A stretch of DNA of 64,000 bases, taken from contig CANHZI010000001.1 in the NCBI GenBank assembly GCA_947464955.1, positions 12,206 through 76,205 of the forward strand, written 5' to 3'. The notes beneath the pieces are model-generated. The model was not told where the DNA came from and made no database searches. It saw only the letters and a list, made by a program, of their open reading frames with translations. This DNA comes from Oxalobacteraceae bacterium (GTDB taxonomy: Bacteria; Pseudomonadota; Gammaproteobacteria; Burkholderiales; Burkholderiaceae_D). A program made the position numbers and the translations under genes. This document shows positions 1 to 64,000 of this stretch, piece by piece; positions within the stretch are counted from its first letter, which is position 1; each line of letters opens with the position of its first letter.

Positions 1-90
1 CGCGATATTTGAGGCAAGCAACTGCTGACGCTGCCCTCGCACAGAGAGTGCCGTCTCATGAAAACGTAAAAAATCATCAAGTTTATTCAT
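1..90 (-). CDS. flgB: flagellar basal-body rod protein FlgB, first 30 codons only (gene runs off the window start)
   Basis: Reverse-strand translation from the ATG at 90 gives MNKLDDFLRFHETALSVRGQRQQLLASNIA. This is the FlgB-type N-terminus, ending in the axial-protein SNIA(N) motif. It is divergent from flgA, as in enteric flg regions. Confidence 0.75.
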   Translation of the reverse strand, partial: MNKLDDFLRFHETALSVRGQRQQLLASNIA

Positions 91-273
91 TTTGAACTCC
101 TGCATTCCTCAGTGACGGCACACAATGACAGCGGTTTTTGATAGATGCATAGTAAACGCCTCTAAATCAATTCGATATGTCGAGCAAAGAGCAAAAAACC
201 CATCTATTCCTCTGTTTGCATTCCCCTCGCGCGACTACAATTTGTGCATAAACTTTTTATTGCGATTGTATTT

Positions 274-960
274 ATGTCGACCAAGCACTACTTACTTGCT
301 CTCACTTTGATTTGTGCATCAAACAGCTATGCGCAAACGCAGAACTTAGAGAGCATTAAAGAAATCGCGAGGGAATTTTTGAGCAAGAATTCGGCTAGTT
401 TTGGAGAGGCCGCAGTGATCGAAGTTGGGAATATCGACAGTCGATTAAAGTTGACCAACTGCGACGATCCCGCTGCCTTTCTTCCCCCAGGAAGCAAAGC
501 ATGGGGGAAAGTGACTGTCGGGATTAGATGTAGTCGACCAAAGCCATGGCAAGTCTATTTATCGGCACAGGTTCGTATCAGTGGTGAATACTATGTAGCC
601 GCAAGTAATTTGGTGAATGGGCAAATTTTAGCGCCGTCCGACATCATCAAAGTAAATGGTGAACTGTCGAATTTACCCGCTAATGCCATCACCAAACCAC
701 AACTAGTTCTTGGCAAAACAATACAGGGTAGTTATGCCGCTGGTATCGCTTTGCGCTCGGATATGTTCCGCAGCCTACCTGTGGTTCAGCAGGGCCAAAC
801 GGTCAAGGTTGTGAGTTACGGTAAAGGCTTTACTGTTTCTACTGAAGCAACAGCTTTAACAAACGCTAACGAAGGTCAAGTGACCAAAGTAAAAACAAAC
901 AATGGACAACTGATTGCCGGGATTGCTAAACTTGGTGGCATTATAGAAATACAAAATTAA
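274..960 (+). CDS. flgA: flagellar basal-body P-ring formation chaperone FlgA
   Basis: The ORF track gives 244..960. I prefer the ATG at 274, which gives a signal peptide MSTKHYLLALTLICASNSYA-Q. The C-terminal SAF-like region (QGQTVKVV...GEGQVTKVKT..GQLIAG) and the position next to flgM/flgN and opposite flgB fit FlgA. Confidence 0.8.
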   Translation: MSTKHYLLALTLICASNSYAQTQNLESIKEIAREFLSKNSASFGEAAVIEVGNIDSRLKLTNCDDPAAFLPPGSKAWGKVTVGIRCSRPKPWQVYLSAQVRISGEYYVAASNLVNGQILAPSDIIKVNGELSNLPANAITKPQLVLGKTIQGSYAAGIALRSDMFRSLPVVQQGQTVKVVSYGKGFTVSTEATALTNANEGQVTKVKTNNGQLIAGIAKLGGIIEIQN

Positions 961-1000
961 CTTTTGGATGTATTCATCGACAGATTTATGCAAATACGGT

Positions 1001-1027
1001 TAAAGTTTAAAATAAGCGAGCCGTTAC
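1001..1027 (+). promoter_or_regulatory. sigma-28 (FliA) class III promoter for flgM-flgN
   Basis: TAAAGTTT-aaaataagcga-GCCGTTAC compared with the enteric consensus TAAAGTTT-N11-GCCGATAA. The -35 box matches 8/8, the spacer is exactly 11 nt and the -10 box matches 6/8. It lies 44 nt upstream of the flgM GTG. Confidence 0.7.
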
Positions 1028-1070
1028 AGATGATGTAGATGTATGTAAATCCAACCATAGAGGTATCGCC

Positions 1071-1385
1071 GTGAAAATTAATGACTCACTAAGTTCGACC
1101 CAAGGGCTGCCTAACAGCCCCCCTGCACCGCGTGCGGATAAGGCTGGTGACAACGCGAAAGTGGCGACGACACCCTCCATCAATGTGCAAATTTCGCCGC
1201 TTTCAGTGCAGCTTCAAGCAATGCAAAATACACAAGCCAGTGGTGCAGTGTTTGAAGCAAAGAAAGTCGAAGAAATTAAACTAGCTATTTCTGAAGGCCG
1301 TTTTCAGGTTGATGCTGAAAAGGTCGCTGATGGCTTATTGGAAACAGTAAAAGATTTATTAAACGCGAGAAGACAGCCAACATGA
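1071..1385 (+). CDS. flgM: anti-sigma-28 factor FlgM
   Basis: 104 aa with a GTG start after the AGAGG SD. The C-terminal KVEEIKLAISEGRFQVDAEKVADGLL is a typical FlgM sigma-binding region. An ATGA overlap couples it to flgN. Confidence 0.9.
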   Translation: MKINDSLSSTQGLPNSPPAPRADKAGDNAKVATTPSINVQISPLSVQLQAMQNTQASGAVFEAKKVEEIKLAISEGRFQVDAEKVADGLLETVKDLLNARRQPT

Positions 1386-1870
1386 GTGCAAACTTGACCA
1401 ACGTGCATAATATTGCAAATATCATTACACAAGAAGTCGAGTTAATGACATCGTTGGTTCAACTTTTACAAAATGAAGAGCAAATCTTAATTGATAACGC
1501 AGCGGAGAAATTAGAAGGCATCGTTGCGGAAAAAAACAATTTGCTGATGCAAATAATTGCATTAGAAAAGAATCGAAATCAGCAATTAGGGCAAGCAGGT
1601 TTCGGCACCGATGCTGAGGGCATGAATTCGCTGTTATCACAGTTTTCAAGCGAGTTGGATATTGAAGCCAATTGGAAGAGCTTACTGGAACTATCTGCCG
1701 CAGCAAAAGAAAACAATCGCACCAACGGGATCTTGATTAATCGTCAAATGACTCGCAATCAGACTGCGCTGAATATTCTGCAGCAGAACGACCAAACCGC
1801 CGCGGTTTATGGCGCCGATGGCCAATCTCGCTTAAGTTCCAATAGCGGACGCGGCATTATTGCCGGTTGA
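1382..1870 (+). CDS. flgN: flagellar export chaperone FlgN
   Basis: 162 aa helical protein immediately after flgM. The N-terminal L..E...L......LE.....K..L pattern and the position are typical of FlgN. Confidence 0.8.
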   Translation: MSANLTNVHNIANIITQEVELMTSLVQLLQNEEQILIDNAAEKLEGIVAEKNNLLMQIIALEKNRNQQLGQAGFGTDAEGMNSLLSQFSSELDIEANWKSLLELSAAAKENNRTNGILINRQMTRNQTALNILQQNDQTAAVYGADGQSRLSSNSGRGIIAG

Positions 1871-1946
1871 ATCGGTTCACCGCTTCGCTACTCCGGCAAA
1901 CAAAGCGAAAACCCACCAATATAAATGTAAGGCATCATTCTTGAGG

Positions 1947-2723
1947 CTAACGATTAGCCCCTGGAACTGGAACTTCAATTGGCGTATCTGGTAACAATGA
2001 AAGTATCGTAATGGTCACGCGCCGGTTTCGTGCTCGACCCTCAGCTGTATCATTTGCTGCAACTGGTGTCTTCGGCCCTTGTCCAACTGCGGTAATTCGA
2101 GCCTCATCAACACCGCTCTCCATAAACAAACGAGCAACGGTGCTCGCTCGGACCGCAGACAATTCCCAATTGGATGGAAAAACAGAATTCTTAATGGGAA
2201 GATTATCGGTAAAACCTTCAACTTGAATCGCATGATTGTCGCTCTTTAAAACTTCCGCAATCGCCTTCAAGGCTTGTATCGATTCGACGTTAAGTTTTGC
2301 TTCGCCTTGACCAAACAAAAGGCTGGCGTTGATTTCAATTGCAACGCCTCGACTGGTTTGAGTGACTTTTACTTTACCTTCACGAACCAATGGCTCCAAT
2401 ACACCCAGAATATCTCTTGCGACACCCGTCATTTTTTCGCGCTCTTTTTTCAAAGGTTCTGGCGGCTTAGGACGAATACTGGGAATCGGCTCGAGTACGG
2501 ACGTTTGATTCAATTTAGGGTCTGGGATCACCCCTAGCGTCGTCATTGACGTACCGAATGCGCCTGTCAAAGAATTTGAAAGCACCTTATACTTTCCCAC
2601 GTTAAGCGAGGAGATTGCGTACATGACTACAAAAAAAGCAAAGAGCAAGGTCATGAAGTCGGCATAGGATACAAGCCAACGTTCATGATTGTCCGGCTCT
2701 TCAATATACTTTTTTCTCGCCAT
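1947..2723 (-). CDS. motD: flagellar stator protein MotD (MotB/OmpA-like peptidoglycan-binding subunit of the second stator)
   Basis: 258 aa. The N-terminus ERWLVSYADFMTLLFAFFVVMY carries the MotB plug/TM motif with the conserved Asp. The C-terminus has an OmpA-like motif (GFTDN...NWELSAVRA..V...). It follows motC. Confidence 0.85.
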   Translation of the reverse strand: MARKKYIEEPDNHERWLVSYADFMTLLFAFFVVMYAISSLNVGKYKVLSNSLTGAFGTSMTTLGVIPDPKLNQTSVLEPIPSIRPKPPEPLKKEREKMTGVARDILGVLEPLVREGKVKVTQTSRGVAIEINASLLFGQGEAKLNVESIQALKAIAEVLKSDNHAIQVEGFTDNLPIKNSVFPSNWELSAVRASTVARLFMESGVDEARITAVGQGPKTPVAANDTAEGRARNRRVTITILSLLPDTPIEVPVPGANR

Positions 2724-2735
2724 AACTATCGCCTG

Positions 2736-3476
2736 TTACTTTCTGTGGTTGGAGAGACGCTCCTCCACAATTCGAGGGCTATCTCCTTGAGCGATACTAT
2801 AAAAAATGTCAGCCAACATCTCACGACGCACAACTTCACGTCCAACAATTTCCTTGAGCTTATTTGCCACAGGCAGAAAAAACAAATTAGCGAGACCCAC
2901 GCCGTAGATTGTGGCCACGAAAGCAACCGCGATGCCACTGCCTAGTTTGTTTGGGTCGCTTAAATTCTCCATCACATGGATTAGCCCCAATACAGCGCCT
3001 AGAATCCCTATAGTCGGCGAGTAGCCGCCTGCTGCGTCCCAGATCTTTATCGCTTGACGCTGTTCCATCTCATAAAACGAAATATCAACATCAAGAATTT
3101 CCTTGAGGCGCTCAGGATCGACGCCATCGACCACCAATTTCAATCCTTTTTCGATAAATGGATCTTTTGCTGAATCGATATAACGCTCCAAGCTTAAGAA
3201 CCCCTCACGGCGAGCAACGACACTCCATACCAAAGCATCTTGTACGTTCTTTCGATTCTTATCTTCAGGCATGAAGGCGATCCACTTTAGTAGCTTCACA
3301 CCACGAATAAAAACGGGCAATCGACTCTGCAATAGAACTGCACCTATCGTACTGACGACAACGATAGTAAATGCTGCAGGTTGTACTAAAGATGATAGAT
3401 GGCCACCTTCTAGCGTCTGACCCGCTAGAATTCCGACCAAAACCAGTACGATCCCAATTAGGCTAGCCCGGTCCAC
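2736..3476 (-). CDS. motC: flagellar stator protein MotC (MotA/PomA-like)
   Basis: 246 aa, the same length as Pseudomonas aeruginosa MotC and closely similar in my recollection (MD..SLIG...LEGGH, GGYSPTIGILGAVLGLIHVM, GSGIAVAFVATIYGV). The start overlaps the fliA 3' end by 19 nt. Confidence 0.85.
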   Translation of the reverse strand: MDRASLIGIVLVLVGILAGQTLEGGHLSSLVQPAAFTIVVVSTIGAVLLQSRLPVFIRGVKLLKWIAFMPEDKNRKNVQDALVWSVVARREGFLSLERYIDSAKDPFIEKGLKLVVDGVDPERLKEILDVDISFYEMEQRQAIKIWDAAGGYSPTIGILGAVLGLIHVMENLSDPNKLGSGIAVAFVATIYGVGLANLFFLPVANKLKEIVGREVVRREMLADIFYSIAQGDSPRIVEERLSNHRK

Positions 3477-4192
3477 GCTCGCTCCCTTAATGATGCGCGC
3501 AAACGTGCAACCGCTTGGCTATGAAGCTGCGATACACGCGATTCAGAGACTCCCATTACAGCTCCAATCTCTTTAAGATTAAGTTCCTGCTCATAGTACA
3601 AACCCATTAGCAATTTCTCACGTTCGGGAAGCGCATTAATCGCATGCACCACGGCGTCACGAAAATCGCCATGCAAGAGATCTTGTAAGGGATCTCCTGA
3701 ACGCTCATCGTTACAAAAATGATCTAGGAAATGTTCCTTGGTATCAGCATCATGAAAATCTTCGTAATACAAAAGCTGGTGTCCGCCGCTTTCGCCCAGT
3801 AACTCCTGATAATCCGCCAATGATAACTTCAAATGTTTGGCAACTTCGGTTTCGAGTGGCGAGCGTCCTAAACGCTGCTGCAATTCATTCATCGCGTTTT
3901 CAATCTTGCGCATGTTTTGGCGCACGCCACGCGGCAACCAATCACTACTGCGCAGCTCATCTAACATGGCCCCGCGAATCCGCTGAATCGCGTAGGTTTC
4001 GAATTGCGCGCCGTGCGTCTCTTCATAGCGATTCACTGCGTCTAACAAGCCTATCATTCCAGCCTGAACTAAATCATCCACTTCTACACTAGGGGGAAGT
4101 CTTGCTTTTAACTGATATGCCAAACGCTTTACCAACGGAGCATGCTCAGTAAGTATCGAGTTTTTATCTGACTTGCCACTTGCTGTGTACAT
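3458..4192 (-). CDS. fliA: flagellar sigma factor FliA (sigma-28)
   Basis: 244 aa. Region 2 reads DDLVQAGMIGLLDAVNRYE...FETYAIQRIRGAMLDELR. Region 4 reads LKEIGAVMGVSESRVSQLHSQAV. Confidence 0.95.
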   Translation of the reverse strand: MYTASGKSDKNSILTEHAPLVKRLAYQLKARLPPSVEVDDLVQAGMIGLLDAVNRYEETHGAQFETYAIQRIRGAMLDELRSSDWLPRGVRQNMRKIENAMNELQQRLGRSPLETEVAKHLKLSLADYQELLGESGGHQLLYYEDFHDADTKEHFLDHFCNDERSGDPLQDLLHGDFRDAVVHAINALPEREKLLMGLYYEQELNLKEIGAVMGVSESRVSQLHSQAVARLRASLRERAWTGLA

Positions 4193-4199
4193 AAATTAA

Positions 4200-5042
4200 T
4201 TAATATTCCAATTGCGCACCTACCATAGGAGCAGAGTTAAATCTCAAACTACTTGTCGCTGTAGCTATGAGTTTATCAGCAATGCGCACAAATGCATTCG
4301 ATGCCTTCGATAAAGGGAACGCTTCTACAACAGATCTGCCCGCTTCGGTCGCACGTTTCAAATACATGTCCTCGGGAATAAAGCCGACCAAGTCAAGTTC
4401 CACCGCAAGGTATCGTTTAGCCGTCATTGATAAATTTGCAAAGATCAACTCCGCCTGTTGCTGACTCACACTTGTTACCACGATTCCAAAATGTCGAATC
4501 CCAATGCTGTGCTGTAACCGCTTAATTAAGCCATACGCAGACTTGATCGTTGATGGATCTGAAGATAACTGAATAATCACATCACTATCGTCAAAAGACG
4601 ACAATAAAAAAGTGTCATCTTTATTGAGTTCACAATCAACCACTACCACATCAGAACGACTTGCAGCTATATCAAACACTTTCGACAACTCTCGAAAACC
4701 GCTTTGTGGTAGTTGTAAACTACTCGGAGTTGTGTGACTAACTTTGGTGACGGACAATCCTGGCGAAACCTCTTTAATGACAAATTCCATTGTACGCTTT
4801 TGTCTCGCCACGTCCAACAAAGTCTGATCCGCTTGTAGATTCAACCAAGCACTTAAACTCGACTCTGATGTCTTGGCGTCTACCATCAAGGTATGCTTCC
4901 CTCTTCGAGCCAAACTCGCAGAAAGATTAATCACTGTTCCATTGCGCTCAGACTCCGGTAACGCCGATAAAAAAGTTAACACGCGTTGCTTTGGCAATTC
5001 AAGCATGCGACGAAGGCCTTCGGCCTGATCATAATTAGCCAA
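4200..5042 (-). CDS. flhG: FlhG/FleN-family flagellar number regulator with a degenerate Walker A motif
   Basis: 280 aa lying between flhF and fliA. It aligns by eye along its full length to FleN (…AFPLSKASNAFVRIADKL). It keeps the N-terminal DQAEGLRR motif. Where FleN has GGKGGVGKT, this protein has SALPESERN. Confidence 0.8.
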   Translation of the reverse strand: MANYDQAEGLRRMLELPKQRVLTFLSALPESERNGTVINLSASLARRGKHTLMVDAKTSESSLSAWLNLQADQTLLDVARQKRTMEFVIKEVSPGLSVTKVSHTTPSSLQLPQSGFRELSKVFDIAASRSDVVVVDCELNKDDTFLLSSFDDSDVIIQLSSDPSTIKSAYGLIKRLQHSIGIRHFGIVVTSVSQQQAELIFANLSMTAKRYLAVELDLVGFIPEDMYLKRATEAGRSVVEAFPLSKASNAFVRIADKLIATATSSLRFNSAPMVGAQLEY

Positions 5043-6285
5043 GAGACACCTCCAGACTGATTCCTTGCAATCCTGTGTGTGCCATCAACAATGGCAATTC
5101 TTCATTCTGCAACTTAAATGCCGAGGTTTCTCGTTTCAGTTTAAACGCACGATCGACTAAGTATTGTTTGTTGGCGACGTGAAGATCCTCTGGAACCCGC
5201 TGTCCACTTGCGACATAGTAGATATTGAGCTTTTGGCGAATCGCAATATCAAGTGCACCACCGATGGTGGCAGCTTCATCTAATTTGGTTAAGATACAGC
5301 CCGATAATCCGGCTCCGGCATAGGCACGAACAACTTCGCTCAGCGTCTCGCCCGTTGAGGTCGCATTCAGGCACAGCAATCGTTTTACATCCAAACCACT
5401 ACCCGAGAGCATTGCCACCTGCTCAGTCACCATTTTATCGCGCTGGCTTACGCCAACTGTATCGATAAGGACCGTATGTTTATTCTTAAGTTCAGCTAAT
5501 GCGATTCTCAGATCCGCCTCGTCTTTTACTGAGTGCACCATCACGCCTAAAATTTTTCCATAGATGCGCAATTGCTCATAGGCGCCTATACGATAGCCGT
5601 CGGTCGTAATGAGTGCTAGCTTTGATGGCCCATGACGCATCACACATCGAGCGGCGAGTTTTGCAGTCGTAGTCGTCTTACCAACGCCGGTCGGACCGAC
5701 TAGTGCATACACTCCACCTTTCTCCAAAATTTCACTCTCATTGCTAATGGTTGAAAGGTTTCTAGTCAATACACTCTTAATCCAATCTAATCCATTATTC
5801 GTTTGTTCGGTCGCAGGAAGTTTATCAATCAGATGACGCGCCAAACTTGCACTAAATCCTGTTGCCAACATTTCGCGCATGAGTTCTGATTTACGCGGCT
5901 CTCTTTGCTGTGTATTTATCCAAGAAATCTCAGAAATCTTATTCTCCAAGATTGCACGCATGGACCGGATCTCATTCATCATTTGAGCCACATCATTTGG
6001 GTTATGTGCGGCATCGCTATTGTGCTGCAGCCCCACCAACATCGAAGCATCTGACCTCGTTTTTGATTGGCTTACTTGCGGATTGAAACGTAGTTCACTA
6101 TCTAACATTTTTGCTTTTGACGCCTCAGGAGCAATCGCACCTAGCGTCGAATCATCCATGGCCAATATCTCAACCCGACCATCGACATTTTTATTCGACA
6201 GTATCACCGCGTCTTCGCCGAGTGCCTCTCTTACTTTACGCAAGGCTTCACGCGATGTTGGGGCAGTAAATTTTTTCACGTTCAT
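5035..6285 (-). CDS. flhF: flagellar biosynthesis SRP-type GTPase FlhF
   Basis: 416 aa. G1 is GPTGVGKTTTTAKLAA, G3 is DTVGVSQRD and G4 is TKLDE. Confidence 0.93.
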   Translation of the reverse strand: MNVKKFTAPTSREALRKVREALGEDAVILSNKNVDGRVEILAMDDSTLGAIAPEASKAKMLDSELRFNPQVSQSKTRSDASMLVGLQHNSDAAHNPNDVAQMMNEIRSMRAILENKISEISWINTQQREPRKSELMREMLATGFSASLARHLIDKLPATEQTNNGLDWIKSVLTRNLSTISNESEILEKGGVYALVGPTGVGKTTTTAKLAARCVMRHGPSKLALITTDGYRIGAYEQLRIYGKILGVMVHSVKDEADLRIALAELKNKHTVLIDTVGVSQRDKMVTEQVAMLSGSGLDVKRLLCLNATSTGETLSEVVRAYAGAGLSGCILTKLDEAATIGGALDIAIRQKLNIYYVASGQRVPEDLHVANKQYLVDRAFKLKRETSAFKLQNEELPLLMAHTGLQGISLEVSLG

Positions 6286-8369
6286 AATTGACCTCCGACC
6301 AGGCTAGTAACCCGGATAGTTTTATTCTCTGGTAATTCAGAATGGGACAAGACCTTCACTTGAGGTAAGGTGCGACGCAGGAAACGCGATAGTAACAAGC
6401 GCAGAGGGCCAGGAACCAACAGTACTGGCGTCAGTCCCAATTGCTGTTGATGCTGCGCTGCCGATTCCGTTTGCAGCGCGATTGTGTCAGCCAGACCAGG
6501 TTCCATAGTCGCGCCATCAACACCAGTTCCTTGCAGGGTCTGCATTAATAAACGCTCTAATTTCGCATCCAATGTCATCACTGATAATTCGTTCCCAGTC
6601 GGGAAAATTTGCTGCACGATAGCGCGTCCAAGTGCAATCCTCACTTGCGCCGTTAGCTCCGTTGGATCCTGAGAATGGGCTGCGAATTCCGCAAGTGTTT
6701 CGACAATTGTCCGCATGTCGCGAATATGAACACCTTCAACCAACAGATTCTGTAAAACCTTTTGAATAACAGAGAGACTCAACAAGCGTGGCGTCAAATC
6801 CTCAATTAATTTCGGAGAGTCTTTACCTAAATGATCGAGTAACTGCTGGACTTCATGGCGCCCCAATAACTCAGATGCATTTGAAGTGATTAAGTGGTTT
6901 AGGTGCGTGGCCACAACTGTACCCGCATCAACAACTGTGTACCCCAATGATTGCGCTAACTCGCGCGAGGACGCATCAATCCACACTGCTGGCAGACCAA
7001 ATGCCGGATCTGTTGTTGGAACACCGGGTACGGCACCAGAAACCATCCCAGGATCAATCGCCAAATACTGTCCCATATTCGCTTCGCCAACCCCGATCTC
7101 AACCCCCTTCAAGCTAATCCGATACGCTGAAGGTTTTAACTCAAGATTGTCGCGAATGTGAACTGGAGGTGAAAGGAATCCAATTTCTTGTGCGAATTTC
7201 TTTCTAATCCCTTTAATACGACGCAGTAGTTCACCGCCTTGGGTTTTGTCAACCAAAGGAATCAATCGATATCCAACTTCCAAACCTAAGGTATCGACAG
7301 GCAAAATGTCTTGCCAAGTCGCCTCCTCCATTTCAGGCGCGGCCGTACTTGTTTGTTCGACTTTTGTTTCCGATTGCGGAGTCTGTGCTTTCTTATTCGC
7401 CAGCAAATAACCTGCGCCAGCTAAAGTCGATGCAAGAAGAATAAATGCAAAGTGAGGCATCCCAGGGATAATACCGAGCCCACCAATAATGGCTGCGGTA
7501 ATGTAGAGAACCTGTGGCTTACCGAATAACTGACTGACAAACTGATTACCGATATCCTGCTCACTTGCTACCCTAGATACAACGATACCGGCTGCCGTTG
7601 AAATGATCAGCGAGGGGATTTGCGCGACTAGACCATCACCAATAGCTAACAACGCGTATATCTTTGATGCACTAGCAAAATCCAAATCATGTTGAACCAT
7701 ACCAACGATCAGTCCACCGACGATATTGATCAAGGTAACGATAATGCCAGCTACCGCATCGCCTTTGACGTACTTACTCGCACCGTCCATTGCACCATAG
7801 AACTCCGCCTCTTGTGCCACTTCAGTGCGCCGGCGTCTAGCTTCCTGTTCTGCTATAAGACCAGCATTTAAGTCGGCATCAATTGCCATCTGCTTCCCTG
7901 GCATCGCATCCAAAGCAAAACGTGCACCCACCTCTGCGATACGACCAGCGCCTTTTGTCACCACAGTAAAATTAATAATCGTCAGAATGACGAACACCAC
8001 AATACCAACGGTGTAGTTACCGCCGATTAGGAAATGGCCAAAAGCTTCAATCACTTTACCAGCTGCATCAGGGCCGGTATGACCTTCAGTCAAGACGACG
8101 CGAGTCGATGCTACATTCAGTGATAGGCGCAGCATAGTGCTAACCAATAAGACCGATGGAAACACCATAAAATCTAGAGGTTTCACTGTATATAAACTCG
8201 TCAATAAGACGATGATCGCTAAAGCGATATTGAAACTAAAAAAAATGTCGAGTGCAAACGGGGGCAAAGGTAAAATCATCATCGCCAGCATCATGACGAT
8301 TAGGATTGGAGCTGCTATGGCCTTCGACCCTGGACCACTCATCCATCCGCTAATTTTTGTCCAATTCAT
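6282..8369 (-). CDS. flhA: flagellar type III export gate protein FlhA
   Basis: 695 aa. It has a multi-TM N-terminal domain, the FHIPEP-type conserved block (GAGRIAEVGARFALDAMPGKQMAIDADLNAG) and a cytoplasmic C-domain. Confidence 0.97.
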   Translation of the reverse strand: MNWTKISGWMSGPGSKAIAAPILIVMMLAMMILPLPPFALDIFFSFNIALAIIVLLTSLYTVKPLDFMVFPSVLLVSTMLRLSLNVASTRVVLTEGHTGPDAAGKVIEAFGHFLIGGNYTVGIVVFVILTIINFTVVTKGAGRIAEVGARFALDAMPGKQMAIDADLNAGLIAEQEARRRRTEVAQEAEFYGAMDGASKYVKGDAVAGIIVTLINIVGGLIVGMVQHDLDFASASKIYALLAIGDGLVAQIPSLIISTAAGIVVSRVASEQDIGNQFVSQLFGKPQVLYITAAIIGGLGIIPGMPHFAFILLASTLAGAGYLLANKKAQTPQSETKVEQTSTAAPEMEEATWQDILPVDTLGLEVGYRLIPLVDKTQGGELLRRIKGIRKKFAQEIGFLSPPVHIRDNLELKPSAYRISLKGVEIGVGEANMGQYLAIDPGMVSGAVPGVPTTDPAFGLPAVWIDASSRELAQSLGYTVVDAGTVVATHLNHLITSNASELLGRHEVQQLLDHLGKDSPKLIEDLTPRLLSLSVIQKVLQNLLVEGVHIRDMRTIVETLAEFAAHSQDPTELTAQVRIALGRAIVQQIFPTGNELSVMTLDAKLERLLMQTLQGTGVDGATMEPGLADTIALQTESAAQHQQQLGLTPVLLVPGPLRLLLSRFLRRTLPQVKVLSHSELPENKTIRVTSLVGGQL

Positions 8370-9517
8370 ACTTCTACCTCGTTCACTTTATTGAGTGGAT
8401 CTAATTCTTTAGGGACTTCAACATTATTTGGTTCAACGGGACGGACTCCACCGCTGGTTTTGAAGGTCCGCAATTGGAATACATAAGCGAGAACTTCAGC
8501 AACTGCGGCATACAAGGCCTCTGGAATTTGATCGCCAAGCTCAGTATGCTTATACAGTGCACGTGCCAAAGGTGGTGCTTCTAAAATCGGCACATTATGC
8601 TCTTTTGCCAGTTCCCGAATTTTGGCCGCGACGGCGTCGGCGCCTTTGGCAACTACGCGTGGCGCACCATTGCCTTCGGAATATTTCAACGCAACAGAAA
8701 AGTGCGTAGGGTTAGTTACAACAACATCGGCGGTTGGCACTTCAGCCATCATGCGTCGACGTGCCATCTCCCGTTGCTGTTGACGAATCTTTGCCTTAAT
8801 CTGAGGGTTACCATTCGCCTCTTTAGATTCTTGTACCACCTCTTCCCGCGTCATTTTCAATTTTTGTGCGTATTCCCACATCTGATACGGAGCGTCAATC
8901 GCTGCAATGATGACCAGACCAGCAACAATCGCAAGGAAGGAAAAACCAAGCATGCTACCCAAATGTTGAGGGCCACGATCGAACGATTCCAAGGCTAGTC
9001 CAAAGATCGCTTCCTTCTGCTTGTTCACAACAATCCAGGCGATACTTCCAATGAGTATGGTTTTTAGAATCGCCTTAACTAATTCGACACCGGCTCTCGC
9101 CGAGACGATATTTCCGAGCCCATTTATCGGATCTAAACGCTCAAATTTTGGCTGGAATGCTTTGGCGCTAAACATCCATCCCCCGATTAACAGCGGTGAA
9201 CCGACCGCCGCCACAATAAACAATAAGGCGATGGGAGCAAACGCAATCATCACATCGAGAATCATGGCGAGAATTTTTGAAGTCAGAAAATTCGCATCGA
9301 AGGCTGCTGCTCGCTCGAACGCCAAACCGCTGGTAAGCGTGACTCCCAATCGATGTGATAGACTGCCCCCGAGTGCATACAAACCGCCTCCAGCCGCGAG
9401 CAAAACCAAACACGTAGACAATTCACGTGAACGTGGCACATCCCCCTCTTCGCGCGCTTTCTCTAGCCGCTGGGGTGAGGCCTCTTCGGTCCGTTCTAGT
9501 CCGCTATCTTCTGCCAT
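8366..9517 (-). CDS. flhB: flagellar export switch protein FlhB
   Basis: 383 aa. It carries the NPTH autocleavage motif (VVVTNPTHFSVAL) and an N-terminal SPQRLEKAREEGDVPRS. Confidence 0.97.
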   Translation of the reverse strand: MAEDSGLERTEEASPQRLEKAREEGDVPRSRELSTCLVLLAAGGGLYALGGSLSHRLGVTLTSGLAFERAAAFDANFLTSKILAMILDVMIAFAPIALLFIVAAVGSPLLIGGWMFSAKAFQPKFERLDPINGLGNIVSARAGVELVKAILKTILIGSIAWIVVNKQKEAIFGLALESFDRGPQHLGSMLGFSFLAIVAGLVIIAAIDAPYQMWEYAQKLKMTREEVVQESKEANGNPQIKAKIRQQQREMARRRMMAEVPTADVVVTNPTHFSVALKYSEGNGAPRVVAKGADAVAAKIRELAKEHNVPILEAPPLARALYKHTELGDQIPEALYAAVAEVLAYVFQLRTFKTSGGVRPVEPNNVEVPKELDPLNKVNEVEV

Positions 9518-9750
9518 GGAATCAATCCGCTACAAATGCACAACACTCGCTTTTTCTATAGCTATGATTATTCTTGAAAAGAAGATGTCTAGATCACTCG
9601 AATAGACAGTGAAACTCCCCCTATTTCCCAAGAACAAGTTTTTCAGAGGGCGTACCCTGCTGATTATTTAAAACTTCAGCAGATGCATGTAACTGTAAAA
9701 ATTTTAAGAAACGCCTCGGGCTTCTTTCCATTGCGTTCCAATTTTGAAAT

Positions 9751-9776
9751 AAAAAAACCGCCGTAAAAGGCGGTTT
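9751..9776 (-). terminator. Rho-independent terminator closing the mot/che/HDOD gene string
   Basis: On the minus strand: AAACCGCC-ttttac-GGCGGTTT followed by TTTT. This is an 8-bp GC-rich stem plus a U-tract, 34 nt after the stop of the gene at 9810. Confidence 0.85.
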
Positions 9777-9809
9777 CTGAGGAAGATTAAATTTTAGGAA
9801 AATTTACAA

Positions 9810-11024
9810 CTAAGCATTAGCGATATTTTTCGCCCACACTAACGAAGACAAGTGTGCTTTGTTCACATCAGCAGGCGCAATCTTCAGTGATTCAGACAAA
9901 GATTGAACCAACATGCTATTTAACTCGCAGGCCTCTGCCAATGCCAAATAAGGGCCGTATATCCCGCCCCGCGACACAAGCGCTTCGACCACACTTTCAG
10001 GCAATTGAATGGTCGAGAGAACTTCTTCCATCGGCAATCCGAGTAGTCGATCGAGTAAGGAAAACATGCCGGCTACGAACAGATTTTCAGCTTCTGTCTT
10101 CGACATAAACGGTTGCCCAAGCAACTCCGCAAACCGACCACGAACAATCGCTGTCTCGAGCAAGACCGGCGAATTACCGTTGGTACTTGCGGTGGCTAAC
10201 AACAGCGATAACCAACGATACAGAGGGCTGTAACCCAAAATCGTCACTGCATGTTTCAGCGATTGCACTTCCGTGCGCAAACCAAAACCAGCAGAGTTAA
10301 TATAACGTAGTAACTTATAGGCCAAGGCCGCATCACGCTTAACCACTGTCTCTAACTGTTGGATATCTGCATTCTTACGAATCATCTCCATGAGTTGCAA
10401 AATCGTGGTTTGGGTCGTATTCAAGCCCTTATGATTAGGATTAGGGCGCGGCGTCAAATGTAACTTACCAACAAAACTACTCAAGCCTAATGCGGCACAA
10501 GCCTCAAAGCTTTGCCAGCTTCCGACGTTTCGCGCAACCATCTGCACATTCGATTGTTTCAATGCGGCATAGGTCTTCGCTTGCGCAGCTAGGTTCGCGC
10601 CATCAATTTGAACTTCAAAATGGGTAATCAGCGAGAATATTGAACGATCTAAAACCGTTGCATCAGCATTTCGTAGGCAAATGCCAAACCCCAATTGACG
10701 CAGATCTTTAATCGCATCAAGTGATTGTTGATCGCCAAAATAACGTTTTGAAAAAATTAATACTGTGTTTTTGGGGGATAACTTCTTCAGACTCTCGGCC
10801 TGCAACAAACCTGGCATTGCCTCGAGAAAAACGAGACTATCGCCAAGGAGAAATCCTTTTTCCTCATCACTCAACTCCGCCGCGACAAAAGCGATCAAGG
10901 CATCGATCGCTGACACATCGACATCGCCATTAGTATTCTTTTGGTTCCAAGAAAGTTGAACTCCGATGACTTTCTGTGCAGGATCTAACAGCGGTTCTCG
11001 AACGATGAAGTTTGCTTGACTCAT
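9810..11024 (-). CDS. signal-transduction protein with a degenerate EAL-like N-domain and a C-terminal HDOD domain (COG3434/YuxH-like architecture)
   Basis: 404 aa. The HDOD-type block is LKHAVTILGYSPLYRWLSLLLA...ALVRGRFAELL. The N-terminal half has EAL-fold-like spacing, but the catalytic positions are substituted (see findings). Confidence 0.7.
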   Translation of the reverse strand: MSQANFIVREPLLDPAQKVIGVQLSWNQKNTNGDVDVSAIDALIAFVAAELSDEEKGFLLGDSLVFLEAMPGLLQAESLKKLSPKNTVLIFSKRYFGDQQSLDAIKDLRQLGFGICLRNADATVLDRSIFSLITHFEVQIDGANLAAQAKTYAALKQSNVQMVARNVGSWQSFEACAALGLSSFVGKLHLTPRPNPNHKGLNTTQTTILQLMEMIRKNADIQQLETVVKRDAALAYKLLRYINSAGFGLRTEVQSLKHAVTILGYSPLYRWLSLLLATASTNGNSPVLLETAIVRGRFAELLGQPFMSKTEAENLFVAGMFSLLDRLLGLPMEEVLSTIQLPESVVEALVSRGGIYGPYLALAEACELNSMLVQSLSESLKIAPADVNKAHLSSLVWAKNIANA

Positions 11025-11048
11025 AAATTTTTGATATTAAATAGAACT

Positions 11049-11678
11049 TCAGAATCCGAGACTATCGAGCAAATCATCGACTTGTCCTTGATTTGCTACG
11101 ACATCAGATTTCCCTTCAGGGTTCACCTGCGGACCGTTGAGTAGTCCATCTTGCTGAGGTCGCTTGGCCTGCTCTGGAGAGTACTCTATCAATAATTGCA
11201 CCATTTGCTGCTCGATGTTTTGTGCAATTTCAGTGACTTTTTTGATCACCTGGCCAGTCAAATCTTGAAAATCTTGGGCCATCATAATCTCGATCAAGTG
11301 CGCCTTTGTCTCTTTGCAATGCGCATTGGTCTTTTCGAAATGCATCAAGGCTTTTTCGAGCTGCATTTTATATTCAGACTCGGTTGGATTCCCCGCCAAC
11401 AAGCTACGAATCTCAACGCTCAAATCTCGTGCACCGTCATCTAATGCTTCTTGCAGCGGTATAGCTGCATCTGTTGCGTTCAATACCCGCTGCGCTGCAC
11501 GTTCAGACAATTTCGCAACATAGTCGAGACGGTCACGCGCATCAGGAATATCCTCCGCTGCGCGCTCCAATAACTTGTCTAAACCAAGTCCCCGCAAACT
11601 ATCATGCAATAAACGAGTCATGTGTCCAACACGAACCAACAGCTCATCTTGCTGCGAATGATCCACTTTGGTATTCAT
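11049..11678 (-). CDS. cheZ: CheY-P phosphatase CheZ
   Basis: 209 aa. The catalytic block is MMAQDFQDLTGQVIKKV. The C-terminal CheY-binding peptide is QVDDLLDSLGF, nearly identical to E. coli CheZ. Confidence 0.95.
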   Translation of the reverse strand: MNTKVDHSQQDELLVRVGHMTRLLHDSLRGLGLDKLLERAAEDIPDARDRLDYVAKLSERAAQRVLNATDAAIPLQEALDDGARDLSVEIRSLLAGNPTESEYKMQLEKALMHFEKTNAHCKETKAHLIEIMMAQDFQDLTGQVIKKVTEIAQNIEQQMVQLLIEYSPEQAKRPQQDGLLNGPQVNPEGKSDVVANQGQVDDLLDSLGF

Positions 11679-11706
11679 ATTGACTCCAAAAAATTTTTGG
11701 TTTTGT

Positions 11707-12102
11707 TTAGGCTGGCTTGCCTAATTTTTCAAAAATCTTTTGTAATTTTTCATCCAGAGTTGCGGCCGTAAATGGCTTAACCACATAACCATTCGCACCC
11801 GCTTGGGCTGCAGCAATGATGTTTTCTTTCTTCGCCTCTGCGGTCACCATCAGCACAGGCAATTTCGCCAGAGCTGGATCAGCACGGATATGCTGCAACA
11901 TCGTCAAACCATCCATGTTTGGCATATTCCAGTCAGAGATCACAAAATCAAAATCACCGCTCTTTAATTTTGCCAATCCAAGTGCGCCATCTTCTGCCTC
12001 ATCTACGTTCGAATAACCGAGCTCTTTGAGCAAATTTCTCACGATACGACGCATCGTTGAAAAATCGTCAACTACTAAAAATTTGAGGTTTTGATCAGCC
12101 AT
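11707..12102 (-). CDS. cheY: chemotaxis response regulator CheY
   Basis: 131 aa. Motifs: [35 protein letters not shown]. Confidence 0.96.
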
Positions 12103-12200
12103 AAATTACTCCATGATTTCTAAAGGACGGGTAATACACATTATCGGTTATATAAACAAATTTGGGGAAGCAAATTACACTATCAATCAACAATAAGACA

Positions 12201-13277
12201 CTAAACACGCAACGCTCGACTACCATGTTGCTCCAGATATCCAAGTACTTTCGTCGGCAAATCGTTTAACGCTGCGATCTCATGCACCGCACCAACAGCG
12301 ATTGCCTCTCGCGGCATGCCAAAAACAACACAGCTAGCTTCATCTTGAGCAAAGTTGAATGAGCCAGCACTTTTCATTTCCAGCATCCCTTCAGCACCAT
12401 CTTTCCCCATGCCAGTCAAGATTACCCCAACCGCATTTTTACCTGCGAATTTAGCAGCAGAGCGAAACAAAACGTCGACTGAAGGGCGATGGCGATTCAC
12501 TGGTTCTGAATCATCGAGTTCGGTCACGTAATTAGCACCACTTCTCGCTAATTTGAGGTGTGAGTGCCCTGGTGCAATATAGGCATGACCGGGAAGAATA
12601 CGCTCACCACCTTGAGCTTCAGAAACACTTATCTTGCAAATTCCATCGAGGCGCTTCGCGAATGATTTAGTAAAACCCTCTGGCATATGTTGGGTGATCA
12701 GAATTCCAGGGCAATCTGACGGCATCTGGCACAAGAAACTTTTAATCGCTTCGGTTCCTCCTGTCGAGGCCCCAACAATAATCAGCTTTTCACTACTCAG
12801 CAAAGGGTTCTTCATTGACGGTAAAACGACCGAGGCCTGTGCCGCATGCGCAACAGCTGCCGCAGCGCGTGCACGAATCTTCGCTTTTGAAGCGGCCCGA
12901 ATCTTATCGGTGATGACGTGAGCATATTCCAGCATGCCGCTCTGAATTGATAATTTCGGCTTGGTCACAAAATCCACAGCCCCCAACTCAAGCGCACGCA
13001 GGGTAATTTCCGAGCCGCGTTCAGTCAGCGAAGAAACCATAATGACTGGCATTGGACGCAGACGCATCAATTTTTCCAAAAAATCCAGGCCATCCATCTT
13101 CGGCATTTCGACATCGAGTGTCAGCACGTCAGGGTTGGTTTGCTTAATCAACTCACGCGCAACCAAGGGATCGGGTGCGACACCAATAACTTCCATGTCG
13201 GGTTCATTTCGGATAATTTCCGAAAGAATGCTACGTATCAGCGCTGAATCGTCGATGATGAGAACTTTTATTTTCAT
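12201..13277 (-). CDS. cheB: chemotaxis protein-glutamate methylesterase CheB
   Basis: 358 aa. It has a receiver domain (VLIIDDS...[10 protein letters not shown]) plus a methylesterase domain ([20 protein letters not shown]). Confidence 0.96.
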
Positions 13278-13336
13278 TGAGTTTCCCCGTGCGAGCGGCT
13301 AATCATAATTTAACTCTAAGAACTGCATCATCTGGG

Positions 13337-13945
13337 TCAAAACAAATCCACATCGCCACCAACAGGTGCACTCTTGAGCCTGCTAGCGTAATCGAGTTCG
13401 CGTTTTTTCAATGTATCGTTGTGTTCGACTTTCAATTTCTTGACAAGGACTTTCCCAGTCCGAGGAAAGAAATAAACCTTACGAGGATAAATATCGTTAA
13501 GATCTTCCGCGATCACACGCATTCTTTCCATTCGAAGATAGTCCAACACAAATTTCGCATTTCGCTCTCCGACATTAATCGAAGTAAATCCGCGCAGCAC
13601 ATTACCACCGCCAAATACTTTTGCTTCCATGTTTTCGCGTTTAGCACCGGCCTTGAGCAATTCATTGATCAGCACCTCCATTGCATAGGTACCATATCGC
13701 ATCGAGGCGGAGACGGGATTTTCGGAATTCTCTCCTCCATCCGGCAGCATAAAATGATTCATGCCACCAACCCCGGATACACGATCGCGAATACAAGCAG
13801 AAACGCATGAGCCCAGTACCGTAACGATGAGCATGTCCTTGCCAGTGAAGTAATATTCTCCTGGCAAAATCTTTGCTGCATCACAATCAAAAGTGCGATC
13901 GTAATAGACATTCGTCGCAAAGTGTTCTTCACTAAACTGACTCAT
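13337..13945 (-). CDS. cheD: chemoreceptor glutamine deamidase CheD
   Basis: 202 aa. The [13 protein letters not shown] motif carries the catalytic Cys and MNHFMLP the His. It lies between cheR and cheB. Confidence 0.9.
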
Positions 13946-13948
13946 GGA

Positions 13949-14836
13949 TCACCCTTTATTTAATTCGTGTGAATTCATTTTTTTACGTTTTTCTTCAGCT
14001 GTCGCAAGGACATAGACTGTCTTTCCACGCAATTTAAAATCATCTGAAACATATAAAAAGTTTTCAGAATGTCCTGCAAACAATAAGGCATCGGGCTTCA
14101 TCAAGGGCACAAACTTTTTCAAGATCTCCGACTGGGTTGGCTTATCAAAGTAGATCATCACGTTTCGACAAAAAATCGCATCAAAATCACCTTGCAAATG
14201 CCAACGATCATCTAGCAAGTTGAGGGGTTCGAACGAAATCAAATTACGGATTTCAGGGCGAACCATGACGCTGCCATCGTTTCTTCCTTTGCCACGTAGA
14301 AAAAATTTCCTAACCCTCTCCTGCGACATTTTTTCGACCCGATCAAGGTTATAAACTCCCTTGGCGGCGATTGCCAACACATTCGTATCAATGTCAGTCG
14401 CGATGATTTCTAAATGCGGAGACATCGTTCCTAACGCCTCACAAACAGTCATCGCGATTGAATAAGGTTCCTCGCCAGTAGAACTCGCCGAACACCAAAT
14501 ACGCAATGGTCCATGCTTTTTCTTAACGTGTTCCGCGAGAATAGGGAAATGATGCTCCTCCCGAAAAAACGACGTCAGATTAGTCGTCAATGCATTAGTA
14601 AATGACTCCCATTCTTGGCTCTCGGTTTCTCGCTCCAGCATATTCAAATATGTAGCGAAAGAATTGATACCAGTCGCTCGCAAGCGCCGCGCCAAGCGAC
14701 TGTACACCATCTCTTGCTTGCTCTCAGAGAGGGAAATTCCAGCACGCTTATAAATCAGGTCGCGAACACGATCAAAATCACGATGATTAAACTCGAATTC
14801 CTTTTCGCCGTCACCGCGCTCAGATTGTTTTGCCAT
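13949..14836 (-). CDS. cheR: chemotaxis protein methyltransferase CheR
   Basis: 295 aa. The SAM motif is IWCSASSTGEEPYSIAM, followed by FCRNVMIYFD. Confidence 0.95.
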   Translation of the reverse strand: MAKQSERGDGEKEFEFNHRDFDRVRDLIYKRAGISLSESKQEMVYSRLARRLRATGINSFATYLNMLERETESQEWESFTNALTTNLTSFFREEHHFPILAEHVKKKHGPLRIWCSASSTGEEPYSIAMTVCEALGTMSPHLEIIATDIDTNVLAIAAKGVYNLDRVEKMSQERVRKFFLRGKGRNDGSVMVRPEIRNLISFEPLNLLDDRWHLQGDFDAIFCRNVMIYFDKPTQSEILKKFVPLMKPDALLFAGHSENFLYVSDDFKLRGKTVYVLATAEEKRKKMNSHELNKG

Positions 14837-14886
14837 TATTGGTGTCCGTTTTTTGATCTAAGGTCTATTCAATTACCCAAGTTCAT

Positions 14887-15399
14887 TTATTCGGTGTGAT
14901 CTAGCAATCCCATTTCCGGGCTGGACATCAGTTTTTCGATATCGACTAGAATCAACATACGTTCATCCAAAGTACCGAGTCCAATCAAGAAGTCATCGTT
15001 GAACGTAGTATTCATCTCTGGTGCAGGACGCACCTGCTCTGGCATCAGGGTCATCACGTCGGACACGCTATCGACGACCATGCCCACAACTCGAGTACCA
15101 ATATTGAGGATAATGACCACTGTAAGTTGGTCATAAGTCGGTGTACCTAGATTGAACTTAATTCGCATATCGACGATGGGAACAATAATCCCTCGAAGAT
15201 TAATAACACCTTTCAGAAACTCAGGCGCATTCGCAATTCTCGTAACGGCTTCGTAGCCTCGAATCTCCTGCACTTTCAAAATATCAATACCGTACTCTTC
15301 GCTGCCCAACGTAAATGCCAAGAACTCATGTCGAGTGATTTCTCCATCGTCCTGTTCGCCACTTGCATTTTTCGTGTTAACGCCCGCGCTTTGTATCAT
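14887..15399 (-). CDS. cheW: chemotaxis coupling protein CheW
   Basis: 170 aa. Motifs: [24 protein letters not shown] and [16 protein letters not shown]. Confidence 0.95.
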
Positions 15400-15435
15400 G
15401 ATAGTTTCCTCGTTTAACGCTCAAGTCTGCAAAAT

Positions 15436-17463
15436 TTATCTCACTGCACGTAATAGTGCTGCCACATCAAGGATCAAAGACACCCCGCCATCGCCAAGTA
15501 TCGTTGCCCCAGAAATTCCCGGGATTTTTCGGTAATTCGATTCGATATTCTTCACTACAACCTGTTGCTGACCTACCAAGTCATCAACAAATAAAGCAGC
15601 TTTTTTGCCATCAACCTCGACAATGACTGTAATACCATTGGATGGATCAACATGACGTGGAACGATATTGAAACTCTCGTAAAGAGGAATCAATGGCAAA
15701 TACTCTTGGCGAATTTTAATCACGCGCCCTTTGCCGTTAATTTCTTTAATATCCTCGCGTTGCGGTTGCAAAGATTCAACGACAAACCCTAACGGCAAAA
15801 TATAGATCTCTTCGCCAACTTTGACCGACATACCATCCAAAATCGCCAACGTCAGTGGTAATGAAATTGTGATTGTCGTTCCAAATCCACGCGCAGACTT
15901 GATATCGACCACACCACCCATTTGCGTAATGTTACGTTTAACCACATCCATACCTACGCCGCGACCCGAGACATCAGTCACAACTTCAGCAGTAGAAAAA
16001 CCAGGTGCGAAAATCAACTGCCATACGTCTGAATCAGACATTGAGTCAGACACGGCCAAACCATTTTGCTTCGCTTTCGATAGAATTTTTTCGCGATGCA
16101 ACCCACCGCCGTCATCGCAAACTTCGATCACAATATTGCCGCCCTGATGTACCGCGGAGAGAGACAACTTGCCCGACTCACTCTTCCCATTTTCGACGCG
16201 CGTAGCCGGCATCTCGATACCATGATCGATACTGTTTCTTACGAGATGAGTCAATGGATCAACAATACGCTCAATAAGACCTTTATCAAGTTCCGTTGAA
16301 GCTCCATAGGTCACAAATTCAACTTTTTTCCCGAGTTTTGTCGCTAAATCACGCACCATTCTCGGGAACCGTGAAAACACGTAATCCATCGGCATCATCC
16401 GAATCGACATCACCGCTTCTTGCAAATCTCTTGTGTTGCGAGTCAAGTGAGCGACGCTGCTCAACAAACGCTCATTTGAAACGGGATCAAGGTCTTGCGT
16501 ACGTTGCGTCAACATCGCTTGAGTAATGACCAATTCACCAATGAGGTTAATGATTTGATCGACCTTTTCGATGCCCACACGAATCGTCGAAGATTCTTGA
16601 GAGCTTGCGCTCTTATCGACCTCTTTCTTTGCAGGCGCTTTAGAGACGGGCGGTGGCGGTGGCGCTTTCTCGACCACTTTTGCAGGAGCTGCCTCAACCG
16701 CCTCTGTTTCTGGAGGAAACATCGCATCGAGCGGTTCAAAGAAGCCATATCCTAAATCATCATCACTTGGCTGTTCTGCGGCGGCGACCGCTTCTGCTGT
16801 GATCGTCAATTTATCTGCATCAGTAATAAACGAACAAACGGCCAGGATATCGTCCTCACTACCGTTTGTTTTCAAATAGATCGATGATTTGCCATCACTT
16901 CCTTTTTCGCTTTTCGCATCGCCGAGCAAACCTAGCTCCGAAGTCAGGAGCTTGAGATCATCATCACCGACCTCGGCAAAACTGACACGAAACGCATGAT
17001 GATAAGTTTCGACTGCCTCCGCTACATTATTGACTGGAGCGAGATTCGCCACAGGCGCAGCTTTAGCGGCGATTTCACCCTGCACGAAAGATTGCAACAA
17101 CATACGTACGTCGCCAACGGCATCAAGATCGACTGCAGTACCATGGCGATGGCCGTCCAACTGCATTTTTAAGACATCTTTCGCCGCTAAGAATGCGTCT
17201 ACGTGATCTGAAGTCAGTGCCATTTCGCCTTTACGAATCTTATCCAAAAGATTCTCAAGGATATGCGTCACTTCCGTCATATCATTCAAACCGAAAGTCG
17301 ATGCACCACCTTTGATCGAGTGAGCTGCACGAAAAATAGCATTGAGATCCTCTGGGTCTGGCGATGCAACGTCGACACCCAATAACAACTTTTCTTTTTC
17401 AGCCAGGAGTTCTTCCGCTTCGTCAAAAAACACCTGAAAGAACTGACTCATGTCAATCGTCAT
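15436..17463 (-). CDS. cheA: chemotaxis histidine kinase CheA
   Basis: 675 aa. The Hpt motif is AAHSIKGGASTFG. It also has a Pro/Ala-rich linker, HATPase motifs (HLVRNSIDHGIE, DDGGGL, GRGVGMDVV) and a C-terminal CheW-like domain. Confidence 0.97.
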   Translation of the reverse strand: MTIDMSQFFQVFFDEAEELLAEKEKLLLGVDVASPDPEDLNAIFRAAHSIKGGASTFGLNDMTEVTHILENLLDKIRKGEMALTSDHVDAFLAAKDVLKMQLDGHRHGTAVDLDAVGDVRMLLQSFVQGEIAAKAAPVANLAPVNNVAEAVETYHHAFRVSFAEVGDDDLKLLTSELGLLGDAKSEKGSDGKSSIYLKTNGSEDDILAVCSFITDADKLTITAEAVAAAEQPSDDDLGYGFFEPLDAMFPPETEAVEAAPAKVVEKAPPPPPVSKAPAKKEVDKSASSQESSTIRVGIEKVDQIINLIGELVITQAMLTQRTQDLDPVSNERLLSSVAHLTRNTRDLQEAVMSIRMMPMDYVFSRFPRMVRDLATKLGKKVEFVTYGASTELDKGLIERIVDPLTHLVRNSIDHGIEMPATRVENGKSESGKLSLSAVHQGGNIVIEVCDDGGGLHREKILSKAKQNGLAVSDSMSDSDVWQLIFAPGFSTAEVVTDVSGRGVGMDVVKRNITQMGGVVDIKSARGFGTTITISLPLTLAILDGMSVKVGEEIYILPLGFVVESLQPQREDIKEINGKGRVIKIRQEYLPLIPLYESFNIVPRHVDPSNGITVIVEVDGKKAALFVDDLVGQQQVVVKNIESNYRKIPGISGATILGDGGVSLILDVAALLRAVR

Positions 17464-17512
17464 TATCCCACCCCATTATTTACTCGAATGATCTCGCAAA
17501 TATGCGCCTAGA

Positions 17513-17881
17513 TTAGCCAATCACTTTTTTCACAACTTCAGTCAGCTTTTGTGGATCAAATGGCTTTACTAACCAACCATTAGCGCCTGCTGCGCGCCCT
17601 TTTGCTTTCATATCATCACTAGATTCCGTGGTGAGCATTAAGATCGGCACTCGCTGATATGTCGCCAAAGCGCGAAGCGACTTAATCAAAGTTAAGCCAT
17701 CCATTCGTGGCATATTTTGATCAGTCAACACTAGGTCAACGACTTGATTCTTCGCCTTCTCTAGGCCATCCTGTCCATCGACAGCTTCGATTACCTGATA
17801 GCCGGCGGCCTTCAAACTAAATGCCACCATTTGGCGCAAGGAACCTGAATCATCCACTGCTAAAATTGTCTTAGCCATCAT
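17513..17881 (-). CDS. second CheY-like single-domain response regulator
   Basis: 122 aa. Motifs: ILAVDDSGSLRQM, LTDQNMPRMDG, MLTTES, LVKPF. It lies immediately upstream of cheA. Confidence 0.9.
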   Translation of the reverse strand: MMAKTILAVDDSGSLRQMVAFSLKAAGYQVIEAVDGQDGLEKAKNQVVDLVLTDQNMPRMDGLTLIKSLRALATYQRVPILMLTTESSDDMKAKGRAAGANGWLVKPFDPQKLTEVVKKVIG

Positions 17882-17927
17882 TACTCCATTTTCGAAAAAT
17901 TGAGAAAATTCTCAGTTCTGTCACACA

Positions 17928-18494
17928 TCAAAACAATTCAATATCACCACTATCAAGATGCTGCTGATTTACCGTCTTTCGTAATAAGCTCTTAAGCTCG
18001 ATACTTTGTCGTTGCAGACGCTCTGTTATCTCGGACAAGACTCCAGCGATTTCCTCGTTGCCGCCGTCATGGGGTATGTCATTACCGACATCCAAAGTGG
18101 AGAGCAACTCGCGCAAACCAGCACTCCGCTGCACAGTGCGAGAGATCAATTGACTAGTCAAATCCTGGAACTGCAAACTGGTCACCGCTCGATTAATATG
18201 CAAGGCAATATCAGCCTGAATTTGCGCCAGCTTATCGACACTTTCTTGAGGCACTTTGCCTTCACTGATAATTTCGCGAATATGCTCTTCTTGAACGGTA
18301 ATTGAACTGTGCAAGTCAAGGAAACTCGCGCCAAGCTTTTCGATCGCTTCAGCTAACAAAAGCGTAGTCTGTACAAGATCTGTCTCGACCTCGACCAAAT
18401 GATCAACACCGTGGTCGGAAACGCCAGCCAGCAGTTCCTTTACCCGAGATCCCAACATCTGTTTGTTCGACATCTTTAGCATCCCATTCTGCAA
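17928..18494 (-). CDS. short CheZ-like protein (putative CheY-P phosphatase); otherwise hypothetical
   Basis: 188 aa all-helical ORF between motB and cheY2. It contains SLQFQDLTSQLISRT, which resembles the CheZ catalytic block AQDFQDLTGQVIKRM. It ends in an acidic-hydrophobic tail, LDSGDIELF. The start codon is uncertain because there are several in-frame Met codons. Confidence 0.5.
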   Translation of the reverse strand: MQNGMLKMSNKQMLGSRVKELLAGVSDHGVDHLVEVETDLVQTTLLLAEAIEKLGASFLDLHSSITVQEEHIREIISEGKVPQESVDKLAQIQADIALHINRAVTSLQFQDLTSQLISRTVQRSAGLRELLSTLDVGNDIPHDGGNEEIAGVLSEITERLQRQSIELKSLLRKTVNQQHLDSGDIELF

Positions 18495-18533
18495 CGTTAC
18501 AGTTGCAATCTTTTAAGCAATTAATGAATTACA

Positions 18534-19451
18534 TTACTTTTTTGGTTCAGTTATCACATCAACTTGCTTACCTACATCGATTTCACCACCATCTTGCGAA
18601 GCCGATTGTTCGGCTTTCTTATTCATCACAATAATGCTAATCCGGCGATTAATTGGGTTCAACGGATCCCCTTTATCAAACAACACGGACGAAGATAATC
18701 CCACAATACGCAACACCTTCGTTTCATCCATGCCACCGTAGATCAATTCTCTCCGAGACGCGTTGGCGCGATCGGCAGACAACTCCCAATTGCTATACCC
18801 TTTTTCGCCATGGCCATAAGGTGCGGCATCGGTATGACCTGACAAACTAATTTTGTTTGGCACTTCATTCAACGCCAATCCGATCTCATGCAGAATCTCT
18901 TTCGTATAAGGCTGCAAATCAGCATTACCTGAAGCAAACATAGGCCGATTTTTTTCGTCCACCATTTGAATACGTAGGCCCTCAGAAGTGATGTCTAACA
19001 ATAGCTGTTTCTTAAACTGCTTCAGTGTTGGACTTGCTTCGATTGCCGCCTCAATTTTTTCTTTAAGCCCCTTCAAACGTTCGGCATCAACTTTGGCCAA
19101 CGCTGCTTCTGCGGCTTGCAAGTTATAAGTTTTCTTTGGCGCTTCAATATCCCCCTTGCGTGTTTGCCCTTCACGCAAAGATAAATCTTTACCGCCACCT
19201 TTAATCACACTCGAGCTATCACCACTACCATCACCACCGGACATCGCCACCTTCAACGGAGTTTGAAAGTACTCTGCAATACCTTGTAAATTACCTTTTG
19301 CGGTTGAGCCTAGCAGCCACATCAACAAGAAGAATGCCATCATCGCTGTCACAAAGTCAGCATAAGCGATCTTCCATGCACCACCATGGTGACCGCCCGC
19401 ATGCTTCTTGATGCGTTTGACGATAATGGGTCTTAGCTCTTCGTTTGCCAT
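18534..19451 (-). CDS. motB: flagellar stator protein MotB
   Basis: 305 aa. Motifs: GGAWKIAYADFVTAMMAFFLLMWL and an OmpA-like C-domain (SGHTDA...NWELSADRANASRR). Confidence 0.95.
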   Translation of the reverse strand: MANEELRPIIVKRIKKHAGGHHGGAWKIAYADFVTAMMAFFLLMWLLGSTAKGNLQGIAEYFQTPLKVAMSGGDGSGDSSSVIKGGGKDLSLREGQTRKGDIEAPKKTYNLQAAEAALAKVDAERLKGLKEKIEAAIEASPTLKQFKKQLLLDITSEGLRIQMVDEKNRPMFASGNADLQPYTKEILHEIGLALNEVPNKISLSGHTDAAPYGHGEKGYSNWELSADRANASRRELIYGGMDETKVLRIVGLSSSVLFDKGDPLNPINRRISIIVMNKKAEQSASQDGGEIDVGKQVDVITEPKK

Positions 19452-19467
19452 AGTTCAATCACAAAGA

Positions 19468-20328
19468 CTATTTAGACTTCGATTGTTTAATATGCTCTTC
19501 TAGTTCAGAGAATGTCGGGCGCTCTGTCGAATACAAAACTTTGCGACCAAACTCAACTGACAAGGCTGGTGCATAGCCATTCAAGCTCGCCAACAAAGTC
19601 ACTTTAATACATTGAAATGTCTTGGACGACTCATCTAAATTTTGCTCCATCAAACTCGCCAACGGACCAACAAAACCATAAGCCAGCAAAATACCAAGGA
19701 AAGTACCAACCAAAGCATGGGCAATCAAAATCCCCAACTCTGCTGGCGGAATACCCACAGACTCCATGGTATGAACCACACCCATCACCGCCGCAACGAT
19801 ACCGAACGCTGGCAAACCATCACCTAATTTCGCGATAAAGTGGGCAGGTGCTGCACCTTCGTGGTGATGCGTCTCCAGCTCGTTATCCATCAGGTTTTCA
19901 ATTTGAAATGCGTCCATATTACCGGACACCATCAAACGCAGATAATCACCTAAGAATTCCATCAAATGATGATCCGAGACCACCAAAGTGTATTTACTAA
20001 AGAGCGGGCTTTCCTCAGGCTTTTCGATGTCTCCTTCGATCGACATCAAGCCTTCTTTCCGAATTTTTGTGAGGACATCAAACAACATTGTCATCAGCTC
20101 CATATACAAGGCTTTGCTGTATTTAGAACCTTTGAATACGCTAGGCAAAGCCTTCAATGAAGCTTTGAGAGTTTTAGCATTATTACCGACCAGCGAAGCA
20201 CCGACGGCAGCGCCACCAATCATGAGTAATTCGAGCGGCTGAAAAAGAACGGCGAGATGACCGCCTGACATGACGAAACCGCCGAAAACGGACCCGCAAA
20301 CAACGATATAGCCGACGATGACTAACAC
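19468..20328 (-). CDS. motA: flagellar stator protein MotA
   Basis: 286 aa with a GTG start 8 nt after the GAGGAG SD. It has 4 TM segments and the conserved IAHALVGTFLGILLAYGFVGPLA region. Confidence 0.95.
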   Translation of the reverse strand: MLVIVGYIVVCGSVFGGFVMSGGHLAVLFQPLELLMIGGAAVGASLVGNNAKTLKASLKALPSVFKGSKYSKALYMELMTMLFDVLTKIRKEGLMSIEGDIEKPEESPLFSKYTLVVSDHHLMEFLGDYLRLMVSGNMDAFQIENLMDNELETHHHEGAAPAHFIAKLGDGLPAFGIVAAVMGVVHTMESVGIPPAELGILIAHALVGTFLGILLAYGFVGPLASLMEQNLDESSKTFQCIKVTLLASLNGYAPALSVEFGRKVLYSTERPTFSELEEHIKQSKSK

Positions 20329-20465
20329 GAGTGAGACTCCTCAAGAAGAACTGCCACGCACCAAAATTAAATCCGTAGAGCAATATCTAAAGAATACCAG
20401 CGATCTAGTAATATGAGGCAACATTTTCCAAAATATTGCTCAAAAAATATATTTCTGTTGTTTCA

Positions 20466-21218
20466 TTATATGCGCCATCCATACAAAGAAGGCCCATCAC
20501 TATCGATTTCCAACACAAAACTAGGCGCCACATCTGGAATAATGAACTCATAACTCAATAGCAGAGAGCCTTTTTTCATCTCTACGCTAGCTTTCTCCCA
20601 CAATTCAGGCATCGCTGCAGGAGAAAGATAACAAAAAACAACATCAAAATCGTTAAGATCGAGAGAAAAGTAGCTGCCGAATAGAAATTTAACATTTGAC
20701 TGCCGATAGAAACGACGGCACTGGCAGTACCAATATGGCAGAGGCGCAATCTCGATACCAAAATAGCGTCCATCCTCGCGCAACTTCTCGAGGCGAAACA
20801 ACAAGCCGCCTAAGCCACTACCAAGATCGATAAAACGAGGATGTTGAAACTCATCAAGAAGCTTTGCTATCGGAGCAGCCAAGCTCGCACGTGATGGGTA
20901 ATAGGGAACCTGGGTACGATAAGTCGACCAAAAAACCAAAGCACAAATAACCAAGGCAATGAGATAGATCACCGGCGGAATATTCTGCTGGTAGGCGACA
21001 TATACAAACGAGGGAAAAACAAATTGAATGACACCCCACCACCAGTCGCACTTCAAGAGGTATGAAATGCCTGCGGCAAGAGTGCCACAGATGAGAAGGA
21101 ATACAGTCGGCGAGACAGCGAAACCGAAGTTTCGATTCACTACTACCAAACAAGAGAAGCACACTACAAAAGTCAGCACTTGCACTAACAGTGACTTCAC
21201 TCCAATCGATAATTTCAA
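20466..21218 (-). CDS. membrane-anchored class I SAM-dependent methyltransferase
   Basis: 250 aa. It has about four N-terminal hydrophobic helices, then motif I FIDLGSGLGGLLFRL and a post-I acidic residue (FGIEI). It is wedged between flhC and motA. Confidence 0.6.
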   Translation of the reverse strand: MKLSIGVKSLLVQVLTFVVCFSCLVVVNRNFGFAVSPTVFLLICGTLAAGISYLLKCDWWWGVIQFVFPSFVYVAYQQNIPPVIYLIALVICALVFWSTYRTQVPYYPSRASLAAPIAKLLDEFQHPRFIDLGSGLGGLLFRLEKLREDGRYFGIEIAPLPYWYCQCRRFYRQSNVKFLFGSYFSLDLNDFDVVFCYLSPAAMPELWEKASVEMKKGSLLLSYEFIIPDVAPSFVLEIDSDGPSLYGWRI

Positions 21219-21271
21219 GGTGCGCCCTTCCTTCTCTTCCGTTTTGAGAGACGCACTTGGAGAAAAAATTT

Positions 21272-21814
21272 TTAGTGGGTCAACTCAGCGTTTTTCGCTT
21301 TTTTTGTCTTACCTGCACGTGAAGGCACATGACATAAGCCGCAGGCATAATGATCGTGCAAGTCTAATGTATGCCCGACGAATTGACCACCACAATGCTC
21401 ACAACGCACAAAAGACAACATATTCCCTTCGAAGAAACGAACCAAGGTCCACGCGCGTGTCAGTGAGAGAACAGGCTCCTCACCTTCTGCAACTGGCATC
21501 TGCTCAAGATAGAGTTTATAAGCCTTGACGACCGCATGAATCCCACTAACACCGGCATGTTCACGAAGGTATTTGAAGATATTCATAAATAGGGAGGAAT
21601 GTATATTTGGCTGCCACGTAACAAACCAATCCGCAGAAAAAGGTAGCATTCCTTTTGGAGGCGAAACACCCTTGAGTTCTTTATAGATTTTCAAAAGGCG
21701 TTCACGCGATAAGGAGGTTTCGGACTCCAGCAGCTGCAAACGAGCACCTAAATTCACGAGATCAACAGCAAGTTGAATTTCATTCGCTTCATTCACGATA
21801 CTTTTCGTTGCCAT
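21272..21814 (-). CDS. flhC: flagellar master regulator subunit FlhC
   Basis: 180 aa. Motifs: IQLAVDLVNLGARLQLLE, LPFSADWFVTWQPNIHSS and the Zn-site cysteines CEHCGG...CGLC. Confidence 0.95.
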   Translation of the reverse strand: MATKSIVNEANEIQLAVDLVNLGARLQLLESETSLSRERLLKIYKELKGVSPPKGMLPFSADWFVTWQPNIHSSLFMNIFKYLREHAGVSGIHAVVKAYKLYLEQMPVAEGEEPVLSLTRAWTLVRFFEGNMLSFVRCEHCGGQFVGHTLDLHDHYACGLCHVPSRAGKTKKAKNAELTH

Positions 21815-21864
21815 GATTTACCCCTTCCGTCAAACAATCGAACTAACATGAAACTACGTAAAAA

Positions 21865-22182
21865 TTACGCGATTTCTTCCACATTTTGACCAGCCATCAA
21901 AATGGCCGCATGGGACTGAGCCAAACTGCGCTCTTTGTTATAATTCGTCAACATACAGAGGATAGAGCTATCTTCGAAGCGGAAGCGAGCCAACATCATG
22001 TTAGAGCCAGCCAACTTCAAGATTTGAGAGTTATTTAATCCTTCGATTAAATCTGCGATCTCTTTGCCGATGCCTAAGCGGAAAATTGCTGTTGCCTTGT
22101 CCGCACGGATCATTTGCTGCGCGAGCATCAAGTAACTCAAGTTTGCATCGCGAATTTCAGCCATCATATCATTTGGTGTCAT
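21865..22182 (-). CDS. flhD: flagellar master regulator subunit FlhD
   Basis: 105 aa. Motifs: EIRDANLSYLMLAQQMIRADKATAIFRLGI and LARFRF. The GGGAG SD lies 7 nt upstream. Confidence 0.95.
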   Translation of the reverse strand: MTPNDMMAEIRDANLSYLMLAQQMIRADKATAIFRLGIGKEIADLIEGLNNSQILKLAGSNMMLARFRFEDSSILCMLTNYNKERSLAQSHAAILMAGQNVEEIA

Positions 22183-22183
22183 T

Positions 22184-22309
22184 TTAGCACTCCCACTTAT
22201 TTGCCCTAGCGAAATGTGTTGCCAGTGGGATACATTGTGTTACCAAGAAAAAATGTGTTGTATCAGAGAAATGATGTAAATTCGCACAGAAAAAGACGAT
22301 CGCCCACAT
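22184..22309 (-). CDS. candidate 41-codon upstream ORF in the flhDC leader (speculative)
   Basis: GAGG-N7-ATG at 22309. Translation: MWAIVFFCANLHHFSDTTHFFLVTQCIPLATHFARANKWEC. Its TAA stop (22186-22184) is 1 nt before the flhD ATG, and the flhD SD lies inside its last codons. I see no homology support. Confidence 0.25.
   Translation of the reverse strand: MWAIVFFCANLHHFSDTTHFFLVTQCIPLATHFARANKWEC
22213..22262 (-). repeat. three direct AACACA(T/A)T repeats in the flhDC leader
   Basis: The minus strand reads CAACACATTT (from 22260), TAACACAATG (from 22242) and CAACACATTT (from 22221), spaced 18 and 21 nt apart. On the plus strand these appear as aatgtgttg / cattgtgtta / aatgtgttg. Confidence 0.6.
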
Positions 22310-22344
22310 AGGAAAACCTCCTACATATGGTCGGTAATTTGATA

Positions 22345-22364
22345 TTGCACTGCTAGCAATGCAA
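22345..22364. promoter_or_regulatory. 20-bp imperfect palindrome in the flhDC leader/promoter region
   Basis: TTGCAcTGCTAGCAaTGCAA is symmetric apart from one position per arm. It could be an operator, or an 8-bp RNA hairpin in the leader. Confidence 0.35.
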
Positions 22365-22474
22365 AAATTGAATTGTCGCTGAATTAATTAACATTTTTGA
22401 CAAATATTAAAATAATCCAATAAAAACAAAGGCTTATAAAATTTTACTGAAAACTCTTTAGCCTCTTAAAATCA

Positions 22475-22501
22475 TTAACGGCAGACTTTAGGAAAACTTT
22501 A
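22475..22501 (-). promoter_or_regulatory. sigma-28-type promoter motif P1 facing flhDC
   Basis: The minus strand reads TAAAGTTT-tcctaaagtct-GCCGTTAA. The -35 box matches 8/8, the spacer is 11 nt and the -10 box matches the enteric consensus 7/8. It shares CCGTTA with the flgM promoter in this window. Confidence 0.55.
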
Positions 22502-22552
22502 GGGTCCAAACAAAATATTTTTCAATTATTTTTAAGCTTGTTCGTAGGACTC

Positions 22553-22579
22553 TTAACGGTGCAATTTCAGAAAACTTGA
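22553..22579 (-). promoter_or_regulatory. sigma-28-type promoter motif P2 facing flhDC
   Basis: The minus strand reads TCAAGTTT-tctgaaattgc-ACCGTTAA. The -35 box matches 7/8, the spacer is 11 nt and the -10 box matches 6/8. Confidence 0.45.
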
Positions 22580-22601
22580 GTGTTTTTTTGAAAAAAATCA
22601 A

Positions 22602-22628
22602 AAAAGTTTGTTGGAAATTTGCCGAAAA
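22602..22628 (+). promoter_or_regulatory. sigma-28-type promoter motif P3 facing away from flhDC
   Basis: The plus strand reads AAAAGTTT-gttggaaattt-GCCGAAAA. The -35 box matches 7/8, the spacer is 11 nt and the -10 box matches 7/8. Confidence 0.45.
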
Positions 22629-22635
22629 GTAATAA

Positions 22636-22727
22636 AACGACAAAATTCCCCATTGTCACCACGTCATCTAAAGTGAATATAAAGACAAAAGGGAGCGCCT
22701 TTTAAAGCGCTCCCTTCCATTTTTTCT
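22636..22727 (+). ncRNA. candidate sRNA of about 90 nt, bounded by P3 and the bidirectional terminator (speculative)
   Basis: The predicted start is about 7-9 nt after the P3 -10 box. There is no ATG ORF in the interval. It ends at the hairpin GGGAGCGC-cttttaaa-GCGCTCCC followed by TTCCATTTTTT. Confidence 0.3.
22691..22727. terminator. bidirectional intrinsic terminator (dnaQ on the minus strand; candidate sRNA on the plus strand)
   Basis: A perfect 8-bp GC-rich stem (22691-22698 / 22707-22714) with an 8-nt loop. T-rich tracts follow on both strands: plus ttccattttttct, minus ttttgtctttatatt. Confidence 0.75.
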
Positions 22728-22786
22728 GAGCCATTTGCTCTCTTGAATTGTTCAATTGCTACCGAAAAATGCGCGAAATCACCAAA

Positions 22787-23503
22787 CTAAACCATCTCGC
22801 TCTGGTTTTGCCCCCACACACTGCTTCCGTTTTTGCCAAGATCTTCAAGTTGTTTGCAATGAGCATCTACCTCAGCACCGTTGGCCCGCTGCACCAAAAC
22901 CTCATAAGGACCATCATCTACCACGACCTGCTCCACAGTCTCAACTACTCTCTCAGATTCGTCATCGAGACTGATAAAACTGTTTTGCCCCCGAGACATC
23001 GCCAGAAATACATCTGCTAGGAGTTCAGCATCAAGTAAGGCGCCATGTAGCTTACGATGCGCGTTCGATATCTCGTAGCGATCACACAATGCATCCAATG
23101 AATTTCGTTTGCCGGGATGCAGCTCTTTCGCCTGCACTAAAGAATCAATGACCGTGCCCACATATTGATCAAAGGAGCCGCGGCCTAATAGTTCAAACTC
23201 AGCATTTAAGAAGCCCATATCAAACGGTGCATTATGGATAATGAGCTCAGCACCCTGTATGTATTCTAGAAATTCCTCGGCAATTTCTGAGAATTTCGGC
23301 TTATCACTCAGGAACTCGGTTGTCAGTCCATGTACTGCCAACGCCCCCTCTTCCGAATCACGCTCAGGATTAATATACCGATGAAAGTTATTGCCAGTTA
23401 GCTTACGATTGACCAATTCAACGCAGCCAATTTCAATGATACGATTACCTTGACGTGGGTTAAGTCCGGTAGTTTCCGTATCTAAGACGATTTGTCTAGT
23501 CAT
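22787..23503 (-). CDS. dnaQ: DNA polymerase III epsilon subunit (3'-5' proofreading exonuclease)
   Basis: 238 aa. ExoI is IVLDTETTGL, ExoII is LIIHNAPFDMGFL and ExoIII is HGALLDAELLADVF. Confidence 0.95.
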   Translation of the reverse strand: MTRQIVLDTETTGLNPRQGNRIIEIGCVELVNRKLTGNNFHRYINPERDSEEGALAVHGLTTEFLSDKPKFSEIAEEFLEYIQGAELIIHNAPFDMGFLNAEFELLGRGSFDQYVGTVIDSLVQAKELHPGKRNSLDALCDRYEISNAHRKLHGALLDAELLADVFLAMSRGQNSFISLDDESERVVETVEQVVVDDGPYEVLVQRANGAEVDAHCKQLEDLGKNGSSVWGQNQSEMV

Positions 23504-23537
23504 TACTATCCACTCTTTTGTTAGTTATTGCCTGAAT

Positions 23538-24932
23538 TTAGGTATTCGCTTTCCAGCTAAGTTGTATCTTTTTTCCTGAACCTTCACTTAGGAAAGAAGC
23601 ATCCATTCCAAGCTCAGCGACAAAGAATAGACGATCATCCAAGAACACAAAGGGTAATTGAGATCGACGCCAAAATGGAATTCGAGCACTCTGGAAATGA
23701 CTCTTCATATCTCGTGACGGCCGATTCTTACCAAGCCGCAGTCTCATACCCGACACGCGTTTTTTTACGAGAATTTCTTTATCAATCAACTGCTCGTAAT
23801 CAATTCCACACTCTGATTCTTCAAAGATTAGGCGACCATCCATTTCAGGAATCGCTAACTCACTTTGACCAGCCCAGATCATTCGCACTGACGCTTGTTC
23901 TTCATCATGCTTCTTGAGCGGAATCAAATGAATCCTTCCATCGTAACGCGACAAAGTAAAATCGAGATGATGAATTTGGATCCGTGCATCGTCGCGCGCA
24001 CTAAATAATTGTTTCCGCATCTCATTCAATTTTGAGGTCGATGGCATTTGAACCTGAGCCATACTTAGCCAATAGCGAAGTAGGTTATCGATGCGATCAC
24101 TACTCAGCTGCGACAAGATTGAAATTTCCAAGCCATTATTTGTTTGTGCCGCTTGCAGATCAGATTGCGCCAACTCATCAAGCATACGATTGGCAGCGCG
24201 GATATGAGATGCGCTTCGAGCAAACCTATGTGAAAACTGTGGTGCAATCAGCTCAAGCTGCGGCATCAGTTGATGCCTGATTGCATTGCGAGTGTAACGC
24301 AGGTCTTCGTTCGATTCATCAATCACATATGAAAGTGCATGTAGCTGCGCATACATTTCAAGCTGTTTTCTAGATTCTTGCAAGAGAGGTCTAGCCATCA
24401 TTAGCGAAGAATTTTTCAGTAAATCAGGTGCGTAATTTGAATCATCCATGCCGCATAAACCACGAGGCCCACTACCCCGAAGCAACTGCATTAACAGCGT
24501 TTCAGCCTGGTCATCAAGATGATGCGCTGTCAACAATAAAGAGGCATTAAATTTCTGGCATAAACTGCCAAGTGCCGCGTATCGTGCATCTCTAGCAGCA
24601 GCTTCGATACCTTCACCGTTCTGTTTTACCTCTACTTGAACCATCTCAAATGCAATATCAAGGCGAGCACATTCAGCAGCACAATGCTTTGCCCAATCAT
24701 CTGCATTGGGACTCAGTCCATGATGAACATGGAACGCGAAAAAAGGGATTTGACGATCCACACAGAACTGGTGGACGAGGTGTAAGAGAACGCTGGAGTC
24801 CAGACCACCACTATAAGCAACCGCTACTCCAAGCGAGCTTTCTTGGTGGTCTTGAATCTCTGTGAGGCCGGCAAGTTTGCGAACAACACCTTTTGCAAAC
24901 GCATCGACCGATGCCGCCAGCCCTACACTCAT
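23538..24932 (-). CDS. tilS: tRNA(Ile)-lysidine synthase
   Basis: 464 aa. The PP-loop is [15 protein letters not shown], followed by [19 protein letters not shown]. Confidence 0.92.
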
Positions 24933-25903
24933 TCAGAAACTCGAGTTTCCTTAAACTTACCATAGCCCATCAGCTTCTCATGACGAGCTGCTAACAGATC
25001 CTTGGTCTTCATACCTTGGAATTGGCGCAACGTATCAGCTAAAGCACGCTTAACCAATGCACACATTTGTTTCGGATCGCGGTGAGCCCCACCCAAAGGT
25101 TCATTGATAATCTTGTCGATCAAACCCATCGCCTTCAAACGATTCGCCGTTAGGCCCAAGGCTTCAGCGGCATCAGATGCACGCTCAGACGTTTTCCACA
25201 AAATAGAAGCACAACCCTCTGGAGAGATCACAGAGTATGTTGCGTATTGCAACATCAAGACTGAATCGCCAACTGCCAGCGCGAGCGCACCGCCCGAACC
25301 GCCTTCTCCGATGATGGTCGCGATCAAAGGCACTTTTAATTCCGCCATCACGTACAGATTGTGACCGATAGCTTCTGACTGACCACGCTCCTCAGCATCG
25401 ATTCCAGGCCAAGCACCAGTCGTATCAATAAAAGTGAACACAGGAATATCAAATTTTTCAGCTAATTTCATCAGGCGCATCGCCTTACGATAGCCTTCTG
25501 GCTTAGGCATACCAAAATTACGCATCGCGCGCTCTTTAGTATCTCGGCCCTTTTGATGACCGATGACCATACACGCTTGTCCGTTAAAGCGAGCCAAGCC
25601 ACCTACGATCGCCAAATCATCTGCAAACGCGCGATCACCATGTAACTCGTGAAAATCTGTGAAGATCTGATTGATGTAGTCCAAAGTGTATGGACGTTGA
25701 GGATGACGTGAAATTTGAGAAACTTGCCATGGCGTCAACTTTGCATAGATGTCTTTTGTGAGCATCTGACTCTTCTGAGAGAGTCGGTCAATTTCTTCAG
25801 AAATATCGACTGCAGAATCATCCTGAACAAAACGCAATTCTTCAATTTTTGTTTCAAGTTCCGCGATTTGTTGTTCAAATCCTAGGAATGTTGTCTTAGT
25901 CAT
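24929..25903 (-). CDS. accA: acetyl-CoA carboxylase carboxyltransferase alpha subunit
   Basis: 324 aa. Motifs: [37 protein letters not shown]. Confidence 0.96.
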
Positions 25904-25956
25904 CGTGCCCCCTTAAAAAATCCACACGAGTTAGAAATAGGTGTCGATTGTACCAT

Positions 25957-26604
25957 TTATAAGGCCTTAGAATCCAAACTTCGCCACATATACCATGTCG
26001 CGACTGTTCGCCAAGGCTCCCAATTGGCAGCAACTTCGCGCAAATCTATGCGAGAAACTGGCTCCCCAGAAAAGTAATTTTTGCTAATTCCACTAATCAA
26101 ACCAGCATCATCTAGAGGCAAAATATTCGGACGCAGCAGATTAAAGATCAAAAACATTTCGGCTGTCCAACGGCTAATGCCTCGAATCTGAACCAATTCA
26201 GCGATCACTGCTTCATCTGACATTTCAACCCACTTGTCAACATGAACCCTGCCTTCTTGAAAATGTAGTGCTAAATCTAAGATGTAATCTGTTTTGCGCT
26301 TAGAAAGTCCGCAACCCGCCAAACCTTCGCGCCCGACTTTAAGCACATCTGCAGGCGTCGTTTTCGGACAAACGACGAGATACTTATCCCACAATGCAGC
26401 GGCTGAATTTGCCGTAATTTGCTGGGCAATAATAGAACGCGTCAAGGTTGTGAACGCATCATCGCGCCCCATTAGATATAGGTCACCAAACTGAGGAATC
26501 AAGCGACGCAAAATTCTATCGCGTTTCATAAGCTCGTTCTTCGCCTCATCCCAGTAATCTGGAACGTGCAACTCAATCTTGCGGTTTGAATTATTTGTTT
26601 TCAT
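25957..26604 (-). CDS. HhH-GPD family DNA glycosylase (3-methyladenine glycosylase II-like)
   Basis: 215 aa. It has the helix-hairpin-helix block GISRWTAEMFLIFNLLRPNILPLDDAGL and an upstream QQITANSAAALW. Confidence 0.75.
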   Translation of the reverse strand: MKTNNSNRKIELHVPDYWDEAKNELMKRDRILRRLIPQFGDLYLMGRDDAFTTLTRSIIAQQITANSAAALWDKYLVVCPKTTPADVLKVGREGLAGCGLSKRKTDYILDLALHFQEGRVHVDKWVEMSDEAVIAELVQIRGISRWTAEMFLIFNLLRPNILPLDDAGLISGISKNYFSGEPVSRIDLREVAANWEPWRTVATWYMWRSLDSKAL

Positions 26605-26834
26605 TTTTCTATATCTGCCGCGCCCGAATACAACCTTATCTTTATACTATCGCCCTCAACACCAAGGCTGAGAAAGAATCAAAGTAGAAGGAAAAGCCGC
26701 TGATTTTACATCAAACCAGAATCCAAGAAGGCTTTTTTGCAAGCCGCGGGCAAAAGTTAAACTAATGATTCTTCACTTTTTAATCGCAAAAATATTCTGC
26801 GCAAATGGAAATCGCCTAACTTTCGTCGGAAATT

Positions 26835-26865
26835 AAGGGTTTCGAGAAAGAAATCCCTTTTTCAT
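26835..26865 (+). terminator. orphan terminator-like hairpin in a 493-bp divergent intergenic region
   Basis: AAGGGTTT-cgagaaag-AAAtCCCTT followed by TTTCAT. The stem has one bulge, and the T-run is on the plus strand only. No plus-strand ORF lies upstream. Confidence 0.3.
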
Positions 26866-27097
26866 AAACAGAACAATTTTGCTTTCAAGACTATGGTTTT
26901 GATGTCTCGAATTTGTAGATATCGGGGATATTAAGAGACAAACTGCAAAACCAATTCAAAATTGTGACTTTTCAAGCTAAATTGCCGAATAGCTACCCGC
27001 ATACATAGGTTTATTTGCTAAGATTGCGCCTGACCAAATTAACAAACATGTCATGCACTCCAAATGACATCTTTTTAGAAAAGACAATTCGTACACT

Positions 27098-28099
27098 ATG
27101 CGCAATTCTATCAAAAACGCATTTGCGATTTCCGCACTATTCGCCATACTTTCTTCAAGCTTGGTCTACGCAGACGACGCCAGCGACGCCAGCAAATTGT
27201 ACAAAGCAGGTCAGTTAAACGAAGCTATCAAGAAAATTGATGCGGTTTTAGCGCAAAAACCAAAAGATGCGCAAATGCGTTTTTTAAAGGGCATCATTCT
27301 CACGGAACAGAACAAATCGGCTGAAGCGATTGTCATTTTCACAAAGCTAACAGACGACTATCCAGAGCTACCTGAGCCTTACAACAATCTCGCTGTCCTA
27401 TATGCATCGAATGGTCAATATCAAAAAGCAAGCGCTGCTTTGGAAATGGCAATTCGCACCAACCCAACCTACGGTACAGCCCACGAAAATTTAGGCGATG
27501 TCTATGCCAAACTGGCTAGCCAATCTTATGACAAGGCCTTGCAACTCGACTCTGGCAATTCAACTGCCAAGCTGAAGCTAAATCTTGTAAAAAACCTGAT
27601 CGGCAATACGACCGGCGGAAGCAATCCAAAGTTAAATCCGCCTGCAGCAGCACCGACTCCTATTACTGCAGCACCTGCACCAACAGCACCAACAGTGGCT
27701 GTGAATAATAGTAAAGCGGCTGACCCGAAATCGAGTACAAAAGCCCAACCTACCGTATCTGAAAAAGATGTCATCATGACTTCAGTTGAAGCATGGGCGA
27801 AAGCATGGAGTAACCAAGACGTCAGTAAATACTTATCCTTTTATGCCAAGGACTTTCAAACGCCCAATGGCGAATCTCGCAGCAACTGGGCAGATGATCG
27901 CCGTTCAAGAATTGAAGGCAAAGGCAAAATCAACGTCCGCATTGAAGACCCCAACATTAAAGTTGAGGACAACACCGCTACCGTTAAATTCAAACAATAT
28001 TACACTTCTGATCGTCTGTCTTCGACTAGCCGTAAGGTCTTAGTGATGACAAAGCATGATGGGAAATGGCTGATTAAGCAGGAACGCTCGGGTAGCTAA
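27098..28099 (+). CDS. secreted TPR-repeat protein with a C-terminal NTF2-like module shared with the next gene
   Basis: 333 aa. It has a signal peptide (...SSSLVYA-DD), TPR repeats (AEAIVIFTKLTDDYPELPEPYNNLAVLYA..), a Pro/Ala linker and then the EAWAKAWSNQDVSKYLSFYAKDFQTPNGESR...DGKWLIKQE module. Confidence 0.75.
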   Translation: MRNSIKNAFAISALFAILSSSLVYADDASDASKLYKAGQLNEAIKKIDAVLAQKPKDAQMRFLKGIILTEQNKSAEAIVIFTKLTDDYPELPEPYNNLAVLYASNGQYQKASAALEMAIRTNPTYGTAHENLGDVYAKLASQSYDKALQLDSGNSTAKLKLNLVKNLIGNTTGGSNPKLNPPAAAPTPITAAPAPTAPTVAVNNSKAADPKSSTKAQPTVSEKDVIMTSVEAWAKAWSNQDVSKYLSFYAKDFQTPNGESRSNWADDRRSRIEGKGKINVRIEDPNIKVEDNTATVKFKQYYTSDRLSSTSRKVLVMTKHDGKWLIKQERSGS

Positions 28100-29856
28100 T
28101 GGTTTCATTTTTTCGTAGTGCAAAGCCAGCGCCCTCAGGCGCTGGGCAATACCTGCTTGTTGCCACACTCACTTTTGCTTTGTTTAGCAGCCCAAGCGGC
28201 CCGGTTTTTGCAAATAACAATCCCGCACCAAAGCCCGATTTGGCCACGATTGGTTCAGGGCCCAACCCTGATTTATTGCTCATTGATGTCTACAAGAGCC
28301 TCGCCAATAATCAAATCACAAAAGCGCAAACACAAATTGATAGTCTATTGGCGGCATATCCGAATTTTCAATTGGGTCACTTAATTCGAGGTGACCTGAT
28401 CGCAATGCGGGCAAATCCAGTCACGCAACTGGGCACCGCAAATGCAAACAATGAAAAGTTAAAAGATCTTCGCGCTGAAGCGATTGCCAGAATCCGTGCG
28501 ATTACCGAACGGCCGTCACCAGACTTAGTGCCTCTCAACTTGTTGAATCTGGCCGACGACCAAAAGTTTGCCTTGGTGATGGATGCACAACGAGCTCGTA
28601 TTTACTTATACGAGAACGTCAATGGCATACCGACATTACGTAGCGACTACTACGTTAGCCAGGGCAAATTCGGCGTGGACAAGGCGAAAGAAGGTGATCA
28701 AAGAACACCTATTGGCGTGTACTTTATTACCAATCGACTTCCTGGCGCAAAGCTACCAGACTTTTATGGCCCCGGTGCATTACCGCTCAACTACCCAAAT
28801 GAATGGGATAAGTTGCGCGGACGCGGTGGCTCCGGCATCTGGTTACATGGCGTCCCAGCGACAAACTACAGTCGCCCTCCTCTCGCATCCGACGGTTGCG
28901 TGGTTCTTGCAAATCCTGACTTTCTCAAGGTATCGGCTATGGTCGATATCGCGAAGACCCCTGTCGTCATCAGTGATCGCCTCAATTTTGTAAGCCGCCA
29001 AGTGTGGATGAATGAAAAGCTAAACGCACGCAAAATGCTCGACATGTGGCGTCAAGATTTTGCTTCAGCCAATCCTATCTTTCTAGCGAAACATTATTCT
29101 CGAAATTTCAAAAGCATCAGTGGTGACAACGCTGCGACTTGGATTCAGAAGCAATATGTAGGTTTACAAAGCATGAATGACAGTGCAGTAAAAATTCGAG
29201 AACAGTCTCAGTTTAAGTATCCTGGACGCGAAGATATGATTGTGAATTTCTTCACTCAAGACATCAATACTTCTCGCGGTGTCGCCACCTATAAACGTCG
29301 TCAGTATTGGGCAAAAGAAGGTGCACAATGGTCGATTGTGTACGAGGAAAACAACTTTATTTCTGGCACAAAACCGGAAAATGAAATTGTAAAGCTCGAC
29401 AAACCTAAAGCCGAAACTGGAAGAGAAACAACCACTACACAAACAAACATGGCCGCCATCGCAGCAAACCAAGCTGCAAAGAGCAAGCAAACTGTTGACA
29501 AGAAAAATGGCGCGCAGGCACAGGCTGAAGTGTTAAAGACTGTCGATCGTTGGTTAAATGCTTGGACCAACAAGAATACCAAAGCCTATTTAACACATTA
29601 CGCTAAAGACTTCCAGACACCCAACGGTGAATCTCGTAAATCGTGGATGGAAGAGCGCAAGTCTCGAATCGAAGGTAAGTCAAAAATCTCAGTGAGATAT
29701 GAATCTCCCGTCGTCACGGTCGAAGGCAATAACGCAACGGTCAAATTTCGCCAACACTATCAGTCGGGAGCACTCGTGGCGAGCAGTAGAAAGACTCTTG
29801 TGATGGTAAAACAAGATGGAAAATGGCTGATTAAACAAGAAAAGACCGGCAGCTAG
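28099..29856 (+). CDS. L,D-transpeptidase (YkuD domain) with a C-terminal NTF2-like module
   Basis: 585 aa. The start overlaps the upstream stop (TAATG). The YkuD catalytic block is GSGIWLHGVP...PLASDGCVVLAN. The C-terminal module is VDRWLNAWTNKNTKAYLTHYAKDFQTPNGESR...DGKWLIKQE. Confidence 0.85.
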   Translation: MVSFFRSAKPAPSGAGQYLLVATLTFALFSSPSGPVFANNNPAPKPDLATIGSGPNPDLLLIDVYKSLANNQITKAQTQIDSLLAAYPNFQLGHLIRGDLIAMRANPVTQLGTANANNEKLKDLRAEAIARIRAITERPSPDLVPLNLLNLADDQKFALVMDAQRARIYLYENVNGIPTLRSDYYVSQGKFGVDKAKEGDQRTPIGVYFITNRLPGAKLPDFYGPGALPLNYPNEWDKLRGRGGSGIWLHGVPATNYSRPPLASDGCVVLANPDFLKVSAMVDIAKTPVVISDRLNFVSRQVWMNEKLNARKMLDMWRQDFASANPIFLAKHYSRNFKSISGDNAATWIQKQYVGLQSMNDSAVKIREQSQFKYPGREDMIVNFFTQDINTSRGVATYKRRQYWAKEGAQWSIVYEENNFISGTKPENEIVKLDKPKAETGRETTTTQTNMAAIAANQAAKSKQTVDKKNGAQAQAEVLKTVDRWLNAWTNKNTKAYLTHYAKDFQTPNGESRKSWMEERKSRIEGKSKISVRYESPVVTVEGNNATVKFRQHYQSGALVASSRKTLVMVKQDGKWLIKQEKTGS

Positions 29857-29935
29857 CATGAATTTGTCTTCAAAATAAGTCTGTCAAATAGGCTAGAATA
29901 GGACGATGAATTCAGTACGCTGCTTAGGCACAAAA

Positions 29936-29954
29936 AATTCCCATAGTGGGAATT
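29936..29954. promoter_or_regulatory. perfect 8-3-8 inverted repeat upstream of ppiA
   Basis: AATTCCCA-tag-TGGGAATT, 27 nt before the ppiA ATG. Its function is unknown; it could be an operator or a leader hairpin. Confidence 0.25.
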
Positions 29955-29980
29955 AACGAAGTCAGATTAGGAGAAAAAAG

Positions 29981-30733
29981 ATGCGCGTTTTAATGAAGCA
30001 CACGCAAGCTGCAAGCATATTTGTCTGCGGACTATTTCTTTCGATTTCAGCCGCTTGGGCACAAGTCAATTCGCAAACTACTGAGCAAACTGCGGCATCC
30101 TCAGCCTCACTTCCCGTGGTCACTTCACAAACAGAGGCTAGCCCAAGCAAACCTTTGCCAAAAGTAAAAATCAAAACAACGGTCGGCGATATCGTGCTTG
30201 AGCTCTATCCTGAAAAAGCCCCCAAGACTGTCGAGAATTTTTTACGCTACGTTAAAAAAGGGCACTACAACAAAACGATTTTTCATCGTGTCATCGATAA
30301 TTTCATGATCCAAGGTGGAGGTCTTGACGCGAAGATGAGCGAAAAGCCTACCGATGCTGCTGTCATCAATGAAGCCGGCAAAGCTTTTGAACAAGGACTC
30401 AAGAACGATATTGGCACCATTGCGATGGCGCGTATGCAGGACCCAAACTCGGCAAAGGCCCAGTTCTATATCAACGTCAACAACAACGATTTTCTGAATT
30501 ACCAGCCTATCGGCCCAGGTGATCCGGTGGTCGTAATGAAAAACGGTGACCCCATCACTTTACCTCGCTCACGCGCCTTGGTATTCGCCGCTGGTTACAC
30601 ACCTTTTGGCAAAGTCACCGAAGGTTGGGAGACAGTTGAAAAGATCAAAGGTGTAGCAACCGGTGAAAGCGGCATTTATCAAAATGTTCCGAATAAACCG
30701 ATCACAATTATTAGCGTACAGCTCGTCAAATAA
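29981..30733 (+). CDS. ppiA: periplasmic cyclophilin-type peptidyl-prolyl isomerase
   Basis: 250 aa. It has a signal peptide ending AAWA-Q, and the motifs [14 protein letters not shown] and [19 protein letters not shown]. Confidence 0.9.
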
Positions 30734-30773
30734 TTCCACTTATAAAATTGAACAAGACAAACAGGAGAGAAAT

Positions 30774-31262
30774 ATGGCCGTTCTACTGACAACCAACCTC
30801 GGCACCATCAAGATCGAATTAAACGCAGAAAAGGCACCAAAGACTGTGGCCAACTTTCTGAGTTATGTCGAAGCTGGCCACTACGCAGGTACGATTTTTC
30901 ACCGCGTGATCCCAGGATTTATGATTCAAGGTGGTGGCTTTGAAGTGGGCATGAAACAAAAGCCCACCAATGCTCCAGTAGAAAATGAAGCCAATAATGG
31001 TTTAAAAAACGTGCGCTATTCTTTGGCGATGGCTCGCACTAGCGACCCGCACTCTGCTTCGGCACAGTTTTTTATCAATACGACGAAAAATGATTTCTTA
31101 GACTATCCAGGTCAGGATGGTTGGGGTTACTGTGTATTTGGTGAAGTGACAGAAGGCAAAGAAGTGGTTGATAAGATTTCTGCGTCCAAAACGACACGTT
31201 CTGGCATGTTCTCCGACGTTCCAGTGGAAAGTGTCATCATCGAAAAAGCAGAAATCGTCTAA
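30774..31262 (+). CDS. ppiB: cytoplasmic cyclophilin-type peptidyl-prolyl isomerase
   Basis: The ATG at 30774 follows an AGGAGA SD; the ORF track starts earlier, at 30663. 162 aa. Motifs: [14 protein letters not shown] and [19 protein letters not shown]. Confidence 0.92.
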
Positions 31263-31287
31263 GTTATAGTCGATCTGTTCATTAAGA

Positions 31288-32067
31288 ATGCCCCATTCAA
31301 CAGAAAACACAGCTAAACAAAAAGCGCAGGCCAATAAGCTTGCGCTTTTTGTTTCGGACGTCCATCTAAGTCCTGCACTGCCGAAGACTACTGAAGGTTT
31401 CCTTTCCTTTTTACGCGATCAAGCAAGAGAGACTGAACGTTTATATATTCTGGGCGATCTGTTTGAGTATTGGGCGGGCGACGATGACTTAGATGATGCT
31501 TACAATCAAATAGTCGTACAAGCACTCAAACAAGTGAGTGAGGATGGGGTCAAGCTGTTTTGGATAGCAGGAAATCGGGATTTTTTAATAGGATCAAAAT
31601 TCTGCGAGACCATCGGCGCCGCGGCTCTCAATGACCCAAGTTCGCTTGAACTTAATGGCAAGCGTCTCCTCCTCTCGCACGGTGATGCATTGTGTACTGA
31701 CGACACTGGCTATATGCAATTTCGGCAAATGGTGAGAAATCCTATCTGGCAAGAGCAGTTTCTTGAAAAACCATTAAGCGAACGCAAAGCCATCATCGAA
31801 GGCATGCGTAAGATGAGCCACCAAGAGCAGCAAAACAAACGCATGGAAATCATGGATGTGAATCTCAATGCGGTAAATGACTTGGTCAAAGCTTACCCCG
31901 GATGCACATTGATACATGGGCACACTCATCGAAACGCGATCCATGACGAAGAATTTGCACAGCGTTATGTGCTACCGGACTGGGATTTCGATCATAGTGT
32001 GCACACAAGAGGTGGCTACCTGGCACTCGAGCATGATGGTCAACTTCGGTTTGTCAATTTAGCCTAA
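31288..32067 (+). CDS. lpxH: UDP-2,3-diacylglucosamine pyrophosphatase
   Basis: 259 aa. The metallophosphoesterase motifs are FVSDVHL, ILGDLFEYWAGDD, GNRDF and HGHTH. Confidence 0.92.
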   Translation: MPHSTENTAKQKAQANKLALFVSDVHLSPALPKTTEGFLSFLRDQARETERLYILGDLFEYWAGDDDLDDAYNQIVVQALKQVSEDGVKLFWIAGNRDFLIGSKFCETIGAAALNDPSSLELNGKRLLLSHGDALCTDDTGYMQFRQMVRNPIWQEQFLEKPLSERKAIIEGMRKMSHQEQQNKRMEIMDVNLNAVNDLVKAYPGCTLIHGHTHRNAIHDEEFAQRYVLPDWDFDHSVHTRGGYLALEHDGQLRFVNLA

Positions 32068-32137
32068 GATTTGCCGCACGTCTTTTGATTTTATACCGAG
32101 GAAACAAATCGTTTTCTGAGCCACGCCTTAATTTGCG

Positions 32138-32884
32138 TTAGTCGACAAGTTGCGAAATCTCATCTGCACTGATCGATTTATCACTCAACGATTTTTCACA
32201 AACAATTCCAGCAGTGACTATCGCTGCACGCAAGCGCTGTATCTCTTCTTGTTGCGCACAGACATGCTCTGTCAGTTGTTTAAAGGCCTTCGAAATTGGA
32301 TCATCGCCATTCTGACTTAAGCCATAAGCGCTGAACGCGGAGACTTCATTACCGTTTTCTTTCTCGCTCGAGGATTTAACAATGTGTGCAGGATTTCCTA
32401 CCGCTGTTGCACCTGCCGGTACAGGCTTAGTCACGACTGAATTCGAACCAATTTTCGCACCAGCGCCGACCGTAAAACTACCTAAGACTTTGGCTCCAGC
32501 ACCGACGATCACGCCCGATTCTAAGGTGGGGTGGCGCTTAGCACCTTTAGTGAGCGATGTCCCACCTAAAGTGACACCTTGATAAATCGTGCAATCATCA
32601 CCGACGACCGCGGTTTCACCAATCACAACACCAAAGCCATGATCAATGAACACCCTACGCCCGATAATCGCGCCGGGATGAATTTCAATGCCAGTGAAAA
32701 AGCGCGCCACATGCGCAATAAAGCGCGCGAGCCATTTCATTCCATGACGCCAGCACCAGTTTGCCCAACCATGCATAACAATGGCTTGTAGGCCTGGATA
32801 GCACGTAATGACATCCCAAGTATTACGGGCGGCCGGATCACGTTGAATAATGCTGGCGATATCTTCGCGGAGATGCTTAAACAT
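32138..32884 (-). CDS. cysE: serine O-acetyltransferase
   Basis: 248 aa. It has the N-terminal SATase helix region ([19 protein letters not shown]) and hexapeptide repeats ([41 protein letters not shown]). Confidence 0.93.
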
Positions 32885-32893
32885 GGTAAATGG

Positions 32894-32909
32894 TTGACGA
32901 CTACGTCAA
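32894..32909. promoter_or_regulatory. perfect 6-4-6 palindrome immediately upstream of the cysE start
   Basis: TTGACG-acta-CGTCAA ends 10 nt from the cysE ATG (32884), so it would sit in the leader/RBS region of the mRNA. Confidence 0.25.
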
Positions 32910-33002
32910 TTAACGCGTGCTGAAAAAACGCTAGTGTAGAACGATTCTTGGATTCATGCAGGTGAACGCCTTTAAACTGGGGCTCACCTGTTTTGCTCGC
33001 AC

Positions 33003-33743
33003 TTATTGGGCGGCAATACGTTGACGGCGTGCTTCATACAAACAGACACCCGATGCCACTGAAACGTTCAAACTTTCAACTGAGCCCAACATAGGGATCT
33101 GCACTAACATATCGCAGGTTTCACGCGTCAAGCGACGCATACCCTCGCCTTCATTCCCCATGACAATCGCAATTCCACCTTTGAAATCGACATCGTAAAT
33201 CGTTTTTTCTACGTCATCAGAAGTACCAATAATCCAGATGTCACGTTCCTTCAAATCGCGTAAGGTGCGTGCCAGATTTGTTACCGTGATGTACGGCACA
33301 GTTTCGGCAGCACCACTGGCCACTTTGGCTGCTGTCGCGTTTAAGCCCACAGCTCTATCTTTCGGAGCAATCACAGCATGCGCGCCAACGCCATCGGCCA
33401 CACGCAAACAAGCACCCAGATTATGTGGATCTGTAATGCCATCCAAAATCAATAACAATGGTGGCCCTTCGATGGCATCAAGTAACTCATCGAGATTGCG
33501 CGCCAAAGACAGTTCACCTGCTTTTGCCACCACGCCTTGATGACGACGTGTACCAACAATATTCGACAGGCGCTGATCGTCTGCTTGAATGATCCGAATA
33601 CCCGCTGATTTCGCAGCGTGGATCAATTCCTGCATACGGCGGTCAGAGCGATCGCTATCAACGTAAATCTCTTCAACGGACGACGCTTCGTGACGAATAC
33701 GGGAGGTGACGGCGTGAAAGCCGAAAATCATTTTGCTTTTCAT
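33003..33743 (-). CDS. rlmB: 23S rRNA (guanosine-2'-O)-methyltransferase RlmB (SpoU/TrmH family)
   Basis: 246 aa. The SpoU motifs are [26 protein letters not shown] and [15 protein letters not shown]. It lies downstream of rnr, as in E. coli. Confidence 0.88.
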
Positions 33744-33855
33744 GGGACTTCTCTATTCATGCGAGACTCGATTTCAAGAACCGTCTCGACTTTTTATTAA
33801 AACTAAGTAAGGTGTTTCCACGCTTACTTTCTCATCTACTCACTTGCTTACTCGA

Positions 33856-36369
33856 TTAACGCTTTTTCCTTGCAGGCTTACTAGCTTTTGCTTTGCGTTC
33901 TGCACGTGAAGGACCTGCCGCCGCTTTACGCGCTTTAGTCTTCGATGCTGGCTCCGCAAAAGAACTTGAGGCGCGAGATTTTGTAGACTTGCTTGCATTC
34001 GTCTTCGAAACCTCAACAGCCTTAGGGGGTGCTGGTTTGCGCTTACCACCACGCGGCTCGGCCATCTGTTCGAATTCGCGCACTTTCGGAAAACGATTCG
34101 GCACCGCATTGGCCGCTAGCGCTAAGTCAATCTTGCGCGCATCGATATCGACACGACTCACCTGCACTTTAATTTTGTCCGTCAATTGATAACGTTTGCC
34201 AGTTCGCTCACCGCGCAATTCGTGACGCGCTTCATCAAATTGGAAATAATCAGCGCCGAGATCGGTGATGTGCACCAATCCTTCGACAAACATTTCATCG
34301 AGCTGCACAAACAAACCAAACTGAGTGACTCCAGTGATCGTACCGCTAAACTCTTCACCCAATTTATTCTTCATGAAATAACATTTGAGCCAGGCTTCAA
34401 CGTCGCGAGAGGCTTCATCCGCACGCCGTTCATTCGCAGAACAATGCGTCCCCAGCATGTCCCAAATCGTAATTTCTTTTTGCGGCCGTTCTTTTCCTGC
34501 GGCACGATCGGCTGCCATTTGTTTGCGTGCAGCGTTGGAAATTGCCGTATTCAAAATACTGGTATCAATGCCCTTGGGCTCATATTTCTTGCCCGCTAAA
34601 ATGGCTTTGATCGCACGATGCGTCAACAAATCAGGATAACGTCGAATCGGGCTTGTGAAGTGGGCATAGGCATCATATGACAAACCAAAGTGACCGATAT
34701 TATCAGGGCTATAAACCGCTTGTTGCATAGAACGAAGCAACATCGTTTGCAATAATTGCGAATCAGGGCGAAGCTTAATTTTCTCCATTAACTGTGCATA
34801 ATCAGAGGCTGAAGGTGAATCACCGCCAGTCAAATTCAAGCCAACTTGGCGCAAGAAATTTCTGACCTGAGTCAATTTTTCTTTGGTTGGGCCCGCGTGA
34901 ATGCGATACACACCGAGATGCTCATATTCTTGCAATAAACTCGCGGCACAAACATTGGCCGCCAACATGCATTCTTCGATCAAGCGATGCGCGTCATTTC
35001 GAGTGCGTGGCAAGATTTTCTCAATTTTGCCCGCAGCATTCGCCACGATATAGGTTTCAGTCGTTTCAAAATCAATCGCACCACGGCGGTGGCGAGCCTT
35101 CAGCAACACTTGGAACACTTCGTAAAGGTTCAACAAATCAGGGACCAAATTCGCACGCTTGGCCGCTTCAGGACCTTTGGTATTACCTAGAATCGCAGCC
35201 ACTTCAGTATAGGTAAAGCGTGCTGCCGAATGCATTACCGCAGGATAAAATTGGTAAGCAATGACTTCGCCATCGGAGGAAATGACCATATCGCACACCA
35301 AGGTCAAGCGATCGACATTGGGATTGAGCGAGCATAAACCATTCGATAATTTTTCCGGCAACATCGGTATAACTCGACGCGGAAAATACACTGAAGTACT
35401 CCGAAGCAAAGCATCTTCATCGATTGCGTCATTCGGTTTGACGTAATGACTGACGTCGGCGATCGCTACTAATAAACGGTAGGCTTTTTCACGTCCCACT
35501 TTCACTGGCGTGCAATAGACTGCATCGTCAAAATCTCGAGCGTCTTCACCATCGATTGTCACTAATGGTACATCTCGTAAATCAACCCGATCATCAAGAT
35601 CCGCTGGTCCGACCTCTCCGGGTAACTTCGCTGCAGCTTTCTTCGCAGGTTCAGAAAATTCATGAGGCACACCAAATTTGCGTACCGCGATTTCAATTTC
35701 GATTCCGGGATCATCAATTTCGCCCAGAATCTCGACAATCTTACCGATCGCTTGCGAGTATTTAGTCGGCTGTTCAATCAGTTCGACACTCACAACCTGA
35801 CCTGCTTTCGCCTTGCCTGGCGATCCCGCTAACAAAATATCTTGGTTGATGCGATTATCCTCGGGCGCAATCAACCACACGCCATTCTCGCTCACCAGAC
35901 GACCAATGATGTGGGTATTTCCACGCTCTAGAATTTCGTAGACCGCACCTTCAAGGCGCCCTTTTCTATCGGTACCGACTACGCGTGCACTGACTCTATC
36001 GCCATTCAAGATCCGCGTCATCTCGCGATCAGGCAAAAACAAGTCTGGACTACCATCATCTGGCGTCAAAAATCCATAGCCATCACGATGACTGCTCACC
36101 CGCCCAACAATCAGATTATCTTGTGCGATTAAGGAATAACTGCCGGCTTTATCTTGTTTGATTTGACCATCGCGTTCCATTGCTTTCAGTCTTCTTGCCA
36201 TACCGTCGATCTCCTCAGGTTTAACGCCTAATTTTTTTGCAATCGATGTCGCCTTCAGATGTGTTTTTGAAGAACGCAAGACGCCGAGTATGTCCTCGCG
36301 GCTAGGAATGGGGTAATGATGTTTGTTCAAATTGGTGTCATCTCTGTTGATATAAATTGGCAATGCCAC
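33856..36369 (-). CDS. rnr: ribonuclease R
   Basis: 837 aa. It has an RNB catalytic domain (TIDGEDARDFDDAVY, HFGLSYDAYAHFTSPIRRYPDLLTHR), an S1 domain (GTITGVTQFGLFVQL) and a Lys/Ala-rich basic tail. Confidence 0.96.
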   Translation of the reverse strand: MALPIYINRDDTNLNKHHYPIPSREDILGVLRSSKTHLKATSIAKKLGVKPEEIDGMARRLKAMERDGQIKQDKAGSYSLIAQDNLIVGRVSSHRDGYGFLTPDDGSPDLFLPDREMTRILNGDRVSARVVGTDRKGRLEGAVYEILERGNTHIIGRLVSENGVWLIAPEDNRINQDILLAGSPGKAKAGQVVSVELIEQPTKYSQAIGKIVEILGEIDDPGIEIEIAVRKFGVPHEFSEPAKKAAAKLPGEVGPADLDDRVDLRDVPLVTIDGEDARDFDDAVYCTPVKVGREKAYRLLVAIADVSHYVKPNDAIDEDALLRSTSVYFPRRVIPMLPEKLSNGLCSLNPNVDRLTLVCDMVISSDGEVIAYQFYPAVMHSAARFTYTEVAAILGNTKGPEAAKRANLVPDLLNLYEVFQVLLKARHRRGAIDFETTETYIVANAAGKIEKILPRTRNDAHRLIEECMLAANVCAASLLQEYEHLGVYRIHAGPTKEKLTQVRNFLRQVGLNLTGGDSPSASDYAQLMEKIKLRPDSQLLQTMLLRSMQQAVYSPDNIGHFGLSYDAYAHFTSPIRRYPDLLTHRAIKAILAGKKYEPKGIDTSILNTAISNAARKQMAADRAAGKERPQKEITIWDMLGTHCSANERRADEASRDVEAWLKCYFMKNKLGEEFSGTITGVTQFGLFVQLDEMFVEGLVHITDLGADYFQFDEARHELRGERTGKRYQLTDKIKVQVSRVDIDARKIDLALAANAVPNRFPKVREFEQMAEPRGGKRKPAPPKAVEVSKTNASKSTKSRASSSFAEPASKTKARKAAAGPSRAERKAKASKPARKKR

Positions 36370-36538
36370 ATCGCGAACGCATGGTAGGCGGTACGCTATG
36401 CCAAACTCAAAGCTAAGGCAGTCATAGTTTATCGGTTAAAATCAAAAATACCTAGTCTCAGTTGAGGAAATGCATGGGAATGTTCATCTAATCCTACGTT
36501 GCCGCGATTTAGCCGAGCGCATAGAGACGGGAAATAGA

Positions 36539-36566
36539 TTGACTTTAGTGGGCTTTACTTTATAAT
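36539..36566 (+). promoter_or_regulatory. sigma-70 promoter for tRNA-Leu
   Basis: TTGACT-N16-TATAAT. The -10 box ends 13 nt before the mature tRNA 5' end. Confidence 0.65.
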
Positions 36567-36579
36567 CTTGCCTTCCGTT

Positions 36580-36664
36580 GCCCACGTGGCGGAATTGGTA
36601 GACGCGCATGGTTCAGGTCCATGTGCCTTCGGGTGTGGGGGTTCGAGTCCCTCCGTGGGCACCA
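36580..36664 (+). tRNA. tRNA-Leu (anticodon CAG), encoded CCA end
   Basis: 85 nt. The acceptor stem GCCCACG pairs with CGTGGGC. The anticodon stem-loop is CATGG-TTCAGGT-CCATG. It has a long variable arm and the T-arm GGTTCGAGTCC. Confidence 0.95.
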
Positions 36665-36676
36665 GCAATTCAATAG

Positions 36677-36706
36677 AAAAGCCGTTGAGAAATCAGCGGC
36701 TTTTTT
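36677..36706 (+). terminator. Rho-independent terminator after tRNA-Leu
   Basis: AAAAGCCG...CGGCTTTT, with inner pairing GCCGTTGA-gaaa-TCAGCGGC (one G-U pair), followed by TTTTTTATTT. Confidence 0.8.
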
Positions 36707-36830
36707 ATTTGTCCCTACCCTTTATGAATCTGAATTACTCATCTGTGGTGGTCTAAGGTAAGTCCGCCAACCTCACAGATTTCTGAACGGATCAAGCACC
36801 GCCTAGATGGCGATGCTGGCACCATCCCAA

Positions 36831-37373
36831 CTAGTTCGTTTTTGATTGAGTCGCCTTTAACTCGGCAATCGTCAACGAATCATAGACTTCAAACGGTTGA
36901 TGAATCCATGGAGATCCCTCGACATACTCGACATAGTAATCAGGCATTAGTTGCGAAACGCTCTTCGCCCATAGACTTGCCGACTTCATTTCGGTAATTC
37001 CTACATAGCGCTGGCGTAAGCACTTATCAACTTCGACAAAAGTGAGCCCGGAGTCAGCGAGATCGTCAAGTAACAATACCTTGCCGCTTAACTCACCGCT
37101 GAGACCGGAAATATGACTGCCTATCATCAACTGTTGATGATCTTGCCCAGTCTCGCCGCGATAGGAACTCACGGTCAAAATATTGAGCGACTTCTTAAAT
37201 AAACGCGAAAACACATCACCGATTCGCAAGCCACCGCGAGCCAAACAAACCATGTGATCAAACTGCCATCCAGAATCATGCACTTGAATGGCCAGACGTT
37301 CGATCAATGTGTGATACTCATCCCACGAAACCCACAAATCACTCGGTGTATTTTTTTGCATCAACTCACTCAC
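36831..37373 (-). CDS. phosphoribosyltransferase family protein (purine PRT-like)
   Basis: 180 aa. The PRPP-binding motif is KVLLLDDLADSGLT. It lies downstream of purA. Confidence 0.7.
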   Translation of the reverse strand: MSELMQKNTPSDLWVSWDEYHTLIERLAIQVHDSGWQFDHMVCLARGGLRIGDVFSRLFKKSLNILTVSSYRGETGQDHQQLMIGSHISGLSGELSGKVLLLDDLADSGLTFVEVDKCLRQRYVGITEMKSASLWAKSVSQLMPDYYVEYVEGSPWIHQPFEVYDSLTIAELKATQSKTN

Positions 37374-37379
37374 AATGAA

Positions 37380-38696
<1,317 letters not shown>

Positions 38697-38699
38697 TCA

Positions 38700-39851
38700 T
38701 CAACCTACAGTTTTTAAAATCCATTGACTACCATCGAAAACGACTGCGCGCGTGCATTCGAATTCGTCCTGTTCATTCTCATGGCCTGGCAAATTCTGGA
38801 TCACTACTTCTCCAGCCAGACGTAATTCATTGATCTTTTTACGCAAAGCAGGATCCTGACTCCATGGAGCCAAGATCGCATCTTTTCTTTCCGCTAAAGG
38901 CATGAGACGTGCCAACTCCCGCAGATCAAGCGAAAAGCCTGTCGCGGGTCGTGCACGCCCAAATGCTTCACCCACATGATCATAACGACCACCGCGAGCC
39001 ACTGCGTTTGGCAAGCCAGGAACAAAGGCATTGAACATCACACCACTGTGGTAGTGATAGCCACGCAAATCAGCCAAATCCACAGTTACCTTCGCCGTCC
39101 CCGCCAAATCAACCAAATAAGACAACTCATCCAATGCTATCGCAATCCCATCCAATTTGGGCAAAATTTCACGCGCTTTTTGAATAATCGCTTTGTCGCC
39201 ATATAAATTTGGCAAATCCAATAGCGCTTGACGGATCTCAGGTTGAAAGTCTTTTGTTAACACTTTCAATGCAGGCAAGTCTTTTGACTCGAGCAAGGCA
39301 AATAACTGCGCTTCATGTGCTTTCGCAGATGGGTCGGAATTCAATAAGGCACGAAGAACACCAACATGACACAAATCCAAACGCACTTCGGAAATATTCG
39401 CAAGCGCCAATGACGCTAAGACTAACTCTTGGATCTCAGCGTCGGCCTCTAGGCCAGCGTGTCCGTAAATCTCGCCACCGATCTGTAGCGGTTCGCGTGT
39501 TGCGTGTAAACCTGAAGGACGTGTATGCAACACACTACCGGCATAGCACAAACGTGTCACTGATTTGCGATTCAACAAATGTGCATCGATACGCGCCACT
39601 TGTGTCGTCATATCCGCACGCACACCCATAGTACGGCCCGATATTTGATCAACCAGTTTGAATGTGCGCAGGTCCATATCTTGACCTGCCCCCGTTAGCA
39701 ATGACTCGATGTACTCGAGCAAAGGCGGCATCACAAGCTCGTAGCCATAGCAACGAAAATTATCCAGCAATACGCGACGTAATTCTTCAATCTTACGAGC
39801 CTCGGAAGGCAATACGTCAGCGATATTCTCAGGTAGAAGCCAATTTGGCAT
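38700..39851 (-). CDS. hisZ: ATP phosphoribosyltransferase regulatory subunit
   Basis: 383 aa HisRS-like paralogue ([17 protein letters not shown]) with no anticodon-binding domain. It lies between hflC and purA, as is usual in betaproteobacteria. Confidence 0.88.
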
Positions 39852-39959
39852 GGGAATCCAATAATTCTGAATGAGGGTAAATTTATCGATCAGGCAAAAA
39901 TCACAAAGACTGCATGCCGCGAGGCGTGCAGTCTAAGAACGTACCCGAATTTTGTGAAA

Positions 39960-40853
39960 CTATTTTTTGGCTGGTGTCGCAGCTGCAGCACCTGGCGCTT
40001 TGAAGTACTTAAAGAATTCAGAGTTTTGGTCAACGATCATCACATCACTCTTATTTTTGAAACTTGCACGGTAAGCTTCCAAACTGCGATAAAACTTATA
40101 GAACTCCGCATTTTGACTGAAAGCCTGCGAATAGATTTTCGCTGCCTCGGCATCACCTGCACCACGAATCGTTTCTGCTTCTTTATAAGCTTCAGCCAAG
40201 ATCACAATACGTTGACGATCGGCATCGGCACGAATCTTCTCGGAATCAGCGAAACCAGTAGAGCGCAATTCATTTGCAACGCGACTACGTTCAGACTTCA
40301 TACGATCGAAAACAGAGTCAATATTTTCATTAACATATTCGACTCGCTTCAAGCGCACATCGACGATTTCAACACCAATTTGCTTCGCTTCTTCGGTCAC
40401 CTTAGTGCGGATCGCCTGCATAACTTTATCGCGCTCGCCTGAGATCACATCACGCACTGAACGCTTTGTAATTTCTTCATTCAGTGCTGCCTTGACGATC
40501 TGAGTTAGACGATCGCCAGCTCTGGACTCAACACCACCAAAACTCACATAGTAGAGTTTTGGATCGATGATATGCCACTTAACAAAGGTATCGACCAAAA
40601 TATTTTTCTTTTCGGCCGTGATAAATCGATCGGCTTCAGGAGACTCGATCGTCAGAATTCGCTTATCCAAAAATATTACATTTTGAAATGGTGCAGGCAA
40701 TTTAAAATGCAGACCAGGTTCACTAATGACTGACTTGACTTCACCGAAGGCAAACACAATTGCATGTGATTTTTGATCAACCACGAACGTCGTGGAGTAA
40801 AAAATCACCACGGCAATCGCTAAGGATAGCAAAGTAGAGATTAACTTATTCAT
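39960..40853 (-). CDS. hflC: FtsH modulator HflC (SPFH/band-7)
   Basis: 297 aa. It has a single N-terminal TM segment and an SPFH domain. It follows hflK with an ATGA-type overlap. Confidence 0.93.
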   Translation of the reverse strand: MNKLISTLLSLAIAVVIFYSTTFVVDQKSHAIVFAFGEVKSVISEPGLHFKLPAPFQNVIFLDKRILTIESPEADRFITAEKKNILVDTFVKWHIIDPKLYYVSFGGVESRAGDRLTQIVKAALNEEITKRSVRDVISGERDKVMQAIRTKVTEEAKQIGVEIVDVRLKRVEYVNENIDSVFDRMKSERSRVANELRSTGFADSEKIRADADRQRIVILAEAYKEAETIRGAGDAEAAKIYSQAFSQNAEFYKFYRSLEAYRASFKNKSDVMIVDQNSEFFKYFKAPGAAAATPAKK

Positions 40854-42124
40854 TATCTACCCTCTCTCTCACGAGCATCACGTGCTCGATTATCTTTATT
40901 AGCTCGCACTTCAACCGTAGGGATAGTATCAACTGGCGTTACGTTATTCGAGACCGGAGCAGCAACACGATTTTGCGACGAATCGCCTTGTCCGATAATC
41001 TTATCTAAAGGCAGATACATCATGTTATTGGCGTTCTTAGCGTCAACCATCAACTTAGTTGTACTGCTGAATATTTGTTGCATCGTCTCAAGATACATGC
41101 GATCCCGAGTGACAGCAGGCGCTTTTTGATACTCAGCCAAGACCTGCTTGAAGCGTGCTGTATTACCTTCTGCGTTAGCAATTACACGTGAACGATAACC
41201 CTCAGCATCTTGCAACATTCGAGATGCCTCACCTCGCGCTTTTGGAATGACGTCATTCGCGTATGCTTGACCTTCATTCTTTTGGCGTTCCTTATCTTGA
41301 CCAGCCTTCACTGCATCGTCAAACGCAGCTTGCACCTGCTCCGGCGGTTGCACTGCCTGCATCGTAACGTTGGTTACTTGAACACCTGAATTGTATCGAT
41401 CGAGCACTTGTTGCATTAAAAAGTTGACGTCGAGCGCCACTTTTTCTCGCCCCTCATACAGAACCACATCCATTTTGCTCTTACCGACAATTTCGCGAAT
41501 CGCTGTTTCAGCAACCTGCAAGACCATATCTTCTTTATTGCTATTGTTATACAACCACTTTGCCGCATCTTTCAATTTGTACTGAACCGCAAATTGAATA
41601 TCAATAATATTTTCGTCATCGGTCAACATCAATGACTCTTTGGCGAGTTTATTCTTCGGACTATTTCTATAGCCGATCTCAACCGTCCGAACTTGTTGCA
41701 CGTCGACAATTTCGTGACTCTGAATAGGAGTAGGCCAGCGCCAGTTAAAGCCCGAACCGGTTTGATAGCTATACTTACCAAAAGTGGTTACTACACCAGT
41801 CTGTCCCTCTTGAACTATAAAAAAACCACTAATCATCCAGAAAAAGCCTGCGACAGAAAGGATCACTACCACGCCAAGCTTGGCAGCATCACTACCGTTC
41901 CCACTCGTTGGGCCTTCACCTCCGCCATCACCGTTCTTGCCGAACATCTTGGCCAGTGACTGATTGAAATCACGCCACAATTGATCCAGCTCAGGTGGAC
42001 CATCGCTAGGCTTCTTGTCGTCACGCTTGCCGTCTTTAGCACCACGCCCCCACTCTGGATCATTGAGTGAAAACAACGGTCTAAATTTCTTCAAAAAGGG
42101 AATTCGCATTCGTTCATTACCCAC
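40853..42124 (-). CDS. hflK: FtsH modulator HflK (SPFH/band-7)
   Basis: 423 aa. It has an N-terminal NDPEWGRG...GPPELDQLWRDF region, a TM segment and an SPFH domain. The exact start is uncertain. Confidence 0.93.
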   Translation of the reverse strand: MGNERMRIPFLKKFRPLFSLNDPEWGRGAKDGKRDDKKPSDGPPELDQLWRDFNQSLAKMFGKNGDGGGEGPTSGNGSDAAKLGVVVILSVAGFFWMISGFFIVQEGQTGVVTTFGKYSYQTGSGFNWRWPTPIQSHEIVDVQQVRTVEIGYRNSPKNKLAKESLMLTDDENIIDIQFAVQYKLKDAAKWLYNNSNKEDMVLQVAETAIREIVGKSKMDVVLYEGREKVALDVNFLMQQVLDRYNSGVQVTNVTMQAVQPPEQVQAAFDDAVKAGQDKERQKNEGQAYANDVIPKARGEASRMLQDAEGYRSRVIANAEGNTARFKQVLAEYQKAPAVTRDRMYLETMQQIFSSTTKLMVDAKNANNMMYLPLDKIIGQGDSSQNRVAAPVSNNVTPVDTIPTVEVRANKDNRARDAREREGR

Positions 42125-42178
42125 TAGGTTATTGAATTTTTCGAAATAAGCTTGTTAGCTGCCTTAACAAACCATCGC

Positions 42179-43312
42179 TTAAATTATGTCATCGATAACT
42201 TCATCGTTACTTGGTTGAATACCAAATTCTTGGCTTTCGGCACCTGAATTTTCCTGCATAAACTCAACGATCGCAGACCTCAACAAATCCATTCCACTAC
42301 CGGTTTTCGCACTCAAAAAAACCCTTGCGATTCTACCATACTCGTCCCGTTCGGATCCGGCATCTAAAACGGTCTGATCAATCTTATTCCACACCAAAAG
42401 CTGAGGAATATGATCGGCACCAATTTCCTTCAACACAAGATTCACTTGCTCAATCTGATCATTTTTCACCGCACTGCTTCCATCAACCACATGCAGCAAC
42501 AAGTCCGCATGAATTGTTTCTTCTAAAGTAGCACGAAACGAGGCAACAAGTTGGTGTGGCAAGTCACGGATAAAACCGACAGTATCGGAAACGACAATAT
42601 TTCCGACTCCCTCTAGATATAGGCGACGTGAAGTAGTATCAAGGGTCGCAAACAATTGATTTGCTGCATATGTCCCTGCTTTTGTCAGGGTATTGAACAA
42701 AGTCGACTTACCCGCATTGGTATAGCCAACCAAAGAAACAGAAAATGTCTTATTTCTACCTCGTGAGCGTCGCTGGGTCTCACGCTGCTTGTGCAGCTTT
42801 TCCATTTTGGCTTTTAGCATTTTTACACGCTCACCCAACAAGCGACGGTCGGTCTCAAGCTGAGTTTCACCAGGCCCACGCAGACCGATACCACCTTTTT
42901 GCCGCTCCAAGTGGGTCCACCCGCGAACCAGTCTCGTCGCCAAATGCTGCAATTGTGCCAATTCTACTTGCACTTTACCTTCATGACTTTTTGCTCGCTG
43001 GGCAAAAATATCAAGGATAAGACTCGTACGATCGATCACTCTTATCTTCAGATGACGCTCAAGATTACGCTGCTGAGCTGGCGACAAGGCATGATTAAAG
43101 ATCACGATATCGAGGGCGAGGTCAGTAACGACATGCGCAATTTCGTCAGCCTTACCCGACCCAACAAAAAGAGCCGCATCTGGGCTCGAACGCTTACAGG
43201 AAATGGTTGTGATAGTCTCAGCCCCCGCCGTGAGCGCGAGCTGAGAGAGTTCATCCAAACTTGCGGCAAAATCACCTTTGCCAAAGTCCACACCGACTAG
43301 AGCGGCGCGCAT
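42179..43312 (-). CDS. hflX: ribosome-associated GTPase HflX
   Basis: 377 aa. G1 is VGYTNAGKSTLFN, G3 is DTVGF and G4 is NKID. Confidence 0.95.
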   Translation of the reverse strand: MRAALVGVDFGKGDFAASLDELSQLALTAGAETITTISCKRSSPDAALFVGSGKADEIAHVVTDLALDIVIFNHALSPAQQRNLERHLKIRVIDRTSLILDIFAQRAKSHEGKVQVELAQLQHLATRLVRGWTHLERQKGGIGLRGPGETQLETDRRLLGERVKMLKAKMEKLHKQRETQRRSRGRNKTFSVSLVGYTNAGKSTLFNTLTKAGTYAANQLFATLDTTSRRLYLEGVGNIVVSDTVGFIRDLPHQLVASFRATLEETIHADLLLHVVDGSSAVKNDQIEQVNLVLKEIGADHIPQLLVWNKIDQTVLDAGSERDEYGRIARVFLSAKTGSGMDLLRSAIVEFMQENSGAESQEFGIQPSNDEVIDDII

Positions 43313-43355
43313 ATGAACCAGTTGTTAATGCAAAGACGATCTAAATTCAAACAGA

Positions 43356-43592
43356 TTACTCAGCTTCAGAATCGGAATTAATGCTAACTGCACGCGCTGG
43401 AACAACTGTTGAGATCGCGTGTTTGTAGACCATTTGGGTGACGGTATTGCGCAACAAGACCACATATTGATCGAAGGATTCAACATGACCTTGCAGTTTG
43501 ATGCCATTCACCAAATAGATAGAGACAGGAATATGCTCTTTCCGCAGTGCGTTTAAGAATGGGTCTTGTAACAATTGCCCTTTGTTGCTCAT
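43356..43592 (-). CDS. hfq: RNA chaperone Hfq
   Basis: 78 aa. Sequence: [43 protein letters not shown]...[12 protein letters not shown]. Confidence 0.98.
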
Positions 43593-43740
43593 AACAGCTC
43601 CATTATGTTGTTGTGATTAGGAGTTGGGGACGCCTAAGTTTATTTCAAGTGTTCTAAAGATAATAACAATACCACGAGAAAACATTTTTTTAAATACTGC
43701 AACACAATTTAACGAACTAAAAAGTGCATTGAACTCGAAT

Positions 43741-45084
43741 TTACTTCGCATCCTTAGTGAAAGGATTTTTACCAGAACGGAACTCAATACGTAAAGGCGT
43801 GCCTGTCAACGAGAAAGTCTCGCGGAAATGCTTCTCTAGGTAACGCTTATAGACGTCACCAATTGCCTCTAAAGCATTGCCATGAATAACGATAATTGGT
43901 GGATTTTGTCCACCTTGATGCGCATAGCGCATCTTCGGACGAATCGATCCCTTACGTTTTGGCTGCTGATGTTCAACCGCCTCAATCAAAGCACGCGTTA
44001 GTTTAGGAGTCGACAAATTGACCATCGCCGCCTCGTAGGCTGCGTCGATCGATTTCATTAAAGGACTAATGCCTGTTGACTTCAATGCGGAAATAAAATG
44101 AAACTTTGCGAACGTCAAGAAATTAAGCTTACGTTCAATATCCATCTTAATTTCATCACGGCGATCGCTTTGCAATCCATCCCACTTGTTTACACCCACG
44201 ACCAATGCACGTCCGGACTCAAGAATAAACCCGGCGATATGCGCATCCTGCTCCGAGATATCTTGTTGAGCATCTAGCAGCAAAAGCACGACATTTGCTT
44301 CAGACACTGATTGCAAAGTCTTGACCACGGAAAATTTCTCAATCGCCTCAAAAACCTTGCCGCGGCGACGTATACCCGCTGTGTCGATCAGCGTGTATTG
44401 TTGACCATCACGCTCAAATGGAATCTCAATAGAATCGCGTGTTGTACCAGGCATATCAAAAGCGATCACACGCTCTTCACCAAGCAAAGTATTGACTAAG
44501 GTCGACTTACCCACATTAGGGCGGCCAACGATGGCAATTTTGATGCCTTTGTTGGTATTCTCCGGCTCATTTAATTCATCAGGGCGTGAGGCAAATGCGA
44601 TATCTAATGCTTCCTCAACCAAATCAGCAACACCATCACCGTGTGCTGAAGAAATCACATAGGGGTCACCCAGACCGAGTTCGTAGAAATCGGCAGTCAC
44701 GCTTGTGTAACGCATCCCTTCGGCCTTGTTTACAACCAGCATCACGGAACGACCCGACTTACGTAAAAAGTCGGTGATGGTTTTATCATGCGGGGTCAAA
44801 CCTTGACGACCATCCACCAAGAAAATAACAACATCTGCTTCTGCAACCGCTTGCTTGGTTTGTTTTGCCATTTCATGCATGATGCCTTCCTTGGCAACAG
44901 GCTCGAAACCACCAGTATCAATTACTAAAAATGGCCGTTCGCCAACTCGACCTTCGCCGTAATGACGATCGCGTGTCAGACCTGGAAGGTCCGCCACGAG
45001 CGCATCACGCGTCCGCGTCAAGCGGTTAAACAATGTAGACTTGCCGACGTTCGGTCGACCGATTAAAGCAATAACTGGTTTCAT
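43741..45084 (-). CDS. der: ribosome biogenesis GTPase Der (EngA), tandem GTPase domains
   Basis: I place the start at [20 protein letters not shown] (ATG at 45084), which removes the overlap with bamB. The second G-domain is [17 protein letters not shown]-like C-terminus follows. Confidence 0.95.
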
Positions 45085-45088
45085 TAAC

Positions 45089-46246
45089 TTATTCCGTCGC
45101 AAATGCGACAACAGCGCCCGACTTTGTCTGAACAATCAGATTATTACCAACGACCAAAGGTGTTGAAATCACCTTGCTTCCGTCAGTTGGCATACGAGCT
45201 ATAAAAACACCATCTTCTCTCGACAAGAAATGGACAAATCCAAAACGATCACCAACAGCAACGGAGCGGCCAAATGAAGCTGGCGCAGAAAGATCTCGAC
45301 GCGCCAACTTATCGTTACGCCATACATTGGAGCCACCGCTCAAAGCATAGCCAGAAACCGCACCTTGATTGTCGGCAGCGAAAACAAATCGTTCATCAGC
45401 TGAAACACCAACTTCACTCGATATTTCTTTATTCCATCGATTAGTACCATTAGCGATATCAAAACATCCTACACGCCCTTGGTATGTGACTGCACAAACG
45501 TTACTATTGACGACAACTGGTGAACCAGACATATCAACCACTCGTTCAAGCTCAGTCGCGCCCTTCGGTTCTGCCGCCGTCACTTCCCAGCGCAAACCAC
45601 CGTTTTGCAACGCCACGGCAATCAACTTCCCACCTGGCGTCGACACGTAAGCAACTTGATCCTTTACATAGATTCCAGTGGCCACCCTTAAAGTCAAGAT
45701 AGGCAATGGACGTTCGAGAGTCCATTTACTCGCTCCAGTCATCGCATCGTAGGCTGCCACGCGATTATCAATCGTATGCACCAACACCAAATTTCCAGCA
45801 ACCACTGGAGCCGCTAGAATCTCAGAGGATGCTTGCATCTTCCAGCGCAATTTACCTTGTGTGTCGTATGCCAACAGCATACCCTTTTGCCCTCCGACCA
45901 CAACCAAACTGTCGCTGGCACCTACACCTGCCGTGAGGTTCATATCAGCGCGTACGCGCCACTTCACTTGACCATTAGTCGCATTAATTCTTGCTATCGT
46001 GCCATCTGCTGACGCAGCATACACGTCACCACCAACATTCACTGGATTAAACATGTACTCACCAGCACTTCCAACATTGACAGTCCAAGCGTTTTTTACC
46101 GCCATGCTCGTGCTGAAATTTTGCAATTCAGCAGGTGCAGTCTTTGGATCAGGTTTGGCAAATGGATTCCAAGACCAAGTGGAACATCCACTGAGTAATG
46201 CGATTGCAAGAACTGCAGAACTTGAAGCACGTAGAAACATAGTCAA
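45089..46246 (-). CDS. bamB: outer-membrane protein assembly factor BamB (PQQ-like beta-propeller lipoprotein)
   Basis: 385 aa. It has the lipobox LLSGC-S and repeated propeller blades. It lies between yfgM and der, as in E. coli. Confidence 0.9.
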
Positions 46247-46253
46247 TCCTAGA

Positions 46254-46922
46254 TTATTTTTTCACTGGAACAGCATCAGATTTCGCTTCGAGCGGACCAC
46301 CGATCGCATCCAGCTTAATCTGTACCAACTGACGCCCGGAGTGTTTTTCACCCATCTTGTCCAACGCTGCCTTATACGCTCCTCGTGCATCATTCACCTT
46401 ATTTTGAGCCAATAAGAAATCTGCTTTACGATCAAGGACATCTGCTTCAAATTGAGCTGGAAACTCAGAATTCAAAATTTTGAATCCTTCATCAAAATTC
46501 TTCTCATCCAAAGCGATCGCTGTCAAACGCAAGCGCGCAATCGCCTTAAATTCAGCAGAACTACCTTTCTCTGCTACCCAGTTCAACTGAGCTTTTGCTG
46601 TCTGCAAATCTGCAAGGTCAAAAGCACTTTTCGCAGCAGCCAAGCTCGCCATACTTGCATAGCTTGTACGTCCAAACTTATCTACAACCACTTTCGTAGC
46701 AGCCTGAACCTTTGCATTGTCTTTGAGGGTCACTGCACGCTGCACTTCATCATACAAAGTTGATGCTTCCAAGGATTGCTTTTGTTGATAGTTGTTATAG
46801 CCAGTCCAACCAGCAAATGCAGCAAGCGCTGCAATTAGCAACCAAGTTACAAAATTGCCGTATTGCTTCCACCAAGCTTTGAGGGTATCTAACTGTTCCT
46901 GTTCTTCGAGATCGTATGCCAT
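46254..46922 (-). CDS. yfgM: YfgM-like membrane-anchored TPR-like protein (ancillary SecYEG subunit family)
   Basis: 222 aa. It has an N-terminal EEQEQLDTLKAWWKQYGN block followed by a TM segment and a helical repeat domain. It keeps the conserved hisS-yfgM-bamB-der synteny. Confidence 0.8.
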   Translation of the reverse strand: MAYDLEEQEQLDTLKAWWKQYGNFVTWLLIAALAAFAGWTGYNNYQQKQSLEASTLYDEVQRAVTLKDNAKVQAATKVVVDKFGRTSYASMASLAAAKSAFDLADLQTAKAQLNWVAEKGSSAEFKAIARLRLTAIALDEKNFDEGFKILNSEFPAQFEADVLDRKADFLLAQNKVNDARGAYKAALDKMGEKHSGRQLVQIKLDAIGGPLEAKSDAVPVKK

Positions 46923-46932
46923 TTTTTAGTTC

Positions 46933-48294
46933 TTAATGATGAATGTGAATATGATTTGGGTTATCGCATTGTCCCTCATCTTCGCCCGCAGAAATAATCT
47001 GATCAACTAGAAAATCTACTGCTGCCAAGAAAGGAACATTTACTTGATTATTTTCAAAGTCTTCCGAACGCAAAGACTTAACACTAACTGTTTCTGCTTT
47101 CGCTTCATCTTCGCCAATAATAACGGCAAATGCCGCACCACTCGCATCGGCTTTCTTCATTTGGGATTTGAAGCTCCCAATACCAGTCGCAGATGCGCAA
47201 TGTAACACAACATCTAGACCTGCATCACGCAAACGCTCACCTAAAACGAAGGATTGCATCCGAGCCTCGTCACCTTGATGCACAAGATAAACATCACACT
47301 GGCTAGCAGCACTACCATCACCATTCGCCTTCATGAGTTCAAGAAGACGTTCAACCCCCATCGCAAATCCACAAGCTGGGGTTGGTTTGCCACCGAAGAT
47401 GCTAAACAAAGAATCATAACGACCACCGCCACAGACGGTCCCTTGCGAACCCAATTCATCTGTGACCCATTCGAAGACTGTGCGATTGTAATAATCCATG
47501 CCCCGTACCAAGCGAGGGTTAATGGTAAAGGGGATACTGTTATGGCGAAGAATCTTCTGCAGTCCTTCGAAATGTGCACGCGACTCCTCGCCTAAGAAGT
47601 CCAGAAGCTTAGGCGCGTTTGTTGCAATCTCTTGCAAGGCTGGATTCTTGGTATCGAGAATCCGCAGAGGATTCGTATATAAGCGACGCTTCGCCTCTTC
47701 ATCCAGAACAGCCTCATGCTTTTCAAAATAAGCAATCAGTTCTGCACGATGCGCTTTACGCTCATCAGCATCACCGATGGAATTAATCTCAAGGCGAATG
47801 TTTTGCAAACCAAGATCGTCCCAAAGACGCTGACACATGACGATCAGCTCCGCATCAATGTCAGGACCGGAAAATCCTAGTGCTTCCGCCCCTACTTGGT
47901 GGAACTGACGATATCGTCCGCGCTGAGGCTTCTCGTGGCGAAACATTGGGCCGTTATACCAAACACGCTTCGGTCCCTCATAGGTGAGATTATGCTCAAT
48001 CGCCGAACGTACAATCCCTGCGGTATTCTCGGGACGCAAAGTGAGTTTGTCACCATTCATCGAATCTTCAAACGAATACATCTCTTTTTCGACGATATCG
48101 GTAACTTCGCCGAGACCGCGCGCAAATAACGGTGTCGCCTCAACAATCGGCGTTCTCATTTGTTGAAAGCCATAGCTCTTCAACACTGATTGCACCGTAT
48201 TTTCAAACAATTCCCAAAGAGCGGAGTGCTCAGGGAGAATGTCATTCATCCCCTTGATGCCAACGATCTTCTCAATTTTCTTTTCCTGAGCCAT
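46933..48294 (-). CDS. hisS: histidine--tRNA ligase
   Basis: 453 aa. Class II motifs: [29 protein letters not shown]. It has an unusual His-rich C-terminal tail, NHIHIHH. Confidence 0.96.
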
Positions 48295-48355
48295 GCTCGA
48301 ACTTCCATTTTTTATTTTTGCAATTCTCCGCCGAGGCGGGGAAAACTAAACACAA

Positions 48356-49615
48356 CTATTTCTGAGCGTAGGATTTCTGAACGTAATCCAAGACAACTTT
48401 TTGGAAATCTCTTGCGATATTCTCTCCGCGCAAAGTCATCGCCTTTACGCCATCAATAAAGACAGGCGCCGCAGGTGATTCTCCTGTTCCTGGCAAACTA
48501 ATCCCAATATTTGCATGTTTTGATTCACCGGGTCCATTGACGATACAACCCATTACCGCCACGTTCATATTTTCAACGCCCGGATATTCCACTTTCCACA
48601 CGGGCATTTGCTCACGCAAGAAACTTTGAATTTGATCGGCGAGCTCTTGGAACACGGTAGAAGTCGTGCGACCACACCCCGGGCAAGCAATCACCATAGG
48701 CATGAATTTGCGCAATCCCATGGTTTGTAAAATCTCTTGAGCAACAAACACTTCCTTGCATCGATCGCCACCCGGTTCTGGTGTCAAAGAAATACGAATC
48801 GTATCACCGATACCTTCTTGCATTAACACCGAAAGTGCCGCCGTGGAAGCCACAATGCCTTTACTACCCATCCCAGCCTCGGTTAATCCAAGATGCAAAG
48901 GATAGTCGCAACGAATTGCCAATTCACGATAAACAGCGATCAAATCTTGGACGCCAGAGACCTTGCACGACAATATAATCTTATCGCTAGCCAATCCTAG
49001 CTCTTCAGCTCGATGTGCGCTCTCGATCGCTGACGTGATTAAGGCTTGATACATTACCGTTTGCGCACTTAATGGCTGCGCTCGGCTTGCATTTTCATCC
49101 ATCACGCGAGCAAGTAGACTTTGATCAAGACTACCCCAGTTAACACCAATTCGAACCGGCTTGTCGAAGCGACAGGCCATTTCTATCATTTGCGCAAACT
49201 GTGTATCGCGCTTAGCACCCTGCCCCACATTGCCAGGATTAATCCTATACTTTGACAAAGCCTGTGCGCACTCTGGGTAATCACTCAATAAAGTGTGGCC
49301 GTTATAATGAAAATCGCCAACCAAGGGTACATCAATCCCCATTTTATCAAGTTGCTCACGAATTGCTGGAACCGCCTGCGCCGCTTCAGGATTATTGACC
49401 GTCAGCCGCACGATTTCAGAGCCGGCACGCGCCAATTCTTTGATCTGAATCGCCGTACCGATAACATCTGCAGTGTCCGTGTTCGTCATCGACTGCACCA
49501 CGATAGGGGCATCACCGCCGATTCTCACGATTCGGTCGCGGTAGACTACGGCAACCGATCTGGTCGAACGTCTTGCAAGTGAACCTGTTTGAATTTCCTT
49601 GAGTTCGAATGTCAT
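48356..49615 (-). CDS. ispG: 4-hydroxy-3-methylbut-2-en-1-yl diphosphate synthase
   Basis: 419 aa. Motifs: [17 protein letters not shown] and CIVNGPGE, which carry the Fe-S Cys ligands. Confidence 0.96.
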
Positions 49616-49616
49616 T

Positions 49617-50651
49617 TTATCTCACGCTGACGCTAGCCACTTTGGTCTCACGATCGGCAACAATGGCAAATGGCTTACCGCGCAAGCTTGCCTGCACACC
49701 TGCTGCGTTCCCGAGTTTCACAAACAACCCTTGCTTGACACTGAAAACCTCTTCAGAGCCGGCTTTAGCCACGTGAGAACTAAGAACAGCACCGCCGTCA
49801 ATTTTCACGAATACCCAAGAGTCTTCTTTGAACTTCAGTACCAGCGTATCGGATATCGCCATTGGCTCTTGCAGCGCTGCGCTTGACGCTGCACCAGACG
49901 CCTGTAAATTACTTGCAGGCGGGGTAACAACCGCACTTGATGCCGCCAATCCAATTTCAGACGGCGCGTTAACGGGCACTGCATTCAAGGCTGGCGAACT
50001 CGCCACCACATCATTCGAATTCACGCCGGTTGATGTGGAGGCTACAACCATCTGATCCGAAATCGTTGCAGTCGAACTCGGCGTAGAAACCGCCTCATAA
50101 GGCTGACTCGATGCCACCTCAGCAGTCATTACGTTCTCGGCTTTATGATTCGAACTAAATATTCTCCCCTGAAGCGCTTGCCCATAGTCAGTGCGCTGAA
50201 AGAAAACAATCACCATCACTGCCAATACCAATACGACCAAACCAATGATGTATCGACGATTATTTTCCTGATGTCCAGACAATGATGTGCGAGACTCAAT
50301 GAAAGGAGTCGACAAGGCTGGTCGTAGAGACGCTTCTAATCGCACCGGCTCACAATCTTGAGGCATCAAGCTCATTAAGGCATCGGCATCAATTCGCAGC
50401 AATTTCGAATAAGCACGAACGAATCCTCGAACGATAACCAATTTAGGCAATTTATCCAACTGATTCGCTTCAAGGGCAAAGATCTGCGACTGAGACAACT
50501 TCAGTTGCTCGGCAACGTACTGCACCGTCCAACCGCGCTGTTCACGTGCGCGCGCAAGTTGCGCCCCAACGGAATCAGCATTTTGACTAGCAATGGAAGA
50601 CGTATCTGACACAAGCTCATGATTCAGATCGTCCTTCGAAACCTCACTCAT
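49617..50651 (-). CDS. rodZ: cytoskeleton protein RodZ (HTH + TM + periplasmic domain)
   Basis: I place the start at MSEVSKD (ATG at 50651). The HTH is [33 protein letters not shown]. It has a single TM segment and a Ser/Ala-rich linker. It lies between pilW and ispG. Confidence 0.85.
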
Positions 50652-51438
50652 TAAATGCACCCTTCTGAAACAATGCAAATTCCTTAGAATTTGGATGACG
50701 ACGCCGCAATTGCGTTCCTAGGTTCGTAACGGAACTTTGATCACCCAACTTTGAGTCTATTTTAATTGCCAACCACAACACGTCAGCGGCAAAAATCTCA
50801 TCCTTGATCACCTGTTGAATATAGAATCTTGCCTTTTCATATTGAGCACGATCAAAGAATATTTTGGCCAAGTTTGCGTTGATCGATGGGTTATTGGGCT
50901 GCTCTTGATAGCCCAACATAAAATATCTCTCAGCATTGCGAATATCCTTCAAACGCAGGCTACAAACACCGGCATTAATCATCGCTTTAACTGGAGTTGC
51001 ATACATTCGATCACTGAGAACACGCTCAAATAAAGCGATCGATTCTTTCTCGCGATTGGTCTGACATAAAAACCAACCATAGTTATTCATCACATCCGAA
51101 TTTTTTGGCTCAAGCTTCATTGCATATTGAAAATTTTGCTCAGCATGCTCCGTATCATTCAAATCCATTTGAATTAATGCACGGAGACTATACGCGCTTG
51201 CCGTATTTGGAGAAACAAGCAAAACCTGTCTGACTTCCTCCAGAGCAGACTGAAGCTGCCCTGCCTGATAGTACTCGACTGCCAACTGCATTCGCAGGCT
51301 TATACGCCTACGAACATCAGGACTATCTGCTGCCGCGCGAGCATCACTATCACTTACAAAACGAGGTGTCGAACATCCAGAAACAAGTAACAAAACAACC
51401 GAGAAAATCGAACAAACTATCATTCGCAAATAGGTCAT
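50644..51438 (-). CDS. pilW: type IV pilus biogenesis/stability TPR lipoprotein PilW (PilF)
   Basis: 264 aa. It has the lipobox LVSGC-S and multiple TPRs. It sits between rlmN and rodZ, as in Neisseria and Pseudomonas. Confidence 0.8.
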
Positions 51439-52592
51439 TTTTTGATCTCCACAATTTTTCCAAAATTTGGACCAAACTTCTTCTGATACTCCGCCATCTG
51501 CTGCATACGCTCTTGCACGCGAGTTCGATCTTGTACCTCACCAGCTAATTGACCACAGGCAGCATCAATATCATCACCACGGGTCTTACGAACCGTAGTC
51601 ACAATTCCCGCATCCATCAAGATCTGCGCAAACACTTTGATGCGCGCGTTATTTGAACGCTTCAAGCCAGATTCGGGGAAAGGATTAAATGGAATTAAGT
51701 TGAACTTGCATGGCACGGTTTTGACCAAGTTCACCAATTCACGCGCATGTTCATCAGTGTCATTGACACCATCCAACATACAGTATTCGAAAGTAATGAA
51801 ATCACGCGGCGCGTAGTCCAAATAGCGACGGCAAGCGTCCATCAATTCATGCAGAGGATATTTCTTATTGAGTGGCACCAAACCATCACGCAAAGCATCG
51901 TTTGACGCGTGCAAAGATACCGCCAAAGCAACTGGGCATTCTTTCGACAGCTTATCAATCATGGGCACGACGCCACTGGTTGACAAGGTAACGCGACGGC
52001 GCGACAAACCATAGGCATTGTCGTCGAGCATCAGCTTCAATGCCGTCACTGTCGGCTCAAAATTAAGTAGCGGCTCCCCCATCCCCATCATCACCACATT
52101 CGTGATTTGACGTTCACCCTTAGGGCCAGGCTCAATACCTTTAGTACGACGCAACTCAAACTCAGCCATCCATAGCTGGCCGATAATTTCACCGACACTT
52201 AAGTTGCGATTAAATCCTTGTTTTCCGGTTGAACAAAAGCGGCAATTTACCGCGCAACCAGCCTGCGTCGAGACACACAAAGTGCCACGATTTTCTTCAG
52301 GAATAAAAACGGTTTCAACGGCATTGCCGTTACCAACATCAACCAACCACTTACGTGTGCCGTCAGTCGACGTATGATCACTGATAATGGCGGGTGCAGC
52401 GATGTGCGCACGTCCAGCCAACTTTTCGCGCAAAGATTTGGCGAGGTCAGTCATCTCATCAAAATTACTAGCGCCGAATTGGTGAATCCAGCGCTGTAAT
52501 TGCTTGGCACGAAACGGCTTCTCACCCAACTCCCCGCAATATGCGACCAGTTGAGCAGGATCAAAGTCCAACAAATTAGTGAGAGCCGTCAT
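51435..52592 (-). CDS. rlmN: 23S rRNA/tRNA A2503/A37 C2-methyltransferase RlmN (radical SAM)
   Basis: 385 aa. Motifs: [27 protein letters not shown] and C-terminal DIDAACGQL. Confidence 0.96.
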
Positions 52593-52663
52593 GTCAATTC
52601 TTCTTTCATGCCCAACCTAGCTTAGGTCAGGCATCGTTATTACCAAATCAGTTAATTCTCAGA

Positions 52664-53089
52664 TTAACGTGAGTACACGTTCAATGCTGGGAAGAAGTAA
52701 GCGATTTCAACTGCAGCTGTTTCAGCAGCATCAGAACCGTGAACCGCATTAGCATCGATAGATTCAGCGAAATCAGCGCGAATTGTGCCTTTTTCTGCTT
52801 TCTTCGGATCAGTTGCGCCCATCAAGTCACGATTTTTCAAAATCGCGCCTTCGCCTTCCAATACTTGTACAAATACTGGACCAGAAATCATGAAGTCGAC
52901 CAAATCTTTGAAGAATGGGCGAGCAGCGTGCACAGCGTAGAAGCCTTCTGCTTCAGCGCGGGACAATTGTGTCAAGCGAGCAGCAACAACTTTCAAGCCA
53001 GCGCCTTCAAAGCGGCTGACGATTTGACCGATAACATTTTTTGCAACTGCGTCAGGTTTAATAATAGATAATGTACGTTCGATAGCCAT
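52664..53089 (-). CDS. ndk: nucleoside diphosphate kinase
   Basis: 141 aa. Motifs: [12 protein letters not shown] and NAVHGSD, which carries the active-site His. Confidence 0.98.
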
Positions 53090-53338
53090 CTAAAAACTCC
53101 AATAAAAAGAAAGGGTTAAGACAAAAAACTCAAGAATTCATCTAACCTTAGATTTTACCATGAAACCCCTTCCTCTAGGGAACATGTCAATAATCATAAT
53201 AAATTAGCAGAAAAATTAAAATAAAAACATTAAAAATTAGAAATGCGCGTCGACTTGGATGCAATTCCACACCAATTTCATAGAGATTCACTAAAGCAAC
53301 TGGTAGACTTCGCCCATTCCTTTACGAGCAGCTTAACT

Positions 53339-54721
53339 ATGTCTAGCCCCGCCCTATTTTCGAATCTCCCACTCAATCCAAGTCTACTTGAGAGTCTTAC
53401 ATCGCTTGGTTACCTAGAAATGACAGCGATTCAAGCCGAAAGCATTCCTGTCATGCTTGAACAAAAAGACTTGATCGCTCAAGCAAAGACTGGCAGCGGC
53501 AAAACCGCGGCCTTCGGCATCGGCATCCTGAATAAGCTTAACCCCGCTTACTTCGCCACGCAGGCCTTAGTGATTTGCCCAACACGAGAATTGGCCGATC
53601 AAGTTTCTAATGAACTGAGACGCCTAGCGCGGGCGATTCCTAACATTAAAATTTTGACATTATGCGGTGGCACCCCCATGCGCCCGCAAATCGCCTCGCT
53701 CGAACATGGTGCACATATCGTGGTCGGCACTCCGGGGCGTTTACTCGACCACATTGGGCGCAATTCGATCCGACTTAACACCATCCAGACGCTTGTACTC
53801 GATGAAGCGGACCGTATGGTCGACATGGGCTTTTACGAAGACATTGTCGGTATTGTCGCCGCCTGTTCTCCACGACGACAAACACTACTGTTCTCAGCAA
53901 CCTATCCCGACGACATTCGTCAAGCGAGCCAAGGCTTCTTGCGCGACCCGGTGGAGATTAAGGTTGAAAGCCAGCATGCAGAACAACAAATCGAACAATA
54001 CTTTTTTGAAATTACTGCCGAAGAGCGCAATGCTGCTGTCGCCCGATTACTCTTACACTATCAGCCAAAATCGAGCATTGTTTTCTGCAACACGAAAATT
54101 CATTGTGATGAATTAGCTTTCGAATTACAGCAGCAAGGTATTACTGCACTTGCACTCCACGGTGACTTGGAGCAACGCGACCGCGACGAAATTCTGGTTT
54201 TGTTTGCCAATCAAAGTTGCACTGTCTTAGTGGCAACCGACGTGGCGGCGCGCGGCATCGACATTCAATCGCTTGGCGCCGTCATCAATGCCGACGTCTC
54301 CAAAGATACCGAAGTTCACATTCACCGCATCGGTAGAACTGGTAGAGCTGGCGAGCGTGGACTCGCACTCACACTAGCGACGCCAAATGAAAAGAAATGG
54401 GTACGCCTTATCGAAGAGTATCAAAAGCGCGAAGCCACTTGGAAAATGCTCGCTGAACTCGATGCGAATTCGGAACACCTGATCGCCCCCAACATTAGCA
54501 TTTGCATTTCTGGCGGCAAAAAGGACAAACTGCGCCCAGGCGATTTGCTCGGAGCGCTAACGGGCGATGTTGGCTTACGCAAGGATCAAGTCGGGAAAAT
54601 CAATGTATTTGAATTTAACAGCTATGTCGCGATTGAACGTAGTGTCGTTGATCACGCGCTCGACAAACTAAGTCATTGTAAAATCAAAGGGCGCCAATTC
54701 AAGGTGCGCGAAATCACTTAG
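53339..54721 (+). CDS. dbpA: ATP-dependent DEAD-box RNA helicase DbpA
   Basis: The start is taken at MSSPALFSNL (ATG at 53339); the ORF track starts at 53243. Motifs: AKTGSGKTAAF, DEAD, SAT, HRIGRTGRAG. The C-terminal DbpA RNA-binding domain is GKKDKLRPGDLLGALTG. Confidence 0.9.
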   Translation: MSSPALFSNLPLNPSLLESLTSLGYLEMTAIQAESIPVMLEQKDLIAQAKTGSGKTAAFGIGILNKLNPAYFATQALVICPTRELADQVSNELRRLARAIPNIKILTLCGGTPMRPQIASLEHGAHIVVGTPGRLLDHIGRNSIRLNTIQTLVLDEADRMVDMGFYEDIVGIVAACSPRRQTLLFSATYPDDIRQASQGFLRDPVEIKVESQHAEQQIEQYFFEITAEERNAAVARLLLHYQPKSSIVFCNTKIHCDELAFELQQQGITALALHGDLEQRDRDEILVLFANQSCTVLVATDVAARGIDIQSLGAVINADVSKDTEVHIHRIGRTGRAGERGLALTLATPNEKKWVRLIEEYQKREATWKMLAELDANSEHLIAPNISICISGGKKDKLRPGDLLGALTGDVGLRKDQVGKINVFEFNSYVAIERSVVDHALDKLSHCKIKGRQFKVREIT

Positions 54722-54785
54722 CGCACTGTATTGCAGCCACATAAAAACTCACACCCCCGAATAGAACAAACAACACAAACAAAAC

Positions 54786-55418
54786 ATGATTCGAATATTG
54801 ATAGCAGACGACCACACCATCATGCGCGAGGGACTCAAGCGCATTTTGGATGGCATTGAAGATATCCAAGTCATCGGTGAAGCGATTGACGGCCACGACA
54901 CGATCACCAAAGTGCGATCTGAGACTTTTGATGTACTGCTGCTTGATCTCTCTATGCCAGGACGTAGTGGCGTCGACCTCATACATCAAATCAAAGATGA
55001 GTTTCCCAAATTACCGATTTTGATACTGACGATGCATGAGGAAGAACAATATGCCGTCAGAGCGATTCGTGCAGGAGCCAATGGCTACCTCACCAAAGAG
55101 AGCGCTGGAACACAACTGGTCACTGCGCTACGTAAAGTCGCGTCTGGGCGGCCGTATATCAGCATGGAGGTCGCTGAACAACTAGCAATGTCAGCGATGC
55201 CAGCGACCAGCGACGCCTCCCACACCTCACTTTCAGACCGCGAGTTTGAAGTCTTTTGCCATCTCGCAAAAGGGAAATCGATTACCGAGATCGGTGACAT
55301 GCTGCACCTTAGCGTCAAGACAGTCAGCACACATAAAACAAGAATCATGCAAAAAATGGGATTGAACTCAATCTCTGATCTAGTGCAATACGCGATCGCC
55401 CATCACCTGCTAAGCTAA
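54786..55418 (+). CDS. NarL/FixJ-family response regulator (receiver + LuxR-type HTH)
   Basis: 210 aa. Motifs: ILIADDHTIMREGL, LLDLSMPGRSG, LTMHEE, YLTKES. The HTH is LSDREFEVFCHLAKGKSITEIGDMLHLSVKTVSTHKTRIMQKMG. Confidence 0.9.
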   Translation: MIRILIADDHTIMREGLKRILDGIEDIQVIGEAIDGHDTITKVRSETFDVLLLDLSMPGRSGVDLIHQIKDEFPKLPILILTMHEEEQYAVRAIRAGANGYLTKESAGTQLVTALRKVASGRPYISMEVAEQLAMSAMPATSDASHTSLSDREFEVFCHLAKGKSITEIGDMLHLSVKTVSTHKTRIMQKMGLNSISDLVQYAIAHHLLS

Positions 55419-55455
55419 ATCTAAGTTGAAAACTAAGAAATAGTCTAAAGAGCAA

Positions 55456-55478
55456 CCTACAACGCGATGCGTTGTAGG
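55456..55478. repeat. perfect 10-3-10 inverted repeat after the NarL-type regulator gene
   Basis: CCTACAACGC-gat-GCGTTGTAGG overlaps a second perfect palindrome, AGGAATATTCCT (55476-55487). There is no U-tract, so it is either a non-canonical terminator or an operator. Confidence 0.4.
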
Positions 55479-55529
55479 AATATTCCTAATACCCCCACTG
55501 CAAACTCCCACAGCTCAAATCAGCGAACC

Positions 55530-55543
55530 CTGATTTAAATCAA
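55530..55543. promoter_or_regulatory. FNR/Dnr-type box candidate upstream of the lone receiver gene
   Basis: CTGAT-ttaa-ATCAA compared with the consensus TTGAT-N4-ATCAA (9/10). Its centre is 71 bp upstream of the ATG at 55608. An FNR-family regulator with an E..SR recognition helix is encoded 0.5 kb downstream. Confidence 0.35.
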
Positions 55544-55607
55544 GCACGCGACTGATCATAATGGACACATGCAAACAAATGCTGTGTTCAATTAAATCAA
55601 ACGCGCC

Positions 55608-55982
55608 ATGAACCTGTTTATCGTCGAAGATTCGCTGCTCATCCAAAACCGCCTGGTGCGGTTTATTGAAGAACTGCCTGATGTCAGCATCGTCGGTATC
55701 TCCGCAGAAATCGCAGGAGCCTACGACAAGATCGTCAGCACACATGCAGACGCCATGATTTTGGACATACAGCTGAGCGACGGCAACAGCTTGGGATTAC
55801 TCAAAAAAATAAAATCCTCGATCCCAGAAGTACGGGTTGTTGTACTTACCAATCATTCCAACGAAGCAAATCGCATGCAAGCCTTACGGGCTGGCGCTGA
55901 CAGCTTCTTAGACAAATCAACCGATTTCGAACAGATACCGAATATTTTGCAGCGCTGGCAGGCACATGGACCAGCGCATTAA
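55608..55982 (+). CDS. stand-alone receiver-domain response regulator
   Basis: 124 aa. Motifs: LFIVEDSLLIQ, ILDIQLSDGNS, VLTNH, FLDKS. It has no output domain. Confidence 0.85.
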   Translation: MNLFIVEDSLLIQNRLVRFIEELPDVSIVGISAEIAGAYDKIVSTHADAMILDIQLSDGNSLGLLKKIKSSIPEVRVVVLTNHSNEANRMQALRAGADSFLDKSTDFEQIPNILQRWQAHGPAH

Positions 55983-56047
55983 GCACCCGATTTTCTAGCT
56001 TTTAAATTGTTTTTAGTGTTTCAAATTCATCTTACAGAGGAAACATC

Positions 56048-56914
56048 ATGTCGAATATATCTATGCTCTCCCAGCCAAAACGCAATGCAGATGTCGTTTC
56101 TCACACCGATGCTCCATGGCGCCAACAGGGAAGTCTCTGGTCCAATCTTCGTCAAGTATGTGATTTACTCGCCATGCCAGCACCAGCAACAGCAGATGAA
56201 GAAGACACCTTATTCCAACACGTACGTTACAAAGCAGGACATCGCATCCATCGTATCGGTCAAGCCTTTGATACCTTGTACATCGTCAATTCTGGTTTTG
56301 TCAAAACCATCCATATTGATGAATTCGGCAATGAACAAGTACTCAGTTTCCCAATGAAAGGCGACATCCTCGGCATCGACGGCATTCACAAGCAACATCA
56401 CGCCTCAGAAGCGATTGCTCTGACCGACTGTGACGTTATCTTGGTTCCCTACAAAACATTTGCAGCATTAGGTCGCATTCATGTCGAACTCGAACAAGCG
56501 ATGTTCAGTGTAATGAGCCGCGAAATCGTTCGCGAGCAAATGATGATCAGTATGCTGAGCGCACTCAGTGCGGAAGCGAAAGTTGCTCGCTTCTTGACCA
56601 ACTTAGGTGAACGTTTCAGTCAAATGGGTTACTCTGGCCGTAGCTTTAATTTACGCATGACGCGCCAAGAAATCGGCAGCTATTTAGGTCTGACCTTGGA
56701 AACCGTTAGCCGTACTCTTTCAGCATTGAATGAACTCGGCATGATTTCAGTCGAACAACGCGAAATTAATTTACTCGATACTGCTGCTCTAAAGACCTTG
56801 CGTCGTTTGCCACCTGCAAAAGCAAAAATCAAAGTGGCAGAAAAAGTCACCGCTCTTGTCAATAAAAACCTGCTCCCACAATGGAATCCTGAACTCAGTA
56901 CAGCGATGAATTAA
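56048..56914 (+). CDS. Crp/Fnr-family transcription regulator, FNR-class recognition helix but no Fe-S cysteine cluster (Dnr/NnrR-like)
   Basis: 288 aa. It has a cNMP-binding-like beta-roll (YKAGHRIHRIGQAFDTLYIVNSGFVKT). The HTH is MTRQEIGSYLGLTLETVSRTLSAL, with the E--SR motif. Only two Cys residues occur in the whole protein. It has N- and C-terminal extensions. Confidence 0.8.
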   Translation: MSNISMLSQPKRNADVVSHTDAPWRQQGSLWSNLRQVCDLLAMPAPATADEEDTLFQHVRYKAGHRIHRIGQAFDTLYIVNSGFVKTIHIDEFGNEQVLSFPMKGDILGIDGIHKQHHASEAIALTDCDVILVPYKTFAALGRIHVELEQAMFSVMSREIVREQMMISMLSALSAEAKVARFLTNLGERFSQMGYSGRSFNLRMTRQEIGSYLGLTLETVSRTLSALNELGMISVEQREINLLDTAALKTLRRLPPAKAKIKVAEKVTALVNKNLLPQWNPELSTAMN

Positions 56915-56947
56915 GCAATGCCTTGACAACCTTATCGGGAGAACAAA

Positions 56948-57787
56948 ATGACTTACAAGAGCATACTGGTTCACGTCGAAGATTCCAAACATGCATCGCA
57001 ACGCACGGCCGTTGCGCATGAATTGGCAAAACTATTTGATTCGCATTTAATCGGATTAGCAGTTACTGGAATCTCGCGCTACGTTTTTGAAGGCAGTGAC
57101 TTTAGCATTAGCGATCCCAATATTGGCTTGCACCTGAATGATCTACACAAACGTGCAGAGCGCGCCGTCGAACGATTCAATTACGACTGCAACAGTTTGG
57201 GTTGCAATCAGTTTGAAGCGAACATCGCGAACGATGAAGCGAACGGCGGCCTCGGTTTGCGCGCCAGATATTGCGATCTGATCGTGATTGGCCAATCAAA
57301 TCCACATGAACCGTCGCCATCAGTGATGTCCGACTTTCCTGAATTTATGGTCGTCAACGCAGGTCGCCCGACTCTAATCGTGCCTTATTCGGGCGAACAT
57401 AACAATATTAGTCAACGAGTCTTGATCGCATGGGATGGAAGTCGCGAAGCCGCTCGTGCCGTTACAGACTCAATTCCGGTTTTGAAGAAAGCCAGTTCTG
57501 TACAAATCTTGATTCTCAATCCAGGCGCTGATGCCGAAGCCCATGGCGACGAGCCAGGTGCGGACATCGCACTGTATTTGGCTAGACATGGTATCAAAGT
57601 TGAAGTCTGTGTTCGCTTCAGCAAAAACGACATTGGTGATGCCATTCTTCAAATCGCCAAAGAACTCGGCGCGAGCCTGCTGGTGATGGGCGCCTACGGA
57701 CATTCACGTTTCCGCGAAATGGTAATGGGTGGCGTGACCCGTCATATCCTTGAAAATATGAATTTGCCCGTACTGATGTCCCACTGA
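56948..57787 (+). CDS. tandem universal stress protein (UspE-like)
   Basis: 279 aa with two Usp domains. The second ends LLVMGAYGHSRFREMVMGGVTRHIL. Confidence 0.85.
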   Translation: MTYKSILVHVEDSKHASQRTAVAHELAKLFDSHLIGLAVTGISRYVFEGSDFSISDPNIGLHLNDLHKRAERAVERFNYDCNSLGCNQFEANIANDEANGGLGLRARYCDLIVIGQSNPHEPSPSVMSDFPEFMVVNAGRPTLIVPYSGEHNNISQRVLIAWDGSREAARAVTDSIPVLKKASSVQILILNPGADAEAHGDEPGADIALYLARHGIKVEVCVRFSKNDIGDAILQIAKELGASLLVMGAYGHSRFREMVMGGVTRHILENMNLPVLMSH

Positions 57788-57830
57788 ACAAAGGACTTTA
57801 GCACCTGCCTCGCTCGAGGCTAGTCGATAC

Positions 57831-57862
57831 ACTGGTACTTTGCAAAAGTACCAGTTTGCGTT
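57831..57862 (+). terminator. stem-loop terminator after the usp gene
   Basis: A perfect 11-bp stem ACTGGTACTTT-gca-AAAGTACCAGT followed by TTGCGTT, which is a weak U-tract. Confidence 0.55.
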
Positions 57863-57990
57863 AACGAGGTAAAAGTCTAAGCCGAACTCAGATATTAGGC
57901 GTGACAAAAAAAGCACACAGGCCGATAACTGACGCAGCGCCGAATCACAAAAATAGGTAGAATCAGCCATCCTCATTTTGCCCATTGCTT

Positions 57991-59937
57991 ATGCTTCACC
58001 ATACTTCAATTACCAGCCGTGACTTTAGGCACTTAGGATTAATCAGCGCATTACTTTTCGCGGTATCCCTAGTGTTATGGCTAAACTATGATTCTTTTGC
58101 GAGCTTCAAAATCAGCAACGCGCTAGCTTTTCATACCGCGCTCGAAACGACCACCATCGTTTTATTCATTTCCGTTTTTATCGTCTGCTGGAATGCATTC
58201 GGAGAGCGCCGCAACCTCAGCAGCTTGATACTTGCGGTGTCGTTTTTGTGCGCTGCCATCCTCGGATTTTTTCATGCCTTATCGTTCCAAGGCATGCCAG
58301 GTTTCTTACATGCTGTGGACATGCACAAATCACTGAGTTTCTGGCTCATATCGAGGCTGATTATCACCCTCACCCTGCTTGGCCTTGCACTGCGCCCGAG
58401 CGACAAGTTAGTCAGCAATATTCGCTCGAATATTAGTGTCGGACTTGGTCTTGCAGCTACTGTCGCTTTCACCAATTTGATTTTTATGTATCCTGAAATT
58501 TTGCCCACCACTTATCTTGAACAAAGTGGGCAAACGCGTTTCAAGATTGTGTGCGAGATCATACTGGTCTTACTCAATATTTGCAGTGCCTACTTTTTCT
58601 ATCGTCAAATCAAAACAGTAAATCCTGATCGGCTCAATGATCTACTCGAAATCAATCGTGGCTATTTATGCTTCGCCAGTTTGATGTTGGCTGCTTCAGA
58701 AGTGTATTTTTCTTTGTATCGTTTTGCTGATGAAGTCTTTGTTTTGATCGGGCACAGTTTCCAACTGATGGCAGCAATCGCTATCTATCGAGGAATGGTG
58801 GCGATTAGCATCCATGCGCCATATGCGTACTTGATCAAGAACACGAGAACATTGCAAGAAACGGCAAACGAACTACTCATCAACAAGCAAAGACTGGTTG
58901 GCGTCATCGAAACAGCGATGGATGGTATTTTGACGATTGATGACCAGTACAAAATTGTTTTAGTGAACCCTGCAGCGGCCAAAGTTTTCGGATATGAAGT
59001 GGAACAACTGATTGGACAATCGATCGATGTGGTTATCCCCATACGCCATCGTCATGTTCACTCAAAGCACGTTGAAAATTTTGGGCATCATGGCACTACC
59101 CGCCGCCAAATGGGCACCAGCTTTGAAGATTTTTATGTCACCGGCTTACACGCAAACGGTAGCGAGTTTCCGATCGAAGCTTCGATTTCGAGTCTAGTCG
59201 AGAATGGGCGACGCTTTTATACCGTTATTTTCCGCGATATCAACGAGCGCAAAATCGCTAAAGAAAAACTAGCGCAATATCATACCCAGCTCAGCCAACT
59301 ATCTTCTGCCCTACAAAGCATACGCGAGGAAGAACGCAAACATATCGCGCGCGAATTGCATGATGACTTAGGTCAGCTTTTGGCGGCTTTACGGATGGAC
59401 TTATCCTTGCTGCAGCGCGACCACTCAATGACTGAGAAATCAAGAATGACGCTCAGTAGCATGGATCAATTGCTCCTAACATCGATCACTACTTTACGTC
59501 GGATCGCGACAGATTTGCGTCCGCGTGCCTTGGATGAAGGTGGTTTGTTCTTTGCATTACAAACTTTACAGAAAGAGTTCTCGCAACGTCACGGCGTGCA
59601 TTGCGATTTGATCGCTGATGAAGAACAACTGATACTCAATGATGAAAAAAGCACTGCAATCTTCCGCATTGTTCAAGAGTCACTAACCAACGTCGCTCGC
59701 CATGCAAAAGCGAACCACGTCAAAATCAGTTTCGAACGTGACGATGAGAGTCTTTATCTTCGCATTAAGGATGACGGTCGCGGCATCGAAGAAGGAGCGA
59801 TGAATAAAACGCGCTCGTTTGGTCTAGTCGGTATGCGCGAACGGATCAAAGCACTGAATGGCAGCTTCCAGCTTGAATCGGCAGTTGGCAAAGGCACACA
59901 GATTGATGTCAAAATACCAGTGAACGATGCAAGCTAA
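57991..59937 (+). CDS. membrane sensor histidine kinase: multi-TM sensor domain + PAS + HisKA_3 + HATPase
   Basis: About 648 aa from the ATG at 57991; a TTG at 57985 is also possible. It has about 7-8 TM helices and a PAS domain (VIETAMDGILTIDDQYKIVLVNPAAAKVFGY...FRDINERK). The H-box is ARELHDDLGQLLAAL, followed by HATPase motifs (QESLTNVARHA, DDGRGI, GLVGMRERI). Confidence 0.88.
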   Translation: MLHHTSITSRDFRHLGLISALLFAVSLVLWLNYDSFASFKISNALAFHTALETTTIVLFISVFIVCWNAFGERRNLSSLILAVSFLCAAILGFFHALSFQGMPGFLHAVDMHKSLSFWLISRLIITLTLLGLALRPSDKLVSNIRSNISVGLGLAATVAFTNLIFMYPEILPTTYLEQSGQTRFKIVCEIILVLLNICSAYFFYRQIKTVNPDRLNDLLEINRGYLCFASLMLAASEVYFSLYRFADEVFVLIGHSFQLMAAIAIYRGMVAISIHAPYAYLIKNTRTLQETANELLINKQRLVGVIETAMDGILTIDDQYKIVLVNPAAAKVFGYEVEQLIGQSIDVVIPIRHRHVHSKHVENFGHHGTTRRQMGTSFEDFYVTGLHANGSEFPIEASISSLVENGRRFYTVIFRDINERKIAKEKLAQYHTQLSQLSSALQSIREEERKHIARELHDDLGQLLAALRMDLSLLQRDHSMTEKSRMTLSSMDQLLLTSITTLRRIATDLRPRALDEGGLFFALQTLQKEFSQRHGVHCDLIADEEQLILNDEKSTAIFRIVQESLTNVARHAKANHVKISFERDDESLYLRIKDDGRGIEEGAMNKTRSFGLVGMRERIKALNGSFQLESAVGKGTQIDVKIPVNDAS

Positions 59938-59982
59938 ATAATAATTGCTCAAGCGGATTCAATTAAACACAAACATTATGAT

Positions 59983-60009
59983 TAAAATTTGTGCAGATCG
60001 CGCGAAAAA
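59983..60009 (+). promoter_or_regulatory. weak sigma-28-like promoter motif upstream of the mini rod-like gene
   Basis: TAAAATTT-gtgcagatcgc-GCGAAAAA. The -35 box matches 7/8, the spacer is 11 nt and the -10 box matches only 5/8. It lies 58 nt upstream of the ATG at 60067. Confidence 0.3.
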
Positions 60010-60066
60010 GGACTATGCTGTTTAATAGAAAAAGCGAAAAACCTAGGCTTCAAGGAGTATTCCATT

Positions 60067-60411
60067 ATGGCAATTTCCGCGCTCAACTCCGGCATTTCAG
60101 CGATGCGTGCGTTTGAAACAGCATTAGATAGCACGGGGCACAACATCGCCAATGCCAATACCAACAACTTCAAACCACAAACTGCCAGCTTCCAAGAAGG
60201 CGTGAATGGTGGAGTAATTGTCAATATTAGCCAAGCCAGCAAAACACTGTCAGCCCAAAGTACTGAACAATCAACTAGTCAGCCGAGTGAAACCGATTTT
60301 GGCACTGAAATTACCAATTCACTTCAATACAAAATTGGCTTTCAAATGGCAGCAAAACTGGTCAAAACCAGCGATGAAATTCTCGATACTTTAATCAATA
60401 TGAAGAAATAA
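60067..60411 (+). CDS. miniature flagellar axial (rod/hook)-family protein consisting essentially of the conserved N- and C-terminal segments
   Basis: The ATG at 60067 lies 9 nt after an AGGAG SD. 114 aa. The N-terminus ALNSGISAMRAFETALDSTGHNIANANTNNFKPQTASFQE matches the flg_bb_rod signature. The C-terminus FGTEITNSLQYKIGFQMAAKLVKTSDEILDTLINM matches the axial-protein C-terminal heptad region. Confidence 0.7.
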   Translation: MAISALNSGISAMRAFETALDSTGHNIANANTNNFKPQTASFQEGVNGGVIVNISQASKTLSAQSTEQSTSQPSETDFGTEITNSLQYKIGFQMAAKLVKTSDEILDTLINMKK

Positions 60412-61182
60412 TTAGCCGCGTGCTGGCGTAATGCAGAGGAATTCCGGCATCGACTGCATGTCGTAGAAAACCAAACCTAGTAGTGCCAGCCCAATAAGAA
60501 CCAGCCCAACAATGGCACGGATCACGTGCGTCACAGCCAATGTCTTGATCTGCTGCGACACAAGCTGCGTGACCAATAGATGTGGCAAAGCAGCGATGCC
60601 AAAAATTACCATCAACACCGCACCCGACCACGCCTGACCAGATAAAATCGCAAATGGCGCCACAGCATAAGTCAAGCCACACGGTAAAGCGCCCCAGGCC
60701 AAACCAATTAAGAATGGATGCTGACTTCCCTGTCGCATCGATGGCATTAACGCTTGCGAAACCGAACTAAAGACTTGATTCCCAGACCACGGCCACGGCA
60801 AGCTCACCCCAATTAACCTTAAGCCAAGCAAAAGCAGGAGTATATTGGCGAAGAAAAAAAGATAAGGGCTTGCCCAATTCATCCACGTCCAAGACATAGT
60901 GGCCGCGCCGAGCCCACCGAAAGCAGCGCCAATTAAACCGTATGTTGTGATGCGCCCAGCATGCAAGAAAACGAGATAAGCAGTCTGTTTGCTAGGGTTT
61001 GCGCTGCTATGAGTATGAATAGGGATAATGCGCTGCGCTGATGTTTGCTCGCCAGTTTTTTCTGATGAAAGGCTTGGCAACTTCGCTAACAGATGAGAAA
61101 TCCCACCGCACATGCCAACGCAATGAAAGCCGCCAATCAGACCGGCAGAGATCACTGCAAACAGCATGGGCCAAGTTAGCAT
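60412..61182 (-). CDS. DsbD_2/TauE-like integral membrane protein commonly linked to cbb3 oxidase maturation clusters
   Basis: 256 aa and multi-TM. It has the N-terminal GGFHCVGMCGG motif. Its stop codon abuts the stop of the convergent gene at 60411. Confidence 0.7.
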   Translation of the reverse strand: MLTWPMLFAVISAGLIGGFHCVGMCGGISHLLAKLPSLSSEKTGEQTSAQRIIPIHTHSSANPSKQTAYLVFLHAGRITTYGLIGAAFGGLGAATMSWTWMNWASPYLFFFANILLLLLGLRLIGVSLPWPWSGNQVFSSVSQALMPSMRQGSQHPFLIGLAWGALPCGLTYAVAPFAILSGQAWSGAVLMVIFGIAALPHLLVTQLVSQQIKTLAVTHVIRAIVGLVLIGLALLGLVFYDMQSMPEFLCITPARG

Positions 61183-61197
61183 GAAGGCTTTCTCGGA

Positions 61198-62601
61198 TTA
61201 AATCAGCTTTGAATACTTCGCTTCAGTTTGGCGTGACAAATATTGGTCAAACACCATACTAAATGCCCGCACAAACATCCGCCCCTTAGAATTCACGCGC
61301 ACAGTATTGTCGTCAATACTAATTAATTCTTCTTCGGTGTAGAGCTGGAGGCGATCTAACTCTGATGCGAAATAATCTTTAAAGTTGATTTGGTGTTTAG
61401 CTTCGATATCGGCCATATTGAGCGTGCTACTGCACATCAAATCCATAATGATTTCACGACGCATCAGGTCGTCGGCGTTGAGGTCAAAACCTTTTTCCAC
61501 TGGCAAAACACCTTGATCTAAAGCGCCATAGTATTCATCCAAGGTTCTGAAATTTTGCCCATATGAAGCGCCAATTTTTCCGATAGATGACAATCCTAAG
61601 GCAATCAAATCACAATCGGCACGCGTGGTGTAACCTTGAAAATTACGATGCAGGCTCTTGTCTTTTACGGCCAATGCAAGGCTATCATCAGGTTTGGCGA
61701 AATGATCGAGTCCGATATAAACATAGCCAGCATCAAGCAAACGGCGAATCGACATCAGAAAAATTTGTAGGCGTTGTTCAGCTGAGGGCAAATCAATTTC
61801 ATTGATGCGACGTTGTGGCTTAAAGCGAGTGGGTAAATGTGCGTAATTGTACAAAGCGATGCGCGCAGGTGAAAGCTCTATCACTTGATCCAAAGTCTTG
61901 GAAAAACTATCGAGGTCTTGCTTGGGCAAGCCATAAATCAAATCAAAATTAATCGACTGAAATCCAGCTGCCCTGCTCTCTTGAATGCATTTTTCAACCA
62001 TCTCATACGGCTGAATACGATGCACTGCGATCTGCACTTGCTCATTAAAATCTTGCACCCCAAGGCTGGTTCGATTGAAACCAAGTTCTGCAAGCAGATT
62101 GAGATATTCCGTTGTGACTGTACGCGGGTCGATCTCGATTGAGATCTCTGCATCAGCAGAAAAAGCAAAATGTGAACGCAACAACAGCATGAGTTGCCGC
62201 ATTTCGGCTTCACTTAAGAAGGTTGGCGTGCCGCCACCTAGATGTAACTGTGAGATCGTTTCTGGTGTAGTCAAATGCTGCTTAATGAGCTGCAGCTCTT
62301 TTTCCAGATAACTTAAATACGTTGCGGACTTACTTCTATCTTTCGTAATCACCTTATTGCACGCACAGTAATAACAAAGCGAAGCACAAAACGGGATATG
62401 GATGTAGAGAGAAAGTGGTGGCCGATTAGGATTGCTACTACGCTGCTGCAAATACCGAATATAGGATTGCGCGGTAAAATCCGCGTGAAAACGATCCGCA
62501 GTTGGGTAAGACGTATAACGCGGACCCAAAGAATCAAAACGACGAATCAGCTCTTCTGAAATTTCTAAATTATCACTACGCGTTACGACTCTTGTATCCA
62601 T
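61198..62601 (-). CDS. hemN: oxygen-independent coproporphyrinogen III oxidase (radical SAM)
   Basis: 467 aa. Motifs: GPRYTSYPTADRF, YIHIPFCASLCYYCACN, GGGTPTF. Confidence 0.95.
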   Translation of the reverse strand: MDTRVVTRSDNLEISEELIRRFDSLGPRYTSYPTADRFHADFTAQSYIRYLQQRSSNPNRPPLSLYIHIPFCASLCYYCACNKVITKDRSKSATYLSYLEKELQLIKQHLTTPETISQLHLGGGTPTFLSEAEMRQLMLLLRSHFAFSADAEISIEIDPRTVTTEYLNLLAELGFNRTSLGVQDFNEQVQIAVHRIQPYEMVEKCIQESRAAGFQSINFDLIYGLPKQDLDSFSKTLDQVIELSPARIALYNYAHLPTRFKPQRRINEIDLPSAEQRLQIFLMSIRRLLDAGYVYIGLDHFAKPDDSLALAVKDKSLHRNFQGYTTRADCDLIALGLSSIGKIGASYGQNFRTLDEYYGALDQGVLPVEKGFDLNADDLMRREIIMDLMCSSTLNMADIEAKHQINFKDYFASELDRLQLYTEEELISIDDNTVRVNSKGRMFVRAFSMVFDQYLSRQTEAKYSKLI

Positions 62602-62605
62602 GAAA

Positions 62606-62899
62606 TTACCGTATTTTTTGTAAGAGAAAAGTCGTAATCCAGCTGGAGAGGCAGCCTAAGGCCCAGAACACCAAAAAGCCTATGGTGTACGCCCCCAGCA
62701 TGTGTACCTGCACTTTTTCATCGAGGATGATCAATTCCATGGGATCAACCAAGCTAAAGAAAATACCTGTAGCCACACACGCCATCAAGAAACCTGGCCA
62801 CAGTACCACCATCAGTTTCATGCCGAGCGAAAATCTTTCTTCTTTTTTGATGCGATTTTCCAAACCTGTCTCCTCTTTTTGTACTAACTTTTGAAGCAC
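62606..62899 (-). CDS. small two-TM membrane protein, hypothetical
   Basis: Up to 97 aa from the GTG at 62899, or 71 aa from the ATG at 62821. It has two hydrophobic helices. It lies between the FixH-family gene and hemN. The start is unresolved. Confidence 0.45.
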   Translation of the reverse strand: MLQKLVQKEETGLENRIKKEERFSLGMKLMVVLWPGFLMACVATGIFFSLVDPMELIILDEKVQVHMLGAYTIGFLVFWALGCLSSWITTFLLQKIR

Positions 62900-62920
62900 T
62901 CACCCGAGGATTACGTGCTC

Positions 62921-63493
62921 TTAGTTTGCCACAGCCAAAACTAAATTTCTTTGCAGTGGATCATACCAATCCCCTGTCAGACGCCAATCATTTGTCTCTA
63001 GTTTGACATGCAACAATTTTACTGCATTTGTATCGAGCGCATTCTTCCCTTTCAGCGCTTCACGCAGGTCGGCTTGATACTTACCTCCACCGACATGTTT
63101 CATCGGAACACGGCGTATAACTTCTTCGACCGAACCACTCTGCGCCCCTGAACTTGCAATACTTAATTGCACAGTCTCAGGCAAATCGGCACGTGACTGC
63201 AGATTTAACTGTATGGTTTGCGATTGCAAGTCGAATTGCATCTTTGCGTTCAAGTGCAGTTCACGCGCTTTTGCATCGCGCTGCAAATTGGTGTTGATCA
63301 TCAAACCTTGCTTATAATAATCTTTAGCAACGACTTGATCAGCGCCTCGAAACGCAATAAATCCTGTAATGAGGCTCGCGCAAACGACGATCAGTGGGCC
63401 ACCAACGACCAACAGCAACCATGGCTCGTTATACCATGCGTCTTTTTTTACTGCTTGGGTAAGGATTGCTGAGTTCATAATCATTCCAATCAT
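62921..63493 (-). CDS. FixH-family protein (cbb3 oxidase maturation cluster)
   Basis: 190 aa. The N-terminus is WYNEPWLLLVVGGPLIVVCASLITGFIAF and includes a TM segment. A beta-rich periplasmic domain follows. It overlaps the ccoG stop (ATGA). Confidence 0.8.
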   Translation of the reverse strand: MIGMIMNSAILTQAVKKDAWYNEPWLLLVVGGPLIVVCASLITGFIAFRGADQVVAKDYYKQGLMINTNLQRDAKARELHLNAKMQFDLQSQTIQLNLQSRADLPETVQLSIASSGAQSGSVEEVIRRVPMKHVGGGKYQADLREALKGKNALDTNAVKLLHVKLETNDWRLTGDWYDPLQRNLVLAVAN

Positions 63494-64000
63494 CTAGGTA
63501 CAATAAACACGGCTTTTTCGGTCACCGTGACTTTCGCTTTTTCTTTGTCAGTAATCGTAAATTTAATCCGATTCGATCCAGTACTTGCTGATCCTGCTGG
63601 CACTCTTACCCGCACAGGAAAAGCTTTCGAGCTAGCAGATGGTATTGCCACGCTAGTCTCATTCACAATTTCAGCGCCGACTAAGCCTTTCACTGAAATT
63701 ATGTACTCACGCGCAGATTCTTGTGTATTCATGATCTGCAGGCGATAGACGTTCTCTACGCCCCCCGTCTCAGTAATCTTAGGCATTGCACGATCACGTA
63801 ACACATCGACCTTGAGTGGCACACGATAAGCCAAGGAAACGGCCGCCACCAAAATAATGAGACACAAAATGCCGGTGTAGACCAATGTACGAAGGCGGAA
63901 CACACGTTTCCACATGGCCTCGTTATTCATCTTACGTTTGAGCGCATGTTCTGTGGTGTAACGGACAAGGCCCCGTTCGTAGCCCATTTTATCCATGACC
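63490..64000 (-). CDS. ccoG: cytochrome c oxidase accessory protein CcoG/FixG, C-terminal part (gene continues beyond the window end)
   Basis: The C-terminal region reads ...GYERGLVRYTTEHAL..., then a TM segment and an Ig-like domain (VENVYRLQIMNTQES). The open frame reaches position 64000. Confidence 0.8.
   Translation of the reverse strand, partial: VMDKMGYERGLVRYTTEHALKRKMNNEAMWKRVFRLRTLVYTGILCLIILVAAVSLAYRVPLKVDVLRDRAMPKITETGGVENVYRLQIMNTQESAREYIISVKGLVGAEIVNETSVAIPSASSKAFPVRVRVPAGSASTGSNRIKFTITDKEKAKVTVTEKAVFIVPR

Follow-up and report, generated by a model that had tools for sequence, protein, structure and literature searches.

Conserved tandem FliA-type promoters upstream of flhDC suggest a flagellar cascade closed into a loop across much of the Oxalobacteraceae

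The cascade leading from FlhDC to FliA is a textbook example of hierarchical gene control, in which FlhDC is taken to be the top tier, driven by sigma-70. The locus described here raises the question whether this top tier might itself be addressed by FliA: two motifs of the sigma-28 type, P1 and P2, are located upstream of flhDC and are both oriented toward flhD (Table 1). They lie in a window, which denotes the whole stretch of DNA analyzed, of 64,000 nt from an Oxalobacteraceae bacterium (assembly GCA_947464955.1, contig CANHZI010000001.1, positions 12,206-76,205 of the forward strand); its source is an Undibacterium genome. The window was compared with 78 related Oxalobacteraceae loci, whose spacers 5' of flhD total 47.9 kb and whose flanks total 591 kb, and E. 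coli, B. glumae, Ralstonia, Cupriavidus, and Caballeronia served as outgroup controls. A literature search on flhDC regulation in Oxalobacteraceae found nothing.

Table 1. Features of the window that bear on transcription of flhDC (window coordinates).
Feature	Position	Strand	Description
flgM promoter	1001..1027	plus	TAAAGTTT-aaaataagcga-GCCGTTAC; in-window sigma-28 reference
flgM	1071-1385		E = 2e-20
fliA	3458..4192	minus	NCBIfam NF005413, E = 1e-95; sigma-28 factor, presumably the one acting at P1 and P2
Co-directional genes after flhC	9753..21218	minus	Probably one transcription unit with flhDC
flhC	21272..21814	minus	NCBIfam NF009365, E = 1e-84
flhD	21865..22182	minus	NCBIfam NF002783, E = 8e-46
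Predicted flhDC leader from P1	22183..22467	minus	285 nt; P1-ATG distance fixed in relatives
Near-invariant 22-mer	22218..22239	minus	CACAATGTATCCCACTGGCAAC; just 5' of the ribosome-binding site; from alignments
T-rich run 3' of hairpin B	22288..22296	minus	Begins 8 nt after the stem in the window
Hairpin B	22304..22330	minus	GTAGGA...TCCTAC top, covarying lower stem; -142 to -147 from the ATG
Hairpin A	22344..22364	minus	Stem sequence varies by species, structure kept (per-sequence folds)
Conserved leader block	22424..22437	minus	TAAG-N3-TTGTTTT; from alignment
P1, sigma-28 (FliA)-type core promoter	22475..22501	minus	TAAAGTTT-tcctaaagtct-GCCGTTAA; predicted start ~22467
CCC directly 5' of P1 -35 box	22502..22504	minus	C at -1/-2/-3 in 92%/84%/69% of 136 distinct modules
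UP-element-like AT block of P1	22512..22522	minus	AAAAATATTTT; ~-45 to -55 from predicted P1 start; conserved in 61-sequence alignment
P2, second, weaker sigma-28-type module	22553..22579	minus	TCAAGTTT-tctgaaattgc-ACCGTTAA; predicted start ~22545
AT-rich block 5' of P2	22583..22598	minus	TTTTTTTCAAAAAAA; same module plan as P1
P3, sigma-28-like match	22602..22628	plus	AAAAGTTT-gttggaaattt-GCCGAAAA

On re-reading, the sequences and coordinates that the initial annotation had given for P1, P2, a third motif P3, and the flgM promoter were all exact. Its estimate that P1 and P2 lie about 290-370 nt 5' of the flhD ATG agrees with the 292 and 370 nt measured from the ends of their -10 boxes, and the interval indeed lacks any ORF of at least 60 aa, as only ORFs of 41 and 51 aa occur there. 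Compared to the sigma-28 consensus TAAAGTTT-N11-GCCGATAA, P1 has one mismatch, P3 two, and P2, a degraded copy, three. When the window was scanned for this consensus with up to three mismatches, five matches were obtained against 0.86 expected for the whole window, three of them within the spacer upstream of flhD. We also scored 127,948 window positions with a core-only sigma-28 weight matrix and used random Markov windows as null, in which the best score averages 10.6 and reaches 20.4 at maximum. P1 ranks first (29.4) and the flgM promoter second (26.0), followed by P2 (20.3). The P1 match is far beyond chance. P2 is borderline by score alone and is, judged from the alignments, rescued by conservation.

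The same two analyses dismissed P3, which had been put forward as a third promoter. Its matrix score of 12.6 (rank 5) is at chance level, given the null mean for the best score per window, and in contrast to P1 and P2, which are conserved, its -35 box was found neither in the closest complete relative (L058) nor in any other relative in the alignment of flhD-upstream spacers. We judge P3, on this comparison, to be a chance match or a lineage-specific site outside the system. A small RNA gene of about 90 nt, reaching from P3 to a bidirectional terminator at 22689-22716, was considered as well and rejected on the same score and on the loss of the -35 box in L058; Rfam delivered only sub-threshold matches for it.

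Comparison with relatives provides the main evidence for P1 and P2. At a cut-off of up to two mismatches, the flhD-upstream spacers of the 78 loci contain 140 motif matches, every one on the flhD strand, versus none in the 591 kb of flanks, where a looser core-matrix cut-off gave four matches with about five expected. A proximal module at the P1 position (up to three mismatches) is present in all related loci whose spacer reaches at least 400 bp. Among Undibacterium-like loci its -10 box ends at a median of 289 nt from the ATG, with a distance of 270-296 nt in 58 of 62, and a further module 63-130 bp 5' of P1 occurs in 49 of 61. The modules lie in tandem as duplicates spaced by about 70-78 bp, with one to three copies in Undibacterium and two to four in Massilia and Duganella. 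They were also detected in Janthinobacterium, Noviherbaspirillum, and Herminiimonas; one Herbaspirillum genome is without them. No sigma-28 motif was found 5' of flhD on the flhD strand in any of the five outgroups.

The modules share a common plan, namely an AT-rich UP-like block, CCC, the -35 box TAAAGTTT, an 11-nt spacer, and the -10 box GCCG(T/A)TAA. The boxes carry 1.1-2.2 bits per position versus 0.05-0.76 bits in the 11-nt spacers. This pattern of fixed boxes and drifting spacers, kept across the family, shows selection on the boxes. A+T reaches 90-99% at -20 to -11 from the -35 start (128 modules), and the AT block 5' of P1 presumably resembles the UP-element consensus (Estrem et al. 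1998). Position +8 after the -10 box is purine-rich (A 57%, G 26%), which is only suggestive as to the start site. The CCC extension is missing from the flgM promoter. Another copy of the motif, TAAAGTTT-N11-CCCGATAA, is located in the flgJ-flgK spacer of the same genome, about 50 nt 5' of flgK (L091, 1673-1647). In terms of sequence, P1 and P2 thus possess all features of FliA promoters directed at flhDC, as had been proposed: boxes conserved family-wide with free spacers, the same motif at flgM and flgK, and both fliA and flgM encoded in the genome. A by-eye inspection for FlhDC boxes 5' of flhB and flgA/flgB gave nothing usable.

If P1 is used, what is transcribed ahead of flhD? As an alternative, the initial annotation had suggested a FliA-dependent long leader, and the 285 nt between P1 and flhD, with two structurally conserved hairpins, fit this suggestion well. 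Hairpin A has a median z of -2.95 against shuffles and z < -2 in 75% of 60 sequences. Hairpin B displays compensatory changes by RNAalifold, is recovered in per-sequence folds, and was found again at the corresponding site in Herminiimonas, Noviherbaspirillum, Herbaspirillum, and Janthinobacterium; a hairpin is likewise kept there in Massilia and Duganella. A relative of the 22-mer, TCTCAnnGGCAA, is present in Massilia, Duganella, Herminiimonas, and Noviherbaspirillum. The leader elements and the ribosome-binding site of flhD form, together with P1, a strongly conserved block in which the distance to P1 is constant, and no Rfam family matches the leader. In the alignments, the compensatory hairpin changes show what appears to be a selected RNA running from P1 toward flhD. 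Most Undibacterium loci have 5-8 T within 10 nt after the hairpin B stem. As a canonical intrinsic terminator, hairpin B is nevertheless weakened as a candidate: the terminator scan of the window did not call it together with its T-rich run, and it is not one family-wide, as the T tract is absent in the GC-rich genera Janthinobacterium, Massilia, and Duganella. A conserved upstream ORF (41 aa, 22184-22309, ending just before the flhD ATG) was rejected, as its ATG, which lies in hairpin B, is not conserved and reads CCTATTGG or CCTACGG in relatives.

Other promoter types in front of flhD were considered too. Neither the flhD-upstream spacer as a whole nor the part between hairpin B and flhD contains an independently conserved sigma-70 promoter, although weak activator-dependent ones would escape this search, and an activator-dependent sigma-70 promoter may be present close to flhD. 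The sole positionally conserved sigma-70-like pattern, TT[GA]AAA-N17/18-TAAAGT, is weak, is found in 44 of 61 loci and re-uses the sigma-28 -35 box; all other positions stay below 25% of loci. A sigma-54 promoter at TGGCAA (22223-22228) was discarded, since the alignment revealed a -12 element neither present nor conserved.

Downstream of flhC the gene order is orf250 (methyltransferase-like), motA, motB, orf188, a cheY-like gene, cheA, cheW, cheR, cheD, cheB, cheY, cheZ, and a gene for an HDOD protein. According to the terminator scan, the first strong minus-strand terminator 3' of flhD is located at 9778-9753, with none between flhD and 9778, the flhC-motA interval included. Among the FliA promoters of Proteobacteria, that of motA is reported to be the most conserved (bioRxiv 10.1101/188474). 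In the controls, the only match in E. coli was the known motA promoter inside flhC, and B. glumae gave one match in the flhC-motA spacer. However, no sigma-28 motif was detected within about 200 nt 5' of motA in the window, in the 78 related loci, or in Janthinobacterium, and the whole co-directional stretch after flhC lacks one in the window and in relatives. Since the usual motA promoter is absent, the upstream modules probably also serve motAB-che, and a supply of motA from these modules is the simplest explanation for its loss. The orf250-motA spacer contains no recognisable conserved promoter; being poorly conserved, it might harbor an unrecognised non-FliA promoter that serves motA. Herminiimonas and Noviherbaspirillum possess both the modules 5' of flhD and a motA promoter. 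Three states thus exist among the sampled genomes: the motif at motA only, at both places, or 5' of flhD only.

Taken together, we consider it fairly probable, on the comparative sequence evidence, that P1 and P2 are genuine FliA promoters which transcribe the leader, flhDC, and probably motAB-che. FliA-RNA polymerase would start near 22467 (P1) and 22545 (P2), transcribe a structured leader of about 285 or 365 nt, respectively, and read on into flhD and flhC. Because no further FliA promoter or strong terminator follows flhD, transcription would most likely run on until the terminator at ~9753 and cover orf250, motAB, and the che genes, so that the late genes for motor and chemotaxis would be supplied by the same transcript. 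[quoted passage not shown] If flhDC needs FliA, while fliA presumably needs FlhDC, a weak promoter that works without FliA must start the circuit. What we infer here is the dependence on FliA, the read-through into flhDC and past it, and the sign of the effect on FlhDC. A stricter version can be envisioned for the Massilia-Janthinobacterium-Undibacterium branch, in which the hierarchy would be a closed loop: flhDC would be expressed essentially only from the tandem FliA modules, with a weak overlapping sigma-70 ignition, and would be fused with motAB-che in one message of about 12.7 kb. The FlgM-export checkpoint would then gate the master regulator, flagellation would be bistable and all-or-none, and the leader hairpins and the 22-mer would act as a post-transcriptional throttle. 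This complete scheme we offer tentatively, as a possibility that, taken as a whole, is rather doubtful.

However, hairpin B and its T-rich run could stop some or all transcripts before flhD in Undibacterium. Taken to its consequence, P1 and P2 would be real FliA promoters that mainly yield a short non-coding RNA of about 165-245 nt, or else an attenuated leader, ending near 22290 at hairpin B and the T-rich run, with flhDC expressed from a separate proximal promoter or by regulated read-through only. The two conserved leader hairpins, the second followed by the T-rich stretch in most Undibacterium, would suit such an RNA, the conserved single-stranded TAAG-N3-TTGTTTT near the 5' end could serve as seed, and MotR provides a precedent, being derived from the E. 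coli sigma-28 motA promoter via 5' UTR termination (PMC10578931). We nevertheless regard this as unlikely: the T run of the window begins 8 nt past the stem and the terminator scan gave no call, Janthinobacterium, Massilia, and Duganella keep the hairpin without a T tract, no Rfam match was obtained, and no conserved sigma-70 promoter exists from hairpin B to flhD. In addition, transcripts that end before flhD would leave the loss of the motA promoter without an easy explanation. Another reading has the modules representing the class III motAB-che promoter moved to the front of a fused operon, while flhD and flhC on the transcript are poorly translated or neutral, so that no meaningful feedback on the master regulator would result. 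The motA promoter is missing exactly where the upstream modules are strong, the flhC-motA interval is without terminator, and the long structured leader with the 22-mer beside the ribosome-binding site could repress flhD translation. Yet Herminiimonas and Noviherbaspirillum keep the upstream modules despite a separate motA promoter of their own, and the leader elements and flhD ribosome-binding site are conserved together with P1 at fixed distance, which makes this explanation quite improbable.

Finally, the motifs could have arisen by chance in AT-rich intergenic DNA, or could bind some protein that is not sigma-28. Chance describes P3 only, which scores at the best random level and is not conserved; the textbook sigma-28 consensus has no CCC, nor does the flgM promoter, and therefore an additional factor could touch the modules. 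For the P1/P2 type, the strand-specific clustering in spacers (140 matches against zero in flanks), the two-box footprint with exact 11-nt spacing and free spacers, the recurrence at flgM and flgK, and a motif that is directional rather than palindromic render such an explanation extremely improbable.

How does the preferred reading, in which FliA reads P1 and P2 into flhDC, relate to known systems? Enterobacterial class III promoters, including the motA one inside flhC (Fitzgerald et al. 2014, PMC4183435; bioRxiv 10.1101/188474), have the same two-box consensus and 11-nt spacer, and as there, a fliA/flgM pair is present here, the motif occurs at flgM and flgK, and the probable cargo includes motAB-che. 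Unlike the enterobacterial motA promoter, the modules lie 5' of flhDC in one to four tandem copies, while the canonical motA position is empty, and unlike class III promoters they possess the CCC 5' extension and the UP-like AT block. FliA-driven flhDC has a precedent as an idea, since an earlier report claimed that EHEC possesses a sigma-28-dependent flhDC promoter (Clarke & Sperandio 2005, PMID 16135237; restated in PMC13505935). Common to both cases is the idea that the late sigma factor helps to transcribe the class I master operon. However, the EHEC site is proximal and tied to QseB, and our E. coli scan gave no consensus-grade sigma-28 match 5' of flhD, whereas the matches described here come close to perfect, occur in repeated copies about 290-370 nt 5' of flhD, and are conserved across a betaproteobacterial family.

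MotR (2023, PMC10578931) likewise combines a sigma-28 promoter next to flhDC with a structured 5' region, at which transcription may end early or proceed into a long flagellar operon. In contrast, the leader described here has no sequence or Rfam similarity to it and is located before flhD rather than after flhC, and its hairpin is not a canonical terminator in most genera. Positive feedback from lower tiers on the master regulator is also exerted by FliZ in Xenorhabdus (PMC3814329) and UhpU in E. coli (PMC10578931), but these loops employ a protein regulator or an sRNA, whereas here feedback would occur by direct sigma-28 promoter recognition.

In summary, the conserved tandem FliA-type promoters in front of flhDC suggest, from comparative evidence, that the cascade forms a closed loop and has been joined with the motor and chemotaxis operon, in this genome and across much of the family. 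The conserved RNA elements of the flhDC leader are an additional lead, and Janthinobacterium, Massilia, and Duganella are culturable genera suited to testing the predictions. If true, a regulatory hierarchy can close into a loop and operons can fuse during evolution, and checkpoint-gated positive feedback, possibly with bistable motility, would be predicted for common freshwater and soil Betaproteobacteria.

Two sigma-28 (FliA)-type motifs, P1 and P2, point at flhD from within the spacer between dnaQ and flhD. They, a third motif P3 on the plus strand and the flgM promoter, which serves as reference, agree exactly with the window sequence as written in the initial annotation. Counted from the flhD ATG, the -10 box of P1 ends 292 nt upstream and that of P2 370 nt upstream, which bears out the distance of about 290-370 nt claimed there, and indeed no ORF of at least 60 aa intervenes. 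If the whole window is searched for TAAAGTTT-N11-GCCGATAA with up to three mismatches, five matches are found vs. 0.86 expected: flgM, one within flhB, P1, P2, and P3. A core matrix, comprising only the 16 box positions, was further used to rank all 127,948 positions, and the best match in random Markov windows of equal size scored 10.6 on average and 20.4 at maximum. Thus, P1 greatly exceeds chance, P2 is at the margin if judged only by its score, and P3 is at chance level. Two additional, moderate matches are probably due to chance: TAAAGTGC-N11-GTCGATAT (score 16.1) lies within the RNase R gene and upstream of that of an rRNA methylase, and CAAAGTGC-N11-GTCGATAA (score 11.8) within orf188, upstream of the cheY-like gene, the latter being common only to L058, the nearest complete relative.

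Coordinates of features in the window, with core-matrix scores and ranks (among 127,948 positions) where available
Feature	Position	Strand	Score (rank)	Remarks
flgA, flgM, flgN	244-1870	plus		
flgM promoter	1001-1027	plus	26.0 (2)	
Second stator pair, motC/motD-like	1947-3476	minus		NF006583, NF006541; directly after fliA
fliA	3458-4192			
Strong terminator	9778-9753	minus		nearest 3' of flhD in terminator scan
HDOD-domain protein, 404 aa	9810-11024	minus		3' of cheZ, directly ahead of terminator
orf188, 188 aa	17928-18494	minus		after motB
Match in orf188	18232-18258	minus	11.8	
orf250, 250 aa	20466-21218	minus		between flhC and motA
flhD	21865-22182	minus		
dnaQ-flhD spacer	22183-22786			604 bp; seat of P1, P2, P3
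22-mer CACAATGTATCCCACTGGCAAC	22218-22239	minus		nearly invariant; adjoins ribosome-binding site, 35-55 nt before flhD ATG
Hairpin B	22304-22330			fixed at -142 to -147 from ATG; conserved GTAGGA/TCCTAC top, covarying lower stem
Hairpin A	22344-22364			stem sequence varies by species, hairpin retained
TAAG-N3-TTGTTTT	22424-22437			conserved leader block
P1	22501-22475	minus	29.4 (1)	
Sigma-70-like TTGAAA-N18-TAAAGT	22494-22525	minus		
CCC of P1	22502-22504			
AT block of P1, AAAAATATTTT	22522-22512			about -45 to -55 from predicted start
P2	22579-22553	minus	20.3 (3)	
P3	22602-22628	plus	12.6 (5)	
Inverted repeat	22685-22720			after dnaQ
dnaQ	22787-23503	minus		
Match in RNase R gene	34145-34171	minus	16.1	

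Both fliA and flgM are encoded in the window, and the flgM promoter carries the sigma-28 motif. The 9 kb past the left edge of the window were taken from the metagenome scaffold L091, which bears the same FlgM protein; its flgJ-flgK spacer contains TAAAGTTT-N11-CCCGATAA about 50 nt ahead of flgK. Based on the window scan and this flgK motif, the top four matches in about 73 kb of this genome are those of flgMN and flgKL, both accepted late operons, and P1 and P2.

The initial annotation had proposed to align flhDC upstream regions of related genomes, and P1/P2-type motifs turned out to be conserved. Among 80 related loci from Undibacterium, Massilia, Duganella and MAGs, oriented on flhC, each one whose spacer measures at least 400 bp has, on the flhD strand, sigma-28-type motifs whose distances are conserved. 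The pattern TAAAGTTT-N11-GCCG[AT]TAA, with up to two mismatches, occurs 140 times in the flhD-upstream spacers (47.9 kb), each time on the flhD strand, and not once on either strand of the remaining 591 kb of these loci; at the looser core-matrix cut-off of 10, the flanks delivered 4 matches vs. about 5 expected. The boxes hold 1.1-2.2 bits of information per position and the spacer 0.05-0.76 bits, and a sigma-factor promoter would be expected to show this very pattern of two boxes separated by a free, fixed-length spacer. Undibacterium-like loci carry one (12 loci), two (46) or three (3) such modules with a median spacing of 70 bp, the proximal -10 box being located 270-296 nt from the ATG in 58 of 62 loci. 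Massilia and Duganella loci possess two to four modules (median spacing 78 bp), and the Massilia locus L069 has four complete ones in tandem. P3, the third motif, was not confirmed as a functional element: its score is at chance level and it is absent from the related loci, its -35 box reading AAAAAAAT in L058. Its spacer and -10 bases (22609-22627, minus reading TTTCGGCAAATTTCCAACA) belong to a flhD-strand block, TTTCRRC-N6-ACCAACA, that occurs only in the subclade nearest to the window (the window, L058, L004, L007 and L013) and may be a regulator site upstream of P2.

Besides the two boxes, the modules share further features. Directly 5' of the -35 box lies a CCC, with C at position -1 in 92% of modules, and 11-20 nt upstream of this box an AT block of 90-99% A+T; the AT block of P1 agrees with the UP-element consensus AAAWWTWTTTT. 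The CCC, which could indicate an additional contact or a second factor, is missing from the flgM and flgK promoters of this genome. It is kept in the flhD-upstream modules of all genera (equivalents in 136 modules). The sole positionally conserved sigma-70-like pattern, TT[GA]AAA-N17/18-TAAAGT, overlaps the module in such a way that the sigma-28 -35 box doubles as its -10 hexamer; it was found in 44 of 61 loci at P1 and in 22 of 61 at P2, and no other sigma-70-like position in the flhD-upstream spacer is conserved in more than 25% of the 61 loci. This pair could be a source of FliA-independent basal transcription from the same module.

The window belongs to Undibacterium (Oxalobacteraceae) based on its FlhC protein, which shares 98% identity with its counterpart in U. 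nitidum LX22W and 99% with the one from an uncultured Oxalobacteraceae MAG, and among the related loci dnaQ-flhDC synteny is kept throughout this genus. On the minus strand, flhD is followed by flhC, orf250, motA, motB, orf188, a cheY-like gene, cheA, cheW, cheR, cheD, cheB, cheY, cheZ and the gene of an HDOD-domain protein; beyond the terminator lie flhB, flhA, flhF, flhG, fliA and a second stator pair. Thus, two stator systems are encoded, the motC/motD-like pair besides the motAB following flhDC. After dnaQ, a GC-rich inverted repeat (GGGAGCGC...GCGCTCCC), flanked by a T run at either end, forms a bidirectional terminator-like element that insulates the flhDC spacer from dnaQ read-through. 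The orf250 product has hydrophobic segments at its N-terminus as well as a weak methyltransferase domain. Its counterparts (e.g., L087 4132-4884, L088 4049-4903, L089 4102-4884) occur, at 30-69% identity, in every Undibacterium, Massilia, Duganella, Janthinobacterium, Herbaspirillum and Noviherbaspirillum locus, and Herminiimonas, B. glumae and E. coli lack them. Two more conserved genes of the mot/che cluster are without flagellar annotation, the HDOD-domain gene and orf188; the latter has no Pfam or NCBIfam match, and ORFs of about 180 aa occupy the equivalent position in Janthinobacterium and Herminiimonas.

Between P1 and flhD, neither a conserved ORF nor an Rfam family was found, yet this stretch is not neutral. 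Hairpin A has a median z of -2.95 against shuffles (z < -2 in 75% of 60 sequences), and hairpin B shows compensatory changes at 4 of 8 pairs (RNAalifold). A leader initiated at P1 would predict just such a selected structured RNA, extending from immediately 3' of P1 to flhD. In Undibacterium, a T-rich run lies 3' of hairpin B, beginning 8 nt past the stem in the window, where the terminator scan did not call the two; in the GC-rich genera the hairpin position is retained, but no T tract follows. The predicted fold of the window shows the 22-mer CACAATGTATCCCACTGGCAAC to be partially complementary to the ribosome-binding region; this 22-mer may be a translational operator or an sRNA target, and other genera have the related TCTCAnnGGCAA. 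About 298 nt upstream of flhD, Ralstonia GMI1000 (L082) has GTAGGATGATTGCCTA, which resembles the hairpin B top. Consequently, the flhDC leader hairpin may predate the Oxalobacteraceae, though Ralstonia lacks the sigma-28 modules.

Upstream of flhD, the E. coli control has no consensus-grade sigma-28 match, its known motA promoter lying within the 3' end of flhC. Equally, none was found in Burkholderia glumae (one for motA, in the flhC-motA spacer), in Ralstonia, Cupriavidus and Caballeronia (none for motA at these thresholds) or in Herbaspirillum sp. (weak motA match only). Noviherbaspirillum pedocola has two weaker modules and a Herminiimonas MAG one strong module, each with one motif at or before motA, and Janthinobacterium sp. 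17J80-10 has two strong modules and no motif at motA. Thus, genome comparison reveals three states in the family: motA only, both, or flhD-upstream only. According to Fitzgerald and colleagues (bioRxiv 10.1101/188474), no other FliA promoter is as conserved in Proteobacteria as that of motA, which, if outside flhC, sits in the flhC-motA spacer. Given this conservation, the absence of a motA sigma-28 motif from the window, the 78 related loci scanned and Janthinobacterium is itself notable. The orf250-motA spacer contains no recognisable conserved promoter.

Taken together, P1 and P2 are very likely functional FliA promoters, and they probably read into flhDC. With slightly less confidence, we favor transcription of the leader and flhDC from both, probably extending into orf250-motAB-che, so that the late mot and che genes would be supplied by the same transcript. 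The main alternative, which we consider unlikely, is that P1 and P2 chiefly yield a short leader RNA, with MotR of E. coli (PMC10578931) as the parallel. If P1 and P2 do read into flhDC, the FliA tier, gated by FlgM export, would feed back onto the master regulator. This feedback, already read from the motifs in the initial annotation, is plausible and strengthened by their conservation. The leader might restrain translation or halt some of the transcripts. An ignition promoter would have to exist, for which the overlapping sigma-70-like pattern is a weak candidate.

A sigma-28 contribution to flhDC transcription is not a new idea. A text search of the E. coli ChIP-seq paper (PMC4183435) found 'upstream of flhD' only in IS-element contexts, and indirect feedback from the FliA tier is known via FliZ (PMC3814329) and the sRNA UhpU (PMC10578931). 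No paper was found on flhDC regulation in Oxalobacteraceae. New here are near-consensus tandem promoter modules with UP-like AT blocks, family-wide and coupled to the loss of the motA promoter. The genera with both promoters suggest that the upstream modules came first and rendered the motA promoter redundant, which would then have been lost in the Massilia-Janthinobacterium-Undibacterium branch, an order of events that requires read-through.

Follow-up and report, generated by a model that had tools for sequence, protein, structure and literature searches.

Flagellar rod and hook genes usually stand together, so what is a gene for a 114-residue protein with rod- and hook-type ends doing among low-oxygen signalling genes, far from any flagellar gene, and what might its product do? 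The subunits that make up the flagellar rod and hook are generally regarded as all identified, recent cryo-EM structures accounting for every one of them. We examined the locus in a window of 64,000 nucleotides (the whole stretch of DNA that was analysed, to which all positions refer). Literature searches on PF06429, on the NCBI product name, on FlgC/E/G-like proteins and on riboswitches combined with rod proteins found no description of a class of mini axial proteins.

A real gene, remote from the flagellar clusters

The window comes from a flagellated host that resembles Undibacterium. Flagellar and chemotaxis genes occupy positions 244 to about 22182 of the window and include flgA, flgM (1071-1385) and flgN at its left edge, motAB, fliA, flhF, flhA, flhB, che genes, a second motAB and flhDC. 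As these genes end at about 22182, the nearest of them to the gene under study, flhDC, lies 37.9 kb away. The first-pass annotation had put this distance at about 38 kb and had placed the gene outside any flg or fli operon; both statements hold, the gene being preceded by that of a sensor kinase. The gene and its ribosome binding site are as follows.

60067-60411, plus strand: coding sequence of the mini axial protein (FlgE/G-like, FlgC-fold), 114 aa, TAA included
60053-60057, plus strand: Shine-Dalgarno sequence AGGAG, 9 nt before the ATG, read off the sequence

The open reading frame and its translation put the ATG at 60067 and the TAA at 60409-60411, giving a product of 114 aa. In alignments the position of the start Met is common to the window gene and its orthologues, and this agreement together with the sequence itself bears out the earlier description of an open reading frame with a good AGGAG-N9-ATG start. 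Orthologues are 107-117 aa long with identities ranging from 36 to 94%.

A short gene that ends an operon-like block and has no flagellar neighbours could have arisen by the decay of a hook or rod gene, or could be no more than a chance open reading frame. The conservation data contradict this. In each of the 13 loci that were compared the gene was intact and kept its start and its length class, and a dN/dS of about 0.05-0.08 denotes purifying selection. The good Shine-Dalgarno sequence and homologues that number in the hundreds also argue against a remnant. Intactness, conservation and purifying selection together exclude a remnant, and the frameshifted or absent orthologues by which decay was to be recognized did not appear. 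Hence, the conservation data rule out a pseudogene or chance frame, to which we assign a negligible probability; the mini gene is a real, conserved and functional gene.

Two D0 helices, a retained hairpin and a disordered linker

The protein could be divided into four parts.

60070-60150, plus strand: N-terminal D0 helix, residues 2-28, with a hydrophobic extreme N-terminus and N26-x-A28-N29 (AF2, Pfam, column conservation)
60178-60234, plus strand: conserved beta-hairpin, residues 38-56, FQEGVNGGVIVNISQ (AF2, conservation, alignment with FlgE and FlgG)
60235-60297, plus strand: variable linker rich in Ser, Thr and Gln, residues 57-77, with predicted disorder (pLDDT below 50 at residues 60-68)
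60298-60405, plus strand: C-terminal D0 helix, residues 78-113 (AF2; Pfam Flg_bbr_C at 80-112; FlgG/FlgE profile alignment)

The axial signatures that had been read at the two ends by eye were recovered by Pfam: PF00460 (Flg_bb_rod) matched residues 6-36 with 26.6 bits (gathering cutoff 20.7) and PF06429 (Flg_bbr_C) matched residues 80-112 with 32 bits (gathering cutoff 23). Axial homology is further backed by matches to FlgG, FlgE and FlgC, and the heptad region at the C-terminus is the part where the family profile aligns to the C-termini of FlgG and FlgE. Within the Flg_bb_rod motif ANN[LI]AN..T.G[FY], residues N26, A28 and N29 show no variation among 74 relatives, and an S-x-T-D-[LF]-x-x-E entry motif stands directly upstream of the C-terminal D0 helix.

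The AF2 model (pLDDT 79.5, pTM 0.66) consists of the N-terminal helix, the hairpin, the disordered linker and the C-terminal helix, with the two helices predicted to pair as a D0 coiled-coil hairpin. The beta-hairpin strands are predicted at residues 38-44 and 50-56, and F42, E44, G48, G49, V50, V52 and I54 are its conserved residues. This element is the counterpart of the segment that follows ND0 in FlgE, and the family profile covers the matching segment of FlgG; at the aligned position GGVIVNISQ of the window protein faces GGVVVNISQ of a Comamonadaceae (Burkholderiales) FlgE. The linker, of about 20 residues, differs in length and sequence among orthologues, whereas the helices and the hairpin are conserved.

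Two earlier statements have to be revised as a result. A linker of about 40 residues had been proposed between the termini, but residues 38-56 form the conserved hairpin and only residues 57 to about 75 are variable and of low complexity. The protein had also been called essentially D0-only, but it retains the hairpin after ND0 and its whole predicted fold is that of FlgC. When the AF2 model was used as a Foldseek query the top matches were whole FlgC chains (TMq 0.81, TMt 0.72), and superpositions of the model with rod subunits gave TM values of 0.77-0.81. Neither Pfam nor NCBIfam gave an extra domain or motif that would point to another partner. The mini protein is thus a minimal member of the flagellar axial-protein superfamily; judged from its sequence and predicted structure, it is a FlgE/G-like subunit in which the linker takes the place of the D1/D2 body, and it is not strictly D0-only.

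The mini protein is not a canonical rod or hook subunit

The family profile searched against the PDB gave 5.6e-23 for FlgG, 1e-19 for FlgE and 1.6e-13 for FlgC, and for the ends and the hairpin FlgG and FlgE are the closest proteins by sequence. FlgE and FlgG share with the mini protein the S-N/T-V/T-D-L-x-x-E entry to CD0 and a Phe at the gate-recognition position, and both of its termini match these two proteins best. The mini protein differs from them in the absence of D1 (and, for FlgE, of D2), in size (about 114 aa as opposed to 260 for FlgG and at least 400 for FlgE) and in being encoded apart from flagellar genes.

FlgC (Salmonella 7CG0 and 7BIN; Vibrio 8Z5S) shares the ND0 helix, the beta-hairpin, the CD0 helix and the size class, and the family profile aligns with it as one collinear stretch (4-106 against FlgC 6-126). 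The identity is only 16-22% and the mini protein is 20 residues shorter, in line with the earlier remark that it is smaller than FlgB or FlgC: solved FlgC chains have 134-137 aa and solved FlgB chains 135-138 aa. Moreover, FlgC has a structured connection where the mini protein has its disordered Ser/Thr/Gln linker, and the FlgC gene sits in the flgBC operon whereas the mini gene comes after a sensor kinase gene, at the distance given above.

Could the gene nevertheless be a canonical flgC (or flgB) that has moved? JGI pipelines call some orthologues FlgC and the fold matches, but the NCBIfam scores are far too low. The best FlgC model, NF009275, gave 20.3 bits against a cutoff of 170 and TIGR01395 (FlgC) did not match the window protein; the FlgB models gave 25.6 bits against 59.05 (TIGR01396) and 26.3 bits against 106 (NF005280). 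The termini score far higher against FlgG and FlgE. flgBC normally lie beside flgA/flgM/flgN in divergent orientation, and in the window flgA, flgM and flgN, the usual neighbours of divergent flgBC, are at the left edge. A relocated FlgC or FlgB, rejected on the equivalog scores and the FlgG/FlgE-like termini, is very improbable.

A designation as FlgE or FlgG fares no better. The best scores with FlgE and FlgG equivalogs were 57-58 bits (cutoffs 350-469) and the TIGR03506 subfamily model gave 38 bits (cutoff 70.25), such that none of the NCBIfam equivalogs for FlgB, C, E, F and G was reached by the window protein. No specific NCBIfam model emerged for the 74 relatives. Automatic labels in the sources are generic or contradictory (FlgC, FlgE, FlgG). 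With no equivalog cutoff approached and source names generic or inconsistent, the gene is not a known, named rod component of its lineage, and the protein is a paralogue beyond the canonical rod and hook genes of the host.

The low-oxygen neighbourhood and the upstream region

The genes surrounding the mini gene were assigned by Pfam and compared with those of related genomes.

54786-59937, plus strand: upstream syntenic same-strand block, whole (Pfam; synteny)
54786-55418, plus strand: NarL-type response regulator (Pfam)
55608-55982, plus strand: single-domain response regulator (Pfam)
56048-56914, plus strand: Crp/Fnr regulator (Pfam)
56948-57787, plus strand: tandem-type Usp (Pfam)
57985-59937, plus strand: MASE3-PAS-HisKA_3 kinase (Pfam)
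60412-61182, minus strand: DsbD_2 membrane protein, its end abutting the mini gene stop (Pfam)
60412-63996, minus strand: convergent block of DsbD_2, HemN, a 97-aa membrane protein, FixH and the CcoG C-terminus (Pfam; synteny)

Pfam and the coordinates confirmed the arrangement read at first pass, a PAS kinase before the gene and a DsbD_2-hemN-FixH-ccoG string abutting its stop. The conserved 97-aa membrane protein had no Pfam match, and in related genomes ccoPQON comes next after ccoG. The order of two response regulators, Fnr, Usp, MASE3/PAS kinase and mini gene, facing DsbD_2-hemN-fixH-ccoG, is found again in 10 or more related lineages, at identities as low as 36%; the upstream block order was seen at L001, L002, L003, L006, L010-L013, L097, L098 and L102. 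Two loci depart from it. L100 keeps the mini gene but lacks both the two-component/Fnr block and the cbb3 cluster, and at L101 the mini gene is kept in an unrelated context that includes a GGDEF-EAL gene. The low-oxygen neighbourhood that had been noted is therefore real and syntenic across Undibacterium-like genomes, but it is lineage-specific, and given its loss at these two loci the synteny may reflect history and not function.

Two features of the upstream region needed attention.

59938-60066, plus strand: kinase-mini gene intergenic region, 129 bp, without a terminator-like hairpin
59983-60009, plus strand: weak sigma-28-like motif TAAAATTT-N11-GCGAAAAA, 84 nt before the ATG, a candidate promoter

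A scan of 59938-60066 found neither a sigma-70-like promoter nor a terminator, and since there is no terminator-like hairpin the gene may be co-transcribed with the kinase gene. The equivalent spacer measures 69-161 bp at syntenic loci. Upstream of the window gene and its orthologues there was no Fnr box (TTGAT-N4-ATCAA) and no sigma-54 promoter. An alignment of the intergenic regions of eight species showed nearly no conservation apart from a -10 element resembling TCCGGTATAAGC, which is confined to the Undibacterium group that is more distant.

The partial sigma-28 motif reported previously is present at its position in the window, but it is weak, with 3 mismatches when set against the consensus from the window itself, TAAAGTTT-N11-GCCGWWAA, and its like is found only in the nearest relatives and at a shifted position. 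Sites of the TAAAGTTT-N11-GCCGATAA type occur at L001 and L006 (2 mismatches each, at -141) and a weaker match with 3 mismatches at L099 (at -74); the other 9 orthologous loci of the clade have none. Among shuffled 220-nt upstream regions about 11% match at 4 or fewer mismatches for the window and 5-16% across loci.

In the window's lineage, expression would probably be tied to the upstream MASE3-PAS kinase/Fnr/Usp block, a tie that suggests a micro-oxic signal, and in the closest relatives a FliA-dependent input may add to it. The kinase/cbb3 link is lineage-specific and the sigma-28-like motif weak and mostly absent, observations that speak against a modulating role for the protein.

Similar proteins in other lineages

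We saw the window's clade of small proteins in genomes of Undibacterium and in metagenome contigs related to them, as 31 representative clusters at 50% identity. A scan of genomes was dominated by ordinary FlgG, FlgE and FlgK, with extra mini genes in four Undibacterium species and in one deltaproteobacterial MAG. Similar proteins of about 117 aa number in the hundreds, most of them from Desulfobacterota, where NCBI names them 'flagellar basal body rod C-terminal domain-containing protein'. They have the architecture and length of the window protein (hhalign 99.5%, E = 3e-23, 111 columns, end to end), although their identity to the window's clade is only 28-43%, and their genes likewise stand alone outside flagellar clusters. 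No flagellar gene was found beside the mini genes and their look-alikes in 129 flanking ORFs at 76 loci, nor in the larger contexts examined. The contexts of L090 and L091 contain HDOD, PilZ and response regulator genes.

A c-di-GMP-I riboswitch (RF01051) lies directly upstream of the gene in four Desulfobacterota lineages. The distant look-alikes with such an aptamer are L095, L137, L146, L150, L151, L153 and L161 (77-81 bits), whereas the window has no Rfam match at E <= 1 in positions 52000-64000 and hence no RF01051 at the mini gene. In the L150 group alone, folding produced an alternative GGCGG...CCGCC-UUUU hairpin, which may hint at an ON switch. The riboswitch-preceded Desulfobacterota proteins, being architecturally identical, offer an analogy for conditional control. 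We built two neighbour-joining trees, one from the termini only and one from HMM-aligned match columns with linker positions 57-72 dropped (100 bootstraps). Neither supported or firmly rejected a single origin of all mini proteins, and the window's clade grouped with the Desulfobacterota clade in 7 of 100 bootstrap trees. As a common origin is unsupported by the trees, the c-di-GMP link is only an analogy for the window gene.

Export signals and proposed role

Early substrates are recognized by an F-x-x-x-hydrophobic sequence at least 19-24 residues beyond the N-terminal hydrophobic signal, a gate-recognition motif reportedly defined by Evans et al. in 2013. In the two-signal model for early fT3SS substrates, F-x-x-x-hydrophobic is the gate-recognition motif and a hydrophobic extreme N-terminus is needed for opening of the export gate (PMC8983047). 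In the mini protein family I3 is hydrophobic in 80% and L6 in 95% of members. Position 42, which aligns with F41 of FlgG and F39 of FlgE, is hydrophobic in 91% of relatives, and the window protein has F42-QEG-V46 about 36 residues past I3 to L6. The +4 position (46) is hydrophobic in only 24%, a lack of conservation that counts against export.

The mini protein has small hydrophobic residues at 2-6 and, where gate recognition takes place, a conserved Phe/Leu; the flagellar type III export gate therefore probably recognizes it as it does other early rod/hook-class substrates. The protein would next be secreted into the growing rod-hook channel, where folding would follow by insertion of the D0 coiled coil into the axial lattice. 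As it contributes no D1/D2 contacts, it would most likely be a conditional modulator of rod/hook assembly or export and not a bulk structural component. Its mode of action might be that of a competitor, of a cap or terminator, or of a subunit used in remodelling; the roles proposed at first pass (a decoy, a cap or inhibitor, a condition-specific rod part) all stay candidates. We see in the protein a probable early substrate of flagellar export whose role would be conditional and modulating. The full reading, that of an exported axial subunit which conditionally modulates rod/hook assembly or export, is the best explanation we have, although we hold it tentatively and at somewhat less than even odds. 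FlgM and FliK furnish a functional analogy only: small or unfolded, they pass through the flagellar apparatus for the sake of regulation and not of structure. The mini protein has no sequence or fold kinship with them and carries lattice-forming D0 segments.

A constitutive structural accessory, an extra FlgB/FlgC-like layer or an adaptor of the rod or rod-hook junction present in every flagellum, would fit the match of the whole predicted fold to FlgC, the strong purifying selection, a flagellated host and the sigma-28-like sites upstream in three close relatives. The FlgC-like fold, indeed, suits a plain structural role as well as it does a modulator. Core rod proteins are usually encoded in flg operons, whereas mini genes and their look-alikes are never beside flagellar genes. 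The protein also evolves much faster than the products of neighbouring genes (47% identity to one relative, against 60-87% for the neighbours, and 36% at a fully syntenic locus), a pace seldom expected of a subunit packed tightly in a lattice. In its termini it is close to the distal-type FlgG and FlgE and not to FlgB and FlgC, and in the analogous proteins expression is gated by a riboswitch. We consider a constitutive part unlikely, though a serious contender.

The remaining alternative is that the protein stays in the cytoplasm. It might occupy the early-substrate docking sites of FlhB/FlhA, bind the termini of another axial protein, or serve a non-flagellar role with the adjacent low-oxygen signalling proteins. 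Such readings draw on the fixed position of the gene, which directly follows that of the sensor kinase across a short, terminator-free spacer, on a conserved Phe/Leu at the gate-docking position within an otherwise degenerate motif, and on the signalling-rich contexts elsewhere (L090, L091 and L101). Conservation, however, falls on the two D0 helices and the hairpin, the very elements that build the axial lattice, and on the hydrophobic extreme N-terminus required to open the export gate, and we saw no further domain or motif pointing to a different partner. A non-exported protein thus seems improbable, and an exported modulator remains our preferred assignment.

Implications for flagellar assembly

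What is new is a conserved, selected and widespread class of FlgE/G-like proteins that retain only the lattice-forming core. Should their place prove to be in the axial structure or at the export gate, they would constitute a new control point at which second-messenger or oxygen signalling reaches flagellar assembly, and would be natural probes of how a D0-only subunit behaves in the lattice. Should they turn out to be no more than structural paralogues of minor importance, the gain is a modest one for annotation, and the names FlgC, FlgE and FlgG should not be used for them. A bolder proposal, which we think rather unlikely as it stands, is that mini axial proteins form a new class of signal-gated "dummy subunit" regulators of flagellar assembly. 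These would be gated by low oxygen through the kinase/Fnr block in the window's lineage and by c-di-GMP riboswitches in Desulfobacterota. Their export would proceed as it does for hook subunits, and their effect would be either to jam the export gate or to cap, terminate or weaken the growing rod-hook. Were this true, such bacteria would possess a post-transcriptional means to stop or remodel the flagellum when sessile or micro-oxic life is favoured.

Sequence and predicted fold of the mini axial protein

The mini gene runs on the plus strand from an ATG at 60067 to a TAA at 60409-60411 and encodes 114 residues, with AGGAG 9 nt 5' of the ATG. A TTG start giving a 140-residue reading is listed mechanically only; the same methionine opens all orthologues. 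The kinship with rod and hook subunits proposed in the first-pass annotation was upheld by profile searches, in which both Pfam domains exceeded their curated cutoffs: Flg_bb_rod at residues 6-36 (26.6 versus 20.7 bits) and Flg_bbr_C at residues 80-112 (32 versus 23 bits). An AlphaFold2 model built from a 74-sequence alignment (mean pLDDT 79.5, pTM 0.66) gave the following elements:

Residues 2-28, helix
Residues 38-44 and 50-56, strands
Residues 60-68, low-confidence linker (pLDDT <50)
Residues 78-113, helix

The best Foldseek matches in the PDB were whole FlgC chains (8Z5S_g and 7BIN_V/W; TMq 0.81, TMt 0.72), followed by other proximal-rod chains, FlgB (7BIN_Q) among them; the listing does not identify the 7CG0 proximal-rod chains one by one. 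Larger distal-rod and hook-complex chains matched only in part. Although the predicted fold is FlgC-like, the sequence is nearer FlgG and FlgE: the family profile gave its best PDB matches to these proteins (5.6e-23 and ~1e-19, respectively, in two terminal stretches each) versus 1.6e-13 for FlgC, in a single collinear stretch. The segment after ND0 (the N-terminal part of D0, the terminal helices of axial proteins), FQEGVNGGVIVNISQ, matches the same segment of FlgE, one Comamonadaceae FlgE having EFAEQAAGGVVVNISQQFT at the aligned positions. Compared with FlgE and FlgG, the mini protein has D0 and the first hairpin but no body domains D1 and D2, hence its FlgC-like fold. It is best described as an FlgE/G-type subunit without D1/D2, and was shown to retain exactly the parts that build the inner axial tube. 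The first hairpin is retained besides D0, and the reduction is smaller than the earlier terms "D0-only" and "40-residue linker" imply.

No NCBIfam equivalog was approached by the mini protein (top score 57.9 bits versus a cutoff of 350), and a scan of 74 relatives matched only generic FlgE, FlgF, FlgG, FlgK, FlgC and FlgB models. On these comparisons the superfamily is known and the mini protein is outside every named rod/hook family tested. The literature searched yielded no description of such a class.

Conservation and selection

A word-indexed search gave 11 proteins (107-161 residues, 59-94% identical to the mini protein), one of them encoded in the complete Undibacterium cyanobacteriorum genome. 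Four more Undibacterium species have mini proteins of 107-110 residues with 47-50% identity. The three mini-gene pairs in which dS was not fully saturated gave dN/dS values of 0.083, 0.063 and 0.052 (Nei-Gojobori). Orthologues keep the helices and central hairpin, the linker varying in length and sequence. A remnant or chance ORF was rejected given these purifying values and the retained helices and hairpin; judged from sequence, the mini gene is real and functional. The protein diverges faster than the products of neighbouring genes, as at L010, one of the loci compared with the window, where it is 47% identical and the kinase, HemN and the NarL-type response regulator are 60%, 72% and 87% identical, respectively.

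Mini axial proteins in other bacteria

With the Undibacterium profile, HMMER run in filter-only mode on 1.84 billion cluster representatives gave 163 matches at E <= 1e-10; among the best 150, about 109 were of 94-130 residues and aligned end-to-end, the modal length being 117. The 74-sequence alignment gave 526 proteins at E <= 1e-8, the source labels of which were only generic or contradictory; named sources were Desulfobacterales and Desulfuromonadaceae MAGs. On large contigs the mini axial genes are solitary: their neighbours are unrelated and the spacers 5' of them measure 325-600 bp. No flagellar family recurred when 129 flanking ORFs, taken from 76 other loci, were scanned with Pfam.

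The Undibacterium and Desulfobacterota types align end-to-end (hhalign 99.5%, E = 3e-23). Neighbour-joining trees that included both mini and full-length axial proteins did not unite them: the window's group came out as a mini-only split (31 representative clusters) and joined the Desulfobacterota type in only 7 of 100 bootstraps. Since the trees do not unite the two types, FlgE/G-type genes may have been truncated independently in different phyla.

Full-length c-di-GMP-I riboswitches (RF01051, 77-81 bits) were found in 7 of about 87 loci, on the same strand as the mini axial gene and 85-330 nt upstream:

L095:7829-7916, c-di-GMP-I riboswitch
L137:363-451, c-di-GMP-I riboswitch
L146:1072-1169, c-di-GMP-I riboswitch
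L150:1296-1393, c-di-GMP-I riboswitch
L151:453-550, c-di-GMP-I riboswitch
L153:1294-1391, c-di-GMP-I riboswitch
L161:1171-1255, c-di-GMP-I riboswitch

The genes behind them encode mini axial proteins of 113-117 residues, 42-61% identical, from four Desulfobacterota lineages. Fourteen loci negative by regular expression were also negative with Rfam, and folding did not settle whether the riboswitches turn expression ON or OFF. We found no report of this association in the literature searched. As a single origin is unsupported, the riboswitch link is only an analogy for conditional expression of the window gene. At L162 the mini axial gene is followed, some 200 nt further on and in the same orientation, by a cobalamin riboswitch (2059-2227, 65 bits), which has no bearing on the mini axial gene and presumably regulates the gene that comes next.

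Genomic context

Pfam assignments agreed with the neighbours first reported. A MASE3-PAS-HisKA_3 kinase gene lies 5' of the mini gene, and genes for DsbD_2, HemN, a 97-residue protein without a Pfam match, FixH and CcoG converge on it from the opposite strand. The block reads NarL-type response regulator, single-domain response regulator, Crp/Fnr, Usp, MASE3-PAS kinase and mini gene, with DsbD_2, hemN, small membrane protein, fixH, ccoG and ccoPQON in convergent order. This order is kept in:

U. cyanobacteriorum (L001)
Metagenomic relatives L002, L003 and L006-L008
Four more Undibacterium species
L097, L098 and L099 (hemN is missing in L097, the mini gene still following the kinase)
L102, where the mini protein is just 36% identical

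The kinase-to-mini-gene spacer is 69-161 bp across loci and no terminator-like hairpin was found after the kinase gene in the window, so co-transcription of the two genes is possible. L100 has the chromosomal frame of its relatives (ndk ... ppiD) and lacks the two-component/Fnr block and cbb3 cluster; at L101 the mini gene is in an unrelated context. Hence the low-oxygen neighbourhood noted earlier holds as conserved synteny of one Undibacterium-like lineage and is not universal; it is suggestive of co-regulation with the mini gene, and is no proof of a functional link. L100:7334-12350, where the mini axial gene persists with a DEAD-box helicase, a 119-residue ORF and a short Usp, is a natural "deletion" parting the gene from its usual neighbours.

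The 97-residue predicted membrane protein (62606-62899, minus strand, between hemN and fixH) is kept in all syntenic loci (85-97 residues, 56-86% identity), and is thus likely an uncharacterised cbb3-oxidase accessory.

Flagellar genes and promoter elements

Within its first 22 kb the window carries:

flgA, flgM and flgN
A motAB pair, fliA, a MinD/ParA-like ATPase gene, flhF, flhA and flhB
Genes for an HDOD protein and cheZ, cheY, cheB, cheD, cheR, cheW and cheA
A second motAB pair and flhDC

From this gene content, the host is flagellated and has sigma-28. The flagellar gene nearest the mini gene is flhD, which ends at 22182, 37.9 kb away. The two stator pairs are separate, at 1947-3476 (minus) beside fliA and 18534-20328 (minus) beside the che operon. 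Also inside the flagellar/chemotaxis cluster are the 404-residue HDOD-domain protein gene (9810-11024, minus, between flhB and cheZ) and a 188-residue ORF without a Pfam match (17928-18494, minus, between a CheY-like gene and motB).

The window's best sites gave a local sigma-28-like consensus, TAAAGTTT-N11-GCCG[AT][AT]AA:

1001, upstream of flgM
22501-22475, minus, upstream of flhD, TAAAGTTT-N11-GCCGTTAA, 0 mismatches
22602, plus

The stretch 22475-22628, upstream of flhD (21865-22182, minus), holds this perfect site and two near-consensus sites, at 22579 (minus) and 22602 (plus), a layout that points to feedback by FliA on flhDC or to a FliA-dependent transcript running divergently.

The sigma-28 motif first noted upstream of the mini gene is present at 59983, with three mismatches to this consensus, and is absent from most loci of the clade. 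L001 and L006 have two-mismatch sites at -141, where they overlap the stop codon of the kinase gene, and L099 a weaker three-mismatch match at -74; the remaining nine loci of the clade lack one. By chance, 5%-16% of shuffled upstream regions match at <=4 mismatches. The kinase/mini-gene intergenic region is otherwise unconserved, and searches upstream of the mini gene gave neither an Fnr box nor a sigma-54 site nor an Rfam element. In the nearest relatives the gene may be under FliA control.

In the more distant Undibacterium group (L002, L010-L013) the ATG is preceded, at about 40-60 nt, by a shared -10-like element, TCCGGTATAAGC / TCCGCTATAATC, for which no -35 could be recognised. Neither the window nor its closest relatives have this element, so the subclades differ in promoter architecture.

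Possible mode of action

Early fT3SS substrates are described as starting with small hydrophobic residues and as having a hydrophobic gate-position residue (PMC8983047). Among 74 relatives of the mini protein, I3 is hydrophobic in 80% and L6 in 95%; position 42, aligned with FlgG F41 and FlgE F39, is hydrophobic in 91%. The +4 position of the strict gate motif is not conserved among mini proteins. In the reading we prefer, the mini protein would be exported as a rod/hook-class substrate and would take its place in the lattice on folding. Without D1/D2, a part in modulating assembly would be more plausible for it than one in building bulk structure, perhaps by competing at the export gate, capping or terminating the structure, or locally remodelling the rod-hook. 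A conditional role would fit the site away from flagellar operons, the fast divergence, the place of the gene after one for a sensor kinase and, by analogy, riboswitch gating in the look-alikes. The main rival is a constitutive structural role, and the second a regulatory role without export.

The identity of the mini axial protein is secure; its function we infer, and the low-oxygen link may be positional only. Mini axial proteins are a widespread, unstudied class.
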